Shown here: positions 1-64,000 of the stretch, piece by piece | How the letters are laid out: every line of letters starts with the position of its first letter | Numbering within the stretch: the first letter of the stretch is position 1 | From: Myxococcota bacterium | GTDB lineage: Bacteria > Myxococcota_A > UBA9160 > UBA6930 | Length of the DNA: 64,000 nucleotides | Reading direction: 5' to 3' | NCBI GenBank assembly: GCA_965223705.1 | Contig: OZ245015.1 | Location: forward strand, 2,496,001-2,560,000 | Position numbers and translations under genes: made by a program | Notes under the pieces: generated by a model | Database searches by the model: none | Told to the model about the DNA's origin: nothing | What the model saw: only the letters and a program-made list of their open reading frames with translations

Positions 1-7
1 CCCCCGG

Positions 8-685
8 TTACTTGGGCTGCACCGGGGGGTCGGGCACCGACATCGTGTCGTAGACCTCTTCGTCGGTCATCGTGTAGAGGTCCAACCCAGGCGGAAGCTC
101 CATCGGCGGATCCGAGGGATCGACCGGCGGGTTCTTCACCTTGCCGCCCTGGGAGACGAACGGGGCCGGTGCCTTGAACCGCTTGAGCTCTTCCGCACTG
201 ATCCCTACGAGCTCTTGGACCTCCGGGTCGATCCAGGCTTCTTGATCGATGACTTCTTCGGACGTCGCGAACTCGAGCATCAAGCCCTCGGGCCCAGCGA
301 AGTAAATCGACTTGCAGAGCCCGTGATCGATCGGCCCCCACACCCAGACGTCGTGCGAACGCAGACGATCGCGAATGGCGTAGAGATCCTCTTCGCTATC
401 GACGTTCATTGCCACGTGCTGCATCGCGCCGGGCGCAACGGGCGACGCGGTCCACCGCGCATGAGAGACGTCGAGCTCCGGCTCGGTCTCCTGGATGTCC
501 GGGTTCTGAACGAACGCGATGTACGCGTTGCCCATGCGCAAGAACCCGTGGAAGGTGTTCGGCACACCGTGCATCCAGTAGAGAGCGTGCAGCTCCATGC
601 CGCAGGCTTCGGTGAAGAACTCGATCTGGCGCTTGATGTCTTTGGTGGCGATCGCCAAGTGATGAAGGCCGTTGGGAAGTCCCAT
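8..685 (-). CDS. VOC/glyoxalase family protein
   Basis: LHHLAI...QHVAMNV...SIYFAGPEGLMLEF VOC metal-binding pattern. Confidence 0.8.
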   Translation of the reverse strand: MGLPNGLHHLAIATKDIKRQIEFFTEACGMELHALYWMHGVPNTFHGFLRMGNAYIAFVQNPDIQETEPELDVSHARWTASPVAPGAMQHVAMNVDSEEDLYAIRDRLRSHDVWVWGPIDHGLCKSIYFAGPEGLMLEFATSEEVIDQEAWIDPEVQELVGISAEELKRFKAPAPFVSQGGKVKNPPVDPSDPPMELPPGLDLYTMTDEEVYDTMSVPDPPVQPK

Positions 686-712
686 GGTGTCCTCCTTGAC
701 CCGCGAGTCTAG

Positions 713-1693
713 CTAACGGATGGCGACGGGGTTAATGATCATCTGAACGGCCCCTTCGAGCCGCGCCTGACCCAGCACGAACATGAATTCCCAGCCCTCG
801 TCGGCGACCAACTCCCGGGTGACCATGTTCTCGAGGATGTAGATGCCGCGTTTCGCCAGCAGCTCCTGATGAACCGGGAACGGGTCGCCGTTCTCGCTGG
901 GATAGACCTCTGTCCCGTAGGTGTCGGCACCGATGGCCACCACGTTCTTCGACGCCAGATATTTCGCGCCCCCCATGCTGAGCCCCGGAATCGACTTCAT
1001 GAACCGCGCCTGATCGATCTCCGCCATCTCGAGGTAACCCGTGTGAAGCAACACGACGTCGCCTTCCCCGAGTGCAATGGACTGCCGCGCGAGGGCGCCG
1101 TCGATTTCCGGCTGGTTGATCGGCGTCCCTTCTTTCAGCATCTCGAAGCCGCCGACCGTCATCACGCGATCGGGCGCGCGCGTCTTCATGTAGCCGACGA
1201 TATCGAGGACGATGCCGCGCGCGACGATCGGAGGAATGTCCGCTGTAGAGAGCTTCTTGAGCCCGCCGGGAGAAAAGAAATCGCGAACGTGATTGCCGTT
1301 GTAGTAGCGGTGATTGATACCGACATGTCCCAGCCCATCGATCTGGGAACCGACGCCCATAAATGTCATGACCCAGTCGTCGTTGGTCGTAAAGCCCGCG
1401 TCGCCCCACGGATCGCCGGTGCCATCGAGGACGCCGCCGTGGCTCACCGCGAACAGTTCAAACGTCCGTGCGCCGAAGGCCGGTGTTTCGCGGCTGGTCA
1501 CCTGCCCGAGGGCGTAGCGCTTGCCGGTCCGAATGAGCTTTGCCGCGGCGAGGACGCTCGCTTCACTGATCTCGTTGACGGAGCCCAGCGTATCGTCCTT
1601 GCCCCACTTCGAGGGGTACCAATCCTCGGCGTGGCTCGCGCCCGCCGCGAAGAACACCAACCCGAGCATCCCCGCAAAACATCGCTTCATCAT
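713..1693 (-). CDS. Cyclase family (kynurenine formamidase-like) metallohydrolase with signal peptide
   Basis: GSQIDGLGH, GDVVLLHTG and GIYILEN motifs; AGGAGA RBS before MMKR; signal-peptide-like N-terminus. Confidence 0.8.
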   Translation of the reverse strand: MMKRCFAGMLGLVFFAAGASHAEDWYPSKWGKDDTLGSVNEISEASVLAAAKLIRTGKRYALGQVTSRETPAFGARTFELFAVSHGGVLDGTGDPWGDAGFTTNDDWVMTFMGVGSQIDGLGHVGINHRYYNGNHVRDFFSPGGLKKLSTADIPPIVARGIVLDIVGYMKTRAPDRVMTVGGFEMLKEGTPINQPEIDGALARQSIALGEGDVVLLHTGYLEMAEIDQARFMKSIPGLSMGGAKYLASKNVVAIGADTYGTEVYPSENGDPFPVHQELLAKRGIYILENMVTRELVADEGWEFMFVLGQARLEGAVQMIINPVAIR

Positions 1694-1709
1694 CTCTCCT
1701 TCGCTGCCT

Positions 1710-2435
1710 CTACCAGTTTTCTCGTGACGTACGGACATCGACTTCGAAGGTCCACGCCTGCGGCCGTTGTCGGTACAGATAAACGAACGCGTCGGCCAGT
1801 CCTTCGAGGCTGATCATCCCTTCTTCGCCCATTTGCTCCGCGAGGTCGGGGAACCGCGTCTTGATCTTCTCGCCGCCGATCGGTCCGTCCACCACCACGT
1901 GTCCGACGTGGATCCCGTCTTCGGCGTATTCCTTCGCCAGGGCTTGAGCGAGTGTCCGGAGACCGGCCTTGCTCGAGTTGAACGCCCCGAAGTTCGCCCG
2001 ACCCCGCATCGACGCGCTCGCACCCGTGAAGAGCAGCGCCCCGCCCCGTCCCTTCATCTCACGAACCGCCTCGCGGCCGAAGAGAAACCCGCCGAAACAG
2101 CACACCCGCCAGCTCGTTTCGAAGTACTCCGCCGTCATTTCGTCGATGCGACCCGGTGTGTTGTTGCCCACGTTGTAGAGCGCGAGTTGGATGTCGCCGT
2201 CCCCCGTCGATCGCGCGGTCTCGAACAAGCGCTGCGTATCGACCTCGGAGGTGGCATCCGCGACGACGGGAGTCGCTTGGCCCCCCGAGTCGGCGACCGC
2301 GCGGGCCACGGCGGCGACTTTCGCTTCCGTGCGACCCGCCACGAACACGTGGAGTCCTTCGCCCGCAAAGCGCAAGCACAGCTGCCCGCCCAAACCCTCG
2401 ATCGGGCCGACGCCTTGAATGATGGCCTTATCCAT
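1710..2435 (-). CDS. Short-chain dehydrogenase/reductase
   Basis: GVGPIEGLG, FTGASAS, FNSSKAG and HVVVDG, typical of an atypical SDR subgroup. Confidence 0.85.
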   Translation of the reverse strand: MDKAIIQGVGPIEGLGGQLCLRFAGEGLHVFVAGRTEAKVAAVARAVADSGGQATPVVADATSEVDTQRLFETARSTGDGDIQLALYNVGNNTPGRIDEMTAEYFETSWRVCCFGGFLFGREAVREMKGRGGALLFTGASASMRGRANFGAFNSSKAGLRTLAQALAKEYAEDGIHVGHVVVDGPIGGEKIKTRFPDLAEQMGEEGMISLEGLADAFVYLYRQRPQAWTFEVDVRTSRENW

Positions 2436-3396
2436 CTGCTCCTCCTTCGGGTGCCGGCGCCAATCGTACGCGGTAGTCGACGCGCGGGAAATGAACGCGA
2501 ACGTGTCGAAGCTCCGGGTCGTCTCGATCGATCGCGATCCGACGTTCCGACAGACTCGCGAGGCGACCGAAACTCGCAGAGGAGTGGTCGTCGCTCGGAG
2601 TCACGCTGACGAGGGCGCCGGACGCAAGGCCCAGGGGATTCTCGGCGACGGGACCGGAGTCGATCGTCGGCGAAGCGCCCGTGGCTCGATCGAGCGCGGC
2701 CTTTGCGTCGCAGGGCAACGCACGACCGTTACCGATCGCGGCGACGCGCGCCATCCACGCACGAGTCTTGGGGCAGCCGTGAAGCAAGCCCGGCGGGCGC
2801 TCGCCGCTGATGCACTCGAGCAGGAACAAGGGGTGGTAGACCGTAAAATCTGCGAGTCCAGGCGCGTCACCCAGCAAGAATCCGGCCTCGGGGAGAAGCG
2901 CTTCGAGCCATGCCAACTGGGGTTCGAGCTGCGCGAGGTTCTTCGCGGCCGAAGCTTTCACGCGCGCGAGGTCTCCCACGGGTTTTCCGTGCAAGCGAGC
3001 GCGATCTTCGTGGAAGGAAGGTGGAAATCGGTCGGCGTGGTGGGCCGTGATGTACCGCGCCAGTGGCCAGAGAAACTGGCTTTCGGCCCAGTAACCGAGG
3101 GTCCAGGTCCACGCCTCGCTGTGGGCGGGGTCCGCCCCGGGGAACAAGGTCGGCTCCGGAACACGCTTCTCGAGAAATTCGGCGATCAGCCGCGTGTCGC
3201 ACAGGACGTCGGCACCGATCTGGAGCGCCGGCGTTCGGCGATACCCGCCGGTGAGCGGTTCGTAGAGGGGTTTCGGCGAAGTCGACGGGATCGTGACCGA
3301 GTACCAGTCGATCTCTTTCAGCCCGAAGACCAATCGGATTTTCTCGGAAAAGTTCGAGAACGCGTAGTGGTGGAAGATGGGTGCCGAGTCATTCAC
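2428..3396 (-). CDS. Glutathione S-transferase family protein
   Basis: SNFSEKIRL, TGGYRRTPALQIGAD and GLADF motifs. Confidence 0.85.
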   Translation of the reverse strand: MNDSAPIFHHYAFSNFSEKIRLVFGLKEIDWYSVTIPSTSPKPLYEPLTGGYRRTPALQIGADVLCDTRLIAEFLEKRVPEPTLFPGADPAHSEAWTWTLGYWAESQFLWPLARYITAHHADRFPPSFHEDRARLHGKPVGDLARVKASAAKNLAQLEPQLAWLEALLPEAGFLLGDAPGLADFTVYHPLFLLECISGERPPGLLHGCPKTRAWMARVAAIGNGRALPCDAKAALDRATGASPTIDSGPVAENPLGLASGALVSVTPSDDHSSASFGRLASLSERRIAIDRDDPELRHVRVHFPRVDYRVRLAPAPEGGADG

Positions 3397-3412
3397 GGCG
3401 AGCGTCGCCCGA

Positions 3413-4189
3413 TCAGCCCGCGCTGTAGGCCATGCCGCCGTCGATCTTGATCACGCTACCGGTCGTGTAGGCGGACGCATCACTCGCGAGGTAGAGGGCG
3501 GCTCCGACCACTTCTTCGGGCTGACCGACGCGTCCCGCCGGGACGAACTTTCGGATCTCGTCGAAGACCTCTTCGCTCCATGCCTTGCTGATGTCGGTGC
3601 CAAAGGCGCCGGGCATGATGCAGTTGACCCGGACCTTCGGTGCGAAGACCCGCGCCATACCCATCGTCAAGTTGTTGATCCCCGCTTTTGCCGCGCCGTA
3701 CGCGATCTCTCGGGGTGACGGAGCGACCGCCGCGGTGCTGCTCACGTTGATGATCGAGCCGCCGTCTTCCTCCGCCATTCGCGTGCCGAACAGCGAACTC
3801 AAGCGAAACGGGCCTTTCAGATTGATCTCGAGAACCTTGTCGTAGAGGGCTTCGGTGACCGACACCAAGGAGTCGTACAGCGGCGAAAGCCCGGCATTGT
3901 TGACCAACACGTCTGCCCGACCGAACTCGCGGTACGTCGCTTCGTAGAGCGCATCGCACTGATCCCAGTAGCCGACGTGGCACGCCACCGGTAGCGCGCG
4001 ACGCCCGGTCTCTTTCTCGACTTCCTGCGCGAGCGTTTCGCAGGCTTCGATCTTGCGGCTCGCGATGACGACGTCCGCGCCCTGTCTCGCGAACGCGAGC
4101 ACCATTTCGCGGCCGAGCCCGCGGCTACCCCCGGTGACGACGGCGACGCGGCCGTCGAGGCTGAACAATGAAGCGGCGACTTGTGACAT
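3413..4189 (-). CDS. Short-chain dehydrogenase/reductase
   Basis: TGGSRGLG, NNAG and YGAAK motifs. Confidence 0.9.
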   Translation of the reverse strand: MSQVAASLFSLDGRVAVVTGGSRGLGREMVLAFARQGADVVIASRKIEACETLAQEVEKETGRRALPVACHVGYWDQCDALYEATYREFGRADVLVNNAGLSPLYDSLVSVTEALYDKVLEINLKGPFRLSSLFGTRMAEEDGGSIINVSSTAAVAPSPREIAYGAAKAGINNLTMGMARVFAPKVRVNCIMPGAFGTDISKAWSEEVFDEIRKFVPAGRVGQPEEVVGAALYLASDASAYTTGSVIKIDGGMAYSAG

Positions 4190-4225
4190 CCCGGAACCGT
4201 CGCACGTCTTCAACCGCCGCGCCCC

Positions 4226-4807
4226 TTACGCTCGAGCGAGTTCCTCCTCCGCCCGCTCGACCGAGACCGCCAGCAACCGGCATGCGAGATCTTCGTCGGA
4301 AACCGCGCGTGCGAGGGTCAAGCCGCCCACACAGAGAACCAGCGCGGCCACGGCACGCGCGTCGCGAGAGCGAGCCGCGGGCAACCCGCGGGCGAGCTCG
4401 TCCAGTAGCTCGTCCACTTTTTCCGAGACCGCCGCGCGGCCCGCAGCGGGTCCGCGCGTGATCTCGAGGGCCAACGCCGCCAAGTTGCAGCCCTCGCCGA
4501 CTTTCGTGCGGTGGTCCGGATGGAGGTAGCCCCGAATCACTTCGATCGCTCCGGCGCGGAGTTCCTCGTCGGAGCCGGCCGGGCGCGCGCGGAGTCGCTC
4601 GATGAAGTCATAGGGGCCCCGCAGCACCTCGACGAAGAGCTCCGTCTTCGAGCGGAAGTGTCCGTAGAAACCACCGCGGGTGAGCCGCGCTGCGGACATC
4701 ACGTCGTCGATGGCGGTCCCTCGGAAGCCGCGCTTTCTGAACAAGCGTCCGGCGTGCCGCAGCACGGAGCGGCGAACGCGCTGTTTGTGTTCGGGGCGAT
4801 ATCGCAT
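4226..4807 (-). CDS. TetR/AcrR family transcriptional regulator
   Basis: N-terminal HTH (LFRKRGF...LTRGGFYGHFRSK). Confidence 0.9.
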   Translation of the reverse strand: MRYRPEHKQRVRRSVLRHAGRLFRKRGFRGTAIDDVMSAARLTRGGFYGHFRSKTELFVEVLRGPYDFIERLRARPAGSDEELRAGAIEVIRGYLHPDHRTKVGEGCNLAALALEITRGPAAGRAAVSEKVDELLDELARGLPAARSRDARAVAALVLCVGGLTLARAVSDEDLACRLLAVSVERAEEELARA

Positions 4808-4826
4808 CTCGAGAATATCCTGGATT

Positions 4827-4866
4827 GCATGACGTTTGTCATGCTATTAATATGACAAACGTCATG
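4827..4866. promoter_or_regulatory. Paired palindromic operators (ATGAC-N4-GTCAT x2) in the TetR/GST divergent intergenic region
   Basis: gcATGACgtttGTCATgc at 4827-4844 and ATGACaaacGTCAT at 4852-4865; the two cores are exact reverse complements of each other. Confidence 0.7.
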
Positions 4867-4893
4867 TTAAAACGACACAAAGGAGTGGCCGCC

Positions 4894-5658
4894 GTGCCTT
4901 CCCCCGAACTGCTGCAGTTCCGCTATTCGCATTTCAACGAAAAAGCCCGTTGGGGCCTCGATTGGAAAGGCGTCGCACACGAGCGCACGTCGCTTCTCCC
5001 GGGGCCCCATGCCGGGCGCGTGCGGCGCCTGACCGGCCAGACATCCGTCCCTGTCGTGATTTTTGAAGATGGCCCCGTGCACGGATCGGCGGCGATCCTC
5101 GAGGCTCTGGAGGAGCGCTACCCGCAGCCCCCGCTATTCCCCAGAGAAGCGTCGGAGCTCGCCGCCTACCGCGAGCTCGCGGCCCACTTTGACGAGGTCG
5201 TCGCGCCCGCGGTCCGGCGAGCACTCTTCTTCCGCCTGCAACACAACGCGTCGTACATGTGCCGGATGTTCGCCGAAGGCCAGCCCGGGGCCCGGCGGTG
5301 GATGTATCGAGCCCTGCTCCCGTTCGCGATGGGAAAGATCCGCAACGCCTACCAACTCGACGATCCGGTCGCGGCGAAGCGAGCCGAAGAAATCCTGCTC
5401 GCCGCTCTCGACGAGGTCGCGTCGCGGACGAGGCGCACGGGTTATCTCTTGGGCGATCGCTTCACCGCGGCCGATCTCACCGCGGCGGCGATCCTCGCGG
5501 TCTGTTGCGATCCGCCCGGAAGCACGATGGAACGGCCCGTGCCCCAACCCGAAGCCTTGGCCTCCTTCACCGCCTCGGTAGCCGACCACCCGGCGATCGC
5601 CTGGGTTCTCGAGATGTATGAGCGACATCGCCGCGGCGCTGGCGCTCGGGCGCAATAA
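4894..5658 (+). CDS. Glutathione S-transferase family protein
   Basis: SHFNEKARWGL, GQTSVPV and FTAADLT motifs; AAGGAG RBS before GTG. Confidence 0.85.
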   Translation: MPSPELLQFRYSHFNEKARWGLDWKGVAHERTSLLPGPHAGRVRRLTGQTSVPVVIFEDGPVHGSAAILEALEERYPQPPLFPREASELAAYRELAAHFDEVVAPAVRRALFFRLQHNASYMCRMFAEGQPGARRWMYRALLPFAMGKIRNAYQLDDPVAAKRAEEILLAALDEVASRTRRTGYLLGDRFTAADLTAAAILAVCCDPPGSTMERPVPQPEALASFTASVADHPAIAWVLEMYERHRRGAGARAQ

Positions 5659-5692
5659 GGACCACGATCGACTTCCTCACCCAGGAGGCGGC

Positions 5693-6664
5693 ATGGTCCA
5701 AGCGATCCGGATCCACGAACACGGCGGCGCCGACAAGATGCGGCTCGAGGACATCGAGTTGCCGGAGCCCGGCCCGGGCGAGGCGCGAGTGCGCATCGCG
5801 GCGGCGGGGGTGAACTTCGTCGACGTCTATCTCCGCACGGGTCTCTATCCGAGTCCGCTTCCGCTCGGCCTCGGCCTCGAGGGCGAAGGCATCGTTGAAC
5901 AGGTCGGCGCCGAGGTGGAGCACATCGCCGTGGGCGACCGGGTCGCATGGGCCCGCGCGCCGGGGTCCTACGCGGAAGCGGTCAATGCCAACGCGGATGC
6001 TCTGATCCGCATGCCCGAAGCCATCGAGCCCGGCCTCGGTGCGGCGGCGATGCTTCAGGGAATGACTGCACACTATCTGGCCCACGGTGTGCGCGAGACC
6101 CGGCCGGGAGACATCGCGCTCGTGCACGCGGCCGCTGGGGGAACGGGCCTCTTATTGGTGCAGCTTCTCGTCAAGGCCGGCGCCCGCGTCCTCGGTACGT
6201 GCTCGACCGAGAAAAAGGCCGAGCGCGTCCTCGGGGCCGGTGCGGAGCGTGCCGTCCTCTACACACGCGAGGATTTCGTGGCCGCGTGCCGCGATGCGAC
6301 GGACGGACGCGGCGTCGACGTCGTCTACGATTCCGTCGGCGCCGACACGTTCGACCGCAGCCTCGAGTGTCTGCGGCGACGCGGGCTGATGGCCCTTTTT
6401 GGGCAAGCCAGCGGCCCGGTGCCGCCTTTCGAACTGCAGCGTCTCAACCAGCTGGGCTCGCTCTTCATCACGCGCCCGACGCTGTTCGACTACGCAGCCG
6501 AGCGAAGCGAACTCGAGGAGCGGGCGGACGCAGTGCTCGGTGCGATTGCGGACGGCTCGCTATCAGTTTCGGTGGGCGAGCGCTTCCCGCTTGCGCGAGG
6601 TGCGGATGCGCACCGCGCGCTTGAAGGACGCGGAACGAGCGGAAAGCTGTTGCTGCTAACCTAA
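5693..6664 (+). CDS. qor: NADPH:quinone oxidoreductase (zeta-crystallin/MDR family)
   Basis: [20 protein letters not shown] and GSLFITRP motifs; GGAGG RBS. Confidence 0.85.
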
Positions 6665-6684
6665 GGCGAGACCATGGAGGGAGC

Positions 6685-6891
6685 ATGTCGGACCACGTCT
6701 ACAAGACCGTCGAACTGACCGGAACGTCCGAGGAGTCGATCGAAGGGGCCGTCAACGGGGCCCTGAAGCGCGCGAGCAACACGATGCGCGGCCTGCGCTG
6801 GATCGAGGTCACGGAAATTCGCGGCAACGTGGCCGGCGATCACGTCGCGCACTGGCAGGTGTCGATGAAGCTCGGATTCACGCTGGAGTGA
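6685..6891 (+). CDS. Dodecin (flavin-binding protein)
   Basis: 68 aa, [15 protein letters not shown]...[12 protein letters not shown]. Confidence 0.9.
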
Positions 6892-6896
6892 CCTGC

Positions 6897-7325
6897 TCAG
6901 CGTGCGAAGAGTTGTGACAAATCCGAAAAGCCCTTGAACTCCAGCAAATTCGCACTCGGATCCTCAACAAAAAACGTACCCTGCTCGCCGACCTGTCCGG
7001 CGAAGCGGACGCGGGGCGCTACCGCGAACGGATAGTTCTCCGCGCGAAACACCTCGGCTAGGCCCTGCCACCGGTCCATCGATAGGACGACCCCACAGTG
7101 CGGGACCGGCACTTCAGTTCCGTCGACGAGTTGTCGGTGCGGTGGACGGCCGCCGCCGGGGGTGCGGTGACACACGAGCTGGTGCCCGAAAAAGTCGAAA
7201 TCGACCCAGGTCTGCGCGCTCCGCCCTTCGCTGCAGCCGAGAAGTCCGCCGTAGAACTCGCGGCTGGTCTCGAGATCTCGCACGGCCAGTGCGATGTGGA
7301 AGGGCGGACGATCAGGGCGCGACAT
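6897..7325 (-). CDS. VOC/glyoxalase family protein
   Basis: PFHIAL...WVDFDFFGHQLVCH...VPVPH...DPSANLLEFK. Confidence 0.85.
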   Translation of the reverse strand: MSRPDRPPFHIALAVRDLETSREFYGGLLGCSEGRSAQTWVDFDFFGHQLVCHRTPGGGRPPHRQLVDGTEVPVPHCGVVLSMDRWQGLAEVFRAENYPFAVAPRVRFAGQVGEQGTFFVEDPSANLLEFKGFSDLSQLFAR

Positions 7326-8019
7326 CGATCTCGAACTTCTGGGACTCCCCGTCCCGCACGACTTCCAAGACCGGAAGCTCGCCACGCGCTGCCTCAACCC
7401 GAGCGAGAAAGTCCGCCGCACTCATCGGGGCTTCGCCGTCGACTCGGACGACTCGATCTCCGGGCTGCAGCCCGCCGACGAGAGCCGGAGAAGCGCGGAC
7501 GACAAACGCGATCCGCACGCCCTTGTCTGGCACGGACGCGTCCTCTTCTGCGTACACGTAGGCCCCGAAGCCGGTGGGTCGGGTTGGACGCGCCCAGAAC
7601 AAAGCGAGCACGCCGGCGGGACGTACGCCGGCCAAAACCGCGCCGGGGCGGACGCCGAGCCCGGGCTCGGGGATCGTCACCGGGGGTTTCAAGGCTGCCA
7701 CGGCCTCCGGCGGCGCAGCCACGTAAAGGGTCACCAGGTGGGCGCCGGCCCTCTTCCCGGCGGCGCGAGCTTCGTTGGCCACTTCGCCCATCCCCGAGCC
7801 CTCGAAGCCCTCGGAACCGATCAGCACGTAGCGGCTCGCGAGGAAGCGCTCGACGTCCGTCTGTAGCTCCCCGCCGCGACGCAGGATGACCTTTCCCTCG
7901 AGCGGCTGAACGCCCGGAAGAGCAGTTCGGCCCCCGCCCCCGGAACACGCGAGCGCGAGTGCCGCCGCGAGGAGGGTGGCGAAACGGCCCGTGCATCCGC
8001 GGTAGAGTTCGCCGTCCAC
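7312..8019 (-). CDS. Putative lipoprotein with C-terminal PDZ domain (start uncertain)
   Basis: LALAC lipobox; SPA..GGLQPGDRVVRVDG PDZ signature. Confidence 0.65.
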   Translation of the reverse strand: MDGELYRGCTGRFATLLAAALALACSGGGGRTALPGVQPLEGKVILRRGGELQTDVERFLASRYVLIGSEGFEGSGMGEVANEARAAGKRAGAHLVTLYVAAPPEAVAALKPPVTIPEPGLGVRPGAVLAGVRPAGVLALFWARPTRPTGFGAYVYAEEDASVPDKGVRIAFVVRASPALVGGLQPGDRVVRVDGEAPMSAADFLARVEAARGELPVLEVVRDGESQKFEIDVAP

Positions 8020-8060
8020 AGCGGCATTGTAATTCGGAAACAGCCAGCGCGAGGATCTCC

Positions 8061-8840
8061 ATGACACGACTGACGAAACTCTCTCGCTCGATCGCGGGTC
8101 GGCGCGCCCTCATTACCGGCGCCGGAAGCGGCATGGGACGCGCCACCGCGCAGCTCTTCGCGGACGAAGGCGCGCGCCTGGTGTTGGCAGACCGCGATGC
8201 TCCCGGTCTCGACGAAACCTGTGCGAGCATTCGCGATGCAGGAGGTGAAGCCCACGCCTGTGTTTGCGACCTCGGAGAGGCAGGAACGCCGGAACAGCTG
8301 GTCGCCACCGCGGCCAAGACCCTCGGCGGACTCGACATCCTGGTGAACAACGCCGGGATCGCGCCAGCCGCTCCGATCGACGACCCGAACTACGCCGAAG
8401 CTTGGACCCAGACCCTGACCGTCAACCTCGAAGTGCTGGCGCACTGCATCCGGCACGCCCTGCCCCACCTCGAACAGAGCGACGCTGCGCGGATCGTCAA
8501 CATCGCCTCGACCGAAGGCTTGGGCGCCACCGCGCAGATCAGCCCGTACACCGCGAGCAAGCACGGCGTGATCGGACTGACGCGAGCGTTGGCGGTCGAA
8601 CTCGGAGCACGCGGCGTCAACGTGAACTGCATCTGCCCCGGACCGATCCACACCGGCTTGACGAAGGTGATCGACGACGCCGCGAAGACGAAATTCGCGC
8701 GCCGGCGCGTGCCGCTCCGGCGCTACGGAGATCCCGAGGAAGTCGCCCACGGAACGCTCAGCTTGGTGCTTCCCGCCGCGTCGTATATCAATGGCGCGAT
8801 ACTCGTTGTCGACGGAGGCATGACCGCGCAGAACACCTAG
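8061..8840 (+). CDS. Short-chain dehydrogenase/reductase
   Basis: TGAGSGMG, NNAG and YTASK motifs. Confidence 0.9.
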   Translation: MTRLTKLSRSIAGRRALITGAGSGMGRATAQLFADEGARLVLADRDAPGLDETCASIRDAGGEAHACVCDLGEAGTPEQLVATAAKTLGGLDILVNNAGIAPAAPIDDPNYAEAWTQTLTVNLEVLAHCIRHALPHLEQSDAARIVNIASTEGLGATAQISPYTASKHGVIGLTRALAVELGARGVNVNCICPGPIHTGLTKVIDDAAKTKFARRRVPLRRYGDPEEVAHGTLSLVLPAASYINGAILVVDGGMTAQNT

Positions 8841-8929
8841 GCGCCCCACACAGTTCGACCGGCCTTCGCTAGAATCCCGCGGTTCCCCTCCATCGAGTGC
8901 AGCCTCAGCCCAAAGCCGTCATTGAATCC

Positions 8930-11260
8930 ATGACTTCTTCGAATTCTCACGTCTCGGCGTTCGATCGCGCCGTGATCCGATACACCGGAGCGATCCTGCG
9001 GAATCGCTGGTGGGTCGTCTTCGTCACCATCGGTGCGGGGATTCTGCTCGCAGCAGGCGCTACCAAGCTCACGATCCGCGGCGACTACCGGTACAACTTC
9101 GGGGAGAACAACCCGCAACTCGCAGCTTTTGAGGCGTTGCAAGCGACCTACACCAAGAGCGACAGCGTCCTCTTCGCCGTCCTCCCGAAAGACGGCGACG
9201 TCTTTCGACCTTCGGTCATTCGCGCAGTTGCGGAACTCACCGAGGCCGGTTGGCAGATCCCGTATTCGATCCGCGTCGACTCGATCACGAACTACCAGCA
9301 CACCTACGCCGAGGCAGACGATCTCGTGGTCGGCGACCTCGTCGAAGACCCGACGCAGCTCGATGCTGCGACGCTCGAGCACGTCCGCCAGGTATCCCTC
9401 GCAGAGCCCCTCCTGCGCGGCCGGTTGATCTCCGACGACGGTCGTTCAACGGCTGTGAACGTCACCATTCAGCTTCCGGACGATACCCAGAGCCACGAGC
9501 GCGGCGTGCTCAACGTGGCGAAGCAAATGGTTGCCGACTTGGAAGAGCGGTATCCGGACATCGATTTTGCCCTCACCGGCATCATCACGTTGTCGGCGGC
9601 CATCAATGAGATCGCCGAAGACGATCTTCGGACCCTTCTGCCACTGATGTATGGCGTCATCGTTCTCTCGATGGCCCTGTTCCTGCGCTCACTCTGGGGA
9701 ACGGTCATCACGACGCTCGTCGTCGGCTTGTCGGCGAGTACTGCGATGGGTGCGGCGGGGTGGCTCGGCATCCCGCTCACACCACAGGCGGTCACAGCGC
9801 CCACCATTGTTTTGACCGTCGCGATCGCCGATGGCGTTCACGTCCTCGTCAGTCTCGCGAAGGGCCGACACGCGGGTCTCTCGAAGGAGGCGGCACTCAT
9901 CGAGAGCATGCGGCTCAACATGGGCCCGATCTTCCTGACGAGCCTCACGACGGGAATCGGTTTTCTGAGTCTGAACTTCAGCGATGCCCCGCCTTTTGCG
10001 GACCTCGGCAACATCACGACCATGGGCGTCTTCGCGGCCTGGGTCTACTCCGTGACGCTGTTGCCCGCTCTCGTCATGATCGTCCCCTACCGCGCATCGC
10101 AGCGCTCGGGCGCGCTCTCTCTCGCGCGTTTCGCCGACTGGCTCGTGCGTTTCCGCCATCGCGTGCTGGCAGGCTGCATCGCGACGACCGTCGTTCTGGG
10201 CGCCATGATTCCGCGCATCGAATTGAACGACATGTTCCTCGAGTTCTTCGATCGAGGGATCGCGTTCCGCGACGACACCGATCTCATTCGCGAACGACTC
10301 ACCGGCATGTATCAGATCAATTTCTCCCTGGCGAGTGGCGAAGCCCAGGGAATCAGCGAACCGGCGTACTTGAGCGACGTGGACCGGTTCGCCCAGTGGC
10401 TCCGCGCGCAGCCCGAAGTCATGCACGTCGCCGTGTTCTCGGACATCCAGAAACGCTTGAACCGCAACATGCACGGGGACGAGCCCTCGTGGCACCGGCT
10501 GCCGGACCAGCGCGAACTCGCGGCGCAGTACCTCCTCCTCTACGAGATGTCCCTGCCCTACGGTCTCGACTTGAACAATCAGGTCAACATCGACAAGTCC
10601 GCTACGAAAGTCACCGCGACGCTGACCAATCTCACCGCGCGGGAACTTCGCGAGATCGACGATCGCTCGCAGGCGTGGCTCGCGGAAAACGCGCCGGCAC
10701 CCATGGGCGGAAACAGCAGCGGGACGTCGCTGATGTTCGCCCATCTCTCGAAGCGCAACATCGAAGGCATGTTGCGGGGTACGACCGTCGCGTTTGCGCT
10801 GATCTCGATCACCCTCATGGTGTTTCTGCGGAGCCTCAGCTTGGGACTGCTGAGTCTGATCCCGAATATCGTTCCCACAGCCATTGCCTTCGGCATCTGG
10901 GCTCTCTTGGTGGGCCAAGTGGGCTTTGCCGTTGCCATGGTCACCGCATGCAGTCTCGGAATCATCGTGGACGCGACCGTGCACTTCCTGAGCAAGTACT
11001 TGCGCGCTCGGCGGGAGAACAACGCGTCTGCCGAAGACGGCGTGCGCTACGCACTCGAAACCGTGGGCTCCGCTCTCATCGTGACCTTCCTGATCTTGTT
11101 GATCGGGTTCTCGGTGCTCGCGTTTTCGCCGTTCCGGCCGAACGCGGTGCTCGGGCAGCTGATCACGATCACCATCGGAGCTGCGCTCCTCGCGGACTTC
11201 TTCCTACTGCCCACGCTTCTCATGCTGGTCGACCGCAGGAGTCGGGGACGCCCCGCCTAG
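8930..11260 (+). CDS. MMPL/RND family transporter
   Basis: Two repeats of TM, large periplasmic loop and TM bundle; IADGVH and GIIVDATVHF motifs; alternative GTG start at 8897. Confidence 0.85.
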   Translation: MTSSNSHVSAFDRAVIRYTGAILRNRWWVVFVTIGAGILLAAGATKLTIRGDYRYNFGENNPQLAAFEALQATYTKSDSVLFAVLPKDGDVFRPSVIRAVAELTEAGWQIPYSIRVDSITNYQHTYAEADDLVVGDLVEDPTQLDAATLEHVRQVSLAEPLLRGRLISDDGRSTAVNVTIQLPDDTQSHERGVLNVAKQMVADLEERYPDIDFALTGIITLSAAINEIAEDDLRTLLPLMYGVIVLSMALFLRSLWGTVITTLVVGLSASTAMGAAGWLGIPLTPQAVTAPTIVLTVAIADGVHVLVSLAKGRHAGLSKEAALIESMRLNMGPIFLTSLTTGIGFLSLNFSDAPPFADLGNITTMGVFAAWVYSVTLLPALVMIVPYRASQRSGALSLARFADWLVRFRHRVLAGCIATTVVLGAMIPRIELNDMFLEFFDRGIAFRDDTDLIRERLTGMYQINFSLASGEAQGISEPAYLSDVDRFAQWLRAQPEVMHVAVFSDIQKRLNRNMHGDEPSWHRLPDQRELAAQYLLLYEMSLPYGLDLNNQVNIDKSATKVTATLTNLTARELREIDDRSQAWLAENAPAPMGGNSSGTSLMFAHLSKRNIEGMLRGTTVAFALISITLMVFLRSLSLGLLSLIPNIVPTAIAFGIWALLVGQVGFAVAMVTACSLGIIVDATVHFLSKYLRARRENNASAEDGVRYALETVGSALIVTFLILLIGFSVLAFSPFRPNAVLGQLITITIGAALLADFFLLPTLLMLVDRRSRGRPA

Positions 11261-11280
11261 CCGCCGAGGGCCGCGCAGCG

Positions 11281-12132
11281 GTGTGGCTCGCCGCTTGTGT
11301 CGCCGCACTCAGCGGGAGCTGCGGCCCCTCCGACACGTCCGTCGTAAGCCCCGCTGCTTCGCCGCCCCCGAAAGTGTCGACACCGATCGATCGGGACGCG
11401 CTGCGTGTCGCCGCCGCGCACTACGCGGCCGCCTTTCAGGCGAGCGCCGAGCAGGCTCCCTTCCGCATGGCGCGAGCGGATTTCGACGGCGACGGCCGTA
11501 CCGACGTGCTCGCCTACTTCGCGGACCCGCACTGGTGCGACGAGCGCGGCTGCCGCGCCGCCATCTTTCAATCGACGCCAGAAGGGATGCGGCTGATTTC
11601 GGATTTCCCGTCCTTGCGCCCGCCTTTTTTCCTCAGTTGGCGCATGAATTCGCTGTGGAGAGATCTCTATGCGTGGGACGGCGGCGAGGCTGACGAGGAG
11701 CCGCCGCTCGCTCGGGCACGCGTTCTGCGGTTTGCAGGGCGCGGCTACTGGCGGCACCCGCGCCTCCGGGAGCGAGACGATCCGCCTCCCGAGCGCGCCC
11801 GAGGCGAGTGGTTGCGTTTCGAAACCGAGCCCTTCACCCCGATGGAGCGACTCGTGGGCCAGCTCCGAGTCGGGCGCAAGTTCCAGGGGTTTCGCGTCTG
11901 CGGTGAAGATTGGAGCTGGGCCCACGACGCGACGGTGTACGGCTTCGAAGACGCGTTCGCCGCTCATGAACTTCCGATGCACCGCGCGGCGCTCGTCGAA
12001 GTCGACGCGACGCGGCACCCGCACCCTCCGCGCTGCGAGGTGTGTCAACGATTCTCCGTCTCGGTCACGGTCTTTCGCGTGCGGGGTGTCGCCGGGGACG
12101 ACACGGCGTGCCCCGGCCCACCGACCTCGTGA
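11281..12132 (+). CDS. Hypothetical lipoprotein-like protein (start uncertain)
   Basis: 3' part of ORF 9760-12132; hydrophobic stretch ending in SGSC, DFDGDGRTD motif and C-x4-C. Confidence 0.5.
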   Translation: MWLAACVAALSGSCGPSDTSVVSPAASPPPKVSTPIDRDALRVAAAHYAAAFQASAEQAPFRMARADFDGDGRTDVLAYFADPHWCDERGCRAAIFQSTPEGMRLISDFPSLRPPFFLSWRMNSLWRDLYAWDGGEADEEPPLARARVLRFAGRGYWRHPRLRERDDPPPERARGEWLRFETEPFTPMERLVGQLRVGRKFQGFRVCGEDWSWAHDATVYGFEDAFAAHELPMHRAALVEVDATRHPHPPRCEVCQRFSVSVTVFRVRGVAGDDTACPGPPTS

Positions 12133-12869
12133 TGCGGTAGATAAGCGCGTGCGCGAGCGAACACGGCGTCGCCGAACGTCCCGGGGATGAGTTCGAAATC
12201 GCGCGCGAAACACTCGAGGAGAGCAGCCCCGACCTGCTCGACGGTCGCTCCTTGGCTTTCCTCGGCGACGAAACCGATCGTCTCGGGCCGCATGGGGTAG
12301 TCGAGAGCTCGGTAGACCGCCTCGAGCAGTGCGCGCGTTTCGGCGGCGGCGCCGACCGTGATGACACCCCCGACGTGAGCGGCACCGGTGACGACCCGTT
12401 GCCCCACCCCCATGAGCTTGACCACTCCGCGCGCGTTCACGCTGTGGGATCCCGGGCAATATTCTCCGGCGACCTCGCCGATCTGCGCGTCGACGCCCAG
12501 AGCGCGCAGGGCCGCGACTACGATTCCCGCCATGCTCGCGAAACGGGCTTCGATCCCCTGCCGCGGCCGCGCTTCCGGCGTCGCCCAGGCGAATGCCACG
12601 CTCTCCCGGGTGAACGCCGCCGCACGCCCCCCAGCGAGACGGATCACCGACTGGAAGCCGGCTTCGCGCGCGATATCGCGAGCCGCCGCAAACCCGGGTC
12701 GTCGGGCGTCGGAAACCGAGAAGGCCAGAATGTTGTGAGGTCTGTAGACGCGTAAGGAGGCCGGTCGCTCGCCATCGGCCACTTCGGCGAGCAGCGCGCG
12801 GGAGACCGCCATATCGAGGGCGGCGGGCCCCGCGATACTCGCCCGAAGCACCTCGATCGCCGACGCCAT
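12045..12869 (-). CDS. Lipoate-protein ligase A family protein
   Basis: RLAGGRA, GEYCPG and KLMGVGQR motifs. Confidence 0.8.
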   Translation of the reverse strand: MASAIEVLRASIAGPAALDMAVSRALLAEVADGERPASLRVYRPHNILAFSVSDARRPGFAAARDIAREAGFQSVIRLAGGRAAAFTRESVAFAWATPEARPRQGIEARFASMAGIVVAALRALGVDAQIGEVAGEYCPGSHSVNARGVVKLMGVGQRVVTGAAHVGGVITVGAAAETRALLEAVYRALDYPMRPETIGFVAEESQGATVEQVGAALLECFARDFELIPGTFGDAVFARARAYLPHHEVGGPGHAVSSPATPRTRKTVTETENR

Positions 12870-12904
12870 GCGGTCAAGATAGCCCGCGGGCGTATACTGC
12901 GGCG

Positions 12905-13264
12905 ATGGGCGCCATCCGCGGCTACCACGCGCACGTCTACTACGACGCCGCGACTCGCGACGCAGCAGCGTCCGTTCGCACATCGCTCGATGAGCGGTTC
13001 TCGGTGGAACTGGGCCGCTGGCGCGAGGAGCCCGTGGGACCTCACCCGGTCGCGATGTATCAGGTCAAATTCTCGACCGAGACCTTCGGCCGACTCGTCC
13101 CGTGGCTGTCCCTCAATCACCGCGGCCTCTCGGTGCTCATCCATCCCGATACCGGTCGTGCCCTCGAAGACCACACCGAGCACGCGCTCTGGCTCGGACC
13201 TCAGCTCGAGCTGCGGACCGACGTGTTCGATGCATCACCCCGAAGTACGGAGGCCTCATCGTGA
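12905..13264 (+). CDS. DOPA 4,5-dioxygenase family protein
   Basis: YHAHVYY, VGPHP, LSVLIHP and DHTEHALWLG motifs. Confidence 0.85.
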   Translation: MGAIRGYHAHVYYDAATRDAAASVRTSLDERFSVELGRWREEPVGPHPVAMYQVKFSTETFGRLVPWLSLNHRGLSVLIHPDTGRALEDHTEHALWLGPQLELRTDVFDASPRSTEASS

Positions 13265-14157
13265 CCGATTCCAATTTCGGCCCGAGCCAACTCGGCTACC
13301 TGGGTTTCAGCGTGACCGACCTCGACGCTTGGGAGCGGTTCTCCGCCGAGGTGCTCGGTCTCGAGAGCCGCGGTCGCGATGACGAAGGAACCCTCCGCGT
13401 GCGCATGGACGGCCACCACCACCGCTTTCTTTTCTTCGAGGGCAGCGAAGACGATCTTTCGCTGATCGGCTGGGAGACGGCGGATCAGGCGTCACTCGAC
13501 GCCCTCGCGGCTCGGCTCGAATCCGCCGGCGTCGCCGTGCGCCGCGGCGATGCCGAGGCGCGCAACCGGCGGTTGGTGGTCGACCTGATCGAGTTCGTCG
13601 ATCCCAATGGGATCAAGAGCGAAGCGTACTGCGGCCCCCTCGTGTCGCGGGACCGGCCCTTCCAGTCGAAGCGACCCATCGGCCGCTTTGTGGCCGACCA
13701 CCTGGGCCTGGGCCACATCACGATGAGCGTGAACTCCCTCGACGAGAGCTTGCATTTCTACCGAGACGTGATCGGGATGCGCCTCACGGACTGGGTGAGG
13801 CCGCAACCGGAGCGCGGCGTCGAGTCCAAGCTCAATCTGGCGTTCCTGCATTGCAACCCGCGCCACCATTCCCTGGCCTTCTGGGAAGTGCCGACGCCGA
13901 AGCGACTCCACCACTTCATGATCCAAGTCGAGCGGCTCGATGATGTGGGCAGCACGTATGATCTCTGTCACGATGAAGGAGTCCCGATCGAGCTCTCCCT
14001 CGGGCGACACACCAATGACGAGATGCTGTCGTTCTACATGGTTTCTCCGTCCGGGTTCGCCGTCGAATACGGTTGGGGCGGTCTCGAGGTGGACGAGAGC
14101 CATTGGCAGGTTCAACTGCATACCACCGGGAGCAGCTGGGGCCACAAACACGGTTGA
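13261..14157 (+). CDS. Type I extradiol ring-cleavage dioxygenase (BphC/HsaC-like)
   Basis: GLGH, FLHCNPRHHS, LHHFM, LGRHTND and SFY..SPSGFAVEYG motifs; GTGA overlap with upstream gene. Confidence 0.9.
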   Translation: MTDSNFGPSQLGYLGFSVTDLDAWERFSAEVLGLESRGRDDEGTLRVRMDGHHHRFLFFEGSEDDLSLIGWETADQASLDALAARLESAGVAVRRGDAEARNRRLVVDLIEFVDPNGIKSEAYCGPLVSRDRPFQSKRPIGRFVADHLGLGHITMSVNSLDESLHFYRDVIGMRLTDWVRPQPERGVESKLNLAFLHCNPRHHSLAFWEVPTPKRLHHFMIQVERLDDVGSTYDLCHDEGVPIELSLGRHTNDEMLSFYMVSPSGFAVEYGWGGLEVDESHWQVQLHTTGSSWGHKHG

Positions 14158-14160
14158 GCC

Positions 14161-15420
14161 ATGACGGATTACAGCCACCTCGTCGATCTCGAAAACAACA
14201 CCGTGAGCCCGCTGGCCTTCTCGGACGAAGACGTCTACCGCGTCGAGCAGGAGAAAGTCTTCGGACGCTGCTGGCTTTTCGTCGGCCACGAATCGCAACT
14301 CGAACAACCGGGCGATTTCGTCTCGACGTTCATGGGCGAGGAGCCCGTCATTCTCCTGCGCGATCGCAACGGCGAGATCCGCGCTTTTCTGAACTCTTGC
14401 CGCCACCGCGGTGTGAAGATCTGCCGGGTCGATACGGGCCGCGCCAAGGTCTTCACCTGTCCGTACCACGGGTGGAGCTACGACACCGAGGGCAACTTGG
14501 TCGGCGTTCCGCAGCTGCGGACCGCGTACCACGACGAGCTCGACAAGTCGAAGTGGGGGCTCATCGAAGTTCCCCGCGTCGAGTCTCACGCCGGGCTGGT
14601 CTTCGCGTGCTTCGACGCCGAGGCGCAGAGCCTCTCCGACTATCTGGGCGAGATGAAATGGTATCTCGACATGATCCTGCGCCGCTCGAAGGCCGGAACC
14701 ATCGTGACGCCCGGCGTGCACCGTTGGCGTCTCGGGGGCAACTGGAAGCTCGCCGCCGAGCAGTTCGGAGGCGACAACTATCACACCGGTGCGCTCCACC
14801 GGAGCATGGTGCAGATCGGGCTCGGTCCCGAAGGCGACTATCGCGGAGACCACCCCTGGGAGCGCGATTTCGAAGTCAAGTGCGATCACGGACACGGGTG
14901 GATCAACTTCGACGTGCCCATGGGCGAAGTGCCACCGGTGCAAGAAAAATTCATGGCCCGGATCCAGGAAGAGGCGAACGAAACGCTATCGCCCGAACAG
15001 GCGAGTCTGATCAACACCGTCCAGGTCGGCACGATCTTTCCGAATTTCTCGATCCTCGGGTTCCTGGGCTTTACGACCATCCGGGCCTGGCACCCCCGCG
15101 GACCGCGTGCGATGGACGTTTGGTCCTACGCCTTGATCGAACGCGACGCACCGCCCGAGGTTCTAGAAATCACTCGAAAGATGCAGGTCTTAACCTTCGG
15201 TCCTTCTGGAATTTTCGAACAGGACGACGGATGCGTGTGGGGCGAGGCCGTCGACGTGATGGGCGGTGTCCAGCGGCGGAATCACCCCTTGAACTATCAG
15301 ATGGGCGCCGGCCACGGGAAGAGGATGCCGGGCCGACCGGGCCTGGTCCATCCCCCCTCGACCGAGCTCCCGGTGTTCGGGCTCCACGAATACTGGCGCG
15401 AACTCATGGGGCGCCCGTAG
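14161..15420 (+). CDS. Rieske ring-hydroxylating dioxygenase alpha subunit
   Basis: CRHRG...CPYHGW Rieske motif; NWK..AEQF..DNYH....H and EQDD mononuclear Fe site. Confidence 0.95.
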   Translation: MTDYSHLVDLENNTVSPLAFSDEDVYRVEQEKVFGRCWLFVGHESQLEQPGDFVSTFMGEEPVILLRDRNGEIRAFLNSCRHRGVKICRVDTGRAKVFTCPYHGWSYDTEGNLVGVPQLRTAYHDELDKSKWGLIEVPRVESHAGLVFACFDAEAQSLSDYLGEMKWYLDMILRRSKAGTIVTPGVHRWRLGGNWKLAAEQFGGDNYHTGALHRSMVQIGLGPEGDYRGDHPWERDFEVKCDHGHGWINFDVPMGEVPPVQEKFMARIQEEANETLSPEQASLINTVQVGTIFPNFSILGFLGFTTIRAWHPRGPRAMDVWSYALIERDAPPEVLEITRKMQVLTFGPSGIFEQDDGCVWGEAVDVMGGVQRRNHPLNYQMGAGHGKRMPGRPGLVHPPSTELPVFGLHEYWRELMGRP

Positions 15421-15920
15421 TGCGCGACGACCACGCCCTGCGCCACGAGTTCGAAGCGCTCTTCATCGAAGAAGCCTGGCTACTCGACAACGACGGATTC
15501 GAGAAGTGGCTCGAGCTCTTCGACGGTGGGACGCGGTACTGGGCTCCCGTCCGGGCGAACGTCAGTCGCGGCGAGGAAGACTTCGACGAACCCCACCTGC
15601 TCGCGCACTTTGACGAGTCGAAAGAAACGCTCGAACTGCGCGTCAAGAGACTGCGGACCGGGAACGCTCACGCCGAGGAGCCCCCGTCGCGAACACGGCA
15701 CTTCGTATCGAACGTGCGCATTCTCGAGACGGAGGGTGACGACCGCGTTCGTGTCGGATCGAATTTCATCGTGTTTCGCAGTCGTCCGGGTCGCGAGGAG
15801 TATCTGTTCGTCGGCACGCGAATCGATTGGTGGCAACGCCAAAACGGAAGTTGGAAGAATCTCGAACGCATGATTGTCTTCGATCACGACGTGATCGAGA
15901 ACATCACGTTGTTCTACTAG
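15420..15920 (+). CDS. Ring-hydroxylating dioxygenase beta subunit
   Basis: EAWLLD...W, RVKRL.TG..HAEEPPSRTRHFVSNV; GTG overlaps the alpha-subunit stop. Confidence 0.9.
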   Translation: MRDDHALRHEFEALFIEEAWLLDNDGFEKWLELFDGGTRYWAPVRANVSRGEEDFDEPHLLAHFDESKETLELRVKRLRTGNAHAEEPPSRTRHFVSNVRILETEGDDRVRVGSNFIVFRSRPGREEYLFVGTRIDWWQRQNGSWKNLERMIVFDHDVIENITLFY

Positions 15921-15928
15921 GAGCGTCT

Positions 15929-16732
15929 ATGCGAGCTCTACCTCTGTTTGACCTCACCGGTCGCACAGCTCTTGTGACGGGCGGCGCGAAAGGGATCGGT
16001 CAGGGAATCGCCGAGAACCTGGCCATCGCCGGCGCGTCCGTGATGGTGGGCGACGTCGACGTCGAGGCCGCAGTGGCCACGGCGAAGGGCATCGAAGAAG
16101 CCGGCGGCCGAGCGGCCTCGGTCGCTCTCGACGTGTCGGATCCGGCGGCAGCCACCGCCGCATGCGAGGCGACCTGCGACGTGTTCGGCGGCCTCGACAT
16201 TCTCGTCAACAACGCCGCCATCTATCCCATGAGCCCGATCTCGGAGATGAGCCTCGACCTTTGGGACCGCGTTCTGGGAATCAATCTGCGCGGGGTTTTC
16301 CTGATGACGAAGGCCGCCGTTCCCGAACTGATCCGGGCCGGCCGCGCCGGACGCCTCATCAATGTCTCGTCGATCAATACGTGGAAGAGCTATGTCGGAA
16401 TGGCCCACTACGACGCAAGTAAAGGCGGGCTCGAGGCCTTCACGCGCTCGTGCGCACTCGAGTACGCCGAGCACGGAGTCACGGCGAACGTCGTCGCTCC
16501 GGGTGCTGTCAAGACGCCGGGGTCGCTCGCCGTGCGGGGAAATCTCGCGAAAGAGCGGGGCGATCCAAACACCGATCAAGTCGACGCCGATTTCGCGAGC
16601 CGCATTCCGCTCGGCGATTGGGCGTCACCGGACATGATCGGCCAAGCGACCCTCCTCCTCGCGACGCCTGCCGCTCACTACATCACGGGCCAGACCATCT
16701 ACGTCGATGGCGGGCTCAAGTTGACGATCTGA
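15929..16732 (+). CDS. SDR oxidoreductase (candidate cis-dihydrodiol dehydrogenase)
   Basis: TGGAKGIG, NNAA and YDASK motifs; operon context. Confidence 0.8.
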   Translation: MRALPLFDLTGRTALVTGGAKGIGQGIAENLAIAGASVMVGDVDVEAAVATAKGIEEAGGRAASVALDVSDPAAATAACEATCDVFGGLDILVNNAAIYPMSPISEMSLDLWDRVLGINLRGVFLMTKAAVPELIRAGRAGRLINVSSINTWKSYVGMAHYDASKGGLEAFTRSCALEYAEHGVTANVVAPGAVKTPGSLAVRGNLAKERGDPNTDQVDADFASRIPLGDWASPDMIGQATLLLATPAAHYITGQTIYVDGGLKLTI

Positions 16733-17754
16733 TGGTGTTGCCCGTCGATCGACACGAGGTCCGCGCCTGGGCGCGGGAACATATGCGCGGCGTCGCCAAT
16801 GTCGTCATCCCGACCTGTACCAGCGACTTGGCATCGCTCAACGAAGCGGCGATCCGGCACGACATCCGGCGCGAAGTCGAGCTCGGTTTTTGGGGCACCC
16901 TCCTCGTCTCCGAAGTGGCGGTGACACCCGAGGAGTACGCGAGCTTCACGCAGTGGGCGGCCGAGGAAGCGGCGGGAGCCCTGCGACTGATTCACCACGC
17001 GAGCGGAAACACCCTGGCGGACAACATCGCGTTGGCGAAGCAGACCCAGGCCCGCGGCGCGGATCTCGCTCTGTTGGGCTACCCGCCGAACTTCTATCCG
17101 AAGACCTCTGAGGAGATCTACGCGTACACGCGATCGTTCTGTGACGCCGTCGACTTGGGCGTCATCCTCTTTCCGGTTCCGCTCTGGGGGTTCGAACGCA
17201 TTCATCCCTCGGCGGGCTTCGGACCCGATTTGATCGAGCGGCTCCTCGACGATTGCCCGAACATCGTCGCCATCAAAGCGGAAGGCGGAATGCCCGCTGT
17301 GAGTGGCTTCATCGACGTCTACCGGCGCTTTTCGGATCGTGTCCATGTCATCGAGCCGATCGAGTCAAACGGCATCCCGCTGGCCACCGTCCTCGACATG
17401 CCGTTCATGGGGACGAGCAACTACGAGTACTACGGCGGAGAAATCCCCCGCATCTTTTCCCTCGTCGGCGCGGGTCATCACGACGAAGCGATGGACGCGT
17501 ACTGGCGCCTCCACGCAGCGCGGCGCGCGAACACGCAAGCGATGTCGCACCTCGCGGGCTCGAATTTCTTGCACCGCATGTTGTGGAAGTACCAGGGCTG
17601 GCTCAACGGCTGGAACGGCGGGCCGCTGCGCGCGCCGACCATGCGGCTAAACGACGGGCAGATGGGTGCGCTTCGCGCGGGCCTCGTCGCCGCCGGTCTT
17701 CCGGTGACCGACGACGAGGACGCCGCGTTTTTCGTCGGACGCAATCCCAAGTAA
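16732..17754 (+). CDS. DHDPS/NAL-family aldolase (candidate hydratase-aldolase)
   Basis: NIVAIKAEGG Schiff-base Lys region, GADLALLGYPP and GPLRAP motifs. Confidence 0.7.
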   Translation: MVLPVDRHEVRAWAREHMRGVANVVIPTCTSDLASLNEAAIRHDIRREVELGFWGTLLVSEVAVTPEEYASFTQWAAEEAAGALRLIHHASGNTLADNIALAKQTQARGADLALLGYPPNFYPKTSEEIYAYTRSFCDAVDLGVILFPVPLWGFERIHPSAGFGPDLIERLLDDCPNIVAIKAEGGMPAVSGFIDVYRRFSDRVHVIEPIESNGIPLATVLDMPFMGTSNYEYYGGEIPRIFSLVGAGHHDEAMDAYWRLHAARRANTQAMSHLAGSNFLHRMLWKYQGWLNGWNGGPLRAPTMRLNDGQMGALRAGLVAAGLPVTDDEDAAFFVGRNPK

Positions 17755-17757
17755 ACG

Positions 17758-18744
17758 ATGACGCTCATTCTCGGCCCCGACGAAGTTGCCGCGGCGACGA
17801 ACATGCCGGAGATGATCGACGTCATCGAGGCGGGCTTGCGGGAACAAGCCGCAGGCGCGGTGGAGATGCCGGCTCGCATGAATCTCGCGACGAACCGCGG
17901 GTTCTTTCGGGTGATGCCCGCGGTCATGAAGAGCTCCGGCGTGATGGGCGTCAAAATCTTCAACGGCTCCGTCGAAGACGGCGTCCGCTACCTCATCGCG
18001 ATCTACGACGAAGGCGGCGGTCAGCTCCTCTGTCTACTCGACGCGGCGTACCTGACCGGCGCGCGGACGGGTGCGACGACAGGCATCGCCACGCGTTACC
18101 AGGCGCGCGAGAACGCGAAGGTTGTCGGAGTCATCGGCTCCGGCCTCGAAGCGCGCACGAACCTGGCGGCGGTCTGCGCCGTGCGGGGCATCGAACGCGG
18201 GCGCGTCTTCTCTCCGAACCCGTCGCGGCGCGGCAAGTTCGCCGAGGAAACGTCTGCGCGACACGGGATCGACATGGTCGCCGCCGACTCACCGGAAGCA
18301 GCGGTCGCCGGGGCGGACATCGTCGTCGTCGCCACGAACACGACCGGCGCGCCCGACCCCATCGCGTACCGCGGTGCCTGGATGGAGCCCTCCCAGCACG
18401 TGAATTCCATCGGGTCGACCGGTGGCCACTTGCGAGAAATCGATACCGAGACCTTCGCGCGAGCGGACCGCATCGCCGTCGATTCCCAAGTCCAGGTCGA
18501 AGGAGAATCGGGAGACGTCCTCGACGCGATCGCCGCCGGTACGTGGGACGCGGCGAAAGTCACCGAGCTCACGAGTCTTGTGACCGGCGCGGCCGGTCGC
18601 AAGGCGGAAGCGGAAGTGACGCTATTCAAGTCCGTCGGTACAGCCGTTCAGGACGTGATGTCCGGCTACGCCGTATACCTCGAGGCGCGGCGCCGCGGCT
18701 TGGGCCACGACGTCGGAGCGTTTCTCGAACACAAGCTCTTCTAG
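17758..18744 (+). CDS. Ornithine cyclodeaminase/mu-crystallin family (imine reductase-like)
   Basis: LTGARTGA, IGSGLEA and FKSVGTAVQD motifs. Confidence 0.85.
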   Translation: MTLILGPDEVAAATNMPEMIDVIEAGLREQAAGAVEMPARMNLATNRGFFRVMPAVMKSSGVMGVKIFNGSVEDGVRYLIAIYDEGGGQLLCLLDAAYLTGARTGATTGIATRYQARENAKVVGVIGSGLEARTNLAAVCAVRGIERGRVFSPNPSRRGKFAEETSARHGIDMVAADSPEAAVAGADIVVVATNTTGAPDPIAYRGAWMEPSQHVNSIGSTGGHLREIDTETFARADRIAVDSQVQVEGESGDVLDAIAAGTWDAAKVTELTSLVTGAAGRKAEAEVTLFKSVGTAVQDVMSGYAVYLEARRRGLGHDVGAFLEHKLF

Positions 18745-20000
18745 GACGTACGCGCGACGATCTCCTCGAGCGTACGCACCGCCACCGGTCGAAAAATCGC
18801 GTAGTCCTCGCTCATGGGGAAGTGCCCGAGACCCACCAGCGTCTCATACGTCACGCCCTCGCCGATCCGTTTCGCGCAAGCTTCGACGAGCTCCGGGGGA
18901 CAGGTGTAGTCGTACTCGCCGGCATACACGTAGAGGGGCACCTTCGTCGCATCGATCCGATCCGCCCGGGCGGGATCCGCGTTTTCGACGCCCCAAAAGT
19001 ACAGGTCGTTTCGCAGATTGCGCGGATTCGCCGCTTGGAACCAGCTCGTGAGCCGTCGATCCCACTCCGGCGTCCCCGGGGCCATCACGCTATCGGTCAC
19101 GGCACCGACCATCATCGCCGTGTTGATCTCGGGGTGCGTCCACCAATCGTGGAAGAAGCCCCCCGTCGGTATGGCGCCCGCCATGGCGACGATGCCGCGG
19201 AAGCGCTCCGGGAAACGCTCGGCGAGATGAAGCGCCAGCACGCCGCCGATGCTCGTGCCCATGAAGATGGGCTTCTCGATCGACATCGCCTGCATGAACG
19301 CGACGACGAAATCCGTCAGCCATTCGGACCGGAGCAGCTGATCCTCTTGCCAAAAGGCCGGACCGCGCGGCGGGTCGGACTTCCCGTGACCGGGCAGGTC
19401 GTAGGCGATGAAGCGGAAACGCTTCGTGAGCTCGCGATCTTCGAGGAGATGGCGCCACTGACGATTCTCGTTCCCCGCCGTGTGCTGAAGCAACACGGGG
19501 ATGCCCTCTCCCGCCTCGAGATAGAAGACTTTGTGGAGATCGTCGCCCACGGTGACGTTCACAAAGCCACCCTTCGCTTGATAGCTCGAGAACGGCGGGA
19601 TGTCGGGCCCGAACGTGCTCGGGCCGCGCATCCCCCGAGCGACGCGCACCCAATCGGAAAGCGGTTGCATGTGCCGGAGGAGGACCTTGATATCGCCCTC
19701 GAAGCGCATCGTCCCCCGCGCGATACACGCGAACACGTCGTGAAACATCGCCGGCGGATCGGGCTCGAAGAGCTTGTCCCAGACCGACTCGTCGGCCTCG
19801 AGCAAGATCTGACTCGCGGTCAACGGACCGGGGTCCTCCGTCATCTGCTCGACGACGCCCCGGTGAACCTCGAGCAAATAGCGCTGCCCCCCGAAATCGA
19901 GGGTCAGCACCGCGTCGAAGGTGCGTCCGCTGTGTTGGGCCGCCGGATCCTCGGCGATCGCCTTCAGCCACTGTCTGATGAAGGTCGAATCGAACGTCAT
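18741..20000 (-). CDS. Alpha/beta hydrolase with N-terminal SCP2-like extension
   Basis: QHTAG, YDLPGHGKS, GTSIGG nucleophile, GEYD and GHFPMSE; N-terminal ~120 aa ends with MRFEGDIKVL. Confidence 0.8.
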   Translation of the reverse strand: MTFDSTFIRQWLKAIAEDPAAQHSGRTFDAVLTLDFGGQRYLLEVHRGVVEQMTEDPGPLTASQILLEADESVWDKLFEPDPPAMFHDVFACIARGTMRFEGDIKVLLRHMQPLSDWVRVARGMRGPSTFGPDIPPFSSYQAKGGFVNVTVGDDLHKVFYLEAGEGIPVLLQHTAGNENRQWRHLLEDRELTKRFRFIAYDLPGHGKSDPPRGPAFWQEDQLLRSEWLTDFVVAFMQAMSIEKPIFMGTSIGGVLALHLAERFPERFRGIVAMAGAIPTGGFFHDWWTHPEINTAMMVGAVTDSVMAPGTPEWDRRLTSWFQAANPRNLRNDLYFWGVENADPARADRIDATKVPLYVYAGEYDYTCPPELVEACAKRIGEGVTYETLVGLGHFPMSEDYAIFRPVAVRTLEEIVARTS

Positions 20001-21151
20001 TACGACGTGACTCCGGAATCTTTCCACCCGCGGATCCGATCTTCCGAAAAACCCCAATCCCGGAGAACCGCCTCGGTGTCCGCGCCGCGCGCCGAGGGCT
20101 TCTTCTGGATCTTCGCCGGAGTTCGGCTGAAGCGCGGCGCCGGTGCCGGCTGCGTGACGCCCCACTCCGTAACGAACGTCTCGCGTGCCACGTTGTGCGG
20201 GTGATTCGGTGCTTCATCCAGCGTCAGCACCGGAGCGAAACACACGTCGGTGCCTTCGAGAATGTCACACCATTCGTCGCGTGTTTTCGTCTTCATGATC
20301 GCTGCCATCTTCTTCGAGAGGTCTTTCCACGCGAGCTTGTCCATGTGGAGCTTGTGGTCCGGATCCTCAAAGCCGGTGAGTTCCAGCAGCAGGGCATAGA
20401 ACTTCGACTCGATGGAGCCGATCGAGACGTAGCGGCCGTCGGCGGTCTCGTACGTGTTGTAGAAATGAGCCCCACCGTCGAGGATGTTGCTCTCGCGGTC
20501 GTTCGTAAAGATGCCGGCGGCATACATGCCGTAGACCGCGGTCATGAGCGAGGCGACGCCGTCGGTCATCGCCGCATCGACGACTTGACCCTTTCCTGAC
20601 TTCTGCGCCTCGAGGAGTGCGGCGACTACACCGAGCGCCAAGTAGACACCGCCGCCGCCGAAGTCGCCGATCAAGTTGAGCGGCGGGGGCGGCGCAGAAT
20701 CGGCGCGACCGATCGCATGAGCCGCACCGACCAAGGAGATGTAGTTCAAGTCGTGGCCCGCCGCCTTGGCGAGCGGCCCGTCCTGGCCCCAGCCGGTGAC
20801 GCGGCCGTACACGAGTTTGGGATTGCGCTTGGCGCAATCTTCCGGGCCGAGCCCCATGCGCTCGGTGACCCCGGCGCGGAAGCCCTCGATAAGCGCATCG
20901 GACTGCTCGACGAGAGAAAGCACCAGCTCGACACCTTCCGGGTTCTTCAAGTCGACAGCGATCGAACGACGGCTCCGCTCGAGGAGCGCATGCTCGGGAT
21001 CCATCGCGATGCCGAGCTTCGCGTCCACCTTGCGATCGACGCGGATCACCTCGGCACCCATGTCCGCCAACAACATGGCGCACATCGGGTTCGGCCCGAT
21101 TCCAGCGAGCTCGATCACTTTCGTTCCCACAAGCGGTCCACTGGCGGTCAT
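20000..21151 (-). CDS. CaiB/BaiF CoA-transferase family (alpha-methylacyl-CoA racemase-like)
   Basis: AGIGP, GHDLNY, DFGGG, DAAMTDG and QPAPAPRFSRTP motifs. Confidence 0.9.
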   Translation of the reverse strand: MTASGPLVGTKVIELAGIGPNPMCAMLLADMGAEVIRVDRKVDAKLGIAMDPEHALLERSRRSIAVDLKNPEGVELVLSLVEQSDALIEGFRAGVTERMGLGPEDCAKRNPKLVYGRVTGWGQDGPLAKAAGHDLNYISLVGAAHAIGRADSAPPPPLNLIGDFGGGGVYLALGVVAALLEAQKSGKGQVVDAAMTDGVASLMTAVYGMYAAGIFTNDRESNILDGGAHFYNTYETADGRYVSIGSIESKFYALLLELTGFEDPDHKLHMDKLAWKDLSKKMAAIMKTKTRDEWCDILEGTDVCFAPVLTLDEAPNHPHNVARETFVTEWGVTQPAPAPRFSRTPAKIQKKPSARGADTEAVLRDWGFSEDRIRGWKDSGVTS

Positions 21152-21259
21152 ACGTTTCCTTCCTCTCCTAAGACGTCGATTTCCGTCCCACTGTAGCCGA
21201 GCACAGAACACTTCTGCGCCCCGGCGCGTTGGGGCATACTGCGCGCGGAGGAGATCATC

Positions 21260-21466
21260 ATGGCAGAGACCACCGTCCAAGCCTTCAAGAACGGTCCGTA
21301 CATCATCAAGGGGCCCGTCAAGGTCCTCGACGTCGACGGGAACGAGTACGACGTCTCCGATCAGAAAGCCGTCGCGCTGTGCCGCTGCGGGCAATCGGAA
21401 AACCGCCCGTTCTGCGACGGCAAACACAACCGAATCGACTTCGTCGCCGAAGAGAGGGTCGGCTGA
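21260..21466 (+). CDS. CDGSH iron-sulfur domain protein
   Basis: NGPY...LCRCGQSENRPFCDGKH. Confidence 0.9.
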   Translation: MAETTVQAFKNGPYIIKGPVKVLDVDGNEYDVSDQKAVALCRCGQSENRPFCDGKHNRIDFVAEERVG

Positions 21467-22395
21467 TGCGCCTGGGCGTCATGTGCGGCGCTCCGGGCGG
21501 CCACATGGGGCCGGAGACGAGCCTCGAAGAATTGATCGCCTACGGGAAACGCGTCGAGTCTCTGGGCTTTTCCACCCTGTGGATGGCGCACATCTTCGGC
21601 CTCGACGCGATCGCGACCTTGGGCCACATCGGTCGCGAGACCTCGCGACTCGAGCTCGGCACCGCCGTAACGCCGACGTACCCGAGGCATCCGGTGACGA
21701 TGGCGCAGGACGCCCTCACCGCGGGCGCAGCAGCGTCGGGACGCTTCGTCCTCGGCGTGGGGCTGTCGCACAAGGTCGTCATCGAAGGCAATTTCGGGAT
21801 GTCCTTCGATCAGCCGGCGCGGCACATGCGCGAATACCTGTCCGCATTGGGTCCGCTCCTGGCCGGAAAAGCGATTCATCACCAGGGCGAGCAGTACACG
21901 ATCCACGCGCAGGTGAGCTTCCGCGATGCCAAGCCCGTGCCGCTCCTCGTCGCGGCCTTGGGTGACCGGATGCTTCACCTGTCCGGCGAGCTGGCGGACG
22001 GCACCATCACATGGATGTGCGGACCGAACACCCTCGCCGAGCACATCATCCCGAAGATCTCGGACGGCGCGCGCGAGGCCGGACGTCCCGCCCCGCGGAT
22101 CGTCGCCGGCTTTCCGACGCTGCTCGTACCCGCCGGCGAAGTCGATGCGGCGAAAGAGCGGATCGCGAAAGATTTCGACATCTATGGAACGCTGCCGTCG
22201 TATCGGGCGATGCTCGACCGCGAAGGACTCAGCGGCCCGGCCGATCTCGCCGTGGTCGGCGACGAAGACACGTTGCGAAAAGACCTCGCACGCTACCGCG
22301 ATACCGGCGTCACCGACTTCGACGCTTTCGTGGTCGGCTACGACGCCGATGCGGCCGAGCGCACGCTCGAGTTCCTCGCTTCCGAGGTCGGGTAG
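21466..22395 (+). CDS. LLM-class oxidoreductase, probably F420-dependent
   Basis: GTAVTPTYPRHP, LGVGLSH, AALG..ML and LPSYRAMLDREG motifs. Confidence 0.8.
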   Translation: MRLGVMCGAPGGHMGPETSLEELIAYGKRVESLGFSTLWMAHIFGLDAIATLGHIGRETSRLELGTAVTPTYPRHPVTMAQDALTAGAAASGRFVLGVGLSHKVVIEGNFGMSFDQPARHMREYLSALGPLLAGKAIHHQGEQYTIHAQVSFRDAKPVPLLVAALGDRMLHLSGELADGTITWMCGPNTLAEHIIPKISDGAREAGRPAPRIVAGFPTLLVPAGEVDAAKERIAKDFDIYGTLPSYRAMLDREGLSGPADLAVVGDEDTLRKDLARYRDTGVTDFDAFVVGYDADAAERTLEFLASEVG

Positions 22396-22971
22396 ATGCC
22401 GAGACTCACCACTCCGCGCGTCGCGCCCCTCGACCCGAAAGACTGGCACGAATCCGTCCGCGACGTGGCGGGCTCGAACCCCCGCGGTGAAGACGGCGTG
22501 ATGAACATCTTCGCGACGCTCGCGAACCATCCCGATCTCATGCGGCGATGGCTCGTGTTCGGAAACCACGTGCTCTTCAAGTCGACCCTCCCGCCGCGCG
22601 AGCGCGAGATCGCGATCTTGCGGATCGGCTGGCTGTGCCAGGCGGAATACGAGTGGGCTCAGCACGTCGTCATCGCCCGGCAATGCGACATCACCGACGA
22701 GGAGATCGCGCGGATCGCCGAGGGGCCCGACGCTCCCGGCTGGGCTCCCCACGAGGTCGATCTCCTGCGCGCCGTCGACGAACTCCACGCCGATGCGTTC
22801 ATCACGCAGCCGACCTGGGACAAGCTCGCCGAGCGGTGGAACACCCAGGAGCTGATGGATCTCGTGTTCGCCATCGGTCAGTACAACCTGGTCTCGATGG
22901 CGCTCAACACCCTGGGCGTCCAGCTGGAAGAAGGCGTCGAAGGCTTCGCGGAAACGACGAAGCGCGGTTAG
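22396..22971 (+). CDS. Carboxymuconolactone decarboxylase/AhpD-like protein
   Basis: NIFATLANHP and REIAILRIGWLCQAEYEWAQH motifs. Confidence 0.85.
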   Translation: MPRLTTPRVAPLDPKDWHESVRDVAGSNPRGEDGVMNIFATLANHPDLMRRWLVFGNHVLFKSTLPPREREIAILRIGWLCQAEYEWAQHVVIARQCDITDEEIARIAEGPDAPGWAPHEVDLLRAVDELHADAFITQPTWDKLAERWNTQELMDLVFAIGQYNLVSMALNTLGVQLEEGVEGFAETTKRG

Positions 22972-23804
22972 GCGCGGCGACGACGGGCGGCCAAGCCCAA
23001 GAGGCCCATGCCGAGCAGCAAGGCCGTACCCGGCTCCGGGGTGACGAAGATGTCCGGGCTCGCGACGAAATTCGCGAGGAAGACCGTGCTGTCCACCAAG
23101 TCGTCGGCGGTATCGAAGATCAGGAATGTGAGCGTGTTGTCCCCGCCGTAGGGGTCGAGCGCCGCGGCGATCTCGAGGACCGGATCGAAACCGTTCTGAA
23201 TGACCGCATCGAGATCGGTGCCGCCGAACGCCGCCATGCGCGAATCGTCGGACGTGAACGACGCGATGAGCTCGCCGTTCAGAAACGCGCCGAAGCCGTC
23301 CGGTACGCCGCTCGCTTCGGGCCACTCCTCGCTACCGAAGACGATGTCGAAGCGAAGGCTGTTCACTTCGGGCGTCGTGTCGAAGACAAAGGTCAGCTCG
23401 GTCACGTCGTAGACGATGTTGCCGGTTCCGATGATTTCGTTCGCGAGCAGGTTTTGCTGCGGCGTTCCGAACTTCCCATACGCGGTGGTGGTCCCGCCGT
23501 CGTCGTTGGGGCCGGCGCCGTAGGCACCGACGTCACCGGTGCTGAGCACGATGCCCGAACCCAAGCCGTAGACCGAATCCTGATCGAAGGTCCCGGTCGA
23601 GTGGCCTCCGTGTTGGTGGACCTGGCCACGGCGAATGGAAGAGGACACGTCGACGTTCGCGGCTCCGCCGAAGAAAGCGTTCGACAGAACCGACCCGTCG
23701 CGTTCGCGGTCGATGACCAGCGCACTCGCGTTCGCGGAGAGCGCGAGCGTCACGAGCGCGATGAGTCCGAGCCAGCGTCGGAAGCTGTAATGCCGCGTAG
23801 GCAT
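22968..23804 (-). CDS. PEP-CTERM sorting-domain protein (choice-of-anchor L-like)
   Basis: Signal peptide; GIVLSTG and FDIVFGSEEWPE; C-terminal TPEPGTALLLGMGLLGLAARRRRA. Confidence 0.8.
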   Translation of the reverse strand: MPTRHYSFRRWLGLIALVTLALSANASALVIDRERDGSVLSNAFFGGAANVDVSSSIRRGQVHQHGGHSTGTFDQDSVYGLGSGIVLSTGDVGAYGAGPNDDGGTTTAYGKFGTPQQNLLANEIIGTGNIVYDVTELTFVFDTTPEVNSLRFDIVFGSEEWPEASGVPDGFGAFLNGELIASFTSDDSRMAAFGGTDLDAVIQNGFDPVLEIAAALDPYGGDNTLTFLIFDTADDLVDSTVFLANFVASPDIFVTPEPGTALLLGMGLLGLAARRRRA

Positions 23805-23946
23805 ACGTGCCCGAATCCCTTCTGCGGAGAAAACACCCCGCGTAGAGGTGAGTGGCTCTTTCTGCCCTCGGGGTGACGCGAAACCTGTCGAAGTTCTTTG
23901 ACACATCGCGCCGGTGCCGGAGACTCACCCACGCACAAGGGGACTC

Positions 23947-25494
23947 ATGGCACGCCGGAAGAAAGTTACCCGGGCACGGGCGCCGCAAGACGCGCCTCGC
24001 TCCGCAGGACCGCCCAACTGGTCATGGTGGCTGCTCGCCGCCGTGGCGATTCTTCCGTTCCTGGCTTCCCTCGGCGCGGACTTCACCATCGACGATCATC
24101 CCACGGTCGAAGGGAACCCACTCTTAAGTGAGATCGGTTGGCGGGTGTTCGCGGATGCGCGCTTCGTGCGCACCTTCAGCATCATGCTCGATCGCGCGCT
24201 CTTCGGGATGAACCCCGTCGGCTATCACGTGACGAACTTGCTGCTCCACGCGGGTGCAAGCCTGCTGAGCTACGCGCTCCTGCTCCGCTTCGCGAAGGAT
24301 TTTCGCCTGGCACTCGTCGGGGCCGGGCTCTTTGCGATCCATCCAGTCCACGTCGAAGTGATCACGAACATCGCAAACCGCAAAGAGACCCTGTGCTTCT
24401 TGTTCTCTCTGGCGAGCTTTGCCTGCTACGTGCGTACCCTCGAGCGATTCGAAGGTTGGGGACGTTGGCGGGGCCTCGCCGCGACGGGCTTCCTCGGGAT
24501 TCTCGCGCTCGGCGCGAAGCAAGTCGCGATCGTGCTGCCGCTCGTGGCACTCACTTACGAAGCGCTCTTCGTTCCGCGAGAGCGACGCCTGCTCCTCCAT
24601 TCTCCGTGGGTTCTCGCGGCGTGTTTCATCGTGGGTGCTGGCGGGCTTGTCGCGTACATCGAGTGGGAGATGGGTTGGTCGACCCTGCTCGACTACCGGA
24701 CCGTGCAGGGATTTCTCGGTGACCCGACACCGTTGCAGATCGGCCTGTCTTCCCCGTGGTTTTTTTGGCGCTACATCGAGCTGCTTCTGGTTCCCGTGAG
24801 GCTTTGCGCCGACCACGTCGCAGACGCGACGCGGATCGCGCAGAGTGCACTGCTGCCGGTCGCCTGGTTGGGCTTGGCCGGCGTCGTCGCCGTTGCCGTC
24901 CTGTTGCGCAAACGCGCGCCGATCACCGCGTTCGGGCTTTGGTGGATCGTGCTGCATTTGCTGCCGACCGTGAACCTCATTCCCTCAGCCTACGCGCTGG
25001 CGGATCGCTACTTGTACATCCCGTCGCTGGGTCTCTGCCTGCTTCTCGTGGGCGCGGCGCAGGAATTCCCGGTACCCCGACATTGGGTCGCGAATCGCGG
25101 GCGTTGGGTGGGGCTCGCGGCCGGCACCGTCGCGGCCGTCTTCCTGGTGCAAGCGGTTTCCTACAACCGCGTTTGGCTGACGGAAGAAACCCTGTGGCGA
25201 GACACCCTGCAGTGTGAACCCCACTCCTTTAGAGCGCACTTGAACGTCGGTTCCTACGACTACCTGGCGAAGAGCTATCGTTCGGCTCGAGAGCACTTTC
25301 AACGCGCCGTGTCGCTCAAGCCGGAGGACGCGCGCGCCCACTTCAACCTCGGCAATGCGGAGCGACACCTCGGCCGCTTCGGAAATGCCGCAACTTCCTA
25401 CGCTAAAGCCGCGGAACTAGGGTTGAAACCGGCGGAAGAGCAGCTCCGGCGGCTGCGTTCCCAGGGGGGATCGGGCGACGAAAAGTCGTTCTAG
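23947..25494 (+). CDS. TMTC-like GT-C membrane glycosyltransferase with C-terminal TPRs
   Basis: FTIDD loop, GYHVTNLLLH, FAIHPVHVEV, ADRYLYIPS and W..E..LW motifs; TPR tail. Confidence 0.8.
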   Translation: MARRKKVTRARAPQDAPRSAGPPNWSWWLLAAVAILPFLASLGADFTIDDHPTVEGNPLLSEIGWRVFADARFVRTFSIMLDRALFGMNPVGYHVTNLLLHAGASLLSYALLLRFAKDFRLALVGAGLFAIHPVHVEVITNIANRKETLCFLFSLASFACYVRTLERFEGWGRWRGLAATGFLGILALGAKQVAIVLPLVALTYEALFVPRERRLLLHSPWVLAACFIVGAGGLVAYIEWEMGWSTLLDYRTVQGFLGDPTPLQIGLSSPWFFWRYIELLLVPVRLCADHVADATRIAQSALLPVAWLGLAGVVAVAVLLRKRAPITAFGLWWIVLHLLPTVNLIPSAYALADRYLYIPSLGLCLLLVGAAQEFPVPRHWVANRGRWVGLAAGTVAAVFLVQAVSYNRVWLTEETLWRDTLQCEPHSFRAHLNVGSYDYLAKSYRSAREHFQRAVSLKPEDARAHFNLGNAERHLGRFGNAATSYAKAAELGLKPAEEQLRRLRSQGGSGDEKSF

Positions 25495-25644
25495 ATGGGG
25501 ATTTTTTTGCCACGCATGACGTCAATTAGACACATACTCCTGTGATACGACGGTTGGGTCTCCGCCCCCATGGGCGATTTCCAACCAGTGCCGGGCAAAC
25601 GCCCGCCAATGACAGTTAACGCTCGGTCGTAAAAGGACCCGAAC

Positions 25645-26430
25645 ATGCTCCGCTCACGCACGACACTCTTGCTTCTGTTGCTCGCGCTCTTCGCGTTCGC
25701 CAGTACTTCAGCCAGCGCGCTCCAGATCCGCATCAACAGCGGAATGATCGCGCACGACGATGGGGGCCTCGGCTTCATCGCGGGCTCGATCACTCCGAGC
25801 ACGTTCATCGACTTCGAACTCGACTGCGCCTCCGCCTCGGAGTGCACCGTCCAAGACTTCTGGTTCGGAAACAGCGTGACCCAGAATCACTTCGCGATGC
25901 TCGGCAGCTTTGACTTCAACCGAGAGCTCCGGATGCAAGACGCTGCCGGCAACCTCCTCGACGCTTCGTATCCGCACAGCAACGGCACCTCCAACATCGT
26001 GCTGACTCTCGGTGCGGGCGGCCTCGTCACGAGTGACACGCAGTACGTCGAATCCTTTGGGGTTTCGCCGTTCGGCCAAGACCCCACCGGCGAGGATTTC
26101 AGCTTCGCGCTCTCCACCGACGGCAGCTTGTTCCCGCGCGGTGGGCCGTCGAACAACGTCGGCTGCGCGGACGCCGATGTGGGCAGCGGCTTCTTCGATC
26201 TCGTCGCCGCCGGCGTGACACTGCCTTCGGGGTCGGCGATGACGGACGGGTTCAACCTCGGAAGCACCGGCACCTTGGTGGCCGTCGGTTGTTACTTCCG
26301 GCAGGAAGACGCGTACGAAGTCCCCCTGCTGATGACGCTGAACGTGGAAATCGTTCCCGAGCCGTCCACGGCGCTGCTGCTGGCTGGCGGGCTCGGCGGA
26401 ATCGCATGGTTCGGACGGCGCCGGCGCTAG
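25645..26430 (+). CDS. PEP-CTERM sorting-domain protein
   Basis: Signal peptide (ASA); C-terminal VPEPSTALLLAGGLGGIAWFGRRRR; AAGGA RBS. Confidence 0.85.
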   Translation: MLRSRTTLLLLLLALFAFASTSASALQIRINSGMIAHDDGGLGFIAGSITPSTFIDFELDCASASECTVQDFWFGNSVTQNHFAMLGSFDFNRELRMQDAAGNLLDASYPHSNGTSNIVLTLGAGGLVTSDTQYVESFGVSPFGQDPTGEDFSFALSTDGSLFPRGGPSNNVGCADADVGSGFFDLVAAGVTLPSGSAMTDGFNLGSTGTLVAVGCYFRQEDAYEVPLLMTLNVEIVPEPSTALLLAGGLGGIAWFGRRRR

Positions 26431-26511
26431 AACGCTTTTCGCCTCTGGCCTTCTAAAAACTGAATATTGGACTGGATCACTTTCTCGGAGGGGGTTATTG
26501 GGGATAAGGTG

Positions 26512-27765
26512 ATGCTGAGAACGATCCAGGCCCTGCTGACCGCCGGTGTATTGGCCACCGCAGCTCAAGCAGGCGCCGAAGCGGCCGCGAAGGCCGCAAC
26601 GACCGAGGCCACGGATGTGGCCTGCCCGACCTTCACGCAAGCTTCAAAGGGGCTCCCGGTTCGCGGAGAATGGCGAACCTACCCCGCCGTCGCGGACTTC
26701 AACGGAGACGGGCGACTCGACCTCGCCGCGACGCCGCGCAAGGACAAAGGGCCGCGCGCGTGGCTCAGCGTAAAAGACGGCTGGAAAGAGTCCTCCCTCG
26801 GGCTCGCACTGCCCGGCTACTCCTGCGGCGTCGGCTTGGCTTCGGGCGATCTGAACGGCGACGGTCATCTCGACCTGGGGGTCGCCGATCACTGCCACGG
26901 CCTGTTCGTCTATTTCGGAAACGGGAAGGGATCGTGGCGCCCCGGGCCGCAAGCACAGGTGAACCGCGGTGATCCGGGCCTCGAAGACTTGGCCCTCGGC
27001 GACATCGATGCGGACGGCGATCTCGATATCGCGACCGTCGGTGCCATCGAAGGCGGCGTGACCGTCTACCTGAACGACGGTACCGGTCGGTTCGCGAAAT
27101 CCGACACGGGCTTGCCCATCCGAGGCACGGCCAAGAACGTCGAGCTCGCCGACGTGAACGAAGACGGCTTGCTCGATATCGCCGCAAGCTATTCCGGACT
27201 CGGCAGCCAACCGACCGCCGATCCCATCACATTCAACGTGCTCTGGCTCGCTTCGAAGAACGACGAAGGCGAGCTGCGCTACACGCGGCATCGCGCCGGA
27301 CTTCCCGTCGATACACAGACCCGACGCGTCATCTTCGGCGACGTCGACCTCGACGGTCATCAAGACCTCATCGCGACCTTCGTTCCCCACAGCGAAGGGA
27401 GTCCCTTGATTCGCGTCTTCCGCGGTGACGGCGCGGGTGGCTTCGTCGAGTCGAGCGAAGGCCTGCCGCAATTCTCATCGGAAGCGCTCGTGCAACTGAG
27501 CGGCATCCGCCTGGCGGACTTGAACCGCGATGGAACTCAGGACCTCGTCGCGGTTCAAACCAATGACGACCGCTTCCACACGTGGATGGGATCGGCGTCC
27601 GGAGCGTGGCGGGCTTGCGGCTCAGCCGAGGTCGGGATCACGAAAGAAGGATCCCGCTCGATCGGCCTCGAAGTCGCCGACACCAATGCCGACGGCAAAC
27701 CCGACCTCGTGATGGCCTTCGGGCGCGTCGGCGAAGGCGGGCTCGAAGTGTGGCTCGCGAACTAG
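26512..27765 (+). CDS. Secreted FG-GAP/VCBS repeat protein (probable beta-propeller)
   Basis: Seven D-x-[ND]-x-DG-x-x-D-[LI] repeats; signal peptide. Confidence 0.85.
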   Translation: MLRTIQALLTAGVLATAAQAGAEAAAKAATTEATDVACPTFTQASKGLPVRGEWRTYPAVADFNGDGRLDLAATPRKDKGPRAWLSVKDGWKESSLGLALPGYSCGVGLASGDLNGDGHLDLGVADHCHGLFVYFGNGKGSWRPGPQAQVNRGDPGLEDLALGDIDADGDLDIATVGAIEGGVTVYLNDGTGRFAKSDTGLPIRGTAKNVELADVNEDGLLDIAASYSGLGSQPTADPITFNVLWLASKNDEGELRYTRHRAGLPVDTQTRRVIFGDVDLDGHQDLIATFVPHSEGSPLIRVFRGDGAGGFVESSEGLPQFSSEALVQLSGIRLADLNRDGTQDLVAVQTNDDRFHTWMGSASGAWRACGSAEVGITKEGSRSIGLEVADTNADGKPDLVMAFGRVGEGGLEVWLAN

Positions 27766-27850
27766 CTCTCCGCAGAACGGGCAAACGCCCGGCGGCTTAA
27801 AAAAACTTGACGGACCCACTGGGTGGAGGTGGGCTCGAAGGGAGACCCCT

Positions 27851-29524
27851 ATGAAATTTCGCATCCTCGCCCTCGTTCTCGTGTTGGTCGCCGGCTCGGT
27901 GTCGGCCTGGTGGTTCGGCGGCAAGCCGCTCCCCTCGGCCATCGCCGGGCCCCTGCCCCTCGTGATCGCTCCCGAGATTCTCGAGTTCGAGAACATCCGG
28001 GTCGGCACGAGTGACAAGCAACTCGTATCGCTGACGAACATCGGGGAAGAGATCCTCGAGCTGACCGAGCTCGAACTCGAGGGGCCCTTCTCCGCTTTCC
28101 TCGGCCCGAAGAGTGTCTTCCTCGACTCCGGGGAGACGCAGTTTCTGGCAATCACGTTTACACCGACGGAAGAAGGCCAAACCGAAGGGAGCATCGCCAT
28201 TCGCGACGCGCAGAGCCGGGAAGCTTCATCCGCGCTCACGGGGACCTCACCGACACCCCACGACGTCGCCTTGTGGCCTCGCTCTATCCGCTTCGGCGAT
28301 GTGTCCGTGGGCAATGACGCGACGGCCCTCCTCACCATCGAGAACCGCGGGTCCTTGCCGTTCACGCTTCCGGAGCTCGCTCTCGCCGACGGCTTTCATC
28401 TCGAGCCCCTGACGGCCCCGCTCGCGCCCGGTGCGCGCGAGACGGTGAAGGTACGCTTCTCGCCGCTTTCCGAAGGTCGCCACGACGGAGAACTCCTCCT
28501 GCGCGACGACGTCTTCGACCGCGACCTCGCCGTTGTCAGCTTGGCCGGTGACGGCATCGACTTCGAACTCGACGTCGCGTTCGGCGCTGCGCCACAACAC
28601 CTGGACTTCGGAACCGTCCCGCTGGGCTCCGCACGCAAAGGCTGGCTCACGTTGTCGAACAGTGGACGCGATCCGGTGACGCTCACGTCCGTGGCGGTAC
28701 CCGAAGGTTTTTCGGCGCCCGAGGGCAGCCGCGTCATCGGCGCCGGGTCAAAGCTCAGCTACCCGATCACGTTCCGGCCTACGAAGGGCGGCGACCACGC
28801 GGGCCTGGTGCAGTTCGCGACGAACACCCCGGGCGGAGATCCGGTGGGAGTCGCGCTCGCGGCGATCGGCGGCGCACTCGAAGGTTCGGGCGCCGAACCG
28901 CAGACGGCCGACTCCCGCTCAGACGCACCCACGCGCAAGAACCGCTTCGGCTTCTTCGGCACGAACGGCGAAGTGAGCTCCACCGCGGACGTGGCGAGCC
29001 TCGAGCCCGAGTTCCTCGAGCCGGTGGGTGAGGTTCCGGAAGAGTTCGGCGAAGCCGGCGACGGGCCCGTCCTCGGCCAGGGGACCTTCGCCGAGGGCAG
29101 CGACCTCGAGTTCATCGGTCTGCATGCCGACGTCGCGGACGTGCACGTCGGTGAGATTCTCGTGGACCGGCAGTCCGGCCGCGTGGAGCTCAACGACCTG
29201 CAACTCCCGAAAGTGCTCGGGCCCTTCCACGAGTGGTGGCAGGTCGTACCTACGGATGCCTTCGGGACCGTGAATGAACTGGGGGATATCGACGTCACGA
29301 TCCCCATCCAGATCGTCGACGCGGTCGGGATGGTCGTCGATTCGGAAATCCGGCTGACCACAGGGGTCTCCGAGCTGCGCGACGGCGACGAAATCCTTCA
29401 GATGTCGGGCCAGCCGCTCGATGCAAGTGGAGCGGCAAAACTCGTTTCAGTAACCATGGTCCCCTCGGGTCATCTCAAAGGGGGCGTCATGAGGGTGAAC
29501 TTCAATGTACTCGTTAACCAGTAA
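27851..29524 (+). CDS. Membrane-anchored or secreted protein with three ASH/choice-of-anchor-D-like Ig domains
   Basis: Three repeats of P..[LI].F..[IV].[VL]G....L.[LI].N.G...[IV].F.P; N-terminal hydrophobic segment; unassigned C-terminal domain. Confidence 0.7.
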   Translation: MKFRILALVLVLVAGSVSAWWFGGKPLPSAIAGPLPLVIAPEILEFENIRVGTSDKQLVSLTNIGEEILELTELELEGPFSAFLGPKSVFLDSGETQFLAITFTPTEEGQTEGSIAIRDAQSREASSALTGTSPTPHDVALWPRSIRFGDVSVGNDATALLTIENRGSLPFTLPELALADGFHLEPLTAPLAPGARETVKVRFSPLSEGRHDGELLLRDDVFDRDLAVVSLAGDGIDFELDVAFGAAPQHLDFGTVPLGSARKGWLTLSNSGRDPVTLTSVAVPEGFSAPEGSRVIGAGSKLSYPITFRPTKGGDHAGLVQFATNTPGGDPVGVALAAIGGALEGSGAEPQTADSRSDAPTRKNRFGFFGTNGEVSSTADVASLEPEFLEPVGEVPEEFGEAGDGPVLGQGTFAEGSDLEFIGLHADVADVHVGEILVDRQSGRVELNDLQLPKVLGPFHEWWQVVPTDAFGTVNELGDIDVTIPIQIVDAVGMVVDSEIRLTTGVSELRDGDEILQMSGQPLDASGAAKLVSVTMVPSGHLKGGVMRVNFNVLVNQ

Positions 29525-30029
29525 GCTCCTGTTCTTTCTCACACTTTGCGCTTTCTCGACGCTGCCCGCGGGCGCAGCGGAAGTGGACGCGGCGGTGCTC
29601 AAGGGCGTCGACGTCTCGCTCAAAGATCGCGCTACGGCCTACTGGACGGCGCGTGCGAGCCGCTCGGGAGACGTCATGCGCTTCTATGCCCCGGTCGAGA
29701 AAGGTGGCCCCAAGCGCTCTCGGGACGTCTCCGAGTTCGGGAATGTCGGATTCAAGGCGTTCGAGATCAAGAAAGCTCGGGAGAACGGAGAGTTCGGGTT
29801 GGTGACGATCGAAGTGCAGACGGACTTGCGCGGGCTCCCGCTACCCCAGAAGTTCCGGACGCAGCTGGCGACCCAGACCATCGACGAAGAGTGGTTGCGC
29901 ATCGACGACGTCTGGTACAAGAAGCCGATCCCCCGCGGGTTCTCTTCGAAGAAAGCCGCCGAAGCCGCAGCTCCGGCGGAGACTCAGGCCGACGCGGCCG
30001 CGGAGGCCCCGACGAGCCAAGCCGACTGA
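29505..30029 (+). CDS. Hypothetical secreted protein
   Basis: Signal peptide; RATAYWTAR...EEWLRIDDVWY; overlaps the upstream gene. Confidence 0.65.
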   Translation: MYSLTSKLLFFLTLCAFSTLPAGAAEVDAAVLKGVDVSLKDRATAYWTARASRSGDVMRFYAPVEKGGPKRSRDVSEFGNVGFKAFEIKKARENGEFGLVTIEVQTDLRGLPLPQKFRTQLATQTIDEEWLRIDDVWYKKPIPRGFSSKKAAEAAAPAETQADAAAEAPTSQAD

Positions 30030-30074
30030 GTTCGTAGGCGAAAGCCCACCGCGGGACCAACGACCGCGGCATCG

Positions 30075-30115
30075 AGCACCCGAGGGGATTGCCTCTCGGG
30101 TGCTTGTTTTTTTTT
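30075..30115 (+). terminator. Intrinsic terminator upstream of the array
   Basis: agcacccgagggg-attg-cctctcgggtgct stem followed by a long T run. Confidence 0.8.
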
Positions 30116-30258
30116 GGAAAGTGCCACACATTTGCATGTGCCGTAGCCAAAATACGGCGTGGAAGGTGCTCACGGTAGACGCCCTCCGGGCTTAACCACA
30201 CGCCCAACGCAAGTACGATGCAAGTAATGCAGTGCACAACCAAAAGGAAACAATCAGG

Positions 30259-31380
30259 ATGCTGAAACTTACACGGCTGGCCGCGATCGTATTCGCGACC
30301 TTCCTCTTTAGCGGCACCAGCCACGCCGCCCTCGATCTGATGGATCACTCAGCGACGGGAAGCATTGTCTCGACGCCCTGGCTCGCGACAGGCGAGCGGG
30401 TCACCGTCGTGACGCTCACCAACGCCCTCGCGGACCCGATCACCGTTCACTGGACGGCGCTCAACAACAAGTGGCAGGGCATCGACTTCGACTGCCCGCT
30501 TTCGCCGATGGAGACGACCTACTTCGTCTTTGAGTCGAACAACGCGGGTGGCGCGAAGATCACGTACGAGTGCAGCGATATCTCCCAGAGCAATCTGAAT
30601 ATCGTGCGCACGCAGTTCATTCCGGGTGCCGACACGGAGCGCGAAGGCTTCATCGTGTTCCACGCCACCCTCGGTGCGGGCGTTCCGCCGAACCCGGCGA
30701 ACATCGTTGCCCTGATCGCTGACTTCACCGTCATCGACTTCAACCAGGGCTACGCATTCTCGGCGAACGGCTGGCACTTCCAGGTGCAGGGCAACACCCA
30801 GAACAACACGCTGCAGGTCCCGACGGTCCTCGCCTCGAGCTTCATCGCTCCCGACGACGACATCACGGCGGAGCTTCTGCTCTACACGCTCCACGGGCGC
30901 ATCGGCTGGAACTCCCCGGTCAGCATCGGCGGTCTGGCCTACGACGACGACGAGCAGCCGCTCTCGAACAGCCACAAGTACGACTGCTTCACGATCGTTT
31001 CGCTCGAGAGCATCTTCGGGCTCAGCATCTTGCGCCAGAACGGTCCCGGCGGTTTCCCGTACTTCGTGGGTCACGTGAGCCTGTTCGCACTGGTGGATCC
31101 GCTCGCGTACCTCCCGCCCTTCGGTTTCGGTCCGTTCCGGTCCGCGTCGGTGGGGTACATCATCCAGACGATCGGTGCGCTTGCGCCGGATGACGGAGCC
31201 GACTTGAACGACGGCCAGAACCTGAACGGCACGGCGGGCGGCGCGATCAACTTCGCGGACGCCTTGGCGCCTGGCCAGAAGGCCGCATGGGCTCGCAAGC
31301 TTCTGAAGACGACCATCCAGACGCCGATTTGTAACGCCCTCGACGTCACTCAGGATCCGCCGGCCGGCTGCGGCACGTGA
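30259..31380 (+). CDS. Secreted array protein, copy 1 (class A)
   Basis: Signal peptide MLKLTR...SHA; shares SPMETTYFVFE, SFIAPDDD and NGPGGFPYFVGHVSLFAL with the other copies. Confidence 0.9.
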   Translation: MLKLTRLAAIVFATFLFSGTSHAALDLMDHSATGSIVSTPWLATGERVTVVTLTNALADPITVHWTALNNKWQGIDFDCPLSPMETTYFVFESNNAGGAKITYECSDISQSNLNIVRTQFIPGADTEREGFIVFHATLGAGVPPNPANIVALIADFTVIDFNQGYAFSANGWHFQVQGNTQNNTLQVPTVLASSFIAPDDDITAELLLYTLHGRIGWNSPVSIGGLAYDDDEQPLSNSHKYDCFTIVSLESIFGLSILRQNGPGGFPYFVGHVSLFALVDPLAYLPPFGFGPFRSASVGYIIQTIGALAPDDGADLNDGQNLNGTAGGAINFADALAPGQKAAWARKLLKTTIQTPICNALDVTQDPPAGCGT

Positions 31381-31521
31381 TCCACGCGTAGAAGCGGTGC
31401 CTTGACGTAAAGACAAGGCACGACGCGCACAGGAGGCCCGAGAGCGAGTCAGCATGCTCGCTCTCGGGCCCACCCTTTGATCCTCACGGCCCGCTTCAGG
31501 GCAAGCAACGAGACGACAAGC

Positions 31522-32589
31522 ATGAGACGGCTGGCATTCGCGACGTGTTTCGCAGTCCTCCTCTTTGCCCTTCCGGGCTCCGCCGCCCTCAACCTGTCGA
31601 GTCCGACGGCCGTCGGCGGCGTCGCATCAGCGCCCTGGTTCAGTGAGAACGGCCAGGTCACGATCATCACGCTCACGAACGGCAGCTCGGCGTGGACGAC
31701 CGTTCACGTCATCCTCTCGGACGCGAACTGGAAAGCGCTCGATTACGACTGCCGCCTCTCGCCAATGGAAACGACCTACTTCGTGTTCGAGGCGGCCTCG
31801 ACCGGCTCGAAAGTGACGAACGAGTGCAGCTCTGATTTCCCGGCCTGGAATCAACAGCTGAACATCGTCACGACCCGCTACATCCCCGGAGATCGGCGGG
31901 GCTTTGCGGTCTTCCAGCAGAACGTGAACGCCGACGCGCAGAACGTTCTCATCGCGGATTTCACCGTCATCGATTTCAACCGCGGGCTCAGCTATTCGGC
32001 GAATGCGTGGCACGTCCAGGCACTCGCGGGAAGCGCCGACCACAATCTCAGCTTCGACAACGTCGAGTACGCCCAGGTCCCGCGGAACCTCGCGATGAGC
32101 TTCATCGCGCCCGACGACGACGTCACGGCCGAGCTCATCCTGTACACACTGAACGGGCGCCTGCTCGAGGCGCCTCCCGTGCTCCTCGGTGCGCTCGCGT
32201 ACGACGACGATGAGAACGCCTTATCCAACACCCACGAATACACGTGCTTTACGGTCGTATCGCTCGAAACCATCTTCGGGCTCGGGATCCGGCGGGAAAA
32301 CGGGCCCGGCGGCTTCCCTTACTTCGTCGGGCACGTCTCCTTGTTTGCCCTCGTTCACGCGGGTGGCTACACGGGCGTCGGCAACCCGCCCGGCGCGATT
32401 TCCCACTCGTTCGGCTGGCTGCTGCAGACGATCGCGAACGGTGGCGACCTGAACGACAACGCGCCGTTGGGGCCGCCCGAACCGAACTTCGGAAACTCGA
32501 TGCCCGGGGCCGCTGCGTGGGCTCGCCCCGCGCTGCGAACGGTCGAGACCGTGCCGGCGCAGTTTGACGCGGATCCCCGCGGTCCCTAG
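31522..32589 (+). CDS. Secreted array protein, copy 2 (class B)
   Basis: Signal peptide MRRLAF...; same invariant blocks; ends DADPRGP. Confidence 0.9.
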   Translation: MRRLAFATCFAVLLFALPGSAALNLSSPTAVGGVASAPWFSENGQVTIITLTNGSSAWTTVHVILSDANWKALDYDCRLSPMETTYFVFEAASTGSKVTNECSSDFPAWNQQLNIVTTRYIPGDRRGFAVFQQNVNADAQNVLIADFTVIDFNRGLSYSANAWHVQALAGSADHNLSFDNVEYAQVPRNLAMSFIAPDDDVTAELILYTLNGRLLEAPPVLLGALAYDDDENALSNTHEYTCFTVVSLETIFGLGIRRENGPGGFPYFVGHVSLFALVHAGGYTGVGNPPGAISHSFGWLLQTIANGGDLNDNAPLGPPEPNFGNSMPGAAAWARPALRTVETVPAQFDADPRGP

Positions 32590-32725
32590 ACGCCAGCGCC
32601 CCCCCCAAACGACTTGCCACCGATTTGCCGCTCCCCTGCGGATAGAGCGCACAAACCCGACGTACGCCGTCACTTCCCCGCGTTCCCGGAGACTCACTCT
32701 CACTGGCTACTCGTGAAGGGGTCCC

Positions 32726-33802
32726 ATGAAGCATCGGCTATTCGTCGGTTGTCTATTCGCTCTACTGGTAATGGGGTGGAGCGACGCATCATTCAGCGCG
32801 GTCACGGCGAGCGATCACAGCGCTGTGGGAGCCGTGGTCACGAACCCGTGGCTCGTCGATGGCGACCGACTCACGCTCGCGACGCTGACGAACGGCAGTA
32901 GTTTCTGGATCACGGTTCACGTGACCGTGTTCGATGCCGCTTGGCAGCCGATCAACTTCGATTGCAAGCTGTCCCCGATGGAAACGACCTACTTCGTGTT
33001 CGAAGCGCACAGTGTCGGATCGAAGCTCACTTCGGAATGTAGCGACCCGATTTCCGGCAACTTGAACATCGTGCAGACCCGCTTCGTCCCGGGAGAGCGC
33101 GACGGGTTTGTCGTGTTCCACCACACCTTGGTCCCCGGCGCCACGACGCCGCAGAACGTCCTCATCGGCGATTTCGTCGTGATCGATTTCGACCAGGGAT
33201 ACGCGTTCTCGGCGAACGCCTGGCATGTGCAGGCGCTGGCGGGAAGCACCGACCAGAATCTCATCTTCGACGGGACCGAGTTTGCGCAACTACCAAAGGT
33301 CCTGGCCGGAAGCTTCATCGCGCCCGACGACGACATCACCGCAGATCTCATCCTCTATACGCTGAACGGAGCGTTGGGCTGGCCCGCGGAAGTGAAGTTG
33401 GGCGGCATCGTCTACGACGACGATGAGCAGGCGCTCTCGAACGTTCACGAATACGACTGCTTCACCGTGGTCTCGCTGATCGATGTGTTCGGCCTGAGCG
33501 TCGACCGGCGGAACGGTCCCGGCGGCTTTCCCTACTTCGTGGGGCACGTCAGCCTCTTCGCTCTCTTCGCCCCGGGCGGCTACGCCGGTGCGACCGCGCC
33601 TCCTGGCGCCGTTGCGAGCTCGCTCGGTTGGATCGTTCAGACCATGGCCGACATCGGCGACCTGAACGACAACCAGCCCCTCGGTCATCAGCCGAACTTC
33701 GGCAACGTTTCCTCCGGCCAGTCCGCCTGGGCCCGGCAGTTATTGACGACCCAGGATTCCATCCCGAACCGCCTCGACGCCGATCCTCGAGGCGGCGCCT
33801 AG
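32726..33802 (+). CDS. Secreted array protein, copy 3 (class B)
   Basis: Signal peptide; same invariant blocks; ends DADPRGGA. Confidence 0.9.
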   Translation: MKHRLFVGCLFALLVMGWSDASFSAVTASDHSAVGAVVTNPWLVDGDRLTLATLTNGSSFWITVHVTVFDAAWQPINFDCKLSPMETTYFVFEAHSVGSKLTSECSDPISGNLNIVQTRFVPGERDGFVVFHHTLVPGATTPQNVLIGDFVVIDFDQGYAFSANAWHVQALAGSTDQNLIFDGTEFAQLPKVLAGSFIAPDDDITADLILYTLNGALGWPAEVKLGGIVYDDDEQALSNVHEYDCFTVVSLIDVFGLSVDRRNGPGGFPYFVGHVSLFALFAPGGYAGATAPPGAVASSLGWIVQTMADIGDLNDNQPLGHQPNFGNVSSGQSAWARQLLTTQDSIPNRLDADPRGGA

Positions 33803-33819
33803 ACACCACAAGCTCTTCG

Positions 33820-33894
33820 CGTCTCAAGACGAACGAGCTGATTCCGAACTACCACTCCCTCGACGTGACGACGGACGAGATTTGCGTGTTCTGA
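33820..33894 (+). pseudogene. Orphan 3' end of a probable additional class-A array gene
   Basis: Translates RLKTNELIPNYHSLDVTTDEICVF*, resembling LLKT...NALDVT...C of class-A tails; followed by the class-A terminator. Confidence 0.55.
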
Positions 33895-33926
33895 GTTCTC
33901 GGCAGACACTCGCGTGTGTCGATCCC

Positions 33927-33964
33927 GGCGCCTGGAAGGTTCTCCTTCCGGGCGCCTTCTTGTT
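33927..33964 (+). terminator. Array-family terminator hairpin
   Basis: ggcgcctggaagg-ttct-ccttccgggcgcc followed by ttcttgtt. Confidence 0.7.
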
Positions 33965-34120
33965 GCGCATGGCTTCACCGCAATTGCGCATCCCTTGCGC
34001 ACCGACCGTTTTTTCTGACACCAAGTGACGTTTTTCGCCACTACCTCCTAGACGCCTGTCGCCGCGGTGGTGACCGGCTTGAACGGGTGATCCCGTTCGC
34101 GCGTATCAAGGAGTTTTCTC

Positions 34121-35206
34121 ATGCTGAAGCTGAAGCACATCTTGGTCGCCGCCGTTGCGGCGATCTTCCTGTCGAGCCCGGGTCTCGCCGCGCTCCCCCT
34201 GATGGACCACGCGGCCACCGGTAGCCTCGTGTCCACGCCGTGGCTCGCCACGGGCAAGCGCGTCACCGTCACGACGCTGACCAACGCCCTCGCGGACCCG
34301 ATCACGGTCCACTTCACGGCGCTCAACAACAAGTGGCAGGGAATCGACTTCGATTGCCCCCTCTCCCCCATGGAGACCACCTACTTCGTGTTCGAGTCCA
34401 ACGCTGCGGGTGGCGCCAAGGTCACGTTCGAGTGCAGTGACATCACCCAGAGCAACCTGAACATCGTCCGCACCCTCTTCATCCCGGGTGCTGCCGATGA
34501 GCGCGAAGGCTTCATCGTCTTCCACACGACGGCCGGCGTGGGCTTCCCCACTCCGAACCCGGCGAGCGTCCAGTCCCTCATCGCTGACTTCACCGTCATC
34601 GACTTCGACCAGGGCTATGCGTTCTCCGCCAACGGCTGGCACTTCCAGGTGCAGGGCACGAACCAGAACAACTCGCTCACCGTCCCGGCGACCCTCGCGT
34701 CGAGCTTCATCGCTCCCGACGACGACATCACGGCCGAGCTCCTCCTCTACACCCTCCACGGTGCGATTGGTTGGAACTCCCCGGTCAAGTTCGGTGGTCT
34801 CGCCTACGATGATGACGAGCAGCCCCTCTCGAACACCCACGAGTACGACTGCTTCACGGTCGTGTCCCTCGAGGACATCTTCGGCCTGAGCATCGATCGT
34901 CGGAACGGTCCGGGCGGCTTCCCGTACTTCGTCGGCCACGTGAGCCTCTTCGCGTTGGTTCACCCCTTGGCCGCGATCCCGGGCAACTCCTTCGCTCCGT
35001 ACCAGTCGGCTTCGGTGGGCTACATGATCCAGACCATCGCGAGCGGTGGCGACCTGAACGACAACGTTCAGCTCGGCCCGATCCAGCCGAACTTCGGTGA
35101 GACGATGCCGGCCAACGCGGCTTGGGCGCGCAAGCTCCTCAAGACGATCCAGCCGGCTCAGCCCCAGTGCAACGCGCTCGACGTGACGATCGCTGGTGGC
35201 TGCTAG
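34121..35206 (+). CDS. Secreted array protein, copy 4 (class A)
   Basis: AAGGAG RBS, signal peptide MLKLKH...GLA, invariant blocks. Confidence 0.92.
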   Translation: MLKLKHILVAAVAAIFLSSPGLAALPLMDHAATGSLVSTPWLATGKRVTVTTLTNALADPITVHFTALNNKWQGIDFDCPLSPMETTYFVFESNAAGGAKVTFECSDITQSNLNIVRTLFIPGAADEREGFIVFHTTAGVGFPTPNPASVQSLIADFTVIDFDQGYAFSANGWHFQVQGTNQNNSLTVPATLASSFIAPDDDITAELLLYTLHGAIGWNSPVKFGGLAYDDDEQPLSNTHEYDCFTVVSLEDIFGLSIDRRNGPGGFPYFVGHVSLFALVHPLAAIPGNSFAPYQSASVGYMIQTIASGGDLNDNVQLGPIQPNFGETMPANAAWARKLLKTIQPAQPQCNALDVTIAGGC

Positions 35207-35247
35207 CCTCCTGTCTTAAGCGGGCATCGGCCTGCGACATGACACCC

Positions 35248-35285
35248 GGCGCCCGGAAGGTTTTCCTTCCGGGCGCCTTCTTTTT
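35248..35285 (+). terminator. Array-family terminator
   Basis: ggcgcccggaagg-tttt-ccttccgggcgcc followed by ttcttttt. Confidence 0.85.
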
Positions 35286-35455
35286 ACGCCGGGTCTACTA
35301 CGACCGTTTGCACCACAGTTGCGCATCCCTTGCGCACCGACCGTTTTTTCTGACACCAAGTGACGTTTTTCGCCACTACCTCCTAGACGCCTGTCGCCGC
35401 GGTGGTGACCGGCTTGAACGGGTGATCCCGTTCGCGCGTATCAAGGAGTTTTCTC

Positions 35456-36544
35456 ATGCTGAAGCTGAAGCACATCTTGGTCGCCGCCGTTGCGGCGATC
35501 TTCCTGTCGAGCCCGGGTCTCGCCGCGCTCCCCCTGATGGACCACGCGGCCACCGGTAGCCTCGTGTCCACGCCGTGGCTCGCCACGGGCAAGCGCGTCA
35601 CCGTCACGACGCTGACCAACGCCCTCGCGGACCCGATCACGGTCCACTTCACGGCGCTCAACAACAAGTGGCAGGGAATCGACTTCGATTGCCCCCTCTC
35701 CCCCATGGAGACCACCTACTTCGTGTTCGAGTCCAACGCTGCGGGTGGCGCCAAGGTCACGTTCGAGTGCAGTGACATCACCCAGAGCAACCTGAACATC
35801 GTCCGCACCCTCTTCATCCCGGGTGCTGCCGATGAGCGCGAAGGCTTCATCGTCTTCCACACGACGGCCGGCGTGGGCTTCCCCACTCCGAACCCGGCGA
35901 GCGTCCAGTCCCTCATCGCTGACTTCACCGTCATCGACTTCGACCAGGGCTATGCGTTCTCCGCCAACGGCTGGCACTTCCAGGTGCAGGGAACGAACCA
36001 GAACAACTTCCTCCCGGTCCCGGCGACCCTCGCGTCGAGCTTCATCGCTCCCGACGACGACATCACGGCCGAGCTCCTCCTCTACACGCTCAATGGGCGC
36101 ATTGGTTGGAACTCCCCGGTCAAGTTCGGTGGTCTCGCCTACGATGATGACGAGCAGCCCCTCTCGAACACCCACGAGTACGACTGCTTCACGGTCGTGT
36201 CCCTCGAGGACATCTTCGGCCTGAGCATCGATCGTCGGAACGGTCCGGGCGGCTTCCCGTACTTCGTCGGCCACGTGAGCCTCTTCGCCCTGATTTCGCC
36301 CTTGGCCGTGGTCAACGGCGTTACGTTCGGCCCGTGGCAGTCGGCTTCGGTGGGCTACATGATCCAGACCATCGCGAGCGGTGGCGACCTGAACGACAAC
36401 GTTCAGCTCGGCCCGATCCAGCCGAACTTCGGTGAGACGATGCCGGCCAACGCGGCTTGGGCGCGCAAGCTCCTCAAGACGATCCAGCCGGCTCAGCCCC
36501 AGTGCAACGCGCTCGACGTGACGATCGTTGGTAACTGCAACTAG
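35456..36544 (+). CDS. Secreted array protein, copy 5 (class A)
   Basis: Near-identical to copy 4. Confidence 0.92.
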   Translation: MLKLKHILVAAVAAIFLSSPGLAALPLMDHAATGSLVSTPWLATGKRVTVTTLTNALADPITVHFTALNNKWQGIDFDCPLSPMETTYFVFESNAAGGAKVTFECSDITQSNLNIVRTLFIPGAADEREGFIVFHTTAGVGFPTPNPASVQSLIADFTVIDFDQGYAFSANGWHFQVQGTNQNNFLPVPATLASSFIAPDDDITAELLLYTLNGRIGWNSPVKFGGLAYDDDEQPLSNTHEYDCFTVVSLEDIFGLSIDRRNGPGGFPYFVGHVSLFALISPLAVVNGVTFGPWQSASVGYMIQTIASGGDLNDNVQLGPIQPNFGETMPANAAWARKLLKTIQPAQPQCNALDVTIVGNCN

Positions 36545-36585
36545 CCCCATGTCCTGCGCAGGCACCGGCCTGTGATGCGACACCC

Positions 36586-36625
36586 GGCGCCCGGAAGGTT
36601 TTCCTTCCGGGCGCCTTCTTTTTTT
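36586..36625 (+). terminator. Array-family terminator
   Basis: Same hairpin as after copy 4, with T tract. Confidence 0.85.
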
Positions 36626-36691
36626 GTCACTTCCAGGCGATTTCAGCCACTTCCTTGATGGACCTGCCCGACGAGCAGGAGGAGTGTTCCC

Positions 36692-37780
36692 ATGCTGAAG
36701 TTGAAATCGTTCTTGCTGGTTGCTGTGGCTTCCTTGCTCATCGCGAGCCCCGGCCTTGCCGCGCTCAACCTGATGGACCACGCGGCCACCGGCAGCATCG
36801 TCTCGACGCCGTGGTTGGCCGAAGGTCATCGAACCACCGTCACGACCCTGACGAATGCCCTTGCGCAGACCGTCACCGTCCACGTGACCGCGCTCGACAG
36901 CCAGTGGCAGCCCCTCGACTTCGACTGCCAGCTCTCCCCCATGGAGACCACCTACTTCGTGTTCGAGACCAACGGCACGAACGGCGCCAAGATCACGTCC
37001 GAGTGCAGCGACGTCTCGCAGAGCAATCTCAACATCGTGCAGACCCGCTTCATTCCGGGGCAGCAGAATGGCTTTGTCGTGTTCCACACGACGGCCGGCG
37101 CGGGCGTTCCGCCGAATCCCACGGACAACGGCGTGTCGCTCATCGCGGACTTCACGGTCATCGACTTCGACCAGGGCTATGCCTTCTCCGCCAACGGCTG
37201 GCATTTCCAGACCCAGGGTGCGACCCAAAACAACACGCTCCAGATCCCGCAGGTCCTCGCGTCGAGCTTCATCGCCCCGGATGACGACATCACCGCGGAG
37301 CTCCTCCTCTACACGCTTCATGGGCGTGCGGGATGGAACTCCCCGGTCAAGCTCGGCGGGCTCGCTTACGACGACGACGAGCAGCCCCTCTCGAACGTCC
37401 ATGAGTACGACTGCTTCACGATCGTTGCGCTCGAAGACATCTTCGGCCTGAGCATCGATCGCCGAAACGGCCCGGGCGGCTTCCCGTACTTCGTCGGCCA
37501 CGTGAGCCTCTTCGCGCTCATCCATCCTCTGGCCTACGACCCGACCACCGGTTCGTTCGGTCCGTTCTTGTCCGCTTCGGTGGGATACATCGTCCAGACC
37601 ATCGCGAGCGGCGGCGACCTGAACGACAACGTCCGGCTCGGCCCGATCCAGCCGAACTTCGGCGACAGCATGCCCGCCATGGGTGCTTGGGCCCGAAAGC
37701 TCCTGAAGTCGCAGGACCAGACCCCGGTCTGCAACGCGCTCGACGTCACCCAGGATCCGCCCGTTACTTGCGGCACCTGA
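36692..37780 (+). CDS. Secreted array protein, copy 6 (class A)
   Basis: AGGAGGAG RBS, signal peptide, invariant blocks; ends CNALDVTQDPPVTCGT. Confidence 0.92.
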   Translation: MLKLKSFLLVAVASLLIASPGLAALNLMDHAATGSIVSTPWLAEGHRTTVTTLTNALAQTVTVHVTALDSQWQPLDFDCQLSPMETTYFVFETNGTNGAKITSECSDVSQSNLNIVQTRFIPGQQNGFVVFHTTAGAGVPPNPTDNGVSLIADFTVIDFDQGYAFSANGWHFQTQGATQNNTLQIPQVLASSFIAPDDDITAELLLYTLHGRAGWNSPVKLGGLAYDDDEQPLSNVHEYDCFTIVALEDIFGLSIDRRNGPGGFPYFVGHVSLFALIHPLAYDPTTGSFGPFLSASVGYIVQTIASGGDLNDNVRLGPIQPNFGDSMPAMGAWARKLLKSQDQTPVCNALDVTQDPPVTCGT

Positions 37781-37809
37781 TCGGCGGAATCCACGGATTG
37801 TTTCCGTCG

Positions 37810-37845
37810 ACGCCCGGAGGGCTTCAGGCCTTCCGGGCGTTTTGT
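37810..37845 (+). terminator. Terminator closing the array
   Basis: acgcccggagggc-ttcag-gccttccgggcgt followed by tttgt. Confidence 0.75.
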
Positions 37846-39278
37846 CTTCCGCGGTCGACGTAGGTCACGACGAGAGCGACGAGGAGGTTCGCAAAGGCGC
37901 CGATCACACCGATGTGGAAGCCCTCGATGCGCTTGAAGCCCCCGAGCGCGGCCCCTACGGCGACCGTTGTCCCGACGACCAGCCCGCAAAGTGCGGCCCG
38001 GGCCGAGAAGCGCTTCCAATGAATGGCTACGAGGAATGCTGGCGCGCACTGGATCAGGATCTCCATCTTGAGCTCGATGAGCCGCCAGAGACTGAGCTTC
38101 GGCATCAGCGCAAAGCCCAGCGCGATGAGCATCACCAGCGCTGCGGCGCGCTTTCCGGTGCGGGTCGTCGCCGGATCGTGGCGGTCGCGACCGAGCAGGT
38201 CGCAGGCAATCACCGAGCCCAGTGAAAGAAGGACCGAGTCGGCCGTCGACATGATCGCCGCCAGAGCCCCGATGAAGACCGCGACGGCAAAGACGGCGTT
38301 GATGGAGCTCGTCGCCGCCCACTCGCTGAGAAGCCGCGGCATGACCGTATCGGCTTCGACCGTGCCCAGGCCCGCGAACCGAGGAATCGCCGCAATCCCG
38401 ATCAACATGACCACGAAGGTGGTGGTGAGCGGCATGAAGCCCATGAGCGCGAGCGCGCGCTTCAGCTCGCCGCCGCTTCGCGCGGCGAAAATGCGCTGAA
38501 TCGCCTGGGGGTACATCAGTCCGCCGAAGCCGAGAAGCACCACGGTGGAGATCCAGTTCCAGCGCTCGGGCCAATCCGGCACGGCGACGGCCTCGGGGCG
38601 CACTCGGGCGACCTCGCGGGCGAGTCCCGCGAGTCCCGCGCCGTCGATGGCAACCCAGTGCAGGAGGAGGCCCAAGCCCACCAGCATGAGAAGCCCCTGG
38701 GCAGTGTCCGTCCAGGCGACGGCGCGCATGCCGCCCAAGGTCTCGTACACGAGGATGAACGCGGCCAACCCGACGACCGCGACCCAGTAGGGCACGAGCC
38801 CCCCCGTCACTTCCCCGGTGACGTGCCCCATGGCGACGAGCTGCGCGAGAAGAAAGTTGCCCAGCGCGAGGATCATCAAGGCGGCAACCGCCACTTCGAG
38901 AGCGCGACCGAGCGGCTCCCCCGCGAACCGATGGCGCAAGAAATCCCCGGGTGTCACGAACCCTTCGCGCGTCGCGAGCGGCCGGAGCTTCGGAACGAGG
39001 ATCTGGAACGTCACCATGATCGACATCATCATGCCGGTCGAGATGATCCAGGCGTAGCCGCGCCGGTAGCCCTCGCCGGGATAACCGAGGAGTGAGTTGC
39101 CGCTGTACGTCGTGGCGTAGAGGGTCATCAGCAACACGAAGAAACCGAGGCCCCGGGACGCCAAGAAATGGTCGTCCGGCGAATGATCGCGACGCGCCCG
39201 GCGCGCGACTTCGGCGAGGCCGATGAGCGCGACGAGGTACACCGCAAGACACAGCGCGCCGAGGTCGCCGAAGCTCAT
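37824..39278 (-). CDS. Sodium:solute symporter family protein
   Basis: Polytopic membrane protein; YETLGGMRAVAWTD and AAIMSTADS motifs. Confidence 0.9.
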   Translation of the reverse strand: MSFGDLGALCLAVYLVALIGLAEVARRARRDHSPDDHFLASRGLGFFVLLMTLYATTYSGNSLLGYPGEGYRRGYAWIISTGMMMSIMVTFQILVPKLRPLATREGFVTPGDFLRHRFAGEPLGRALEVAVAALMILALGNFLLAQLVAMGHVTGEVTGGLVPYWVAVVGLAAFILVYETLGGMRAVAWTDTAQGLLMLVGLGLLLHWVAIDGAGLAGLAREVARVRPEAVAVPDWPERWNWISTVVLLGFGGLMYPQAIQRIFAARSGGELKRALALMGFMPLTTTFVVMLIGIAAIPRFAGLGTVEADTVMPRLLSEWAATSSINAVFAVAVFIGALAAIMSTADSVLLSLGSVIACDLLGRDRHDPATTRTGKRAAALVMLIALGFALMPKLSLWRLIELKMEILIQCAPAFLVAIHWKRFSARAALCGLVVGTTVAVGAALGGFKRIEGFHIGVIGAFANLLVALVVTYVDRGRQNARKA

Positions 39279-39347
39279 TCAGAGCGATCCGTCGCGAGCG
39301 CAGTGCTCATTCGGAGCGATCCGTCGCGAGCGCAGTGCTCATTCAGA
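39273..39347. repeat. 32-bp tandem repeat (two units plus 11 bp)
   Basis: gctcattc[a/g]gagcgatccgtcgcgagcgcagt at 39273 and 39305, then gctcattcaga. Confidence 0.9.
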
Positions 39348-39536
39348 CAAGTCCGTCAGCAACCACGCGATGGCGTTCGTGATAGCCACCCCGACGAAAC
39401 AGAGCAGCGACACGGCGGCCCAGTCCGGGAGACCGAGCCAATACGCAGGCATCTCGCCGGGCGATCGGTGCCAGGGAATGGCCGCCAGGAAAAAGAGGAC
39501 CGTGAGGAGGAGAACGAAGCGCCGAGCGTTTCTCAT
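39339..39536 (-). CDS. Small two-TM partner of the symporter (DUF3311/DUF997-like)
   Basis: 65 aa, AIPW...WLGLPDW, two hydrophobic helices, directly upstream of the symporter. Confidence 0.7.
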   Translation of the reverse strand: MRNARRFVLLLTVLFFLAAIPWHRSPGEMPAYWLGLPDWAAVSLLCFVGVAITNAIAWLLTDLSE

Positions 39537-40228
39537 GAAGCGAACAGCTCGAGATTCACCGCGAGGCGCACCGCCTCGATGCAGCGCGGGTCGTCGTTGC
39601 GAACGTCGTTGACCCGCAGGTCCACCGGATGCAGTGACCAATCTCGGATCGCCCGTTCCTCCCATGCCAGGAGATTCGACTCCTCCTCCGCGCCGCCCGC
39701 CAACCAGTCTCCCAGGACCTCCGGACGAAGCGCCACCGGCATCCGCTTGTGGAGCGAGCGGAGCGGGCCGACGGACTCCGTGGTCAGCACGACACACGAG
39801 CCGACGACGGCTCCTTCGGGCCCGAGCCAGTGTTCGTAGAGCCCGGCCAAGCCGAAGACCGGGCACTCCTCGCTCACGACCCGGAACGGCTGCCGAACAC
39901 CGTCATTCTCCCGTCGCCATTCGTAGAAGCCGTCGGCGGGAAGCACACAGCGGCGCTTCCCGGTAGCTCCCCGAAACGCTCGCGACCGCGCGGCTCCCTC
40001 GATGCGCGCGTTGATCGGCCTCGGGCCTTCCCGGGGATCCTTCGCCCAGTGCGGGAGCCAGCCCCAGCTTCTCCATTCGGCGGTGCGGCCCTCGCGCGAC
40101 TCGCGGATCGCCACGACTTCTTGACCCGGAGCGATGTTGTAGCGGGGCGTGAATTCCGCGGGGGGGTCGGTTTCGAAGATCTCGACGAGCTCGCGGCCCG
40201 ATCGGGCGAATGTGAACCGACCGCACAT
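39533..40228 (-). CDS. SOS response-associated peptidase (SRAP/YedK, abasic-site protection)
   Basis: N-terminal MCGRF; PRYNIAP, INAR.E, GFYEW and H.RMP motifs. Confidence 0.92.
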   Translation of the reverse strand: MCGRFTFARSGRELVEIFETDPPAEFTPRYNIAPGQEVVAIRESREGRTAEWRSWGWLPHWAKDPREGPRPINARIEGAARSRAFRGATGKRRCVLPADGFYEWRRENDGVRQPFRVVSEECPVFGLAGLYEHWLGPEGAVVGSCVVLTTESVGPLRSLHKRMPVALRPEVLGDWLAGGAEEESNLLAWEERAIRDWSLHPVDLRVNDVRNDDPRCIEAVRLAVNLELFAS

Positions 40229-40250
40229 GACCGCTACCGTAGCGCGCCGC

Positions 40251-41195
40251 ATGACAAATGTTTCCGAGACTGGCGAGCCTGCTGCAACGACCGTCGACTT
40301 GGCAAAAATGGGGCGCGCCGGGCTCGGGGGCGTGCTGATGGGGCTCGCGAACCTGGTGCCCGGCATCTCGGGTGGCACCATGCTGCTGGCCTCCGGGGTG
40401 TATCCCGACTTCATCGAGGGCGTCGCGCGTTTCTCGACCTTGCGCTGGCGGCACCCGTCGGTGATCGCGCTCGCCATCGTCCTCGCCTGCGCCCTCGCGG
40501 CCTTGATCTTGTTCGCCGGACCGGTACGCGACGCGGTAATCCACCACCGCGTGGCGATGTACAGCGTGTTCATCGGGCTGACGCTCGGCGGGGTCCCGAT
40601 CGTCTGGATCTTGGCGCGACCCTTCGGGACGACCTTCTGGCTTTGGGCCGGGCTGGCGTTCGGCCTCATGGTGACGATGGCGTGGGTCGAGCCCGCCGGT
40701 GGCGGCGAGGCCGATGTCGCGCTGCTCTTCGTCGCGGGGCTCGCCGGCGCCAGCGCGATGATCTTGCCGGGTATCAGCGGCGGCTACTTGCTGCTCCTCC
40801 TCGGTCAGTACCTTCCGATTCTCGGCGCCATCGACGGTCTCAAGGCGGCCCTTCCCTCGCTCCGCGCTGGCGAACTCGCGCCCGAGCTGATCGCTGCGCT
40901 CGGTGTGGTCGTGCCCGTAGGTCTGGGTTGGGCTTGTGGGGTGGTCGTGGTGAGCAATGCACTCCGCTTCGCCCTGCAGCGCTTCCGTCAACCCACCCTC
41001 GGCACGCTCCTCGGGCTGTTGGTCGGCGCGGTCGCAGGACTCTGGCCGTTTGAACGCGTCGGTGAAACCGGCGAGCGACTCGGCCGCTACATACCCGAAG
41101 CACCCGAGTTCCTGCTCGCCCTGGCGCTCGTCGCGGCGGGCTTTGCCCTCACCGTCCTCATCGGGCGTCTCGGGGGCACGCCGCGCCTCGACTGA
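40251..41195 (+). CDS. DUF368 family membrane protein
   Basis: MGLANLVPGISGGT and AMILPGISG repeats. Confidence 0.88.
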   Translation: MTNVSETGEPAATTVDLAKMGRAGLGGVLMGLANLVPGISGGTMLLASGVYPDFIEGVARFSTLRWRHPSVIALAIVLACALAALILFAGPVRDAVIHHRVAMYSVFIGLTLGGVPIVWILARPFGTTFWLWAGLAFGLMVTMAWVEPAGGGEADVALLFVAGLAGASAMILPGISGGYLLLLLGQYLPILGAIDGLKAALPSLRAGELAPELIAALGVVVPVGLGWACGVVVVSNALRFALQRFRQPTLGTLLGLLVGAVAGLWPFERVGETGERLGRYIPEAPEFLLALALVAAGFALTVLIGRLGGTPRLD

Positions 41196-41388
41196 GGGGG
41201 TGAGGGGTCCGGCCCGTCCCAAATTGGGAAAAAGAGTTCCACTGCGCGCGCCTTCTGCGGGCGGCAGCGGATGCGCAACAAACTCTCGAACTCGTGACCG
41301 CAAGGCACTTTTCCGCGCTTCCGGTGGGTCCGCACGCTTCTTGCAACAGCAGAAGCCGGATGGATCCAACGCTCCGGGGGGAGACTTC

Positions 41389-42729
41389 ATGACCGCACTC
41401 TCGCGGCTTGTGTTGATCGCGGTACTGCCCAGTGCACTCGCACTCGGTTGCGCGTATCAAAACATCAAGGCAGACAACGACGATCAGCCCCAGATCCACA
41501 CCGGCGTCGGCGCCAGCATCTTGTATCCAGGCGGCCGAGGGCCGGCCTTTCCGACGATGCCTCCGGGCGCACTCGGTGGCGGGGGTGGCACCCAGTCGCA
41601 GTCGAGCCGCAACGGACAACAGTCCGGAAGCCACAGCCAGCACGGCGGAGGTCCCGCCCAAGGCAGCAGCGCCGCCGATCCCGAGCGGAGCGGCGGTGGC
41701 TTGACCTATCTCGGCGGGAACCAAGGTTCCGAAAGCTCGAGTCGAACGATCAAGCAAGAGCCCCAGGTACTGAAAGTCCTGACGACTCCCGTGGCGATCG
41801 CCGCCTATCCGTTCAAGAAAGCCGCCGATGCGCTTCGCAAGGACGAGTCTCCGCCCGAAGCCGCCGCACCGAGCGAGCCGACGCGCCCGGCGACCGCCGA
41901 CGTTCACGCCGAGCACGAACGCGCAGAGCTCGAAGCCATGCGCCGGGACCTCGAAACGCGCGAAGCGCCGGAGCGGAGCGCGGCGCGGGCGACATCTTCC
42001 CGACGTCCGACGTCTCTCGCCGACGAGCTGGCCCGATTGCGGGGCGGCGAAGCCACGACGGCCCCCGGCACGGATTACGCCCGCGTCGAGCCGACCGATA
42101 CCTACCGACGCCGACCGGAGATCGTCGGCGCGGACCGCGTCGCGGACCGGAATCAAGACGGACAGCCGGACCACTGGCGTTTCCTCGAAGCCGGACAGCT
42201 CGCGCGCGAACAATTCGATGACAACGCAGACGGCACCCCGGACCGAACCGTCTTCTACGATGCTGCGACCGGAGAGCGCGCCCGGCTCGAAGAAGACAGC
42301 AACGGAGACGGTGTCACCGACACGTGGGTCGATTACCGCGATGGCGTTGTGTCGAAGCGACGCGGCGACGGCGACGGCGACGGTCAGATCGACCGCTGGG
42401 TGTTCTACCGCCGCGGCCAGATTTCGCGGCTCGAAGAGGACCTCGACGGCGACGGCTACCGCGATCGCGTAGGCCACTACGAGGGCGGGAAGGTCGCACG
42501 CGAAGAAGAAGATCGGGACGGGGACGGTCGAACGGATCGAATCTCCTTCTACGATGCTTCCGAGACGCTGACCCGGCGCGACGAAGACCGCGATGGCGAC
42601 GGGGTGATCGACGTTCGTTCCCACTACGAAAACGGCAAGCTCGCCCGCCGCGAAATGGTCGAACAGGCCGCCGACGAGCGCGTCGAGCCCGAACCGCTGC
42701 GCCCCGATCCGGCGTTCGGCGACGGGTAG
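41389..42729 (+). CDS. Lipoprotein with seven DxDxDG-containing ~24-aa repeats
   Basis: LALGC lipobox; Gly/Gln-rich linker; D.[DN].DG..D....Y repeats. Confidence 0.75.
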   Translation: MTALSRLVLIAVLPSALALGCAYQNIKADNDDQPQIHTGVGASILYPGGRGPAFPTMPPGALGGGGGTQSQSSRNGQQSGSHSQHGGGPAQGSSAADPERSGGGLTYLGGNQGSESSSRTIKQEPQVLKVLTTPVAIAAYPFKKAADALRKDESPPEAAAPSEPTRPATADVHAEHERAELEAMRRDLETREAPERSAARATSSRRPTSLADELARLRGGEATTAPGTDYARVEPTDTYRRRPEIVGADRVADRNQDGQPDHWRFLEAGQLAREQFDDNADGTPDRTVFYDAATGERARLEEDSNGDGVTDTWVDYRDGVVSKRRGDGDGDGQIDRWVFYRRGQISRLEEDLDGDGYRDRVGHYEGGKVAREEEDRDGDGRTDRISFYDASETLTRRDEDRDGDGVIDVRSHYENGKLARREMVEQAADERVEPEPLRPDPAFGDG

Positions 42730-42735
42730 GACGCC

Positions 42736-43254
42736 GTGCTCCCCCGCAACTTGCGCGAGGCCGCATTTTTCCTGTTCGGGCTCTGGGCCGCGTTCGCACT
42801 CCTCGTCCCCTTGGTCGCTCCGAGTCACGCGAACGCCGCGGAGCCCTACCTCGAGGAGCTCGAGCGCGAGATCTTCACCGCGGTGAATCGGTTTCGCGAC
42901 GAGCGCAAGCTCATTCCCCTCGCACGCCGACCGGAGCTCGACGCGGTCGCACGGGCTCACTCGACCGACATGATCGCGCGCGGTTTCTTCGCACACGAAA
43001 ACCCCGAGGGCCACATCTGGGTCGACCGTCTGCGCATCGCGGGCGTCGACGGCTTCAGCCTCGCGGGAGAGAACGTCGGGCTGACGAGCCGCTCCGATCC
43101 CGTCCGGGAAATCGTCGGCGGCTGGGAGCGCTCGCCAGTGCACCTCGAGAATCTGAAAGCGCGCCCGTTCAACGCCACCGGCGTCGGCATCGCGCGGGCG
43201 CCCGACGGCACCCTCTACGTGACGCAGCTCTACCTGACGTTTCCGAAGGACTGA
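42736..43254 (+). CDS. CAP/SCP domain protein
   Basis: N..R, ARAHS.DM, FFAH, GENV, W..SP.H..N and GVGI motifs. Confidence 0.9.
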   Translation: MLPRNLREAAFFLFGLWAAFALLVPLVAPSHANAAEPYLEELEREIFTAVNRFRDERKLIPLARRPELDAVARAHSTDMIARGFFAHENPEGHIWVDRLRIAGVDGFSLAGENVGLTSRSDPVREIVGGWERSPVHLENLKARPFNATGVGIARAPDGTLYVTQLYLTFPKD

Positions 43255-43314
43255 CGCGGACTAGAAGCGCTCGGTGATGCGGCTGACGCGGACTAGAAGC
43301 GCGCGGTGATGCGG
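43251..43314. repeat. 32-bp tandem duplication between convergent genes
   Basis: ctgacgcggactagaagcgc[t/g]cggtgatgcgg x2. Confidence 0.88.
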
Positions 43315-44165
43315 CGGTCGTCCCAGTAGATATCGAGCTCGGAATCGAGCCGCATCGTCGGGGGCAGGACCACGAAGCCCAAGACCGGTTCGTCGGCGTC
43401 GAGTTCACCCAACCGGCCGGCGAGGAGGCCGAACTGAGCGGTATTCCGCTCGTCCGGCTGGAAGGTGTAGTGCGCCTGCACCAGCGTGAAGTTGGGATGG
43501 AAGACCTCAGGACGCCGCGAATAGGCCGAGAAGAGCAGCACCCCACCGGCATCGAGCCCCCCTCGACTGTCCCACTCATCTCGCAGCCGCCGCTCGAAGG
43601 TCGGCGAGTGCGCAAAGCGCACCGCGAAGACCCCGCGCCCATCGGCCGTCTCCCGCGTCAACTCCGCGGGTCGCGCGCGCTGGGAGAGCTCGACAATCTC
43701 GTAGAGGTCGCGCAGCTCGTCGCCGGAGAGTCCGAGGGCGAGCGGTTGCAACGCTTCGTGGCTTTCCGCCACCACCGGAGGTGTCGGCGCACTGCGCTCC
43801 TGCGCGCCCTGTGGCGCGCCGACGAAGCCCGCGCCCGCCTCGCCGACGTTTCCGAGCTCGCGCACTTCGCGCGCCGCTTCGATCAAGTTGTAGGGGTTGT
43901 TCGGGTTCTGGCGCTCGTTGTAGACCTGCCAGGTGTAGGGCGACGGAAGGTATTCCGGCCGCACCGGGGGGACATCCGACGGTTCGACCCGCTTCGATTC
44001 CGAGCACGGAATGGCCGCCGCCGACTGCACGATGTAGACACTGCCGTCCGGGCAAACCCCCGTGATGCTCTCGGCATGACTCGCGGCAGAAGCGATCGCG
44101 CAGGCTGCGAGCAATACGCCCGCGCCTTTCCGCTTCAGTCTCCGCCGCATCCATCGTCGTCGCAT
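43293..44165 (-). CDS. Hypothetical secreted protein (start uncertain)
   Basis: Signal-like LLAACAIASAASHA; protein-like composition. Confidence 0.6.
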   Translation of the reverse strand: MRRRWMRRRLKRKGAGVLLAACAIASAASHAESITGVCPDGSVYIVQSAAAIPCSESKRVEPSDVPPVRPEYLPSPYTWQVYNERQNPNNPYNLIEAAREVRELGNVGEAGAGFVGAPQGAQERSAPTPPVVAESHEALQPLALGLSGDELRDLYEIVELSQRARPAELTRETADGRGVFAVRFAHSPTFERRLRDEWDSRGGLDAGGVLLFSAYSRRPEVFHPNFTLVQAHYTFQPDERNTAQFGLLAGRLGELDADEPVLGFVVLPPTMRLDSELDIYWDDRRITARF

Positions 44166-44213
44166 GGTGCGCTCCGCGCCCTTCCCCAAACGGTAAGTGG
44201 GCCGCGAGGAGCG

Positions 44214-44954
44214 TTAGGTGACGACGGTTTTTTGCCGTTCGACGTGCAGGGCCAAGCGCCGCCGCTCGTCTTTCCGCAGCGGACGGGCGTGGCCCACCGG
44301 CAACTTGCCGAGCAGTAGCGGGCCCATGGCGACGCGCTCGAGGCGGAGCACCCGACATCCCAGGTGTCCCATGCTGCGACGGATCTGCCGCTTGCGTCCT
44401 TCGCGTAGCTCCAGCACGACTTCCGTCCCTCGAGGTGTGCGGCGGACGCGCACGACGTGTGCGGGGGCGGTCGGGCCGTCTTCGAGTCGTACGCCTCGCG
44501 CGATCGCCCGAGACTCCTCCTTGCCGAAGGTTCCGGCGACCAGCACCTCGTAGCGACGAATCGTCCCGAGCGACGGATGGAGAAGCACCTGAGCCGTCGC
44601 CCCGTCGTTGGTGAGGAGCAGGAGGCCTTGTGAATCGAGATCGAGACGCCCGACTGGGAAGAGCCTCTCGTGCGCGGCGCTCTGCGGCAAGAGGTCCAGT
44701 ACGGTTCGCCGGCCTTCGGGATCCGAGCACGTCGACAAGACGCCCCGCGGCTTGTTGAGGAGCCAGTAGCGCAGAGGCTCACGCTCGATGGGCTCTCCGT
44801 CGACGAGGACGACGGCGGTCAGAGCAGCGACGCGCTCACCGATCTGCGCCACCCGGCCGTCGACGGTGACGCGGCCCGCTCGAATGAGATCTTCCGCCTG
44901 GCGACGGGACGCCACCCCCGCGCGCGCTAGCACTTTCTGCAGACGCTCGGTCAG
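44214..44954 (-). CDS. rRNA pseudouridine synthase (RluB/RsuA family)
   Basis: S4 domain ERLQKVLARAGVASRR, LNKPRG, VGRLD and EGRKRQIR; probable CTG start at 44954. Confidence 0.9.
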   Translation of the reverse strand: MTERLQKVLARAGVASRRQAEDLIRAGRVTVDGRVAQIGERVAALTAVVLVDGEPIEREPLRYWLLNKPRGVLSTCSDPEGRRTVLDLLPQSAAHERLFPVGRLDLDSQGLLLLTNDGATAQVLLHPSLGTIRRYEVLVAGTFGKEESRAIARGVRLEDGPTAPAHVVRVRRTPRGTEVVLELREGRKRQIRRSMGHLGCRVLRLERVAMGPLLLGKLPVGHARPLRKDERRRLALHVERQKTVVT

Positions 44955-45571
44955 TGGAGCTCGCTTACGGCGGCGGTCTCCTCGAGGTCCGTCGTTTCGG
45001 TGGGCGGCGGCTCGGCCGCCGGCCCCGGGCTGCCGAGATCGAGTTCTCCGCGAATCTCCTCGAGATCCCGCAACGTGGGGAGGTCTTTCAGGTTCCGCAG
45101 GCCGAAGACTTCGAGGAAACGCGGCGCGGTGCTGTAGAGCATCGGTCGCCCGGGCACGTCTCGGTGTCCGGCGGTCCGGATCAGCCCGCGATCCAACAAG
45201 TTGCGAACGACCGGGCCGGCATCGACGCCGCGGACGTCTTCGATTTCCGCGCGAGTCACGGGCTGCCGGTAGGCGACCACGGAGAGGGTTTCGAGTGCGG
45301 CGCGAGAGAGGCGGAGCGGTCGCTCGGGTTGCAATTGTTTCACGTACGGCGCGTAGTCGCCTCGCGTGCGGATCTGATAGCCGCCAGCGACGGTCCAGAT
45401 CTCAAACGCGTGGCCCGCGGTCTCGTAATCGGCACGGAGCTCCTCGGCCAGCTCGCGGGCGAGAGCGGGCTTCAAGTACGGGACGATGGCGGCGAGTTTC
45501 GCCGGAGTCACCGGAACAGGTGCCGCGACGATCAACGCTTCGACAATTCTCTTCTTCTGCTCTCGATCCAC
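44951..45571 (-). CDS. scpB: SMC-Scp complex subunit ScpB
   Basis: AGGYQIRT, LSRAALETL..VAYRQPVTRAEIE..RGV and FL..FGL..L.DLP motifs. Confidence 0.95.
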   Translation of the reverse strand: MDREQKKRIVEALIVAAPVPVTPAKLAAIVPYLKPALARELAEELRADYETAGHAFEIWTVAGGYQIRTRGDYAPYVKQLQPERPLRLSRAALETLSVVAYRQPVTRAEIEDVRGVDAGPVVRNLLDRGLIRTAGHRDVPGRPMLYSTAPRFLEVFGLRNLKDLPTLRDLEEIRGELDLGSPGPAAEPPPTETTDLEETAAVSELH

Positions 45572-45587
45572 GCCGATCCCCTCTGGC

Positions 45588-46400
45588 CTACATCAACTCG
45601 GAAACTTTGGAGCGCCAATCCTGGCCTTCTCCGCCCGCCGGACGAAGGCGAATCGGCCCGGTAGGAACGCCCTGCGCATCGACGCCTTGGTACACACGAA
45701 CGGCGCCCAGGCGCACGAGCTCGAGAATCGCGAGGAACGTCGCGATCAGTACAGGGCGCGACGGCAATCCGCCGTCGACTGCGAAGATGCGCTCGAATTC
45801 GATTTGCTGCGCATTCTCGAGCTCCGCCATCACCACGACCAGCCGCTCGCGGACCGTGACCGACTCGGACTGGACTTCGTGAACCCCCGGTCCCTCCGGG
45901 CCTTTCGCGAGCACGCGGCGGAAGGCCTCGACGAGCGCCACGACGCTGACTTCCAGTTCGCGCTCGGCGTCGGGAGTCGGGTCGGGATCCGGGGTGACCA
46001 TGGCGTAGACCTCGCGACCGAGAAGAGGCCGTTCGCCGAGCTCGAGGGACGCTTCCTTGTACTGCTGGTAGGCGAGGAGCCGGGCGACGAGCTCCTCGCG
46101 CGGATCGACCCCGTCGTCCTCGTCCTCGCCGGCGACTTGCGGCAGCAACATGCGGGATTTGATCCAGGCCAGCGTCGCGGCCATGACCAAGTACTCGGCA
46201 GCCACCTCGAGCTGGGACTCCGTCATGAGGGACAGCGTCTCGACGTACTGATCGGCGATCTGTGCGATGGGGATATCGGTGATCTCCACCTCGTTCTGTC
46301 GGATGAGATGGAGAAGGAGATCGAGCGGCCCCTCGAAGGTGGGCAGCTTCACCGCGTAGGTACTTACCGCGCTTTCCCCGTCGCCGACGTCCGGGCTCAT
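45588..46400 (-). CDS. scpA: Segregation/condensation protein ScpA
   Basis: FEGPLDLLLHLI, AEYLVMAATL..IKSRMLLP and TFLAILEL motifs. Confidence 0.95.
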   Translation of the reverse strand: MSPDVGDGESAVSTYAVKLPTFEGPLDLLLHLIRQNEVEITDIPIAQIADQYVETLSLMTESQLEVAAEYLVMAATLAWIKSRMLLPQVAGEDEDDGVDPREELVARLLAYQQYKEASLELGERPLLGREVYAMVTPDPDPTPDAERELEVSVVALVEAFRRVLAKGPEGPGVHEVQSESVTVRERLVVVMAELENAQQIEFERIFAVDGGLPSRPVLIATFLAILELVRLGAVRVYQGVDAQGVPTGPIRLRPAGGEGQDWRSKVSELM

Positions 46401-46461
46401 GAGACCTCCGAAATACTCTGCGCTGTCGGGGGGATGGCGAGAACGCCTCAAGTATGCGGAT

Positions 46462-47805
46462 CTAGTCCGACTTTCGCAACGCGGGAAAGCCGGAGCGCTG
46501 GATCTCACGACCCAGCGCGAGACCGACTTCCGGTTCCCTCCAACGCCCGTCCAAATACAAATGGCGGAGCCGCGCCAACACCGCACCGATCGCCGGTCCC
46601 CGAAATCCGAGTTCGCGCAGGTCGTCGCCGCTGAGCGGCACCGTTCGATGCCGGTCCTCGGCCGCATAGCGCCCCACCCGACGCCTCTCCGAGGCCTCTC
46701 CCGAGCAGTAGAGAGCGAGCAGCGTCGCTTCGTCCCGGTCGGAGAGAAGCGCGTCCACCGCGCCGCGTCCTCGCGCGCGCGAGAGTGCGCGCAACGTCCG
46801 CTTTCGGTCGGCGCAAAACCCGAGGATCCTCCGAGCGGGATCACCTCGGATATCGAACCGCGCGAGAACGCGCTCCGGCCAATCACCGCCGAGCGCGCCG
46901 AGCCACAGCATCCATGCGGACAGCGCTGCCGGTCGCGAGGAAGCGGTCGGCCAGGGCGGGTCGGTGAGCGCGCGTTCGAGACGGCGCACCGGGAGCCGCG
47001 CGCGCTTTGGAAACGCGAGCCCCGGTTCGAGGGCCGGAAGGACATGCCAGTCCCCGAGCGAGGAGAGCCCGCGCGAGATCTTCTCTCCGCGTTCTCCGTC
47101 GCGGAACAACCGCTCGAGCTCCCGTCGGTAGCGCGGGCCAGATACCGAGGCAAACGCGCCCTCGCGCAACGCGGAACGGAGCCCCGCCAGAGTCTCCGGG
47201 TCCAGTCGGTAGCGCCCTCGCGCGGCGAATCGGGCCGCCCGCAGCGCCCGCGTCGGGTCGTCGTGAAAACTCCGGTCGTGAAGGGTGCGCAGGGTGCGCG
47301 TGCGCAAATCCGCCGAACCGCCGAAGGGATCCACGACGGCCGAACGGCCGCGCTTCGCCGCGGCGGTGAGCGGGATCGCCATTGCGTTCACCGAAAAATC
47401 GCGCCGGCTGAGATCGGCCTCGAGCGAAGCCACGGCGACTTTCGGCAGCGCCCCGGGTTTTGCGTAACGCTCTTGCCGCGTGACTGCGATATCGATGCAG
47501 GCGTCACCGCACGAGAGCCGCGCGGTGCCGAAGCGCTCGGTCTCGGTTACGTCGTAGCCCGTCTCCGCCGCGTCGCGAGCCAGCGCGGCGGCATCGCGGA
47601 GCGTTCTGCCCTCCATACAAAAATCGAGATCGCGAAGTGACTCACCTGCGAGCCAATCGCGAACCGGACCGCCGACCAGGAACAGGGCGACGCCTTGTTT
47701 CGTGGCCTCCGCCATCAGGCGATCGAATGGCTTTCGGTAGGGCGGCGGCGCCGCTCGGCGAAGCTCACGCCGGGTGGGCGGGCGCTCGGGCAGCGGTGCC
47801 GTCAC
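46462..47805 (-). CDS. tRNA nucleotidyltransferase (class II, CCA/A-adding type)
   Basis: LVGGPVRD, DLDF, DLSRRDFSVNAM and SFHDDPTRALRA.RF motifs; GTGA overlap with xerD stop. Confidence 0.85.
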   Translation of the reverse strand: MTAPLPERPPTRRELRRAAPPPYRKPFDRLMAEATKQGVALFLVGGPVRDWLAGESLRDLDFCMEGRTLRDAAALARDAAETGYDVTETERFGTARLSCGDACIDIAVTRQERYAKPGALPKVAVASLEADLSRRDFSVNAMAIPLTAAAKRGRSAVVDPFGGSADLRTRTLRTLHDRSFHDDPTRALRAARFAARGRYRLDPETLAGLRSALREGAFASVSGPRYRRELERLFRDGERGEKISRGLSSLGDWHVLPALEPGLAFPKRARLPVRRLERALTDPPWPTASSRPAALSAWMLWLGALGGDWPERVLARFDIRGDPARRILGFCADRKRTLRALSRARGRGAVDALLSDRDEATLLALYCSGEASERRRVGRYAAEDRHRTVPLSGDDLRELGFRGPAIGAVLARLRHLYLDGRWREPEVGLALGREIQRSGFPALRKSD

Positions 47806-48713
47806 CCGCCGCCCCGTGGATGGCGCCGTTCGACGGTGTCGCGAAGCCGACTGCGAGAGACGTGGGTGTAGATTTCCGTGGTCGCCAAGTCGGCGTGGCC
47901 GAGCATCGCCTGAACGGCCCGCAGATCTGCGCCCCCGTCCAGCAAATCGGTCGCAAAACTGTGCCTCAAGGCGTGAGGGCTCACGCGCTCGCGAGGGATC
48001 CCGGCGCGGCCCGCCAGTACTTTCAAACGCTGAAAGAAGTTCTGCCGAGTCATCGGACCGCCTCGTCGCGTGAGGAAGAGCGCATCGGTGGCCGGTCGGC
48101 GCGCGGCGAGTGTCGGCCGACCGTCTTTCAGATAACGAGCGATCCAACCGAGGGCGATCTCGCCCAGCGGAACAATTCGCTCGTGCCCGCCTTTACCGCG
48201 AACCCGCGCAAAGCCGGCGGACGTATCGAGGGCCGACACCGGCAGCTGGACCAGCTCGCTCACGCGGAGCCCACCGCCGTAGAGGACTTCGAGCATCGTG
48301 CGATCGCGCAGTCCGAGGACGCCGTCGTCCGTCGCAGCGGCGAGGAGGGCGTCACTTTCTTCGGGGCGCAATACCTTCGGCAAATGGCGTCCGAGCTTCG
48401 GCGCGACGAGCTCTCCTGTCGGGTCACGCGTCGCCACGCCGGTCGCGACGAGATGGCGATAGAACCGTCGCAGGGCGACCCGCCGCCTGGCGCGCGTGCG
48501 CGCCGCCTGGCCCGAAGCGTGAGCCGCCGCGACAAAGGCCAATACGTCTTCCTTGTCGACAGACGAAGGCGTCCGCTTCTCGTGATCGATCGCCCATCGG
48601 GCGAACCCCGTGAGATCCGCTGCGTAGGCACCTACAGTGCGCGCCGCCAGGTGTTCTTCCGTGCGCAGGTGCAACACGAAGCCATCGATCGCGGCGTCCC
48701 ACGCGCGATTCAC
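47802..48713 (-). CDS. xerD: Tyrosine recombinase XerD
   Basis: RDRTMLEVLY..GLRVSEL, GKG..ER and SPHALRHSFAT.LL.GGADLR.VQ.MLGH...ATTEIYTHV motifs. Confidence 0.9.
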   Translation of the reverse strand: MNRAWDAAIDGFVLHLRTEEHLAARTVGAYAADLTGFARWAIDHEKRTPSSVDKEDVLAFVAAAHASGQAARTRARRRVALRRFYRHLVATGVATRDPTGELVAPKLGRHLPKVLRPEESDALLAAATDDGVLGLRDRTMLEVLYGGGLRVSELVQLPVSALDTSAGFARVRGKGGHERIVPLGEIALGWIARYLKDGRPTLAARRPATDALFLTRRGGPMTRQNFFQRLKVLAGRAGIPRERVSPHALRHSFATDLLDGGADLRAVQAMLGHADLATTEIYTHVSRSRLRDTVERRHPRGGG

Positions 48714-51424
48714 ACTGCGTCCTGCTCCCGGACGACGGCCATCAAGTCGGCGCGGAGCTCATCGAGCGCTTGCGCGTCGTTCACTTTCTCGCCGTCGGGG
48801 TCGCGCACGTAGAACGTGTCGGCGACCTGATCGAGGACCGTACTGGCCTTCGATAGATGAATATCCAGTCCGTGTTTCGCCACCACGCGCGTGAGATCGA
48901 AGAGCAAACCGGGTCGGTCGTTCGCGGTCACATCGATCACGGTGTAGAAGTCCGACTCGCGGTTGGAGACCACCACCGTCGGCGCCGACTGTGACGGAAT
49001 TCGTTCCCGGAGGCCCAGCGTGCGCCGATCGCGAGTTTCGCCCAGATCGACTTCACCCTTGAGGACGCCCAGCAACAAGTCCTCGAGCTCTTTCCATCGG
49101 AGCGCTTGCTCGGAAGCTCCGCCCTCGGGCGTGTCGACCCGATAAGCCTCGAGCGCCAGATTGCCCCGCGTGGTGTAGACATTGGAGCCCAAGATATTGA
49201 TGCCGACCGCCGTCAGCGCCCCCGCTACGCGACTGTAGAGCCCCGGTGTGTCCTTGGTACAGAAGAGAAATTCCGAACTCTCGTCGTCGAGGGCGACCAC
49301 GGCAGAGGAAAATACCTCGGAGGGGTCGTACGCCATCACGAGAGCGGCGTGCCGAGAGATCTCGGCCGGCGTGTGCGCCAGAAAATAGCGGCGCGGCATG
49401 CCATTGAAGAACTCTTCCGTGACGTCTTCGGAAAATCCGCTCGCAGTGAGCGCTTCGCGCGCGGCTTCCCGATCCGAACGCACCGCTTCTTCAATCTGCT
49501 CGAGAGCGACCGACGGATCGTCCTCTCCCGCCTCCAGGTACTCGGCCGTTCGCTCGTAGAGCTCTCGAAGCAGTCGCCCCTTCCACTCGTTCCAGGCGTC
49601 TTTCGAGGACGCGCGAATATCGGCGAAGGTGGCCAAGTAGAGGTTGCGCAAGTTCTCTCGATCGCCCACCGCTCGGGCGAACTCGACGATCACCTTCGGA
49701 TCCGAGAGGTCGCGGCGCTGCGCGACGTGCGACATCAACAAGTGCTTCGCGACGAGAAATACCGCACGATCGATCCGCGCAGGCTCGATCCCGAGCCGCT
49801 CGCAACACTTCCGCGCCAGGGAAGCGCCCCGCTCGGAGTGGTCCCCGCCGAAGCCCTTTCCGATGTCGTGGAGCAAGCAGCCGAGGAAGAGAGCGGACCG
49901 ATCCTCCGCCTGGCGGACGAGCTTCGTCAGGTGTGGTGCGAAATCTTCGTAGTCACCGTGGTACAGGCGACGGAGCTCTTCGACGAGAAAGATCGAGTGC
50001 ACGTCGACGGTGTACGTGTGGTACATGACGTGCTGCCAGCGACACACGATATGAGCCCATTCCGGGAGGTACGCGCCGAGCAGTCCGCACTCGTTCATCG
50101 CGAGAAGCGTGCGGGTCACCCGCTGCTCGCCGTGAAGAATCTGATCGAAGATGCGCGCCGCCTCGGGGCTGCGACGGAACGACTCGTCGACGAGCGTCAG
50201 GTGCTCCCGGATGAGACGCAGTGCCGACAACCGCAGCGGGATGTCCTCCTCCTGGGCGACGGCGAAGGCCCGGAGCAGGCGCAGGGGATCCTCCCGAAGG
50301 AGGAGACCGTGCGGAATATCGAGCTGTTCTTCGACCCGCTCGAAACCGTCCGGTAGCGCCGCGCGGCGTTGTCGACGGCGGCGATCCAGGCGTGCCCGGC
50401 ATTCCTCGATGACGCTCTCGACCCCGGCCCGAAGGGCGCGTGCGTGCCGGTAGTAGTCACGCATGAGGCGCTCCACCGGAAGCTCTCCCGGGCCACCGTC
50501 GGGGTAGCCCAGGGCCTCCGCGAGCCGCTCCTGCTGTTCGAAGCTCATCTGATCGACCGCGCGGCCTTCCTGGATGTGCAGCTCGTTCCGCAACCGCCAC
50601 AAGAACTCGAGGGCCCCGCGAAACGCGTCCATTTCGCGCTCGGAAAGGAGACCGCGGTGGAGAAAGTCATCGACGCGACCGAGCCTGGGAACGGTCGCGC
50701 GCGCGATCCAATACGCGGAGTGGTAGTCGCGAAGGCCTCCAGCCCCCTCTTTGAGATTGGGCTGAAGGAGATAGACCGATTCTCCGAACTTGGCGTGGCG
50801 CGCCTCCATCGCCTCTCGCTGGGTCCGCACGAACGTCGCGGGCGGGCGCAGCAAGTCTTCCCAGATGCTTGTCAGCAGGGCGTGGTAGACGGACGTGTCG
50901 CCGCCGAGAAACCGCGCATCGAGAATATTCGTCGCGATGGTCTCGTCTTTTTTCGCGAGCTTGATGGTTTCCGCCGCTTGCCGTACGGCACTGCCCACCT
51001 TGAGGCCGCCGTCCCACAACCAGTACTGAACGCGTTCGGCGACCGCCTTCGACATGTCGGTGAGCCGACCCGCGTAGAGGAACAGCAGGTCGATGTCCGA
51101 ATGCACCGACATTTCCTGTCGGGCGTACCCGCCCGCGGCGACGATGCTCAAGTCATCTCCCGGCTGGCCCGTCGTGGCGTAGTGCGCGGTCTGCGCCATA
51201 CGCAACAGCCGACGCACGAGACGATCGATTCCCTCGGAGTTCCTGCGATTCACGGTGCTCGCGAGGTCGCCGCGATGATGCAGCGCCACCACGTAGTCGT
51301 GGTGCGCTCTCGCGTATTCCTTGACGGCCGCGGCCGCGTCGCGGTCGAAGCCGCCACCCGAAGCCCGCGCGCCTTCGAATTCGGACAGAAACGAAGAGAT
51401 GTCCGGAGCTTCGATCCCCTCCAC
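48710..51424 (-). CDS. glnD: [Protein-PII] uridylyltransferase/uridylyl-removing enzyme
   Basis: GGYAR...SDIDL, PNLKEG.GGLRD, YHTYTVD.H, LLHDIGKG and two C-terminal ACT domains. Confidence 0.95.
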   Translation of the reverse strand: MEGIEAPDISSFLSEFEGARASGGGFDRDAAAAVKEYARAHHDYVVALHHRGDLASTVNRRNSEGIDRLVRRLLRMAQTAHYATTGQPGDDLSIVAAGGYARQEMSVHSDIDLLFLYAGRLTDMSKAVAERVQYWLWDGGLKVGSAVRQAAETIKLAKKDETIATNILDARFLGGDTSVYHALLTSIWEDLLRPPATFVRTQREAMEARHAKFGESVYLLQPNLKEGAGGLRDYHSAYWIARATVPRLGRVDDFLHRGLLSEREMDAFRGALEFLWRLRNELHIQEGRAVDQMSFEQQERLAEALGYPDGGPGELPVERLMRDYYRHARALRAGVESVIEECRARLDRRRRQRRAALPDGFERVEEQLDIPHGLLLREDPLRLLRAFAVAQEEDIPLRLSALRLIREHLTLVDESFRRSPEAARIFDQILHGEQRVTRTLLAMNECGLLGAYLPEWAHIVCRWQHVMYHTYTVDVHSIFLVEELRRLYHGDYEDFAPHLTKLVRQAEDRSALFLGCLLHDIGKGFGGDHSERGASLARKCCERLGIEPARIDRAVFLVAKHLLMSHVAQRRDLSDPKVIVEFARAVGDRENLRNLYLATFADIRASSKDAWNEWKGRLLRELYERTAEYLEAGEDDPSVALEQIEEAVRSDREAAREALTASGFSEDVTEEFFNGMPRRYFLAHTPAEISRHAALVMAYDPSEVFSSAVVALDDESSEFLFCTKDTPGLYSRVAGALTAVGINILGSNVYTTRGNLALEAYRVDTPEGGASEQALRWKELEDLLLGVLKGEVDLGETRDRRTLGLRERIPSQSAPTVVVSNRESDFYTVIDVTANDRPGLLFDLTRVVAKHGLDIHLSKASTVLDQVADTFYVRDPDGEKVNDAQALDELRADLMAVVREQDAV

Positions 51425-52530
51425 TACTCCCCTTTCGCCACCACGACCGCACGACGCGCCCAGTAGCGCTCCACCCCGCGCGCGAGATGGAGCCCGAGGG
51501 CGCGGAGGTAGTCCCGGTTGGCCAACCGCTTTGATTCCTCGGGATGCGTGAGGAAGCCCACTTCGACAAGCACAGCGGGAATCTGCGTCAGGAAGAGTAC
51601 CTGAAACGGCCCTCGCTTGACTCCGAGATCGGTCACCGAACCGGAGGTCACGCCGATCCCGTGGACCAACGTGTCATGGAGGTGATGGGCCAGTCCGCTC
51701 GACACCTGTGCGGCTTCCGAGACCCGAAGGCTCGCCAACGTTTTCTGAAGGGCGTCGAGACGTGCGGGAGTCGTCCCGTTTTCCCGCGCGGCGACGCGCA
51801 AGGTCTGCCGTTGGCTGGCCCGGTCGAGATAGTACGTTTCGATGCCGTGAGCGCGTTTGTTCGGCGCGGCGTTCGCGTGGACCGAAACGAACAAGGACGC
51901 GCCGTGGCCCTCGGCAATCGCCGTTCGCTCCTCGAGCGACAACCATTGATCGCCTTCCCGGGTCATCACGACGCGAAAACCCCGCTCCTGTAATTCGCGG
52001 CGCAAGTGCCGCGAAACCGCGAGCGTCACTTCTTTTTCCTTGCGTCCTCGAAGCCCGATCGCGCCGGGGTCGCGTCCGCCGTGGCCCGGGTCGATCACGA
52101 CGACGCGCTCCTCGAAGGCCTCTTCGCGATCGGTCGCCGGTGCGTCGTCGGCGCCGAACACGTCGAGAATGAGCCTCGGCGGATCGTCCAGCCGCAGGAG
52201 GCGATGTTTTACATAGCGGTCGAGATCCAGCACGACCCGCGCCCGATCGGACCGGTTCCGACCCCCGCGAATCCCGCGCACGACCCCGTCACCGACCTCG
52301 AGGGAAAAGCTCCGCGCATCCCGCTGCTCGAGGTCGAAGTAGAGGCGTTCGGTACGTTCCGCGTCGGGGTCCTCCGGGAGATAGCGCACCGTCGGATTGG
52401 CCATCTTCTCGAGTTCGAAGACCACGCGGGTGTAGCTCGGATACGCCCAGTGACGAACCGTGACAGGCTCCTGTGCCGCTGCGGCGGCGCAAAAAAAGAG
52501 GCCCGCGACGATCGGCGCGACCCACTTCAC
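51424..52530 (-). CDS. N-acetylmuramoyl-L-alanine amidase (AMIN + Amidase_3)
   Basis: IDPGHGGRDPGA, EK, SVHANA and LVEVGFL motifs; signal peptide. Confidence 0.92.
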   Translation of the reverse strand: MKWVAPIVAGLFFCAAAAAQEPVTVRHWAYPSYTRVVFELEKMANPTVRYLPEDPDAERTERLYFDLEQRDARSFSLEVGDGVVRGIRGGRNRSDRARVVLDLDRYVKHRLLRLDDPPRLILDVFGADDAPATDREEAFEERVVVIDPGHGGRDPGAIGLRGRKEKEVTLAVSRHLRRELQERGFRVVMTREGDQWLSLEERTAIAEGHGASLFVSVHANAAPNKRAHGIETYYLDRASQRQTLRVAARENGTTPARLDALQKTLASLRVSEAAQVSSGLAHHLHDTLVHGIGVTSGSVTDLGVKRGPFQVLFLTQIPAVLVEVGFLTHPEESKRLANRDYLRALGLHLARGVERYWARRAVVVAKGE

Positions 52531-55154
52531 TCGGGCGCCTCGCTTTCGCGTTGCAAGCGCGCCAGAACGTTCAGCGCCTCGAGGGGCGTCATCCGATCGA
52601 CATCGAGCGCGCGCAACGCCTCGACGATCGAGGGCACCTCGGCCGGCGCCTTCGACCACAGCCCGAGTTGCGCGTCGTCCGCGGCGGCGGGCCCGTTGCG
52701 CGCCTCTTCCAGAAGCGCGAGTCGCTCTCGCGCACGCGCGACGACTCGGCCGGGCAGACCGGCGAGTTCTGCGACCTGGATGCCGTAGGAACGGCTCGCC
52801 TCGCCGGGAACGAGCCGCCGCAAGAACACGACGCGCCCTTCCCACTCGCGCACTTCGAAGTGCATGTTCCGCAGACCCGGCCGTCGGCTCGCGAGCTCCG
52901 ACAGCTCGTGGTAGTGGGTCGCGAACAAGGTTCTCGGACGCAGCCCCGGCGTGTCGTGCAGGTACTCGACCACCGCCCATGCGATGGCCAAGCCATCGAA
53001 CGTGCTGGTGCCCCGACCGATCTCATCGAGAATCAGCAAGCTACGAGAACTCGCTTCGGCCAGGATGTCCGCGGTCTCCCGCATCTCGACCATGAACGTC
53101 GATTCGCCGCGAGCCAATCGGTCGCTCGCCCCGACCCGCGTAAAGACCCGATCGACGAGTCCGACGTCGGCCGCTTCCGCCGGCACGTAGCTGCCCATTT
53201 GAGCGAGCAGCACGATCAGCGCCACTTGCCGGAGATAGGTGCTCTTGCCAGACATGTTCGGACCGGTGAGCAGCAGCATCTGCGGGCCGTCTGCAGGGAG
53301 TTCCGTGTCGTTGGGGACGAAGTCCGACTCGTCTCTCGAGCGGAGGACGTTCGCGACCACCGGGTGGCGCCCGGCGGTGATCTCGAGGCGTGCGTCGTCG
53401 TAGAGTCGCGGCGCGACCCACGCGTCTTCCCTTGCGACTTCCGCAAGGCAGGCGACACCGTCGAGCTCGGCGACCCGATCCGCAGCCGCGAGGAGTGCGG
53501 CGCTATGTGCGGCCACCTCGTCTCGCAGCGCATCGAAAATCTCCCGTTCGAGCGCCGCCGCTCGTTCCTGAGCGCCGCGCACGCGCCCCTCCATCTCGAG
53601 GAGCGCCGGCGTCGTGAAGCGCTCAGCGTTCGCGAGCGTCTGCTTTCGCTCGAAATCCTCCGGGACCTTCGCGAGCTGAGACTTCGAGACCTCCAAGGCG
53701 TAACCGTGAACAGGATGGAACCTCACCTTGAGCGACGGAATGCCGGAACGCTCGCGCTCTTCGGCCTCGAGGCCTGCGATCCACTCCCGCCCCTTGTGGG
53801 CGGACTCGCGCAGGCCGTCGAGCTCCCCGTGGTAGCCCTCGCGGATGTAGCCCGTCTGTAGAGCGCCCCGCGATCCTCGCGGGACGAGCGGCGGATCGTC
53901 GACGAGTGCCCGCTCGAGGAGCGCGGCGATCGGTTGCAGGTCCGGGAGCTCGGGAAGGACGCTCCCGCCGACGAGATCGCCGGGCAGGGCCAAAGCGGTG
54001 CTCACGTCCGGGAGTGCCTGCAGCGATGTTCGCAGCGCCGCCAGATCGCGTGGGCTCGACTGCGCCCGCGTCGCTTTCGACAGACGCCGCTCGAGATCCC
54101 CCACCGAGGCGAGCGCCTCGCGAACCGCGAAGCGCCGGCGATCGCCTTCGGCGAGCTCGCGCACCATCGACTGGCGCTCGAGAATGCGCTCGCGATCGAG
54201 AAGCGGGTAGCGGAGCCACGCCGCCAACCGGCGCGACCCGAGCGGAGTCGACGCGCGATTGAGACGATCGAAGAGCGTGCCCCGGAGCCCGCGGTCTTCC
54301 GAGTTTTCGAAGAGCTCGAGGTGCGTCCGGGTGGCCGGGTCGATCACCATCGCGTCGCCCAACCGATACGTCGACAGGCGAACCATCTGATGCAGGGCGC
54401 CGGGTTGAAACTTCTCGACGACGCGGATCACGGCGGCCGCCGCGCGCATGCCGGCGTCCTCGCCGCGGGTCGCGAAACCGTCCGGTGTGTGGGGCACACG
54501 CTCGACGTCGAACGCTCCGGTCTCGACCTCGGTAAAGCTCAAGCCGGGCAGGTCGACAGAGAGCGCGCCTTCGAACAGCGGACGATCCGATGACGTGACG
54601 ACGAGTTCTCGCGGGCCGATGCGCGCCAATTCTTCGACCAGCGAACGCGGGATTTCACGGGCTTCGCCGGGTATTTCCGTTGCTCGGAAGCGACCAGTGG
54701 ACGCCTCGAAAGCCGCGACACCGATCGCGGACGGCACGCGGCACAACGCCACCAGGGAGACCTCGACATGCGCCGCGATCCCCTCCGGGTCGCCGACGAG
54801 GCCCGGCGTCACCACCTCGACCACTTCTCTGCGCACGAGCCGACGGCCCGCCGCTTTGGGGTCTTCGACTTGCTCGCAGATCGCGACGCGCAGACCCAGT
54901 TCCGTGAGACGCGCGACATATCCGGCGGCGCTGTGCGCCGGAACGCCGCACATCGCCACGGCGTCGGCCTTTCCCTTGTCGCGCGTCGTCAGCGTCAGGT
55001 CGAGGAGGGGCGCACAGCGTTCCGCGTCTTCGAGAAACATCTCGTAGAAGTCGCCCATGCGATAGAACAACACGGCGTCCGGATGCTCCGCCTTGATCGC
55101 TAAGAACTGACGCATCATCGGCGTGTCGAGCGCGCTCTTCTTCGCCGGACTCAT
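52527..55154 (-). CDS. mutS: DNA mismatch repair protein MutS
   Basis: TPMMRQF, RMGDFYEMF, TGPNMSGKST, STFMVEM, DEIGRGT and SYGIQVA motifs. Confidence 0.97.
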   Translation of the reverse strand: MSPAKKSALDTPMMRQFLAIKAEHPDAVLFYRMGDFYEMFLEDAERCAPLLDLTLTTRDKGKADAVAMCGVPAHSAAGYVARLTELGLRVAICEQVEDPKAAGRRLVRREVVEVVTPGLVGDPEGIAAHVEVSLVALCRVPSAIGVAAFEASTGRFRATEIPGEAREIPRSLVEELARIGPRELVVTSSDRPLFEGALSVDLPGLSFTEVETGAFDVERVPHTPDGFATRGEDAGMRAAAAVIRVVEKFQPGALHQMVRLSTYRLGDAMVIDPATRTHLELFENSEDRGLRGTLFDRLNRASTPLGSRRLAAWLRYPLLDRERILERQSMVRELAEGDRRRFAVREALASVGDLERRLSKATRAQSSPRDLAALRTSLQALPDVSTALALPGDLVGGSVLPELPDLQPIAALLERALVDDPPLVPRGSRGALQTGYIREGYHGELDGLRESAHKGREWIAGLEAEERERSGIPSLKVRFHPVHGYALEVSKSQLAKVPEDFERKQTLANAERFTTPALLEMEGRVRGAQERAAALEREIFDALRDEVAAHSAALLAAADRVAELDGVACLAEVAREDAWVAPRLYDDARLEITAGRHPVVANVLRSRDESDFVPNDTELPADGPQMLLLTGPNMSGKSTYLRQVALIVLLAQMGSYVPAEAADVGLVDRVFTRVGASDRLARGESTFMVEMRETADILAEASSRSLLILDEIGRGTSTFDGLAIAWAVVEYLHDTPGLRPRTLFATHYHELSELASRRPGLRNMHFEVREWEGRVVFLRRLVPGEASRSYGIQVAELAGLPGRVVARARERLALLEEARNGPAAADDAQLGLWSKAPAEVPSIVEALRALDVDRMTPLEALNVLARLQRESEAPE

Positions 55155-55161
55155 GGCGGGT

Positions 55162-56175
55162 TCACACCAGGCGCCCGCGGCGTTCGAAGCGTCCCTCGTC
55201 CGCGAAGGCCGCAATCACCGCGTCCCACGCCTCGCCCACTTCCGGCGAGGCGTCCTGACCCGCGACGATGCGCGCTCGCCAGGCGAGAGCCTCGAGCTGC
55301 GTCGGGTGCTCTTTCAAGATCTTGTCGAGGCGGCCGACGGCGACGGCCGTGTCTCCCGCGTGCCATGCGCTGCGCACACGGGCGAGAGCCGAATCGACGT
55401 CGAGCGGGTTCGCTTCGACCCGCTCGGCGAGGAGCGCCTCGAACGCCTCGCCTCGCCCCTCGGCGTCGTACGCTCCTTTCAGCTTCTCGAGCAGCGCCCG
55501 CGCGTTCCGCGAATCGAGGTCGAGCGCGCGCTCCCAGGCGTGGCGCGCCTTCTTGTGCCGCCCGCGTGACGATTCGAGGTCGCCGAGCGCCACCCACGCG
55601 GAAGCGAGTTCGGGATCTTTGCGGAGCGCTTTTCGGAGGGCCCGGGCGGCTTCGTCCTCTTCACCCCGGGACAGGTGCAAGGCCGCCCACTCGCTGTAGA
55701 GCGCGGCTTCGGTCGGCACGTCGGGCAGATCGTGCGCCAGGCGCCGGCGTGACTTGATCGCGCGCGGGTAGTCCTTGAGCTTCGCGTAGAGCTCCGTTTG
55801 CGCCGCGTGAACTTCCGGATCGCGCGGCAACGCCTGGCGTAGCTCTTCATAGGCTGCGATCGCCCGCTGCAAGAATCCCCCCTGACGGAAATCCTCGGCA
55901 ACTCCTCGGAGTGCCGCCACCCGCTGCGCGGCGGAGCCATCGGGCCTCTGCATGAGATTCTGGTGGATGCGGATGGCGCGCCCGAGCTCCCCGCGGGTGC
56001 GATACAAGCTCGCCAGGGCCAACATGGGGGCGATCTGCTCCGAGTCCTCCTCGGCGATTTCGCGGAGCGTCGTTTCCGCCGCGTCGAGGTCGCGGTCGAG
56101 GATCGCCTGGATGATCCCCAGTAGCCGATCCTCGCGCGACCCGCGCTTCGCCTTGTTCCGCCGGAAGAGACCCAC
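55162..56175 (-). CDS. TPR protein, LapB/YciM-like
   Basis: LYR.RGE..RAIRIHQNL and DF...G.L.RA; follows lapA-like gene. Confidence 0.75.
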   Translation of the reverse strand: MGLFRRNKAKRGSREDRLLGIIQAILDRDLDAAETTLREIAEEDSEQIAPMLALASLYRTRGELGRAIRIHQNLMQRPDGSAAQRVAALRGVAEDFRQGGFLQRAIAAYEELRQALPRDPEVHAAQTELYAKLKDYPRAIKSRRRLAHDLPDVPTEAALYSEWAALHLSRGEEDEAARALRKALRKDPELASAWVALGDLESSRGRHKKARHAWERALDLDSRNARALLEKLKGAYDAEGRGEAFEALLAERVEANPLDVDSALARVRSAWHAGDTAVAVGRLDKILKEHPTQLEALAWRARIVAGQDASPEVGEAWDAVIAAFADEGRFERRGRLV

Positions 56176-56564
56176 TAGCGAACCTCGGCCGCTTCTCCCT
56201 GTGCGGACGGCGCATCCGTTGAATCGGGGGCGGGGAGCGCCTTCGGCGCCCGCTCCGCTTCTCCCCCGGTCGCCAGCGGCAGGGTTCGCAACTGGTGAAC
56301 TTCGGCTTCGAGACTGTCGATGCGTTTTCGGTAGCGCCGCGTGACGAGCCCCTGCTTCGCGAACTCGAAGCCGACGAGAAGCAGCGTCAGCCCGGCGCCG
56401 ACCGCCGCCGCGACCAGCAGCGCGATCCACAGCGGCACGCCGGGCAGTTGGAGCAACAACAAGTCGATGTCGGCGGGAGCGTTGTTCTGCCCGGAAAACC
56501 GCAGCATCACCCACACGAGCCCGCAGATCACCGCGAGCAGCAACAACCGGCGCAGAATCTTCAT
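56175..56564 (-). CDS. LapA family membrane protein
   Basis: Two TMs with F..QN, coiled tail ending LR.LP; position after ihfB. Confidence 0.75.
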   Translation of the reverse strand: MKILRRLLLLAVICGLVWVMLRFSGQNNAPADIDLLLLQLPGVPLWIALLVAAAVGAGLTLLLVGFEFAKQGLVTRRYRKRIDSLEAEVHQLRTLPLATGGEAERAPKALPAPDSTDAPSAQGEAAEVR

Positions 56565-56600
56565 GACGCGGCGGCTCGAGTGCCCCGGGGCCGTGTCCGA

Positions 56601-56918
56601 CTACTCGTCATCGTCGTCCACGAGCTCACCCGTGCTCGCGTCGACCATTTCTTTCAGCTCTTTCCCCACCTTGAAGAAGGGCGTCCGCTTGGCCGGGATC
56701 TGTACTTCTTCGCCCGTCTTCGGGTTCCGACCCTCCCGCGCTTCGCGAAGCTTGACCTGAAAACTTCCGAATCCTCGGATCTCGATGCGCTCACCTTGGC
56801 GAAGAGCTTCCGTCATCGAGTCGAAGATGGTGTTCACCACGATCTCCGTATCCTTCTTGGAGATATGAGGCGTCAGCTCGGCGACCTTCTCGATCAGTCC
56901 GCTCTTGGTCATCGTCAT
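56601..56918 (-). CDS. ihfB: Integration host factor subunit beta
   Basis: MTKSGLIE...RIEIRGFGSF...GRNPKTGE...PFFKVGKELKE. Confidence 0.93.
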   Translation of the reverse strand: MTMTKSGLIEKVAELTPHISKKDTEIVVNTIFDSMTEALRQGERIEIRGFGSFQVKLREAREGRNPKTGEEVQIPAKRTPFFKVGKELKEMVDASTGELVDDDDE

Positions 56919-56936
56919 TCCCCAACCGTCATCGCT

Positions 56937-58655
56937 CTATTCGTCGTCGGTCTTTTGAGCCAACTTTTCGGCGAGGAGGTCGCCGAGTGTCGTCGTTTGG
57001 CTCTGGGACTGCTGCGCCGCCATCTTCTTGAGCGCTTCTCGCTCGGCCCGGTCCGCCAGCGCGCGGATCGAGAGAGAGATCTTCTGATCGACGGCATCGA
57101 CTTTCGTGATGAGCGTCGTGATCTCTTGACCTTCACTCACCACGTCGCTCGCGTTCTCCACACGTTCGGCAGCGAGTTCGGAGTTGTAGATGAGCCCTTC
57201 GATCCCTTCCTCGAGGGTCACGAACGCACCGAAGTCGGTGATGCTCGAAACCTTGCCCTGGACCTCGGTGCCGACCTGGTACTTCTTGCGAATGTCGTCC
57301 CACGGGTTGGGCTCGAGTTGCTTGATGCCGAGGGAGAACTTCTCGTTCTCTCGGTCGATCTTGAGCACGATCGCTTCGACCTGATCGCCCTTCTCGAACT
57401 TGTCGCTCGGCTGCTTGATCTGCTCCGTCCAGGAAATATCGGACACGTGCACCAAGCCATCGATGCCCTCTTCCAATCCGACGAACACCCCGAAGTTCGT
57501 GATGTTCCGAACCTCGCCGGATACGCGCGTACCGACCGGGTATTTCTCTTCGATCAAGCTCCACGGGTTCGGCTCGATCTGCTTCATACCGAGCGAGATC
57601 TTGCGATTCCCCTCGTCGACGTCGAGCACCACGGCTTCAACGTTGTCGCCGATGTTCACCACCTTCGACGGATGCTTGACGCGCTTGGTCCAGGACATCT
57701 CGGAGACGTGAACCAGCCCCTCGATGCCCGGCTCGAGCTCGATGAAGGCGCCGTAGTCCGTCAGCGAAACGACCTGACCGGAAACGCGAACGCCGATCGG
57801 ATAGCGCATGGCGGCGTCGATCCACGGGTCGGGCTGGATCTGCTTGAGTCCCAGCGAAACCCGCTCCGACTCGGCGTCGAACTTCAGCACCTTGACTTTG
57901 ATCTCGTCGCCGACGCGGAACAACTCGTTCGGGTGGTTGACACGTCCCCAGGACATGTCGGTCACGTGAAGCAAGCCGTCGAGGCCGCCGAGATCGATGA
58001 AGGCACCGTAGTCGGTGATGTTCTTGATCACGCCGTCGATGATCTGCCCCTCGCCGAGCTGCTCGAGCGTTGTGGCGCGCAACTTTTCGCGCTCTTTCTC
58101 GAGCAGCGCCCGGCGCGACAAGACGATATTCCCGCGCCGCTTGTTGAACTTGATGACCTTGAACTGGAGTCGCTCTCCGAGCAGCGCCTCGAGGTTCCGC
58201 ACCGGGCGCAGGTCGACCTGCGAGCCCGGCAAAAACGCTTTCACACCGATGTCGACGGCGAGTCCGCCCTTCACGCGGGACAGGACGGTGCCCTCGACGG
58301 GCTCATCGCGATCGCAGGCGGCGCTGATCTCGTCCCAGATCTTCAGCCGGTCGGCCTTCTCCTTCGACAGCACGATTCGGCCGTCGTCGCCTTCGGCTTC
58401 CTCGACCAAGACATCGACGACGTCGCCGACCTTGATCAGCATGGTGCCGTCCTCTTCCATGAACTCCCACGTGTCGACGATGCCCTCGGACTTGAAGCCG
58501 ATGTCGACCTGAACGTGGTCGTCGTCGATCTGGGTGATCCTTCCCTGGACGACCTCGCCTTCCTTGATCTTGCGGGTGTCCTGCGCGAAGAGCTCGGCAA
58601 AGCTCTCGCCCGCCGGAATCCCCGTCTGCTCGCTCGTTGATGATTCTTGACTCAT
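56937..58655 (-). CDS. rpsA: 30S ribosomal protein S1
   Basis: Six S1 repeats; AFLPGSQVD, GLLHVTDMSW and GLVHVSEMSW motifs. Confidence 0.97.
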   Translation of the reverse strand: MSQESSTSEQTGIPAGESFAELFAQDTRKIKEGEVVQGRITQIDDDHVQVDIGFKSEGIVDTWEFMEEDGTMLIKVGDVVDVLVEEAEGDDGRIVLSKEKADRLKIWDEISAACDRDEPVEGTVLSRVKGGLAVDIGVKAFLPGSQVDLRPVRNLEALLGERLQFKVIKFNKRRGNIVLSRRALLEKEREKLRATTLEQLGEGQIIDGVIKNITDYGAFIDLGGLDGLLHVTDMSWGRVNHPNELFRVGDEIKVKVLKFDAESERVSLGLKQIQPDPWIDAAMRYPIGVRVSGQVVSLTDYGAFIELEPGIEGLVHVSEMSWTKRVKHPSKVVNIGDNVEAVVLDVDEGNRKISLGMKQIEPNPWSLIEEKYPVGTRVSGEVRNITNFGVFVGLEEGIDGLVHVSDISWTEQIKQPSDKFEKGDQVEAIVLKIDRENEKFSLGIKQLEPNPWDDIRKKYQVGTEVQGKVSSITDFGAFVTLEEGIEGLIYNSELAAERVENASDVVSEGQEITTLITKVDAVDQKISLSIRALADRAEREALKKMAAQQSQSQTTTLGDLLAEKLAQKTDDE

Positions 58656-58731
58656 TCGGTTTTTGAGTTCCCTTCTTCCTGCCACCTTCTGGCGGCTGTA
58701 TTTCTCCGAGCGCTCACGCCCGGCAAACGCG

Positions 58732-59586
58732 TTAGTCGCCGCGCGTGATCGCCGCGCGGCCCTTCTCAATTTGGAGGCGGAGCGCCTCGCGATCGTCTTC
58801 TGCGAGAGCTTCGGCCAGATGTGCTAGCTCGCGCGCCACCTCCGAAACCACAGCTCGCGTCGCTTCGCCGTTCTCACCGAGAATCTCCGCCCAGAGGGAC
58901 GCGTCGGATCGCGCGATCCTCGTAAAATCTCGGAACCCGCCACCGCGCAGCCGCGCCGCGCCCGCCGGTCCTTTTTCGAGTGCAGCGGCGAAGGCGAACG
59001 CCACCGCGTGGGGAGCATGGCTGATCCACGCGACTTCGAGATCGTGCTCATCCGGATCGCGCTCCTCGACGCGCATTCCGAGGCCCGCCCATAGCGCGCG
59101 AAGACGTACGACCGCCGCTTCGTCAGACCCCGCAGTGGGCGTCACCACACAAGCTGCCCCATCGAGGAGATCGGCGCGCGCATGATCGAACCCGCGCAAG
59201 TGACTCCCCGCCATCGGATGGGAGCCGACGTAGATCACACCGTCCGGGAGAAGCGGCGGCAACGAGCGCGCCAAAGCTCCCTTGACACTGCCGACGTCCG
59301 TCACGAGCGCGCCCGGTCGGAGCCCCGGTGCGGCCGCTTCGAGAAGCGCCGGCATCGCTTCGACGGGGCACGCGAGGATGACCAGCTCGGCTCCCGCGGC
59401 GCCCGCTTCGGGCGAATCGGTTCCGCGATCGATCGCCCCTCGCGACTCGGCGTCCGCCAACGCTCCGGCCGATCGCGACACGCCGACAATTTCCTTGGCG
59501 AGTCCCCGCTCGCGAAGTGCCAGAGCGATCGAGCCTCCCAAAAGTCCGAGGCCCATCACCGCGACGCGTTCGAACAGCGCCATCAC
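58732..59586 (-). CDS. tyrA: Prephenate/arogenate dehydrogenase
   Basis: GLGLLGGS, TDVGSVK, HPMAGS, HD...A.ISH.PH and GFRDFTRIA motifs. Confidence 0.92.
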   Translation of the reverse strand: MMALFERVAVMGLGLLGGSIALALRERGLAKEIVGVSRSAGALADAESRGAIDRGTDSPEAGAAGAELVILACPVEAMPALLEAAAPGLRPGALVTDVGSVKGALARSLPPLLPDGVIYVGSHPMAGSHLRGFDHARADLLDGAACVVTPTAGSDEAAVVRLRALWAGLGMRVEERDPDEHDLEVAWISHAPHAVAFAFAAALEKGPAGAARLRGGGFRDFTRIARSDASLWAEILGENGEATRAVVSEVARELAHLAEALAEDDREALRLQIEKGRAAITRGD

Positions 59587-60680
59587 GAACGTGCGTTCCT
59601 GAACGCTTCAAGCGTTTCGAGAAAGCGCTCGTTCTCGTCGTCGGTTCCGATGGTGACACGCACGCATTCGGGCAAGCCGAACCCGCCCATGGGACGGACG
59701 ATCACGCCTTGCCGCAGTAGCGCTTCGTACGTCCCCGCTCCGGTTTCGGCCAGAATGAAGTTCGTGTCACTGGGCCAGTAACGAATACCGAGCCGCTCCA
59801 ACCCTTGTTCCAGCAATGCGAGACCGCGCGCGTTCGTCTCGCGACTTCTCGCGAGGTGCTCGTGATCGTCGAGGGCCGCCAGCGCTCCCGCCTCACCCAG
59901 GAGATTCACGTTGAACGGGTGCCGCCCGCGCTCGAGCCAGCCGGCGAACTCCTCGTCCGTGACGCCGTAGCCGACCCGCGCGCCCGCGAGGCCGTAGGCT
60001 TTCGAGAACGTCCGAAGAACGCAGGTTCCGGGACGCCGTCGCACCCAGTCCAAGCTGTCCGGGAAGTCCTCGCGCCGGACGTACTCGTAGTACGCCTCGT
60101 CGATCACGAGCGGGAGATCCTCGGGTAATTCCTCGACGAACCGATCGAATTCACCGCGTCCAAGACTCGTCCCCGTCGGGTTGTTGGGGTTACACACGAA
60201 GACGAGCTGGGTGTTCTCGGTCACCGCCTTCGCCATGGCCGGCAGGTCATGACTGAAATCCGCGGTCAGCGGAACAGCGACCGCCTTGCCACCCATCCCT
60301 TGGACGACGAGGGGATACATCGCGAAGGAAGGCCAGGGAAAAACGACTTCGCTCCCCGGTCCGACCAGAGCCTTCGCAATGAGCTCCAACAGCTCGTCGG
60401 AGCCAGCGCCGAAGATGAGCTGGTTCTCGTCGACACCGAGACGCGAAGCGAGCGCGGACCGCAACGCAAAGTTCTTCCCGTCGGGATAGCGATGCGCCGT
60501 TTCCGCGGCGCGCTTCATGGCGACCACGGCTTTCGGTGACGGACCGAGCGGGTTCTCGTTTGACGCGACTTTGATCGAACCTTCGATCCCGAGCTCGCGC
60601 TCGAGCTCTTCAATGGGCTTGCCGGGCTCGTACGCCTTGAGGGAGGCATAGTAGGCTTTGATGCGGCGCGACAGTTCCAC
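59583..60680 (-). CDS. hisC: Histidinol-phosphate aminotransferase
   Basis: YEPGKP, ASNENPLG, CNPNNPTG, DEAY and RTFSKAYGLAG.RVGY motifs. Confidence 0.93.
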   Translation of the reverse strand: MELSRRIKAYYASLKAYEPGKPIEELERELGIEGSIKVASNENPLGPSPKAVVAMKRAAETAHRYPDGKNFALRSALASRLGVDENQLIFGAGSDELLELIAKALVGPGSEVVFPWPSFAMYPLVVQGMGGKAVAVPLTADFSHDLPAMAKAVTENTQLVFVCNPNNPTGTSLGRGEFDRFVEELPEDLPLVIDEAYYEYVRREDFPDSLDWVRRRPGTCVLRTFSKAYGLAGARVGYGVTDEEFAGWLERGRHPFNVNLLGEAGALAALDDHEHLARSRETNARGLALLEQGLERLGIRYWPSDTNFILAETGAGTYEALLRQGVIVRPMGGFGLPECVRVTIGTDDENERFLETLEAFRNARS

Positions 60681-61840
60681 TACGCCGCCTCGCCGCCACG
60701 AGAGCGCCGCGCCCGCGGAAAAGAACCGAGAACACGCGTCGACAAGGCCAGCCGCGAGGCTTCTTCGATCGCCTTGGCGACGGCGCTCTGCGACCGGTGT
60801 CCCTCGACGTCGATGAAGAAGAGGTATTCCCAGGGTGCTCCCTTGAGCGGGCGCGCCTGGATCGCCGCGAGGTTCACGCCGCCACTCGCGAACGGGGCCA
60901 GGAGTCCGTGTAGTGCACCGGACTGATCTTTTCGCACCGTGAACACGACACTCGTCAAATCGAAGCCGGAAGGCTCGGGCGGATCGCCGCCGATCACGAG
61001 GAAGCGGGTGGTGTTGTCCCGCCGGTCCTCGATCCCGCGCGCAATGATCTTCAAGCCGCCGACTTCGGCCGCGAGAGCTGTGCCGATCGCCGCGACGTCG
61101 GGCGCCCCGGCCGCGAGCCGGGCCGCTTCGGCCGTGCTCGCGACTTCGATGCGTTCGGCGCCCGGCAACTCTCGATCGAGCCAACCCCGCGCCTGCGCGA
61201 GGGGCTGCGGATGAGACGCGACCCGGCGCACCTCGCTCGGGTCGCCGGATCGCGACATCACGCACAAAGAGACGCGAAGCAGCAGCTCTCCGACGAGGGT
61301 GACGTTCGCATCGACGAGCCCGTCGAGGGCCTGGGTGACCACACCTTCGGTGCTGTTTTCGACCGGCAGCAGACCGTGGTCGATTTGGCCCGATGCGACC
61401 GAGGCCAACAGCTCGGCAAAGCTCGCGACGGGCACGTAGCTCGCGCTCGCACCGAACGCCTCCTTCGCCGCCTGGTGGGAAAACGTGCCGTCGGGCCCGA
61501 GGTAGCCGATCTGCAAATCGCGTTCGAGCGATCGCGTGCCCGAAATGATTTCCCGGAACACGGCCGGAATCGCCGCATCGGGGAAGGGACCGGTGTTCGC
61601 CTCGATCAGGCCTTCGACAAGATCCCGTTCTCTTTCAGCCCGGTACACGCTGTGGTCGTGGGATCGCTTCAGGTCCCCCACCCGCGCGACCAGGTGCGCG
61701 CGTTCGTTCAGCGCGTCGAGTAGGCGGCGGTCGACAGAATCGATGGCGTCCCGAAGTTCGGCAAGCGCGTCGCGCGCGTTCGAAGCGACGGCGCTCCCGA
61801 CGAGCGGAGCCTCGGGCTTTTGTTGCTGTCGACTGCTCAA
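60680..61840 (-). CDS. pheA: Chorismate mutase/prephenate dehydratase
   Basis: N-terminal CM domain (LRDAID..D), YLGP.GTFS, PVENSTEG, NTTRFLVIG and ACT domain; TTG start after GAGGAG is inferred. Confidence 0.93.
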   Translation of the reverse strand: MSSRQQQKPEAPLVGSAVASNARDALAELRDAIDSVDRRLLDALNERAHLVARVGDLKRSHDHSVYRAERERDLVEGLIEANTGPFPDAAIPAVFREIISGTRSLERDLQIGYLGPDGTFSHQAAKEAFGASASYVPVASFAELLASVASGQIDHGLLPVENSTEGVVTQALDGLVDANVTLVGELLLRVSLCVMSRSGDPSEVRRVASHPQPLAQARGWLDRELPGAERIEVASTAEAARLAAGAPDVAAIGTALAAEVGGLKIIARGIEDRRDNTTRFLVIGGDPPEPSGFDLTSVVFTVRKDQSGALHGLLAPFASGGVNLAAIQARPLKGAPWEYLFFIDVEGHRSQSAVAKAIEEASRLALSTRVLGSFPRARRSRGGEAA

Positions 61841-62098
61841 AGACACTCCTCGGGGAGAGCGTTGCATCACGGCGAGTCGAAAGCGTTGTGCACTTTCTCG
61901 CCGCTGCGTTCGGATCGGCTAACCCCGCGAAAAGACTGAAGCAATATATAGGAGCGCAAAACGGCGGTCAAACGGGCTCGAGAATTTCCTTTGCGCTTCC
62001 GCGGGGTTACGGCCGCGGGGGCGCGCATACCCATAAGCACCTGTTTCGCCTAAGAAAATTCCCCTTACGCGGTTTTAAGGCCGAGCCCCGACCCGTCG

Positions 62099-62920
62099 AT
62101 GAACAGACCGAACCCCCGGTTTCGAGGCTTGGGTCTGGCGAACGGAAGCTCACAATCCCTCTTTCGGCTTCGGGTAGCGCTGGCCAGCGCGTGTCTGCTC
62201 GGCGCCGGTGTGGCGAGCCTCGCGGGCGTCCTCGGAACGGGGGAATTGCCGGCCCGGCTGCTTCGCGCTGTGCTGGCAGCGGTCGCCACGAGTCTCGCGG
62301 TCTATTTCTGGGCGCGGGGGTATGTCACCTCTCAGATCACGCCCTGGCTCGCCGCCGCCGACCAGAGCGAGGCGCTCCGTGTGAGAAACGAAGCCTTGGA
62401 GGCTGCGAACGAGGTGCTCGAGCAACTGTCGATCACGGACGGGCTCACCAAACTCCACAACCATCGCTTTTTTCAGGAGCAACTCGAGCGGGAGATCCGT
62501 CGCGCGCGTCGCACCGGCGAGGCCTTGGCCATGCTCATCTGCGACATCGACGACTTCAAGGCTCTGAACGACCGACAGGGACACAAAGCCGGCGACGAGC
62601 TTTTGATGGGCCTCGCGAACAAACTCAGTGAATGCGTCCGGGAGACCGACCTTCTCGCCCGCTACGGCGGCGAAGAGTTCGTGATCCTCGCCGCGCATAC
62701 CGACCTCGAAGGCGGTATCCGGGTGGCGGAAAAAGTACGCACCGTCGTCGAGAATGAGGACTTCTTCCTCGATGGCGCCGAGGTTCCGACGAACATCACC
62801 GTGTCCATCGGAGTCGCGGAGTTCCGCGGCGACCGCGGCGGATTTTTCCGTGCCGCGGACCAGGCGCTCTACCGCGCCAAGGCCACCGGAAAAAACTGCG
62901 TGGTTGCGGACGGGATCTGA
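62099..62920 (+). CDS. Membrane-anchored diguanylate cyclase
   Basis: Two TMs, coiled coil, DGLT, DID.FK..ND..GH..GD, RETD I-site and GGEEF. Confidence 0.92.
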   Translation: MNRPNPRFRGLGLANGSSQSLFRLRVALASACLLGAGVASLAGVLGTGELPARLLRAVLAAVATSLAVYFWARGYVTSQITPWLAAADQSEALRVRNEALEAANEVLEQLSITDGLTKLHNHRFFQEQLEREIRRARRTGEALAMLICDIDDFKALNDRQGHKAGDELLMGLANKLSECVRETDLLARYGGEEFVILAAHTDLEGGIRVAEKVRTVVENEDFFLDGAEVPTNITVSIGVAEFRGDRGGFFRAADQALYRAKATGKNCVVADGI

Positions 62921-62941
62921 GTTTTCAGCCATCCTCGGGCG

Positions 62942-63577
62942 ATGACCAAAGTCGTTGCCCTCACCGGCGGCATCGGTACGGGAAAGAGCACGGTCGCGCG
63001 CATGCTCGTCGCGCTGGGCGCCCGCCTGGTCGATGCCGACGCGATCGTCCACGAGCTTCAGGCGAAGGGCACCCCGCTGCTTCGAGAGATCGAGGCTCAC
63101 TTCGGCGCCGAGGTGATCGACGAGGACGGTGAGCTCGATCGCGCGGCACTGGGCGCCATCGTCTTTCGCGACGCGTCCGCCCGGAAAGCGTTGGGCGCGT
63201 TGGTACATCCGCCGGTCCGGCGAGAAATGCGCGCGCGCGTCGACCGGGCGATCGACGAGGGCGTCCCCCTCGTCGTCGTCGACATTCCCCTCCTTTTCGA
63301 AGGCGGACACGACCCGAAGAACAACCCGCTTCGCATCGAAGCGACGATCCTCGCCTATGCGCCGCGCTCGTTGCAGGTCGAGCGGCAAAAGACGCGCGAC
63401 GGTGCCAGCGAGGACGAGGCGATGCGGCGCATCGACGCGCAGATGCCCATCGAAGACAAACGGCAGCTCGCCGACTACGTGATCGACAACGCGGGAAGTC
63501 TCCGCGAGACCGAGCACCAGGTTGAAGCGCTCTACGCGGAGCTCACGAAGTCTGCTCCCGACGAATCGCGGCCTTGA
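62942..63577 (+). CDS. coaE: Dephospho-CoA kinase
   Basis: LTGGIGTGKST, DAD, HP, DIPLLFE and R..AQ motifs. Confidence 0.95.
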   Translation: MTKVVALTGGIGTGKSTVARMLVALGARLVDADAIVHELQAKGTPLLREIEAHFGAEVIDEDGELDRAALGAIVFRDASARKALGALVHPPVRREMRARVDRAIDEGVPLVVVDIPLLFEGGHDPKNNPLRIEATILAYAPRSLQVERQKTRDGASEDEAMRRIDAQMPIEDKRQLADYVIDNAGSLRETEHQVEALYAELTKSAPDESRP

Positions 63578-64000
63578 GGCTTGTGGCGAATTCCGAGGCC
63601 ACCGCGACGGCATCTCCCCGATCGGCGGCTCGCGCGATGCGGTCGACGAACGCGCTCCCGACGACCACACCATCCGCGTAGCGGCCGACCTCGGCCGCTT
63701 GCTCCGGTGTCGACACGCCGAAGCCCACGCATACCGGACCGTCGGTCACGCCCCGAATGCGCGCGACCGCGGCTTCGATCCCGCTGGCCAACTCTTGTCG
63801 CGCCCCGGTGATGCCGGTCAGCGACACGTAGTAGAGGAAGCCCCGCGTCGCATCGGCCAGCAGACGAAGGCGCGCGTCGGTCGTGGTGGGCGTCGCGAGA
63901 AGAACCGCGTCGATGCCAGCGCTTGCGCACGCCGCGTAGAAGGCCTCGCCTTCCTCCGGCGGGAGATCCGGGATGATCACGCCGTCGACGCCGGCTCTCG
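63543..64000 (-). CDS. trpA: Tryptophan synthase alpha chain (5' end outside window)
   Basis: GVDGVIIPDLP.EE, GFLYYVSLTGITG, VGFGVS and DGVVVGSA motifs. Confidence 0.95.
   Translation of the reverse strand, partial: RAGVDGVIIPDLPPEEGEAFYAACASAGIDAVLLATPTTTDARLRLLADATRGFLYYVSLTGITGARQELASGIEAAVARIRGVTDGPVCVGFGVSTPEQAAEVGRYADGVVVGSAFVDRIARAADRGDAVAVASEFATSLKAAIRREQTS

Follow-up and report, generated by a model that had tools for sequence, protein, structure and literature searches.

A tandem array of predicted twin beta-sandwich proteins with export signals in a Myxococcota bacterium: candidate subunits of an envelope polymer

Organization of the locus

The window, that is the whole analysed stretch of 64,000 nucleotides, carries at 30259-37780 six co-oriented genes of the plus strand. 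All are intact ORFs for proteins of 355-373 aa, so the array proposed by the first-pass annotation is real; pairwise identity among the six proteins is 48-96% with E<=1e-100, far beyond chance. Class A comprises copy 1 (30259..31380, 373 aa), copy 4 (34121..35206, 361 aa), copy 5 (35456..36544, 362 aa) and copy 6 (36692..37780, 362 aa). Class B comprises copy 2 (31522..32589, 355 aa) and copy 3 (32726..33802, 358 aa). Copies 4 and 5 are likely major and copies 2 and 3 likely minor subunits of the structure discussed below. A seventh copy is located outside the array, at G000:C1:1703718-1704809. As read from the sequence, Sec-type signal peptides are present in 7/7 copies, and the array proteins have neither a C-terminal membrane segment nor a sorting tail, as was described before. 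The motif blocks noted earlier are invariant in 6/6 array copies and the three conserved cysteines are common to all six; class A has two extra Cys at the C-terminus.

Strong ribosome-binding sites, previously ascribed to the whole of class A, precede copies 4, 5 and 6, whereas that of copy 1 has weaker spacing; no obvious site is found upstream of copy 2. Each of copies 4, 5 and 6 is indeed followed by its own terminator on the plus strand (35248..35277, 36586..36615 and 37809..37841, the last one closing the array). Further plus-strand terminators are located after copy 3 (33927..33956) and after the gene preceding copy 1, where an intrinsic terminator with a 15-pair stem and a T run (30073..30106) marks the boundary between the helper genes and the array. 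The sigma-70 promoter scan returned 0 sites, and Rfam gave no match over 25000-38200.

The locus extends further than was first described, up to about 25645, and includes an upstream cassette of plus-strand genes that the first-pass annotation missed. The first of them (25645..26430) encodes a PEP-CTERM protein (PF07589 and TIGR02595 over the cut-off), a candidate surface anchor. It is followed by a FG-GAP beta-propeller protein with a signal peptide (26467..27765, likely start ATG 26512; PF13517, E 2e-44), which is single-copy in the genome, and by a triple ASH/choice-of-anchor-D Ig protein (27851..29524; PF15780, NF012200) with a hydrophobic N-terminus, three Ig domains, an acidic linker and, at its C-terminus, a domain that matches no family. 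The N-terminal hydrophobic segment is present in all orthologues seen, and the protein seems to be tied to the inner membrane, so a periplasmic site would fit. The last gene (29505..30029) encodes a small exported protein with the RA..YW motif and without a lipobox. It has no Pfam match and is likely NTF2/SnoaL-like: its named Atlas neighbours, which we take as a lead only, are all NTF2-like (0.86-0.88). FG-GAP orthologues, 41-45% identical, lie directly upstream of the ASH gene in L022, L025, L039, L055, L091 and L099, and a PEP-CTERM gene also precedes the FG-GAP gene in L022, L039, L091 and L099.

Predicted fold and dimer of the array proteins

The absence of a known domain, as first reported, holds for sequence libraries. 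No family of Pfam or NCBIfam passes the cut-off for the array proteins, PF07100 has no match in the Pfam scans, and searches of PDB sequences with three profiles gave nothing significant. For the fold it does not hold, as both halves are predicted to be ASRT/TM1070-like. Copy 6 gave an AlphaFold2 model with pLDDT 84 and pTM 0.87. A separate model of domain 1 aligns to 1NC7 with Z 11.2 (rmsd 2.4, 105 aligned; next unrelated Z 6.8). Foldseek finds the same structure with E 9e-5 and TM 0.69 by target, for which domain 1 had to be folded alone; the whole two-domain model gave poor matches only (TM <0.3) against the PDB and viral models. Domain 2, taken from the whole two-domain model, aligns to 1NC7 with Z 7.8 (rmsd 2.2, 108 aligned). 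Each array protein is thus predicted to consist of two ASRT/TM1070-like (ASRAH) beta-sandwiches.

HHalign was not significant for domain 1 against domain 2, nor when either domain was aligned to a shallow ASRT profile built from six sequences. N32, the Asn ending strand 2 of domain 1, is 95% conserved and is absent from domain 2. For the Trp that ASRAH proteins conserve at the start of strand 1, 7/7 of the own copies have PW, but family-wide only the Pro is conserved (96%). The SHEshChhN signature of the ASRT family (PF07100) is absent; strand 2 reads RVTVTTLTN. The array proteins also differ from the stand-alone cytoplasmic ASRT in having two domains and a signal peptide. Across 125 relatives, conservation above 90% is limited to G, P, T, N and L residues and a single Cys. 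In the Atlas the array proteins are nearest to unnamed clusters (0.95). Kinship to Slr4, suggested by an Atlas score of 0.78, was rejected as support, and PF19526 has no match in the Pfam scans.

A symmetric two-fold homodimer of copy 4 is strongly predicted, with ipSAE 0.82 (runs 0.82, 0.81 and 0.83; best of 3 controls 0.00), contact agreement between runs of at least 89% and pLDDT of at least 79. The mark used for a dimer was reached by 20/30 proteins solved as one-chain pairs and by 1/23 solved as single chains. The interface contains conserved motifs: 44/79 of its positions are invariant among the six own paralogues versus 80/259 elsewhere (Fisher p 1e-4), and 0/15 of the amino-acid differences between copies 4 and 5 fall inside it. 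With two domains per chain, four in all, the predicted dimer fits the dyad/tetrad oligomerisation of ASRAH proteins. The complex was modelled with two copies only, as a closed two-fold dimer, and its score may echo the solved TM1070 tetramer of like fold (10-12% identity).

Codon bias, duplication and distribution

Codon bias was ranked over 3011 self-called genes with an eight-amino-acid index and with CAI. Copies 4 and 5 have ranks 1 and 2 (CAI 3 and 4) and stand above GroEL (7) and EF-Tu (52) on the eight-amino-acid index; they are followed by copy 1 (10, CAI 27) and copy 6 (42, CAI 66). Copies 2 (305, CAI 417) and 3 (205, CAI 912) show ordinary bias, as does copy 7. Hence, the codon usage of highly expressed genes noted before is a property of class A and not of class B. 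The strand background (0.749 versus 0.754) fails to account for the bias of copies 4 and 5. Against the codon proxy counts the weak bias of the ribosomal genes of the genome on leave-one-out; six further genomes or loci, in which the copies were compared with a few neighbours only, did not clearly reproduce the signal.

Copy 4 with its upstream region and terminator forms a duplicated unit of 1335 nt (33976..35310, plus strand), and the second unit, with copy 5, begins at 35311. The units share an identical run of 673 nt (33984-34656) and three others, their upstream regions are identical, and copies 4 and 5 are 96% identical. They differ in four patches, at 34657-34681, 34753-34765, 34954-35002 and starting at 35193, with 15 non-synonymous and 5 synonymous codon differences. 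Population alleles of these patches are indistinguishable from paralogues in contigs. An assembly artefact was considered and rejected: a second assembly likewise has two such copies. Contig depth, which is not equal to copy number, is about twice as high in the parts common to copies 4 and 5 as in the unique parts, both in X1 (15.4-17 versus 8.2-11), which may be the source sample, and in X4 (5.5-6.2 versus 2.4-3.1). Copies 1, 2, 3 and 6 have one-to-one, syntenic orthologues in a related assembly (P0013 for copy 2, P0012 for copy 3, P0007 for copy 6) and are thus fixed subtypes, not interchangeable cassettes.

The same 6/225 genomes of the class hold the full-length family, the small protein and the ASH C-terminal domain, and the cassette gene order is conserved across the co-occurring genomes. 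Since four of the six also provided seed sequences for the helper profiles, the independent matches are those in G448 and G326 alone. The small protein has one marginal match beyond these six. A phylum-wide sample of 301 genomes searched with A3 gave G000 alone, so that the family was found only through the class-wide search; the best 6-9 candidates were scored per genome, and copies per genome are lower bounds. Some relatives bear PEP-CTERM tails (P0076 over the cut-off, P0084 and P0125 by motif) and others are fused to FG-GAP, DUF11, Big_5 or MopE repeats. In viral contigs 0/83 pattern matches encode a relative. The genome has five secretins, the nearest about 76 kb from the array, and no linked secretion system. 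In the literature on S-layers in Myxococcota, on UBA9160 and on ASRAH, no account of the array family was found among the matches listed, and supplements of an S-layer survey may list a relative. Bacterial S-layers occur patchily and in multiple copies, according to one report (10.1101/2024.05.28.596244).

Proposed mechanism and its alternatives

Taken together, we suggest, at about even odds (roughly 50%), that the array supplies both the major and the minor subunits for an exported structural polymer on the cell envelope, which has not been described before and is likely S-layer-like. From the earlier proposal of abundant, interchangeable lattice subunits we keep that the proteins are abundant (by the codon proxy), exported, predicted to self-associate and beta-rich; interchangeability has to be given up, as only copies 4 and 5 are homogenised.

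The major subunits would be copies 4 and 5, and also 1 and 6, with copies 2 and 3 as the minor ones. They would be exported by Sec and then pass the outer membrane via an unlinked type II system. The paralogues might mix into heterodimers via the common interface, and the dimers would then link up as a sheet or fibre, perhaps by way of Cys221, which is conserved and unpaired. We also suggest that the polymer is tethered or assembled by the PEP-CTERM-bearing or ASH-stalk partners, the conserved upstream helpers. The exposed loops would diversify under phage or predator pressure, with gene conversion keeping the frame of copies 4 and 5 identical.

The subunits have no anchor domain, which speaks against an S-layer; candidates for this role are the PEP-CTERM and ASH neighbours and the PEP-CTERM-tailed relatives.

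The array might instead encode a set of dimeric lectins or adhesins of the ASRAH type, either soluble or loosely attached, that bind sugars or other ligands with specificity set by the variable loops and form no lattice. This reading, which we find rather doubtful, draws on the ASRAH fold of both domains, on the sugar binding in dimer-interface clefts predicted for the superfamily by De Souza, Iyer and Aravind 2009 (PMC2739507), and on the cluster of E62, D207-E210 and H250 in the predicted interface. The stable paralogue subtypes would suit different ligands, and the domain occurs as a module on adhesin-like proteins. However, the ASRT ligand signature is missing, the corresponding face of the strand packs onto the other chain of the predicted dimer, the acidic interface residues are only 61-75% conserved, codon ranks of 1-2 exceed the usual need of a binding protein, and the conserved neighbours of the array include no sugar transport or catabolic genes. 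It is unlikely that the dimers never reach the surface and form a periplasmic scaffold, held between the membranes by the inner-membrane triple-ASH stalk, the FG-GAP propeller and the NTF2-like protein. The hydrophobic segment of the ASH orthologues and the lack of a linked outer-membrane exporter would agree with such a scaffold, and the disulfides suit the periplasm equally well, but PEP-CTERM genes flank the cassette, PEP-CTERM tails occur on some relatives, and the restriction of diversification to loops suggests exposure to outside selection.

Phase variation as in Campylobacter fetus sap, which relies on a single promoter and invertible or silent cassettes, would mean that one copy is expressed and the others are silent donors. 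The tandem paralogues, the mosaic differences and the homogenised frame of copies 4 and 5 recall it; nevertheless, we consider it very improbable, as every copy is full-length and co-oriented, the regions upstream of copies 4 and 5 are identical and each of the two has a terminator of its own, the array lacks long flanking inverted repeats, the copy 4/5 patches match no other copy of the genome, and copies 1, 2, 3 and 6 are syntenic subtypes. We give equally little credence to a secreted enzyme family, for example a multicopper-oxidase-like or glutamic peptidase-like sandwich, hinted at by sub-threshold Pfam Cu-oxidase_3 matches in 4/18 members (best E 2.7e-4) and by eqolisin peptidases at Foldseek ranks 4-5 (rmsd 8). 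In the window the Cu-oxidase match reaches at best 19.2 bits versus the cut-off of 21 and covers the N-terminal strands only, conserved His motifs are absent (no His is >73% conserved), and TM1070 is far above all enzyme matches. No invariant polar catalytic set exists across the 125 relatives.

Returning to the envelope polymer, we tentatively consider, as a possibility, a new surface-layer class: ASRAH twin-sandwich dimers of mixed major and minor paralogues, cross-linked via the unpaired conserved Cys, tethered by a PEP-CTERM/FG-GAP/ASH/NTF2 apparatus and displaying adhesins fused to the same module. If true, Myxococcota would have their first S-layer-like coat, and the very widespread ASRAH fold would gain a structural role. 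Bacterial S-layer proteins have many independent origins, and to our knowledge they are unidentified in most uncultured phyla. The locus is a candidate that can be tested: its building block is predicted, candidates for assembly factors are at hand and the variable loops are mapped. Should the proteins polymerise, other unnamed ASRT-like secreted families of environmental bacteria would perhaps likewise serve in coats or scaffolds and not as sugar sensors, and a small protein of 36 kDa that assembles by itself and has loops tolerant of insertions would be available.

Comparison with known systems

With the ASRAH proteins (ASRT 2II7, PF07100; Thermotoga TM1070, 1NC7) the array shares the beta-sandwich fold and the strand-2 Asn of domain 1, and its secreted dyad would give a four-domain predicted dimer, as expected for ASRAH in PMC2739507. 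However, identity is 10-12%, there is no profile match and no SHEshChhN, and the proteins are neither lipoproteins nor amidase-fused. They have their own helper cassette, long insertions, a disulfide and an unpaired Cys, and the family is absent from the three ASRAH families described in PMC2739507.

Among S-layer proteins of diderms, NpdA (PMC10765051), Slr4 (PF19526, PMC7821379), Aeromonas VapA and Methylomirabilis mela_00855 (PMC8671808) resemble the array proteins in having a signal peptide and no Pfam domain and in being acidic; a likely very high abundance and a patchy distribution are further parallels. NpdA and mela_00855 are likened by description only. The protein mela_00855 (PMC8671808) is similar in size, and its putative dimer is the lattice unit, but it has an IPTL-CTERM tail, which the array proteins lack. 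Unlike npdA, vapA, slr4 and rsaA with their linked secretion (PMC10765051), the array has no adjacent type II cluster, and it differs from the diderm S-layer loci in being multi-copy with helper genes. Campylobacter fetus sap (PMC3887049) likewise has clustered surface-protein paralogues with common and variable segments; the array differs from it in showing no inversion geometry and no evident promoterless donors, in its fixed subtypes and in Sec rather than type I export. Finally, although Sulfolobus SlaA/SlaB (PMC12175726) is archaeal and unrelated in sequence, and tethering in the array is only what we infer, its anchorless lattice subunit with a membrane stalk would parallel the array subunits with their ASH and PEP-CTERM partners.

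The array genes and their neighborhood

The six co-oriented genes proposed at window positions 30259-37780 are present, all on the + strand, and encode proteins of 355-373 aa with 48-96% pairwise identity. The quoted near-invariant motifs are invariant in all six and, as read from the sequence, each ORF opens with a signal-peptide-like stretch and lacks a C-terminal anchor, as the first-pass annotation held. The terminators that it placed after copies 4, 5 and 6 are there; further ones follow copy 3 and precede copy 1. Tblastn of the source genome (G000) adds a seventh full-length copy (G000:C1:1703718-1704809) and no further full copy. It is solitary (locus L013), nearest to copy 1, set among catabolic genes and ordinary in codon usage. 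TTGCGCA elements, repeated at 33961-34000 and 35300-35335 upstream of copies 4 and 5, are a possible regulator site; a promoter scan found no sigma-70 consensus.

Upstream of the array lies a cassette overlooked in the first pass: a PEP-CTERM gene, an FG-GAP propeller, a triple-ASH protein (ASH) and a small exported protein, the latter three each single-copy in G000. The array family occurs in 7/225 class genomes (six with full-length copies, G019 with a short fragment), and the small protein in 7/225 (the same six and one marginal match, E 9e-4). Of the 225 genomes, only the six with full-length copies have the ASH C-terminal domain, and they span four families; search seeds came partly from G000, from G009, which belongs to the same taxonomic family, and from G347 and G368, and the helper profiles were built without G448 and G326. 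The order FG-GAP, ASH, small gene, family is found in the window and in loci L022, L025, L039, L055 and L091; L020 and L051 keep it for the part covered by the contig, and L099 stops after the small gene. Among the 35 loci screened, many of them short contigs or dispersed extra copies, the small gene is found in 6 and the ASH gene in 5. A genome with the family has between 1 and about 9 copies of it. L020 and L025 correspond to G347 and G368, both placed in the same order as G000.

Small genes are interspersed between family copies in G448 and L020. In G448 (L091 15983-17990, L093 8248-9560) two family copies and one additional small gene appear to be interrupted by frameshifts, either as pseudogenes or through assembly errors. 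By eye, the PEP-CTERM proteins preceding the cassette in G009 and G326 (L011 751-1725, L099 4955-5659) resemble the ASH C-terminal domain (window 29078-29524); that of the window looks unlike them and has a 65% paralogue at C1:3613408. A TMTC-like membrane glycosyltransferase (PMT and TPR; 23914-25494, +) lies directly upstream of the cassette, and its homologues adjoin family or cassette genes in L035 (39%) and L099 (28%), so glycosylation of subunits or helpers is a possibility. A lipoprotein-like ORF (40957-42729, +) carries many DxDxDG repeats and has no Pfam match.

Fold and predicted dimer

Pfam, NCBIfam and PDB sequence searches with the array proteins gave no match over the cut-off. 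The AlphaFold2 model is confident (pLDDT 84, pTM 0.87) and shows two domains, both all-beta. In the full structural search, the best match of the C-terminal domain is TM1070 (PDB 1NC7; Z 7.8, rmsd 2.2, 108/116 aligned). For the N-terminal domain, predicted in isolation (pLDDT 92.8), TM1070 scores Z 11.2 (rmsd 2.4, 105 aligned) and ASRT (PF07100) Z 7.2, against 6.8 at most for unrelated sandwiches; Foldseek concurs on TM1070 (E 9e-5). Since TM1070 is the best structural match for both domains, every chain is predicted to be a dyad of ASRT/TM1070-like domains.

Two chains of mature copy 4 give an ipSAE of 0.82 (0.82, 0.81, 0.83; best of 3 controls 0.00), with at least 89% contact agreement between runs and pLDDT of at least 79. 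This dimer mark was reached by 20/30 proteins solved as one-chain pairs and 1/23 solved as single chains, counts that are only approximate for copy 4, run with a self-made alignment; part of the score may stem from resemblance to the TM1070 tetramer. The blocks flagged in the first pass (SPMETTY, DF.VIDF..G...S, YDDDE, VGH, AAWAR) make up the predicted interface, where 44/79 positions are invariant among the six paralogues vs 80/259 elsewhere (p 1e-4). All 15 residues at which copies 4 and 5 differ lie outside it, modest evidence since the differences cluster in four patches. Given this conservation across paralogues, heterodimers between copies are plausible.

C56 and C82 are co-present or co-absent in 125/125 aligned relatives, which implies a probable disulfide between them. 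C221 is retained in 119/125 with no covarying partner, and the Cys count is odd in all seven mature chains of G000 and, by a rough count, in 94/125 relatives; a disulfide linking dimer to dimer would be a hypothesis only.

Codon usage and evolution of the array

The claim of codons typical of highly expressed genes stands for copies 4, 5, 1 and 6, which rank 3, 4, 27 and 66 by CAI among 3011 self-called G000 genes of at least 200 aa, and 1, 2, 10 and 42 by an independent eight-amino-acid index that places GroEL at 7 and EF-Tu at 52. It does not extend to copies 3, 2 and 7 (205, 305 and 736 by the same index); the helper genes lie at 93-2137. By a log-ratio score copy 6 is at rank 1211, and the ribosomal genes of G000 show weak codon bias. 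Local strand bias does not account for the ranks of copies 4 and 5. Family copies from five further genomes and two metagenome loci are not clearly above the few neighbors tested; Gly codons divide the copies of G347 into high and low and are high in G326. Other exported proteins, unrelated to the array, also have high-expression codons (G000:C1:906081-907454, 4332342-4333685, 1507376-1509868).

Copies 4 and 5 are a 1335-nt tandem duplication, upstream region included, with 673 nt identical and four differing patches holding 15 non-synonymous and 5 synonymous codon changes. The remaining pairs differ at 38-65% of four-fold sites and are old. In a tree of 18 rows, which includes six proteins of a second assembly (longest contig 25,939 nt), copies 1, 2, 3 and 6 pair one-to-one with proteins of that assembly (support 81/57, 100/99, 100/99 and 95/95). 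Its two copy-4/5-like proteins group together, with 14 informative sites by genome and 0 by position. Hence the pair 4/5 has undergone concerted evolution or parallel duplication inside a stable set of subtypes.

Profile search recovers 416 clusters at E≤0.001 and 94 at 1e-30; 150 listed of the 416 were examined. No Pfam family covers the shared domain in any of 54 relatives scanned, some of which combine it with FG-GAP, DUF11, Big_5, MopE or Dicty repeats, and three relatives bear PEP-CTERM-like tails. These fusions and tails point to a module of cell-surface proteins.

Proposed role and comparison with known systems

We suggest, with a probability of about 0.5, that the array encodes a coat or fibre of abundant exported dimers with major and minor copies, helped by low-copy partners. 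Dimers would be made in very large amounts from copies 4/5, 1 and 6 and in smaller amounts from 2, 3 and 7, then exported and built into the coat or fibre. Separately transcribed low-copy partners would aid assembly, and exposed loops would diversify while the interface stays fixed. The S-layer-like role proposed in the first pass is plausible and unproven.

Other readings have to be weighed against the coat or fibre. A periplasmic scaffold seems improbable. In its favor, no secretion system is linked to the array: the five secretins of the genome, a full type II cluster among them, are at other places. Phase-variable cassettes would be a far-fetched explanation: no further copy of the genome shares the sequence of the copy 4/5 patches, which argues that an internal donor system is absent. 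That the proteins are an enzyme is equally hard to credit. Soluble binding proteins are a doubtful but more serious candidate; sugar binding is predicted for ASRAH, the superfamily of ASRT and TM1070 beta-sandwiches, whose secreted members are dyads or tetrads according to De Souza et al. (PMC2739507).

Among the papers listed on S-layers in Myxococcota, on the class UBA9160 and on ASRAH we found no description of the array family, and the covered main-text parts of an S-layer survey (10.1101/2024.05.28.596244) do not name Myxococcota. ASRAH is defined in PMC2739507 by two residues, a Trp at the start of strand 1 and an Asn that ends strand 2. This Asn is kept in domain 1 of the array family (95% conserved), whereas the ligand signature of ASRT is missing. 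Profile comparison of the array domains with six ASRT sequences, a shallow profile, is not significant, and the link to ASRAH, as judged from the models, is structural. The array family and its gene cassette are real and undescribed, inside a known fold; the new elements are the family itself, the cassette that goes with it and the proposed division into major and minor copies.

Follow-up and report, generated by a model that had tools for sequence, protein, structure and literature searches.

Tandem twin genes in a putative surface-protein array of a Myxococcota bacterium, probably homogenized by gene conversion around old islands of divergence

The window, a 64,000-nucleotide stretch of a Myxococcota genome (a metagenome-type assembly of 4.56 Mb in 2 contigs), contains an array of six tandem genes (30259-37780) coding for proteins of 355-373 amino acids with signal-peptide-like N-termini. 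A seventh copy lies elsewhere in the genome. Three genes on the same strand precede the array and form a four-gene module with these subunit genes; they code for an FG-GAP repeat protein, a protein with ASH/Ig-like domains and a small protein (Table 1).

Copies 4 and 5 repeat at an offset of 1335 (ungapped comparison) and differ at 35 of 1,220 aligned bases (33984-35203), every one of them inside four short patches, as a preliminary description of the locus had stated. The patches hold 5 (34657-34681), 7 (34753-34765), 20 (34954-35002) and 3 (35193-35199) differences and alternate with identical runs of 673 nt (33984-34656), 71 nt (34682-34752), 188 nt (34766-34953) and 190 nt (35003-35192). 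The longest run, put earlier at about 670 bp of leader and 5′ coding sequence, combines the 137-nt leader with 536 nt of coding sequence. When 35 mismatches were placed at random, none of 100,000 placements contained a run of 673 nt or more (mean longest run 139, maximum 409), which argues against differences evenly spread along the pair. Twenty of the 361 codons are changed, 15 non-synonymously and 5 synonymously, and copy 5 carries one additional C-terminal codon. The patch peptides quoted in the preliminary description are correct, and its statement that the 3′ untranslated regions are homologous yet diverged agrees with the 11 of 34 positions that differ before the terminator. The spacers that precede the two leaders are related by 7 mismatches in 19 positions and a 14-nt indel, and a third, slightly diverged copy of the terminator is found at 33924-33964. 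Over the whole mosaic, identical tracts and diverged blocks number five each.

Table 1. Features of the module, the array and the twin genes (positions in the window).
Feature	Position	Strand	Remarks
PEP-CTERM protein gene	25645..26430	+	upstream of module; PEP-CTERM match at same place in G009
FG-GAP repeat (beta-propeller-type) protein gene	26467..27765	+	module gene
Module gene, 557 aa	27851..29524	+	three ASH / choice-of-anchor D Ig-like domains
Module gene, 174 aa	29505..30029	+	NTF2/SnoaL/DUF4864-like from Atlas features only (0.88-0.89), a lead
Copy 1	30259..31380	+	373 aa
Copy 2	31522..32589	+	355 aa, divergent type
Copy 3	32726..33802	+	358 aa, divergent type
Leader, copy 4	33984..34120	+	137 nt, identical to copy-5 leader; 3′ of terminator
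Copy 4	34121..35206	+	361 aa; N-terminus resembling a signal peptide (by inspection); two predicted beta-sandwich domains
Patch 1	34657..34681 (copy 5: 35992-36016)	+	codons 179-187; inter-domain linker, pLDDT 69-78
Patch 2	34753..34765 (copy 5: 36088-36100)	+	codons 211-215; well-ordered loop, family-conserved motif
Patch 3	34954..35002 (copy 5: 36289-36337)	+	codons 278-294; long beta-hairpin of domain 2, distal (outer) half and turn
Patch 4	35193..35240 (copy 5: 36528-36578)	+	last codons, low-confidence tail, continuing into diverged 3′ UTR
Intrinsic-terminator-like element	35241..35285	+	45/45 identical to 36579-36623
Unique spacer, duplication junction	35286..35318	+	homologous to 33965-33983
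Leader, copy 5	35319..35455	+	identical to copy-4 leader
Copy 5	35456..36544	+	362 aa, 95.8% identical to copy 4
Copy 6	36692..37780	+	362 aa

Terminator-like sites lie 3′ of copies 3, 4, 5 and 6. Since the 137-nt leader is itself 3′ of a terminator, it probably holds a promoter, and since both twins come with a leader and a terminator of their own, each is probably a separate transcription unit with the same promoter. Searches of the leader gave no sigma-70 consensus match and no credible Rfam match (fold z -1.5), and its sequence was not found in the five other module-bearing genomes. Codon bias places the twins at ranks 5 and 6 of 4,079 ORFs by a first index and 1 and 3 of 2,321 by a second, in which the tuf genes rank 259 and 273; by a noisier reference of ribosomal proteins only, the twins rank 391 and 503 of 4,079 and tuf 186 and 587, the ORF sets being crude throughout.

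Read-derived (Logan) contigs from four runs (X1-X4), representing two samples of one study, of which X1-X3 are perhaps the genome's own source sample, support two genuine tandem copies rather than a two-allele chimera or differences erased by polishing. Shared twin segments have depths of 15.4 and 17 in X1, against 8.2-11 for single-copy pieces, and of 19.6-23 in X3, against 10.7-14.1, that is, about 1.6-1.8 times the flanks, with contig depth serving as a rough guide to copy number. The pieces listed cover the end of copy 4, the unique spacer before the second leader, found in X3 and X4 and hence in both samples, and the end of copy 5. Pieces lying entirely within the twin region show no other letters among those listed. 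Patch 1 occurs in its copy-4 form in X1 and in its copy-5 form in X2 and X3, each with no other letters, and both forms of patch 3 are found in X4, the second sample; the pieces listed do not include patch 2 in its copy-4 form. Since no listed piece spans both copies, the assignment of patches to copies comes solely from the 2-contig assembly.

The patches differ sharply in divergence from the sequence around them. Outside them, none of about 233 synonymous sites differs between copies 4 and 5, which bears out the earlier remark that even synonymous sites match there. Within the 35 patch codons the NG86 method gives pS 0.47 and pN 0.29, values inflated by the fact that the patches are delimited by their own differences, although the contrast with zero outside still holds; for copies 4 and 6 the same columns give pS 0.59 and pN 0.29. 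Because the patches are thus diverged to about the level of old paralogues while no synonymous difference is left outside, the identity of the twins is most likely a recent feature and the patches relics, old islands spared by conversion. A simple recent duplication, already rejected in the preliminary description, is excluded by the absence of differences at these synonymous sites beside 32%-diverged spacers and a patch pS near 0.45. The statement that changes are mostly non-synonymous stands when codons are counted (15 of 20) and fails per site, 11-14 of the 35 changes being synonymous over all mutational paths.

The same description had proposed that gene conversion homogenizes the scaffold while exposed loops diversify. 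Its first half is supported by the mosaic and by the grouping of the genes by organism described below; its second half finds no support in the data. GY94 estimates of omega, made on two sequences only, are 0.155 for all patches (p=0.001 against 1), 0.213 without edge codons and 0.288 for patch 3 alone (p=0.12, not significantly below 1), so that no value above 1 was obtained in the patches. Moreover, the loops formed by residues 124-153 and 314-353 vary across the family as much as the patches do, yet match between the twins, and patch 2 lies at a family-conserved motif, H213 and A215 being invariant across 10 close homologues. The 15 changed residues lie in columns of variability 0.42, against 0.26, a value reached by 12 of 337 circular shifts. 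No donor for the patches was found elsewhere in the genome, where the longest matches are 13-17 nt.

Two known diversity-generating systems were considered and rejected. In cassette antigenic variation of the pilE/pilS or vlsE type, silent partial donor cassettes feed one expression site; here both twins are whole and have the same leader, the genome holds only seven full copies, and there is no donor. Diversity-generating retroelements make adenine-specific substitutions and have a reverse transcriptase and a template repeat nearby; here A is involved, in either copy, in 14 of the 35 differences, and C/G is the commonest exchange, with 12.

A relative with seven ENA proteins, which we infer to form one array, allows a comparison at the protein level. 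Its sequence carries apparent frameshifts, so that single differences may be errors, and in the tree of 17 protein rows three frameshifted rows were reduced to their in-frame part. Copies 2, 3, 6 and 1 pair with P0011, P0013, P0010 and P0009, respectively (90-93% identity; supports of 100, 100, 86 and 80). The three copy-4-type proteins of the relative (P0004, P0006 and P0022) group by organism instead, (c4,c5) with support 100/99 and (P0006,(P0004,P0022)) with 89/90, and 16 alignment columns are fixed by organism in this type. Against conversion, independent recent amplification in each lineage would give the same tree. P0004 and P0022 are themselves twins, 98.4% identical, with differences at residues 93, 185 and 288 and at the C-terminus; three of these four sites fall inside patches 1, 3 and 4, within the 35 of 338 mature codons that the patches occupy, in what is one comparison on error-prone sequence. 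Neither set of the twins' patches matches the relative's proteins as a block. Near-identity of twins is not general in the subunit family, since the duplicated copy of G025 is about 93% identical with no identical run above 113 nt, and paralogue pairs of G054 are near 80% identical with no long identical tract.

The model of copy 4, built from 122 sequences (pLDDT 87.7, pTM 0.88), predicts two beta-sandwich domains. In the fold comparison, made on this model and on a second one (pLDDT 91.6), both superpose best on TM1070 (1NC7; Z 11.0, r.m.s.d. 2.7 over 106 aligned residues and Z 11.4, r.m.s.d. 2.1 over 107), followed by ASRT (2II7; Z 7.0 and 7.4, respectively). Although both domains match TM1070 structurally, no profile-level repeat was detected between them, and Foldseek, run against the PDB and viral models, matched the protein nowhere over its full length, with TM1070 no higher than rank 18. 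A sequence search of the PDB gave no match; Pfam and NCBIfam gave no family match for the subunits, only weak Cu-oxidase_3 matches below the cut-off. Parts of PMC2739507 describe the ASRAH superfamily, to which TM1070 and ASRT belong, with secreted dyads of the domain. The subunits share with it the TM1070-type sandwich in both domains and, in domain 1 only, the Asn at the end of strand 2 (N55 in 101 of 122 rows). The Trp at the start of strand 1 may have a counterpart in W41 (18 of 122 rows, with Tyr in 25), a candidate equivalent of TM1070 W7. Unlike ASRAH proteins, the subunits have no lipobox or amidase fusion, belong to none of the three described families and have no Pfam match to them, and carry added hairpins and cysteines. 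A complex prediction with three copies of copy 4 gave scores of 0.01, 0.78 and 0.02 and is counted neither way. An Atlas hint at Slr4 (0.76) scored too low for use.

A distant link to a known S-layer family is found at the sequence level. The subunit family profile matched P0199 (E 5.5e-5), a member of a large betaproteobacterial family (3,269 matches among 7,997 candidates). Comparison of the two families by hhalign aligned the whole N-domain at 96.8% (E 3e-10), against 0.1% for the reversed control, and 9 of 122 members match at E<=1e-3, against 0 of 122 reversed. The P0199 family in turn matches a 'cell surface protein' of Comamonas odontotermitis (E 4e-38), to which the direct match of the subunit family is weak (54%, E 1e-4). 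The gene of this protein lies behind a gsp cluster. In PMC10765051, in the parts available, C. odontotermitis is listed as an npdA holder (Table 2 of that paper) and a gsp-cluster neighbourhood of npdA is described; from this context and the species listing, we infer that the Comamonas protein is an NpdA orthologue. The N-domain of the subunits thus appears distantly homologous to the NpdA S-layer family, which that source surveys in Beta- and Gammaproteobacteria. Like NpdA-family proteins, the subunits are predicted to be secreted and contain no Pfam domain. They differ from NpdA, a 510-aa precursor, in having 338 mature residues and a C-terminal half for which no homology was detected against the NpdA-type family (1.4%). 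They also differ in their seven paralogues and in having FG-GAP, ASH/Ig and small-protein neighbours in place of a 12-gene gsp cluster. No gsp cluster lies next to the array, the nearest GspD/E/G-like cluster being about 190 kb off (C1:2,722,458-2,727,733). An S-layer-like coat is the likeliest role for the subunits, at somewhat better than even odds, with a lectin or fibre as its rival.

The module is rare and coherent in its distribution. Of 225 genomes of the class, 6 contain the subunit family, and the 174-aa, FG-GAP and ASH/Ig genes are each present in the same 6, as found by single-protein queries at thresholds of 1e-3, 1e-30 and 1e-15, respectively, among genomes many of which are incomplete. 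Gene order (FG-GAP, ASH, small gene, subunit) is preserved in G000, G009, G025 and G114, whereas in G054 and G066 contig ends divide it; the six genomes represent six genera and four families. In a sample of the phylum the subunit family was found in 1 of 401 genomes, the source genome itself. Pattern scans revealed no relative in genome_contigs or viral_contigs and three short loci in metagenome_contigs, and a scan for the FG-GAP gene gave 11 distant loci, none with a subunit, ASH or small-gene match. The literature search returned no paper on the four-gene module or on the twin-gene pattern, and where it turned up reports of S-layer recombination it yielded none that dealt with NpdA, with paralogues or with gene conversion.

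These observations are best explained if copies 4 and 5 are old tandem duplicates that have been repeatedly homogenized by gene conversion, the patches being unconverted islands, and if they encode the likely main subunit of an S-layer-like coat (probability roughly 0.6). The main-subunit gene would have been duplicated long ago, for dosage, and the pair may well have arisen by unequal crossover at the repeated terminator. Short non-reciprocal recombination events would then, very probably, have spread leader, scaffold and terminator sequence from copy to copy over several tracts. There is about an even chance that the islands persist through selection removing conversions that would make the subunits identical, as opposed to escape aided by mismatches that block strand exchange. 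The choice between selection and resistance to conversion is near even, selection being slightly favoured by the recurrence of the patches in the relative's twins. Both twins would be highly expressed for dosage and, as seems a little better supported than not, their products would polymerize on the cell surface with the help of the FG-GAP, ASH/Ig and small proteins, with copies 1, 2, 3 and 6 as conserved minor subunits. Pressure from phages or predators on the patches is plausible.

Among the alternatives, neutral concerted evolution is the most serious, though less probable than the reading just given. The islands would merely be unconverted and, once diverged, would resist strand exchange, without selection favouring difference. 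Such a process agrees with an omega below 1 in the islands, the homogenization of loops as variable as the patches, the synonymous changes that mark the patch edges and the restriction of conversion by divergence, described in a portion of PMC3924837. Patches 1 and 2, by contrast, are short (25 and 13 nt) and lie between converted tracts, 3 of the 4 difference sites of the relative's twins fall within the same patches, and the tuf pair of this genome has another pattern altogether, with 39 scattered differences and 2 amino-acid changes.

As to function, the subunits could tentatively be seen as a family of secreted sugar-binding adhesins or as fibre subunits, in which the patches tune ligand specificity. 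ASH domains, three of which are present in the module, have a link to PapD-like folds, and galectin-like folds appear lower in the structure match lists. Sugar binding has been proposed, not shown, for the ASRAH fold (PMC2739507, in the portion consulted). Against this role, the closest tested family to which the subunits can be linked by sequence is one of S-layer proteins, and strong codon bias and duplication for dosage suit a structural protein.

Import from outside is unlikely as the source of the mosaic. A recent exact duplication would have been followed by the acquisition of short tracts from a diverged allele of another strain or species, a scenario in keeping with the old, multi-substitution look of the islands and with the patchy distribution of the module (6/225), a pattern compatible with horizontal exchange; in C. 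difficile, S-layer alleles are reported to recombine (excerpts of 10.1101/2025.04.02.646754). It would nevertheless require at least five imports, untranslated region and spacer included, and, apart from the absence of a donor in the genome, neither twin's patches match those of the relative as a block.

Fast diversification of exposed loops in a recent duplicate, by positive selection under phage or predator pressure, is more doubtful still. The excess of non-synonymous codons, the position of the changed residues in family-variable columns and the location of patches 1, 3 and 4 in linker, hairpin tip and tail would agree with it. However, the 35 changes include at least 11 synonymous ones, omega lies at 0.16-0.29, patch 2 is located at a conserved motif, and no variant patch form was found among the pieces listed for four runs and two samples, in contigs that drop rare variants. 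Finally, an assembly artefact, in which two strain alleles of one locus were set in tandem or real differences were lost in polishing, would suit a metagenome-type assembly in which no listed read-derived piece spans both copies, but is very improbable given the depth of the shared segments, the presence of the junction spacer in both samples and the lack of other letters in the shared tracts of three runs that were assembled separately.

A broader reading, which builds on conversion between the twins and is put forward as speculation, would make the locus a new type of coat. An NpdA-related two-domain subunit would be served by an FG-GAP, ASH/Ig and NTF2-like assembly trio instead of an adjacent T2SS; four minor subunits would be conserved, and the slot for the main one would be amplifiable. 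Conversion would hold lattice scaffold and promoter identical so that subunits co-assemble, and selection would preserve two outward-facing versions, giving each cell a mixed coat.

The evolutionary process itself is already known, and the present case is an unusually clean one in an undescribed surface module. Since conversion would have removed all background differences, the islands would mark the residues at which two versions of a probable coat protein stay apart, and they offer a ready target for tests of recognition by phages or predators. More is gained from the module, whose four genes match in presence across 225 genomes, and from a subunit family that lacks a Pfam or NCBIfam model and can now be connected with the TM1070/ASRT fold and, at a distance, with the NpdA S-layer family. 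If the coat assignment is true, it suggests a fold for the NpdA N-domain, names candidate assembly factors and takes NpdA-like coats past the Beta- and Gammaproteobacteria covered in the available parts of PMC10765051.

Among known systems, the twins can be compared with other duplicates and clusters. Bacterial cases of interlocus gene conversion include tufA/tufB and flaA/flaB of Campylobacter. Outside bacteria, interlocus conversion with divergence peaks under selection is described for the genes of the red and green opsins (PMC3924837, in part). As in the opsin type, the tandem duplicates are closer to each other within the genome than to their orthologues and show local divergence peaks on a homogenized background. 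Unlike the opsin, tuf and fla cases, they code for an uncharacterized secreted protein of an uncultured bacterium, the leader and terminator are also converted, and homogenization is confined to a single slot of the six-gene array. The lpl cluster of Staphylococcus aureus, as far as described in a section of PMC2568036, likewise consists of tandem surface-protein paralogues that recombine at conserved blocks. There, recombination rearranges variable halves about a single central block, whereas the twins are identical over almost the entire gene and differ just in small islands.

The genes for the FG-GAP, ASH/Ig and 174-aa proteins (window 26467-30029) have exactly the distribution of the subunit family, which occurs in 6 of the 225 genomes of the class, and form a candidate assembly module. 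It is possible that the surface proteins are glycosylated by the PMT-like glycosyltransferase encoded near the module (see table). In G066, another module-bearing genome, a homologue of this enzyme lies immediately upstream of the FG-GAP gene (stretch L084).

Features in the window, elsewhere in the source genome (G000) and in other module-bearing genomes
Feature	Location	Strand	Remarks
PMT-like glycosyltransferase with TPR repeats	window 23914-25494		two genes upstream of module
32-nt tandem duplications (two)	window 39273-39336; 43251-43314		31/32 identical; unrelated; each at gene end
Seventh subunit-family member	G000 C1:1703718-1704809	(-)	isolated
Duplicated block	L058 (G025) 4279-6476 and 7917-10104		2.2 kb, 85.8%; small gene and subunit
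598-aa protein	L054 / L014 (G054 C46)		PEP-CTERM-protein-like N-terminal domain fused to complete subunit

The seventh family member of the source genome has copy 1 as its closest neighbour in the tree and shows weak codon bias. In the second copy of the G025 block, the small gene and the subunit are both apparently frameshifted, which appears to reflect either a real break or an assembly error. Two short metagenome contigs, L025 and L026, each carry parts of three tandem family members with ~40-48% identity to copy 4.

At the junction of copies 4 and 5 (window 35163-35348), the assembled pieces of sequencing run X3 have depths of 6.6-8.7, compared with ~11-12 in the flanks; the drop may come from noise, the pieces being short, or from a one-copy subpopulation.

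Elsewhere on the source contig (C1:165733-173481), a 1.3-kb element is present in three copies that are 97-98% identical. Judging by the translations, these elements are transposase-like and adjoin an integrase-like gene, and the region is possibly an integron.
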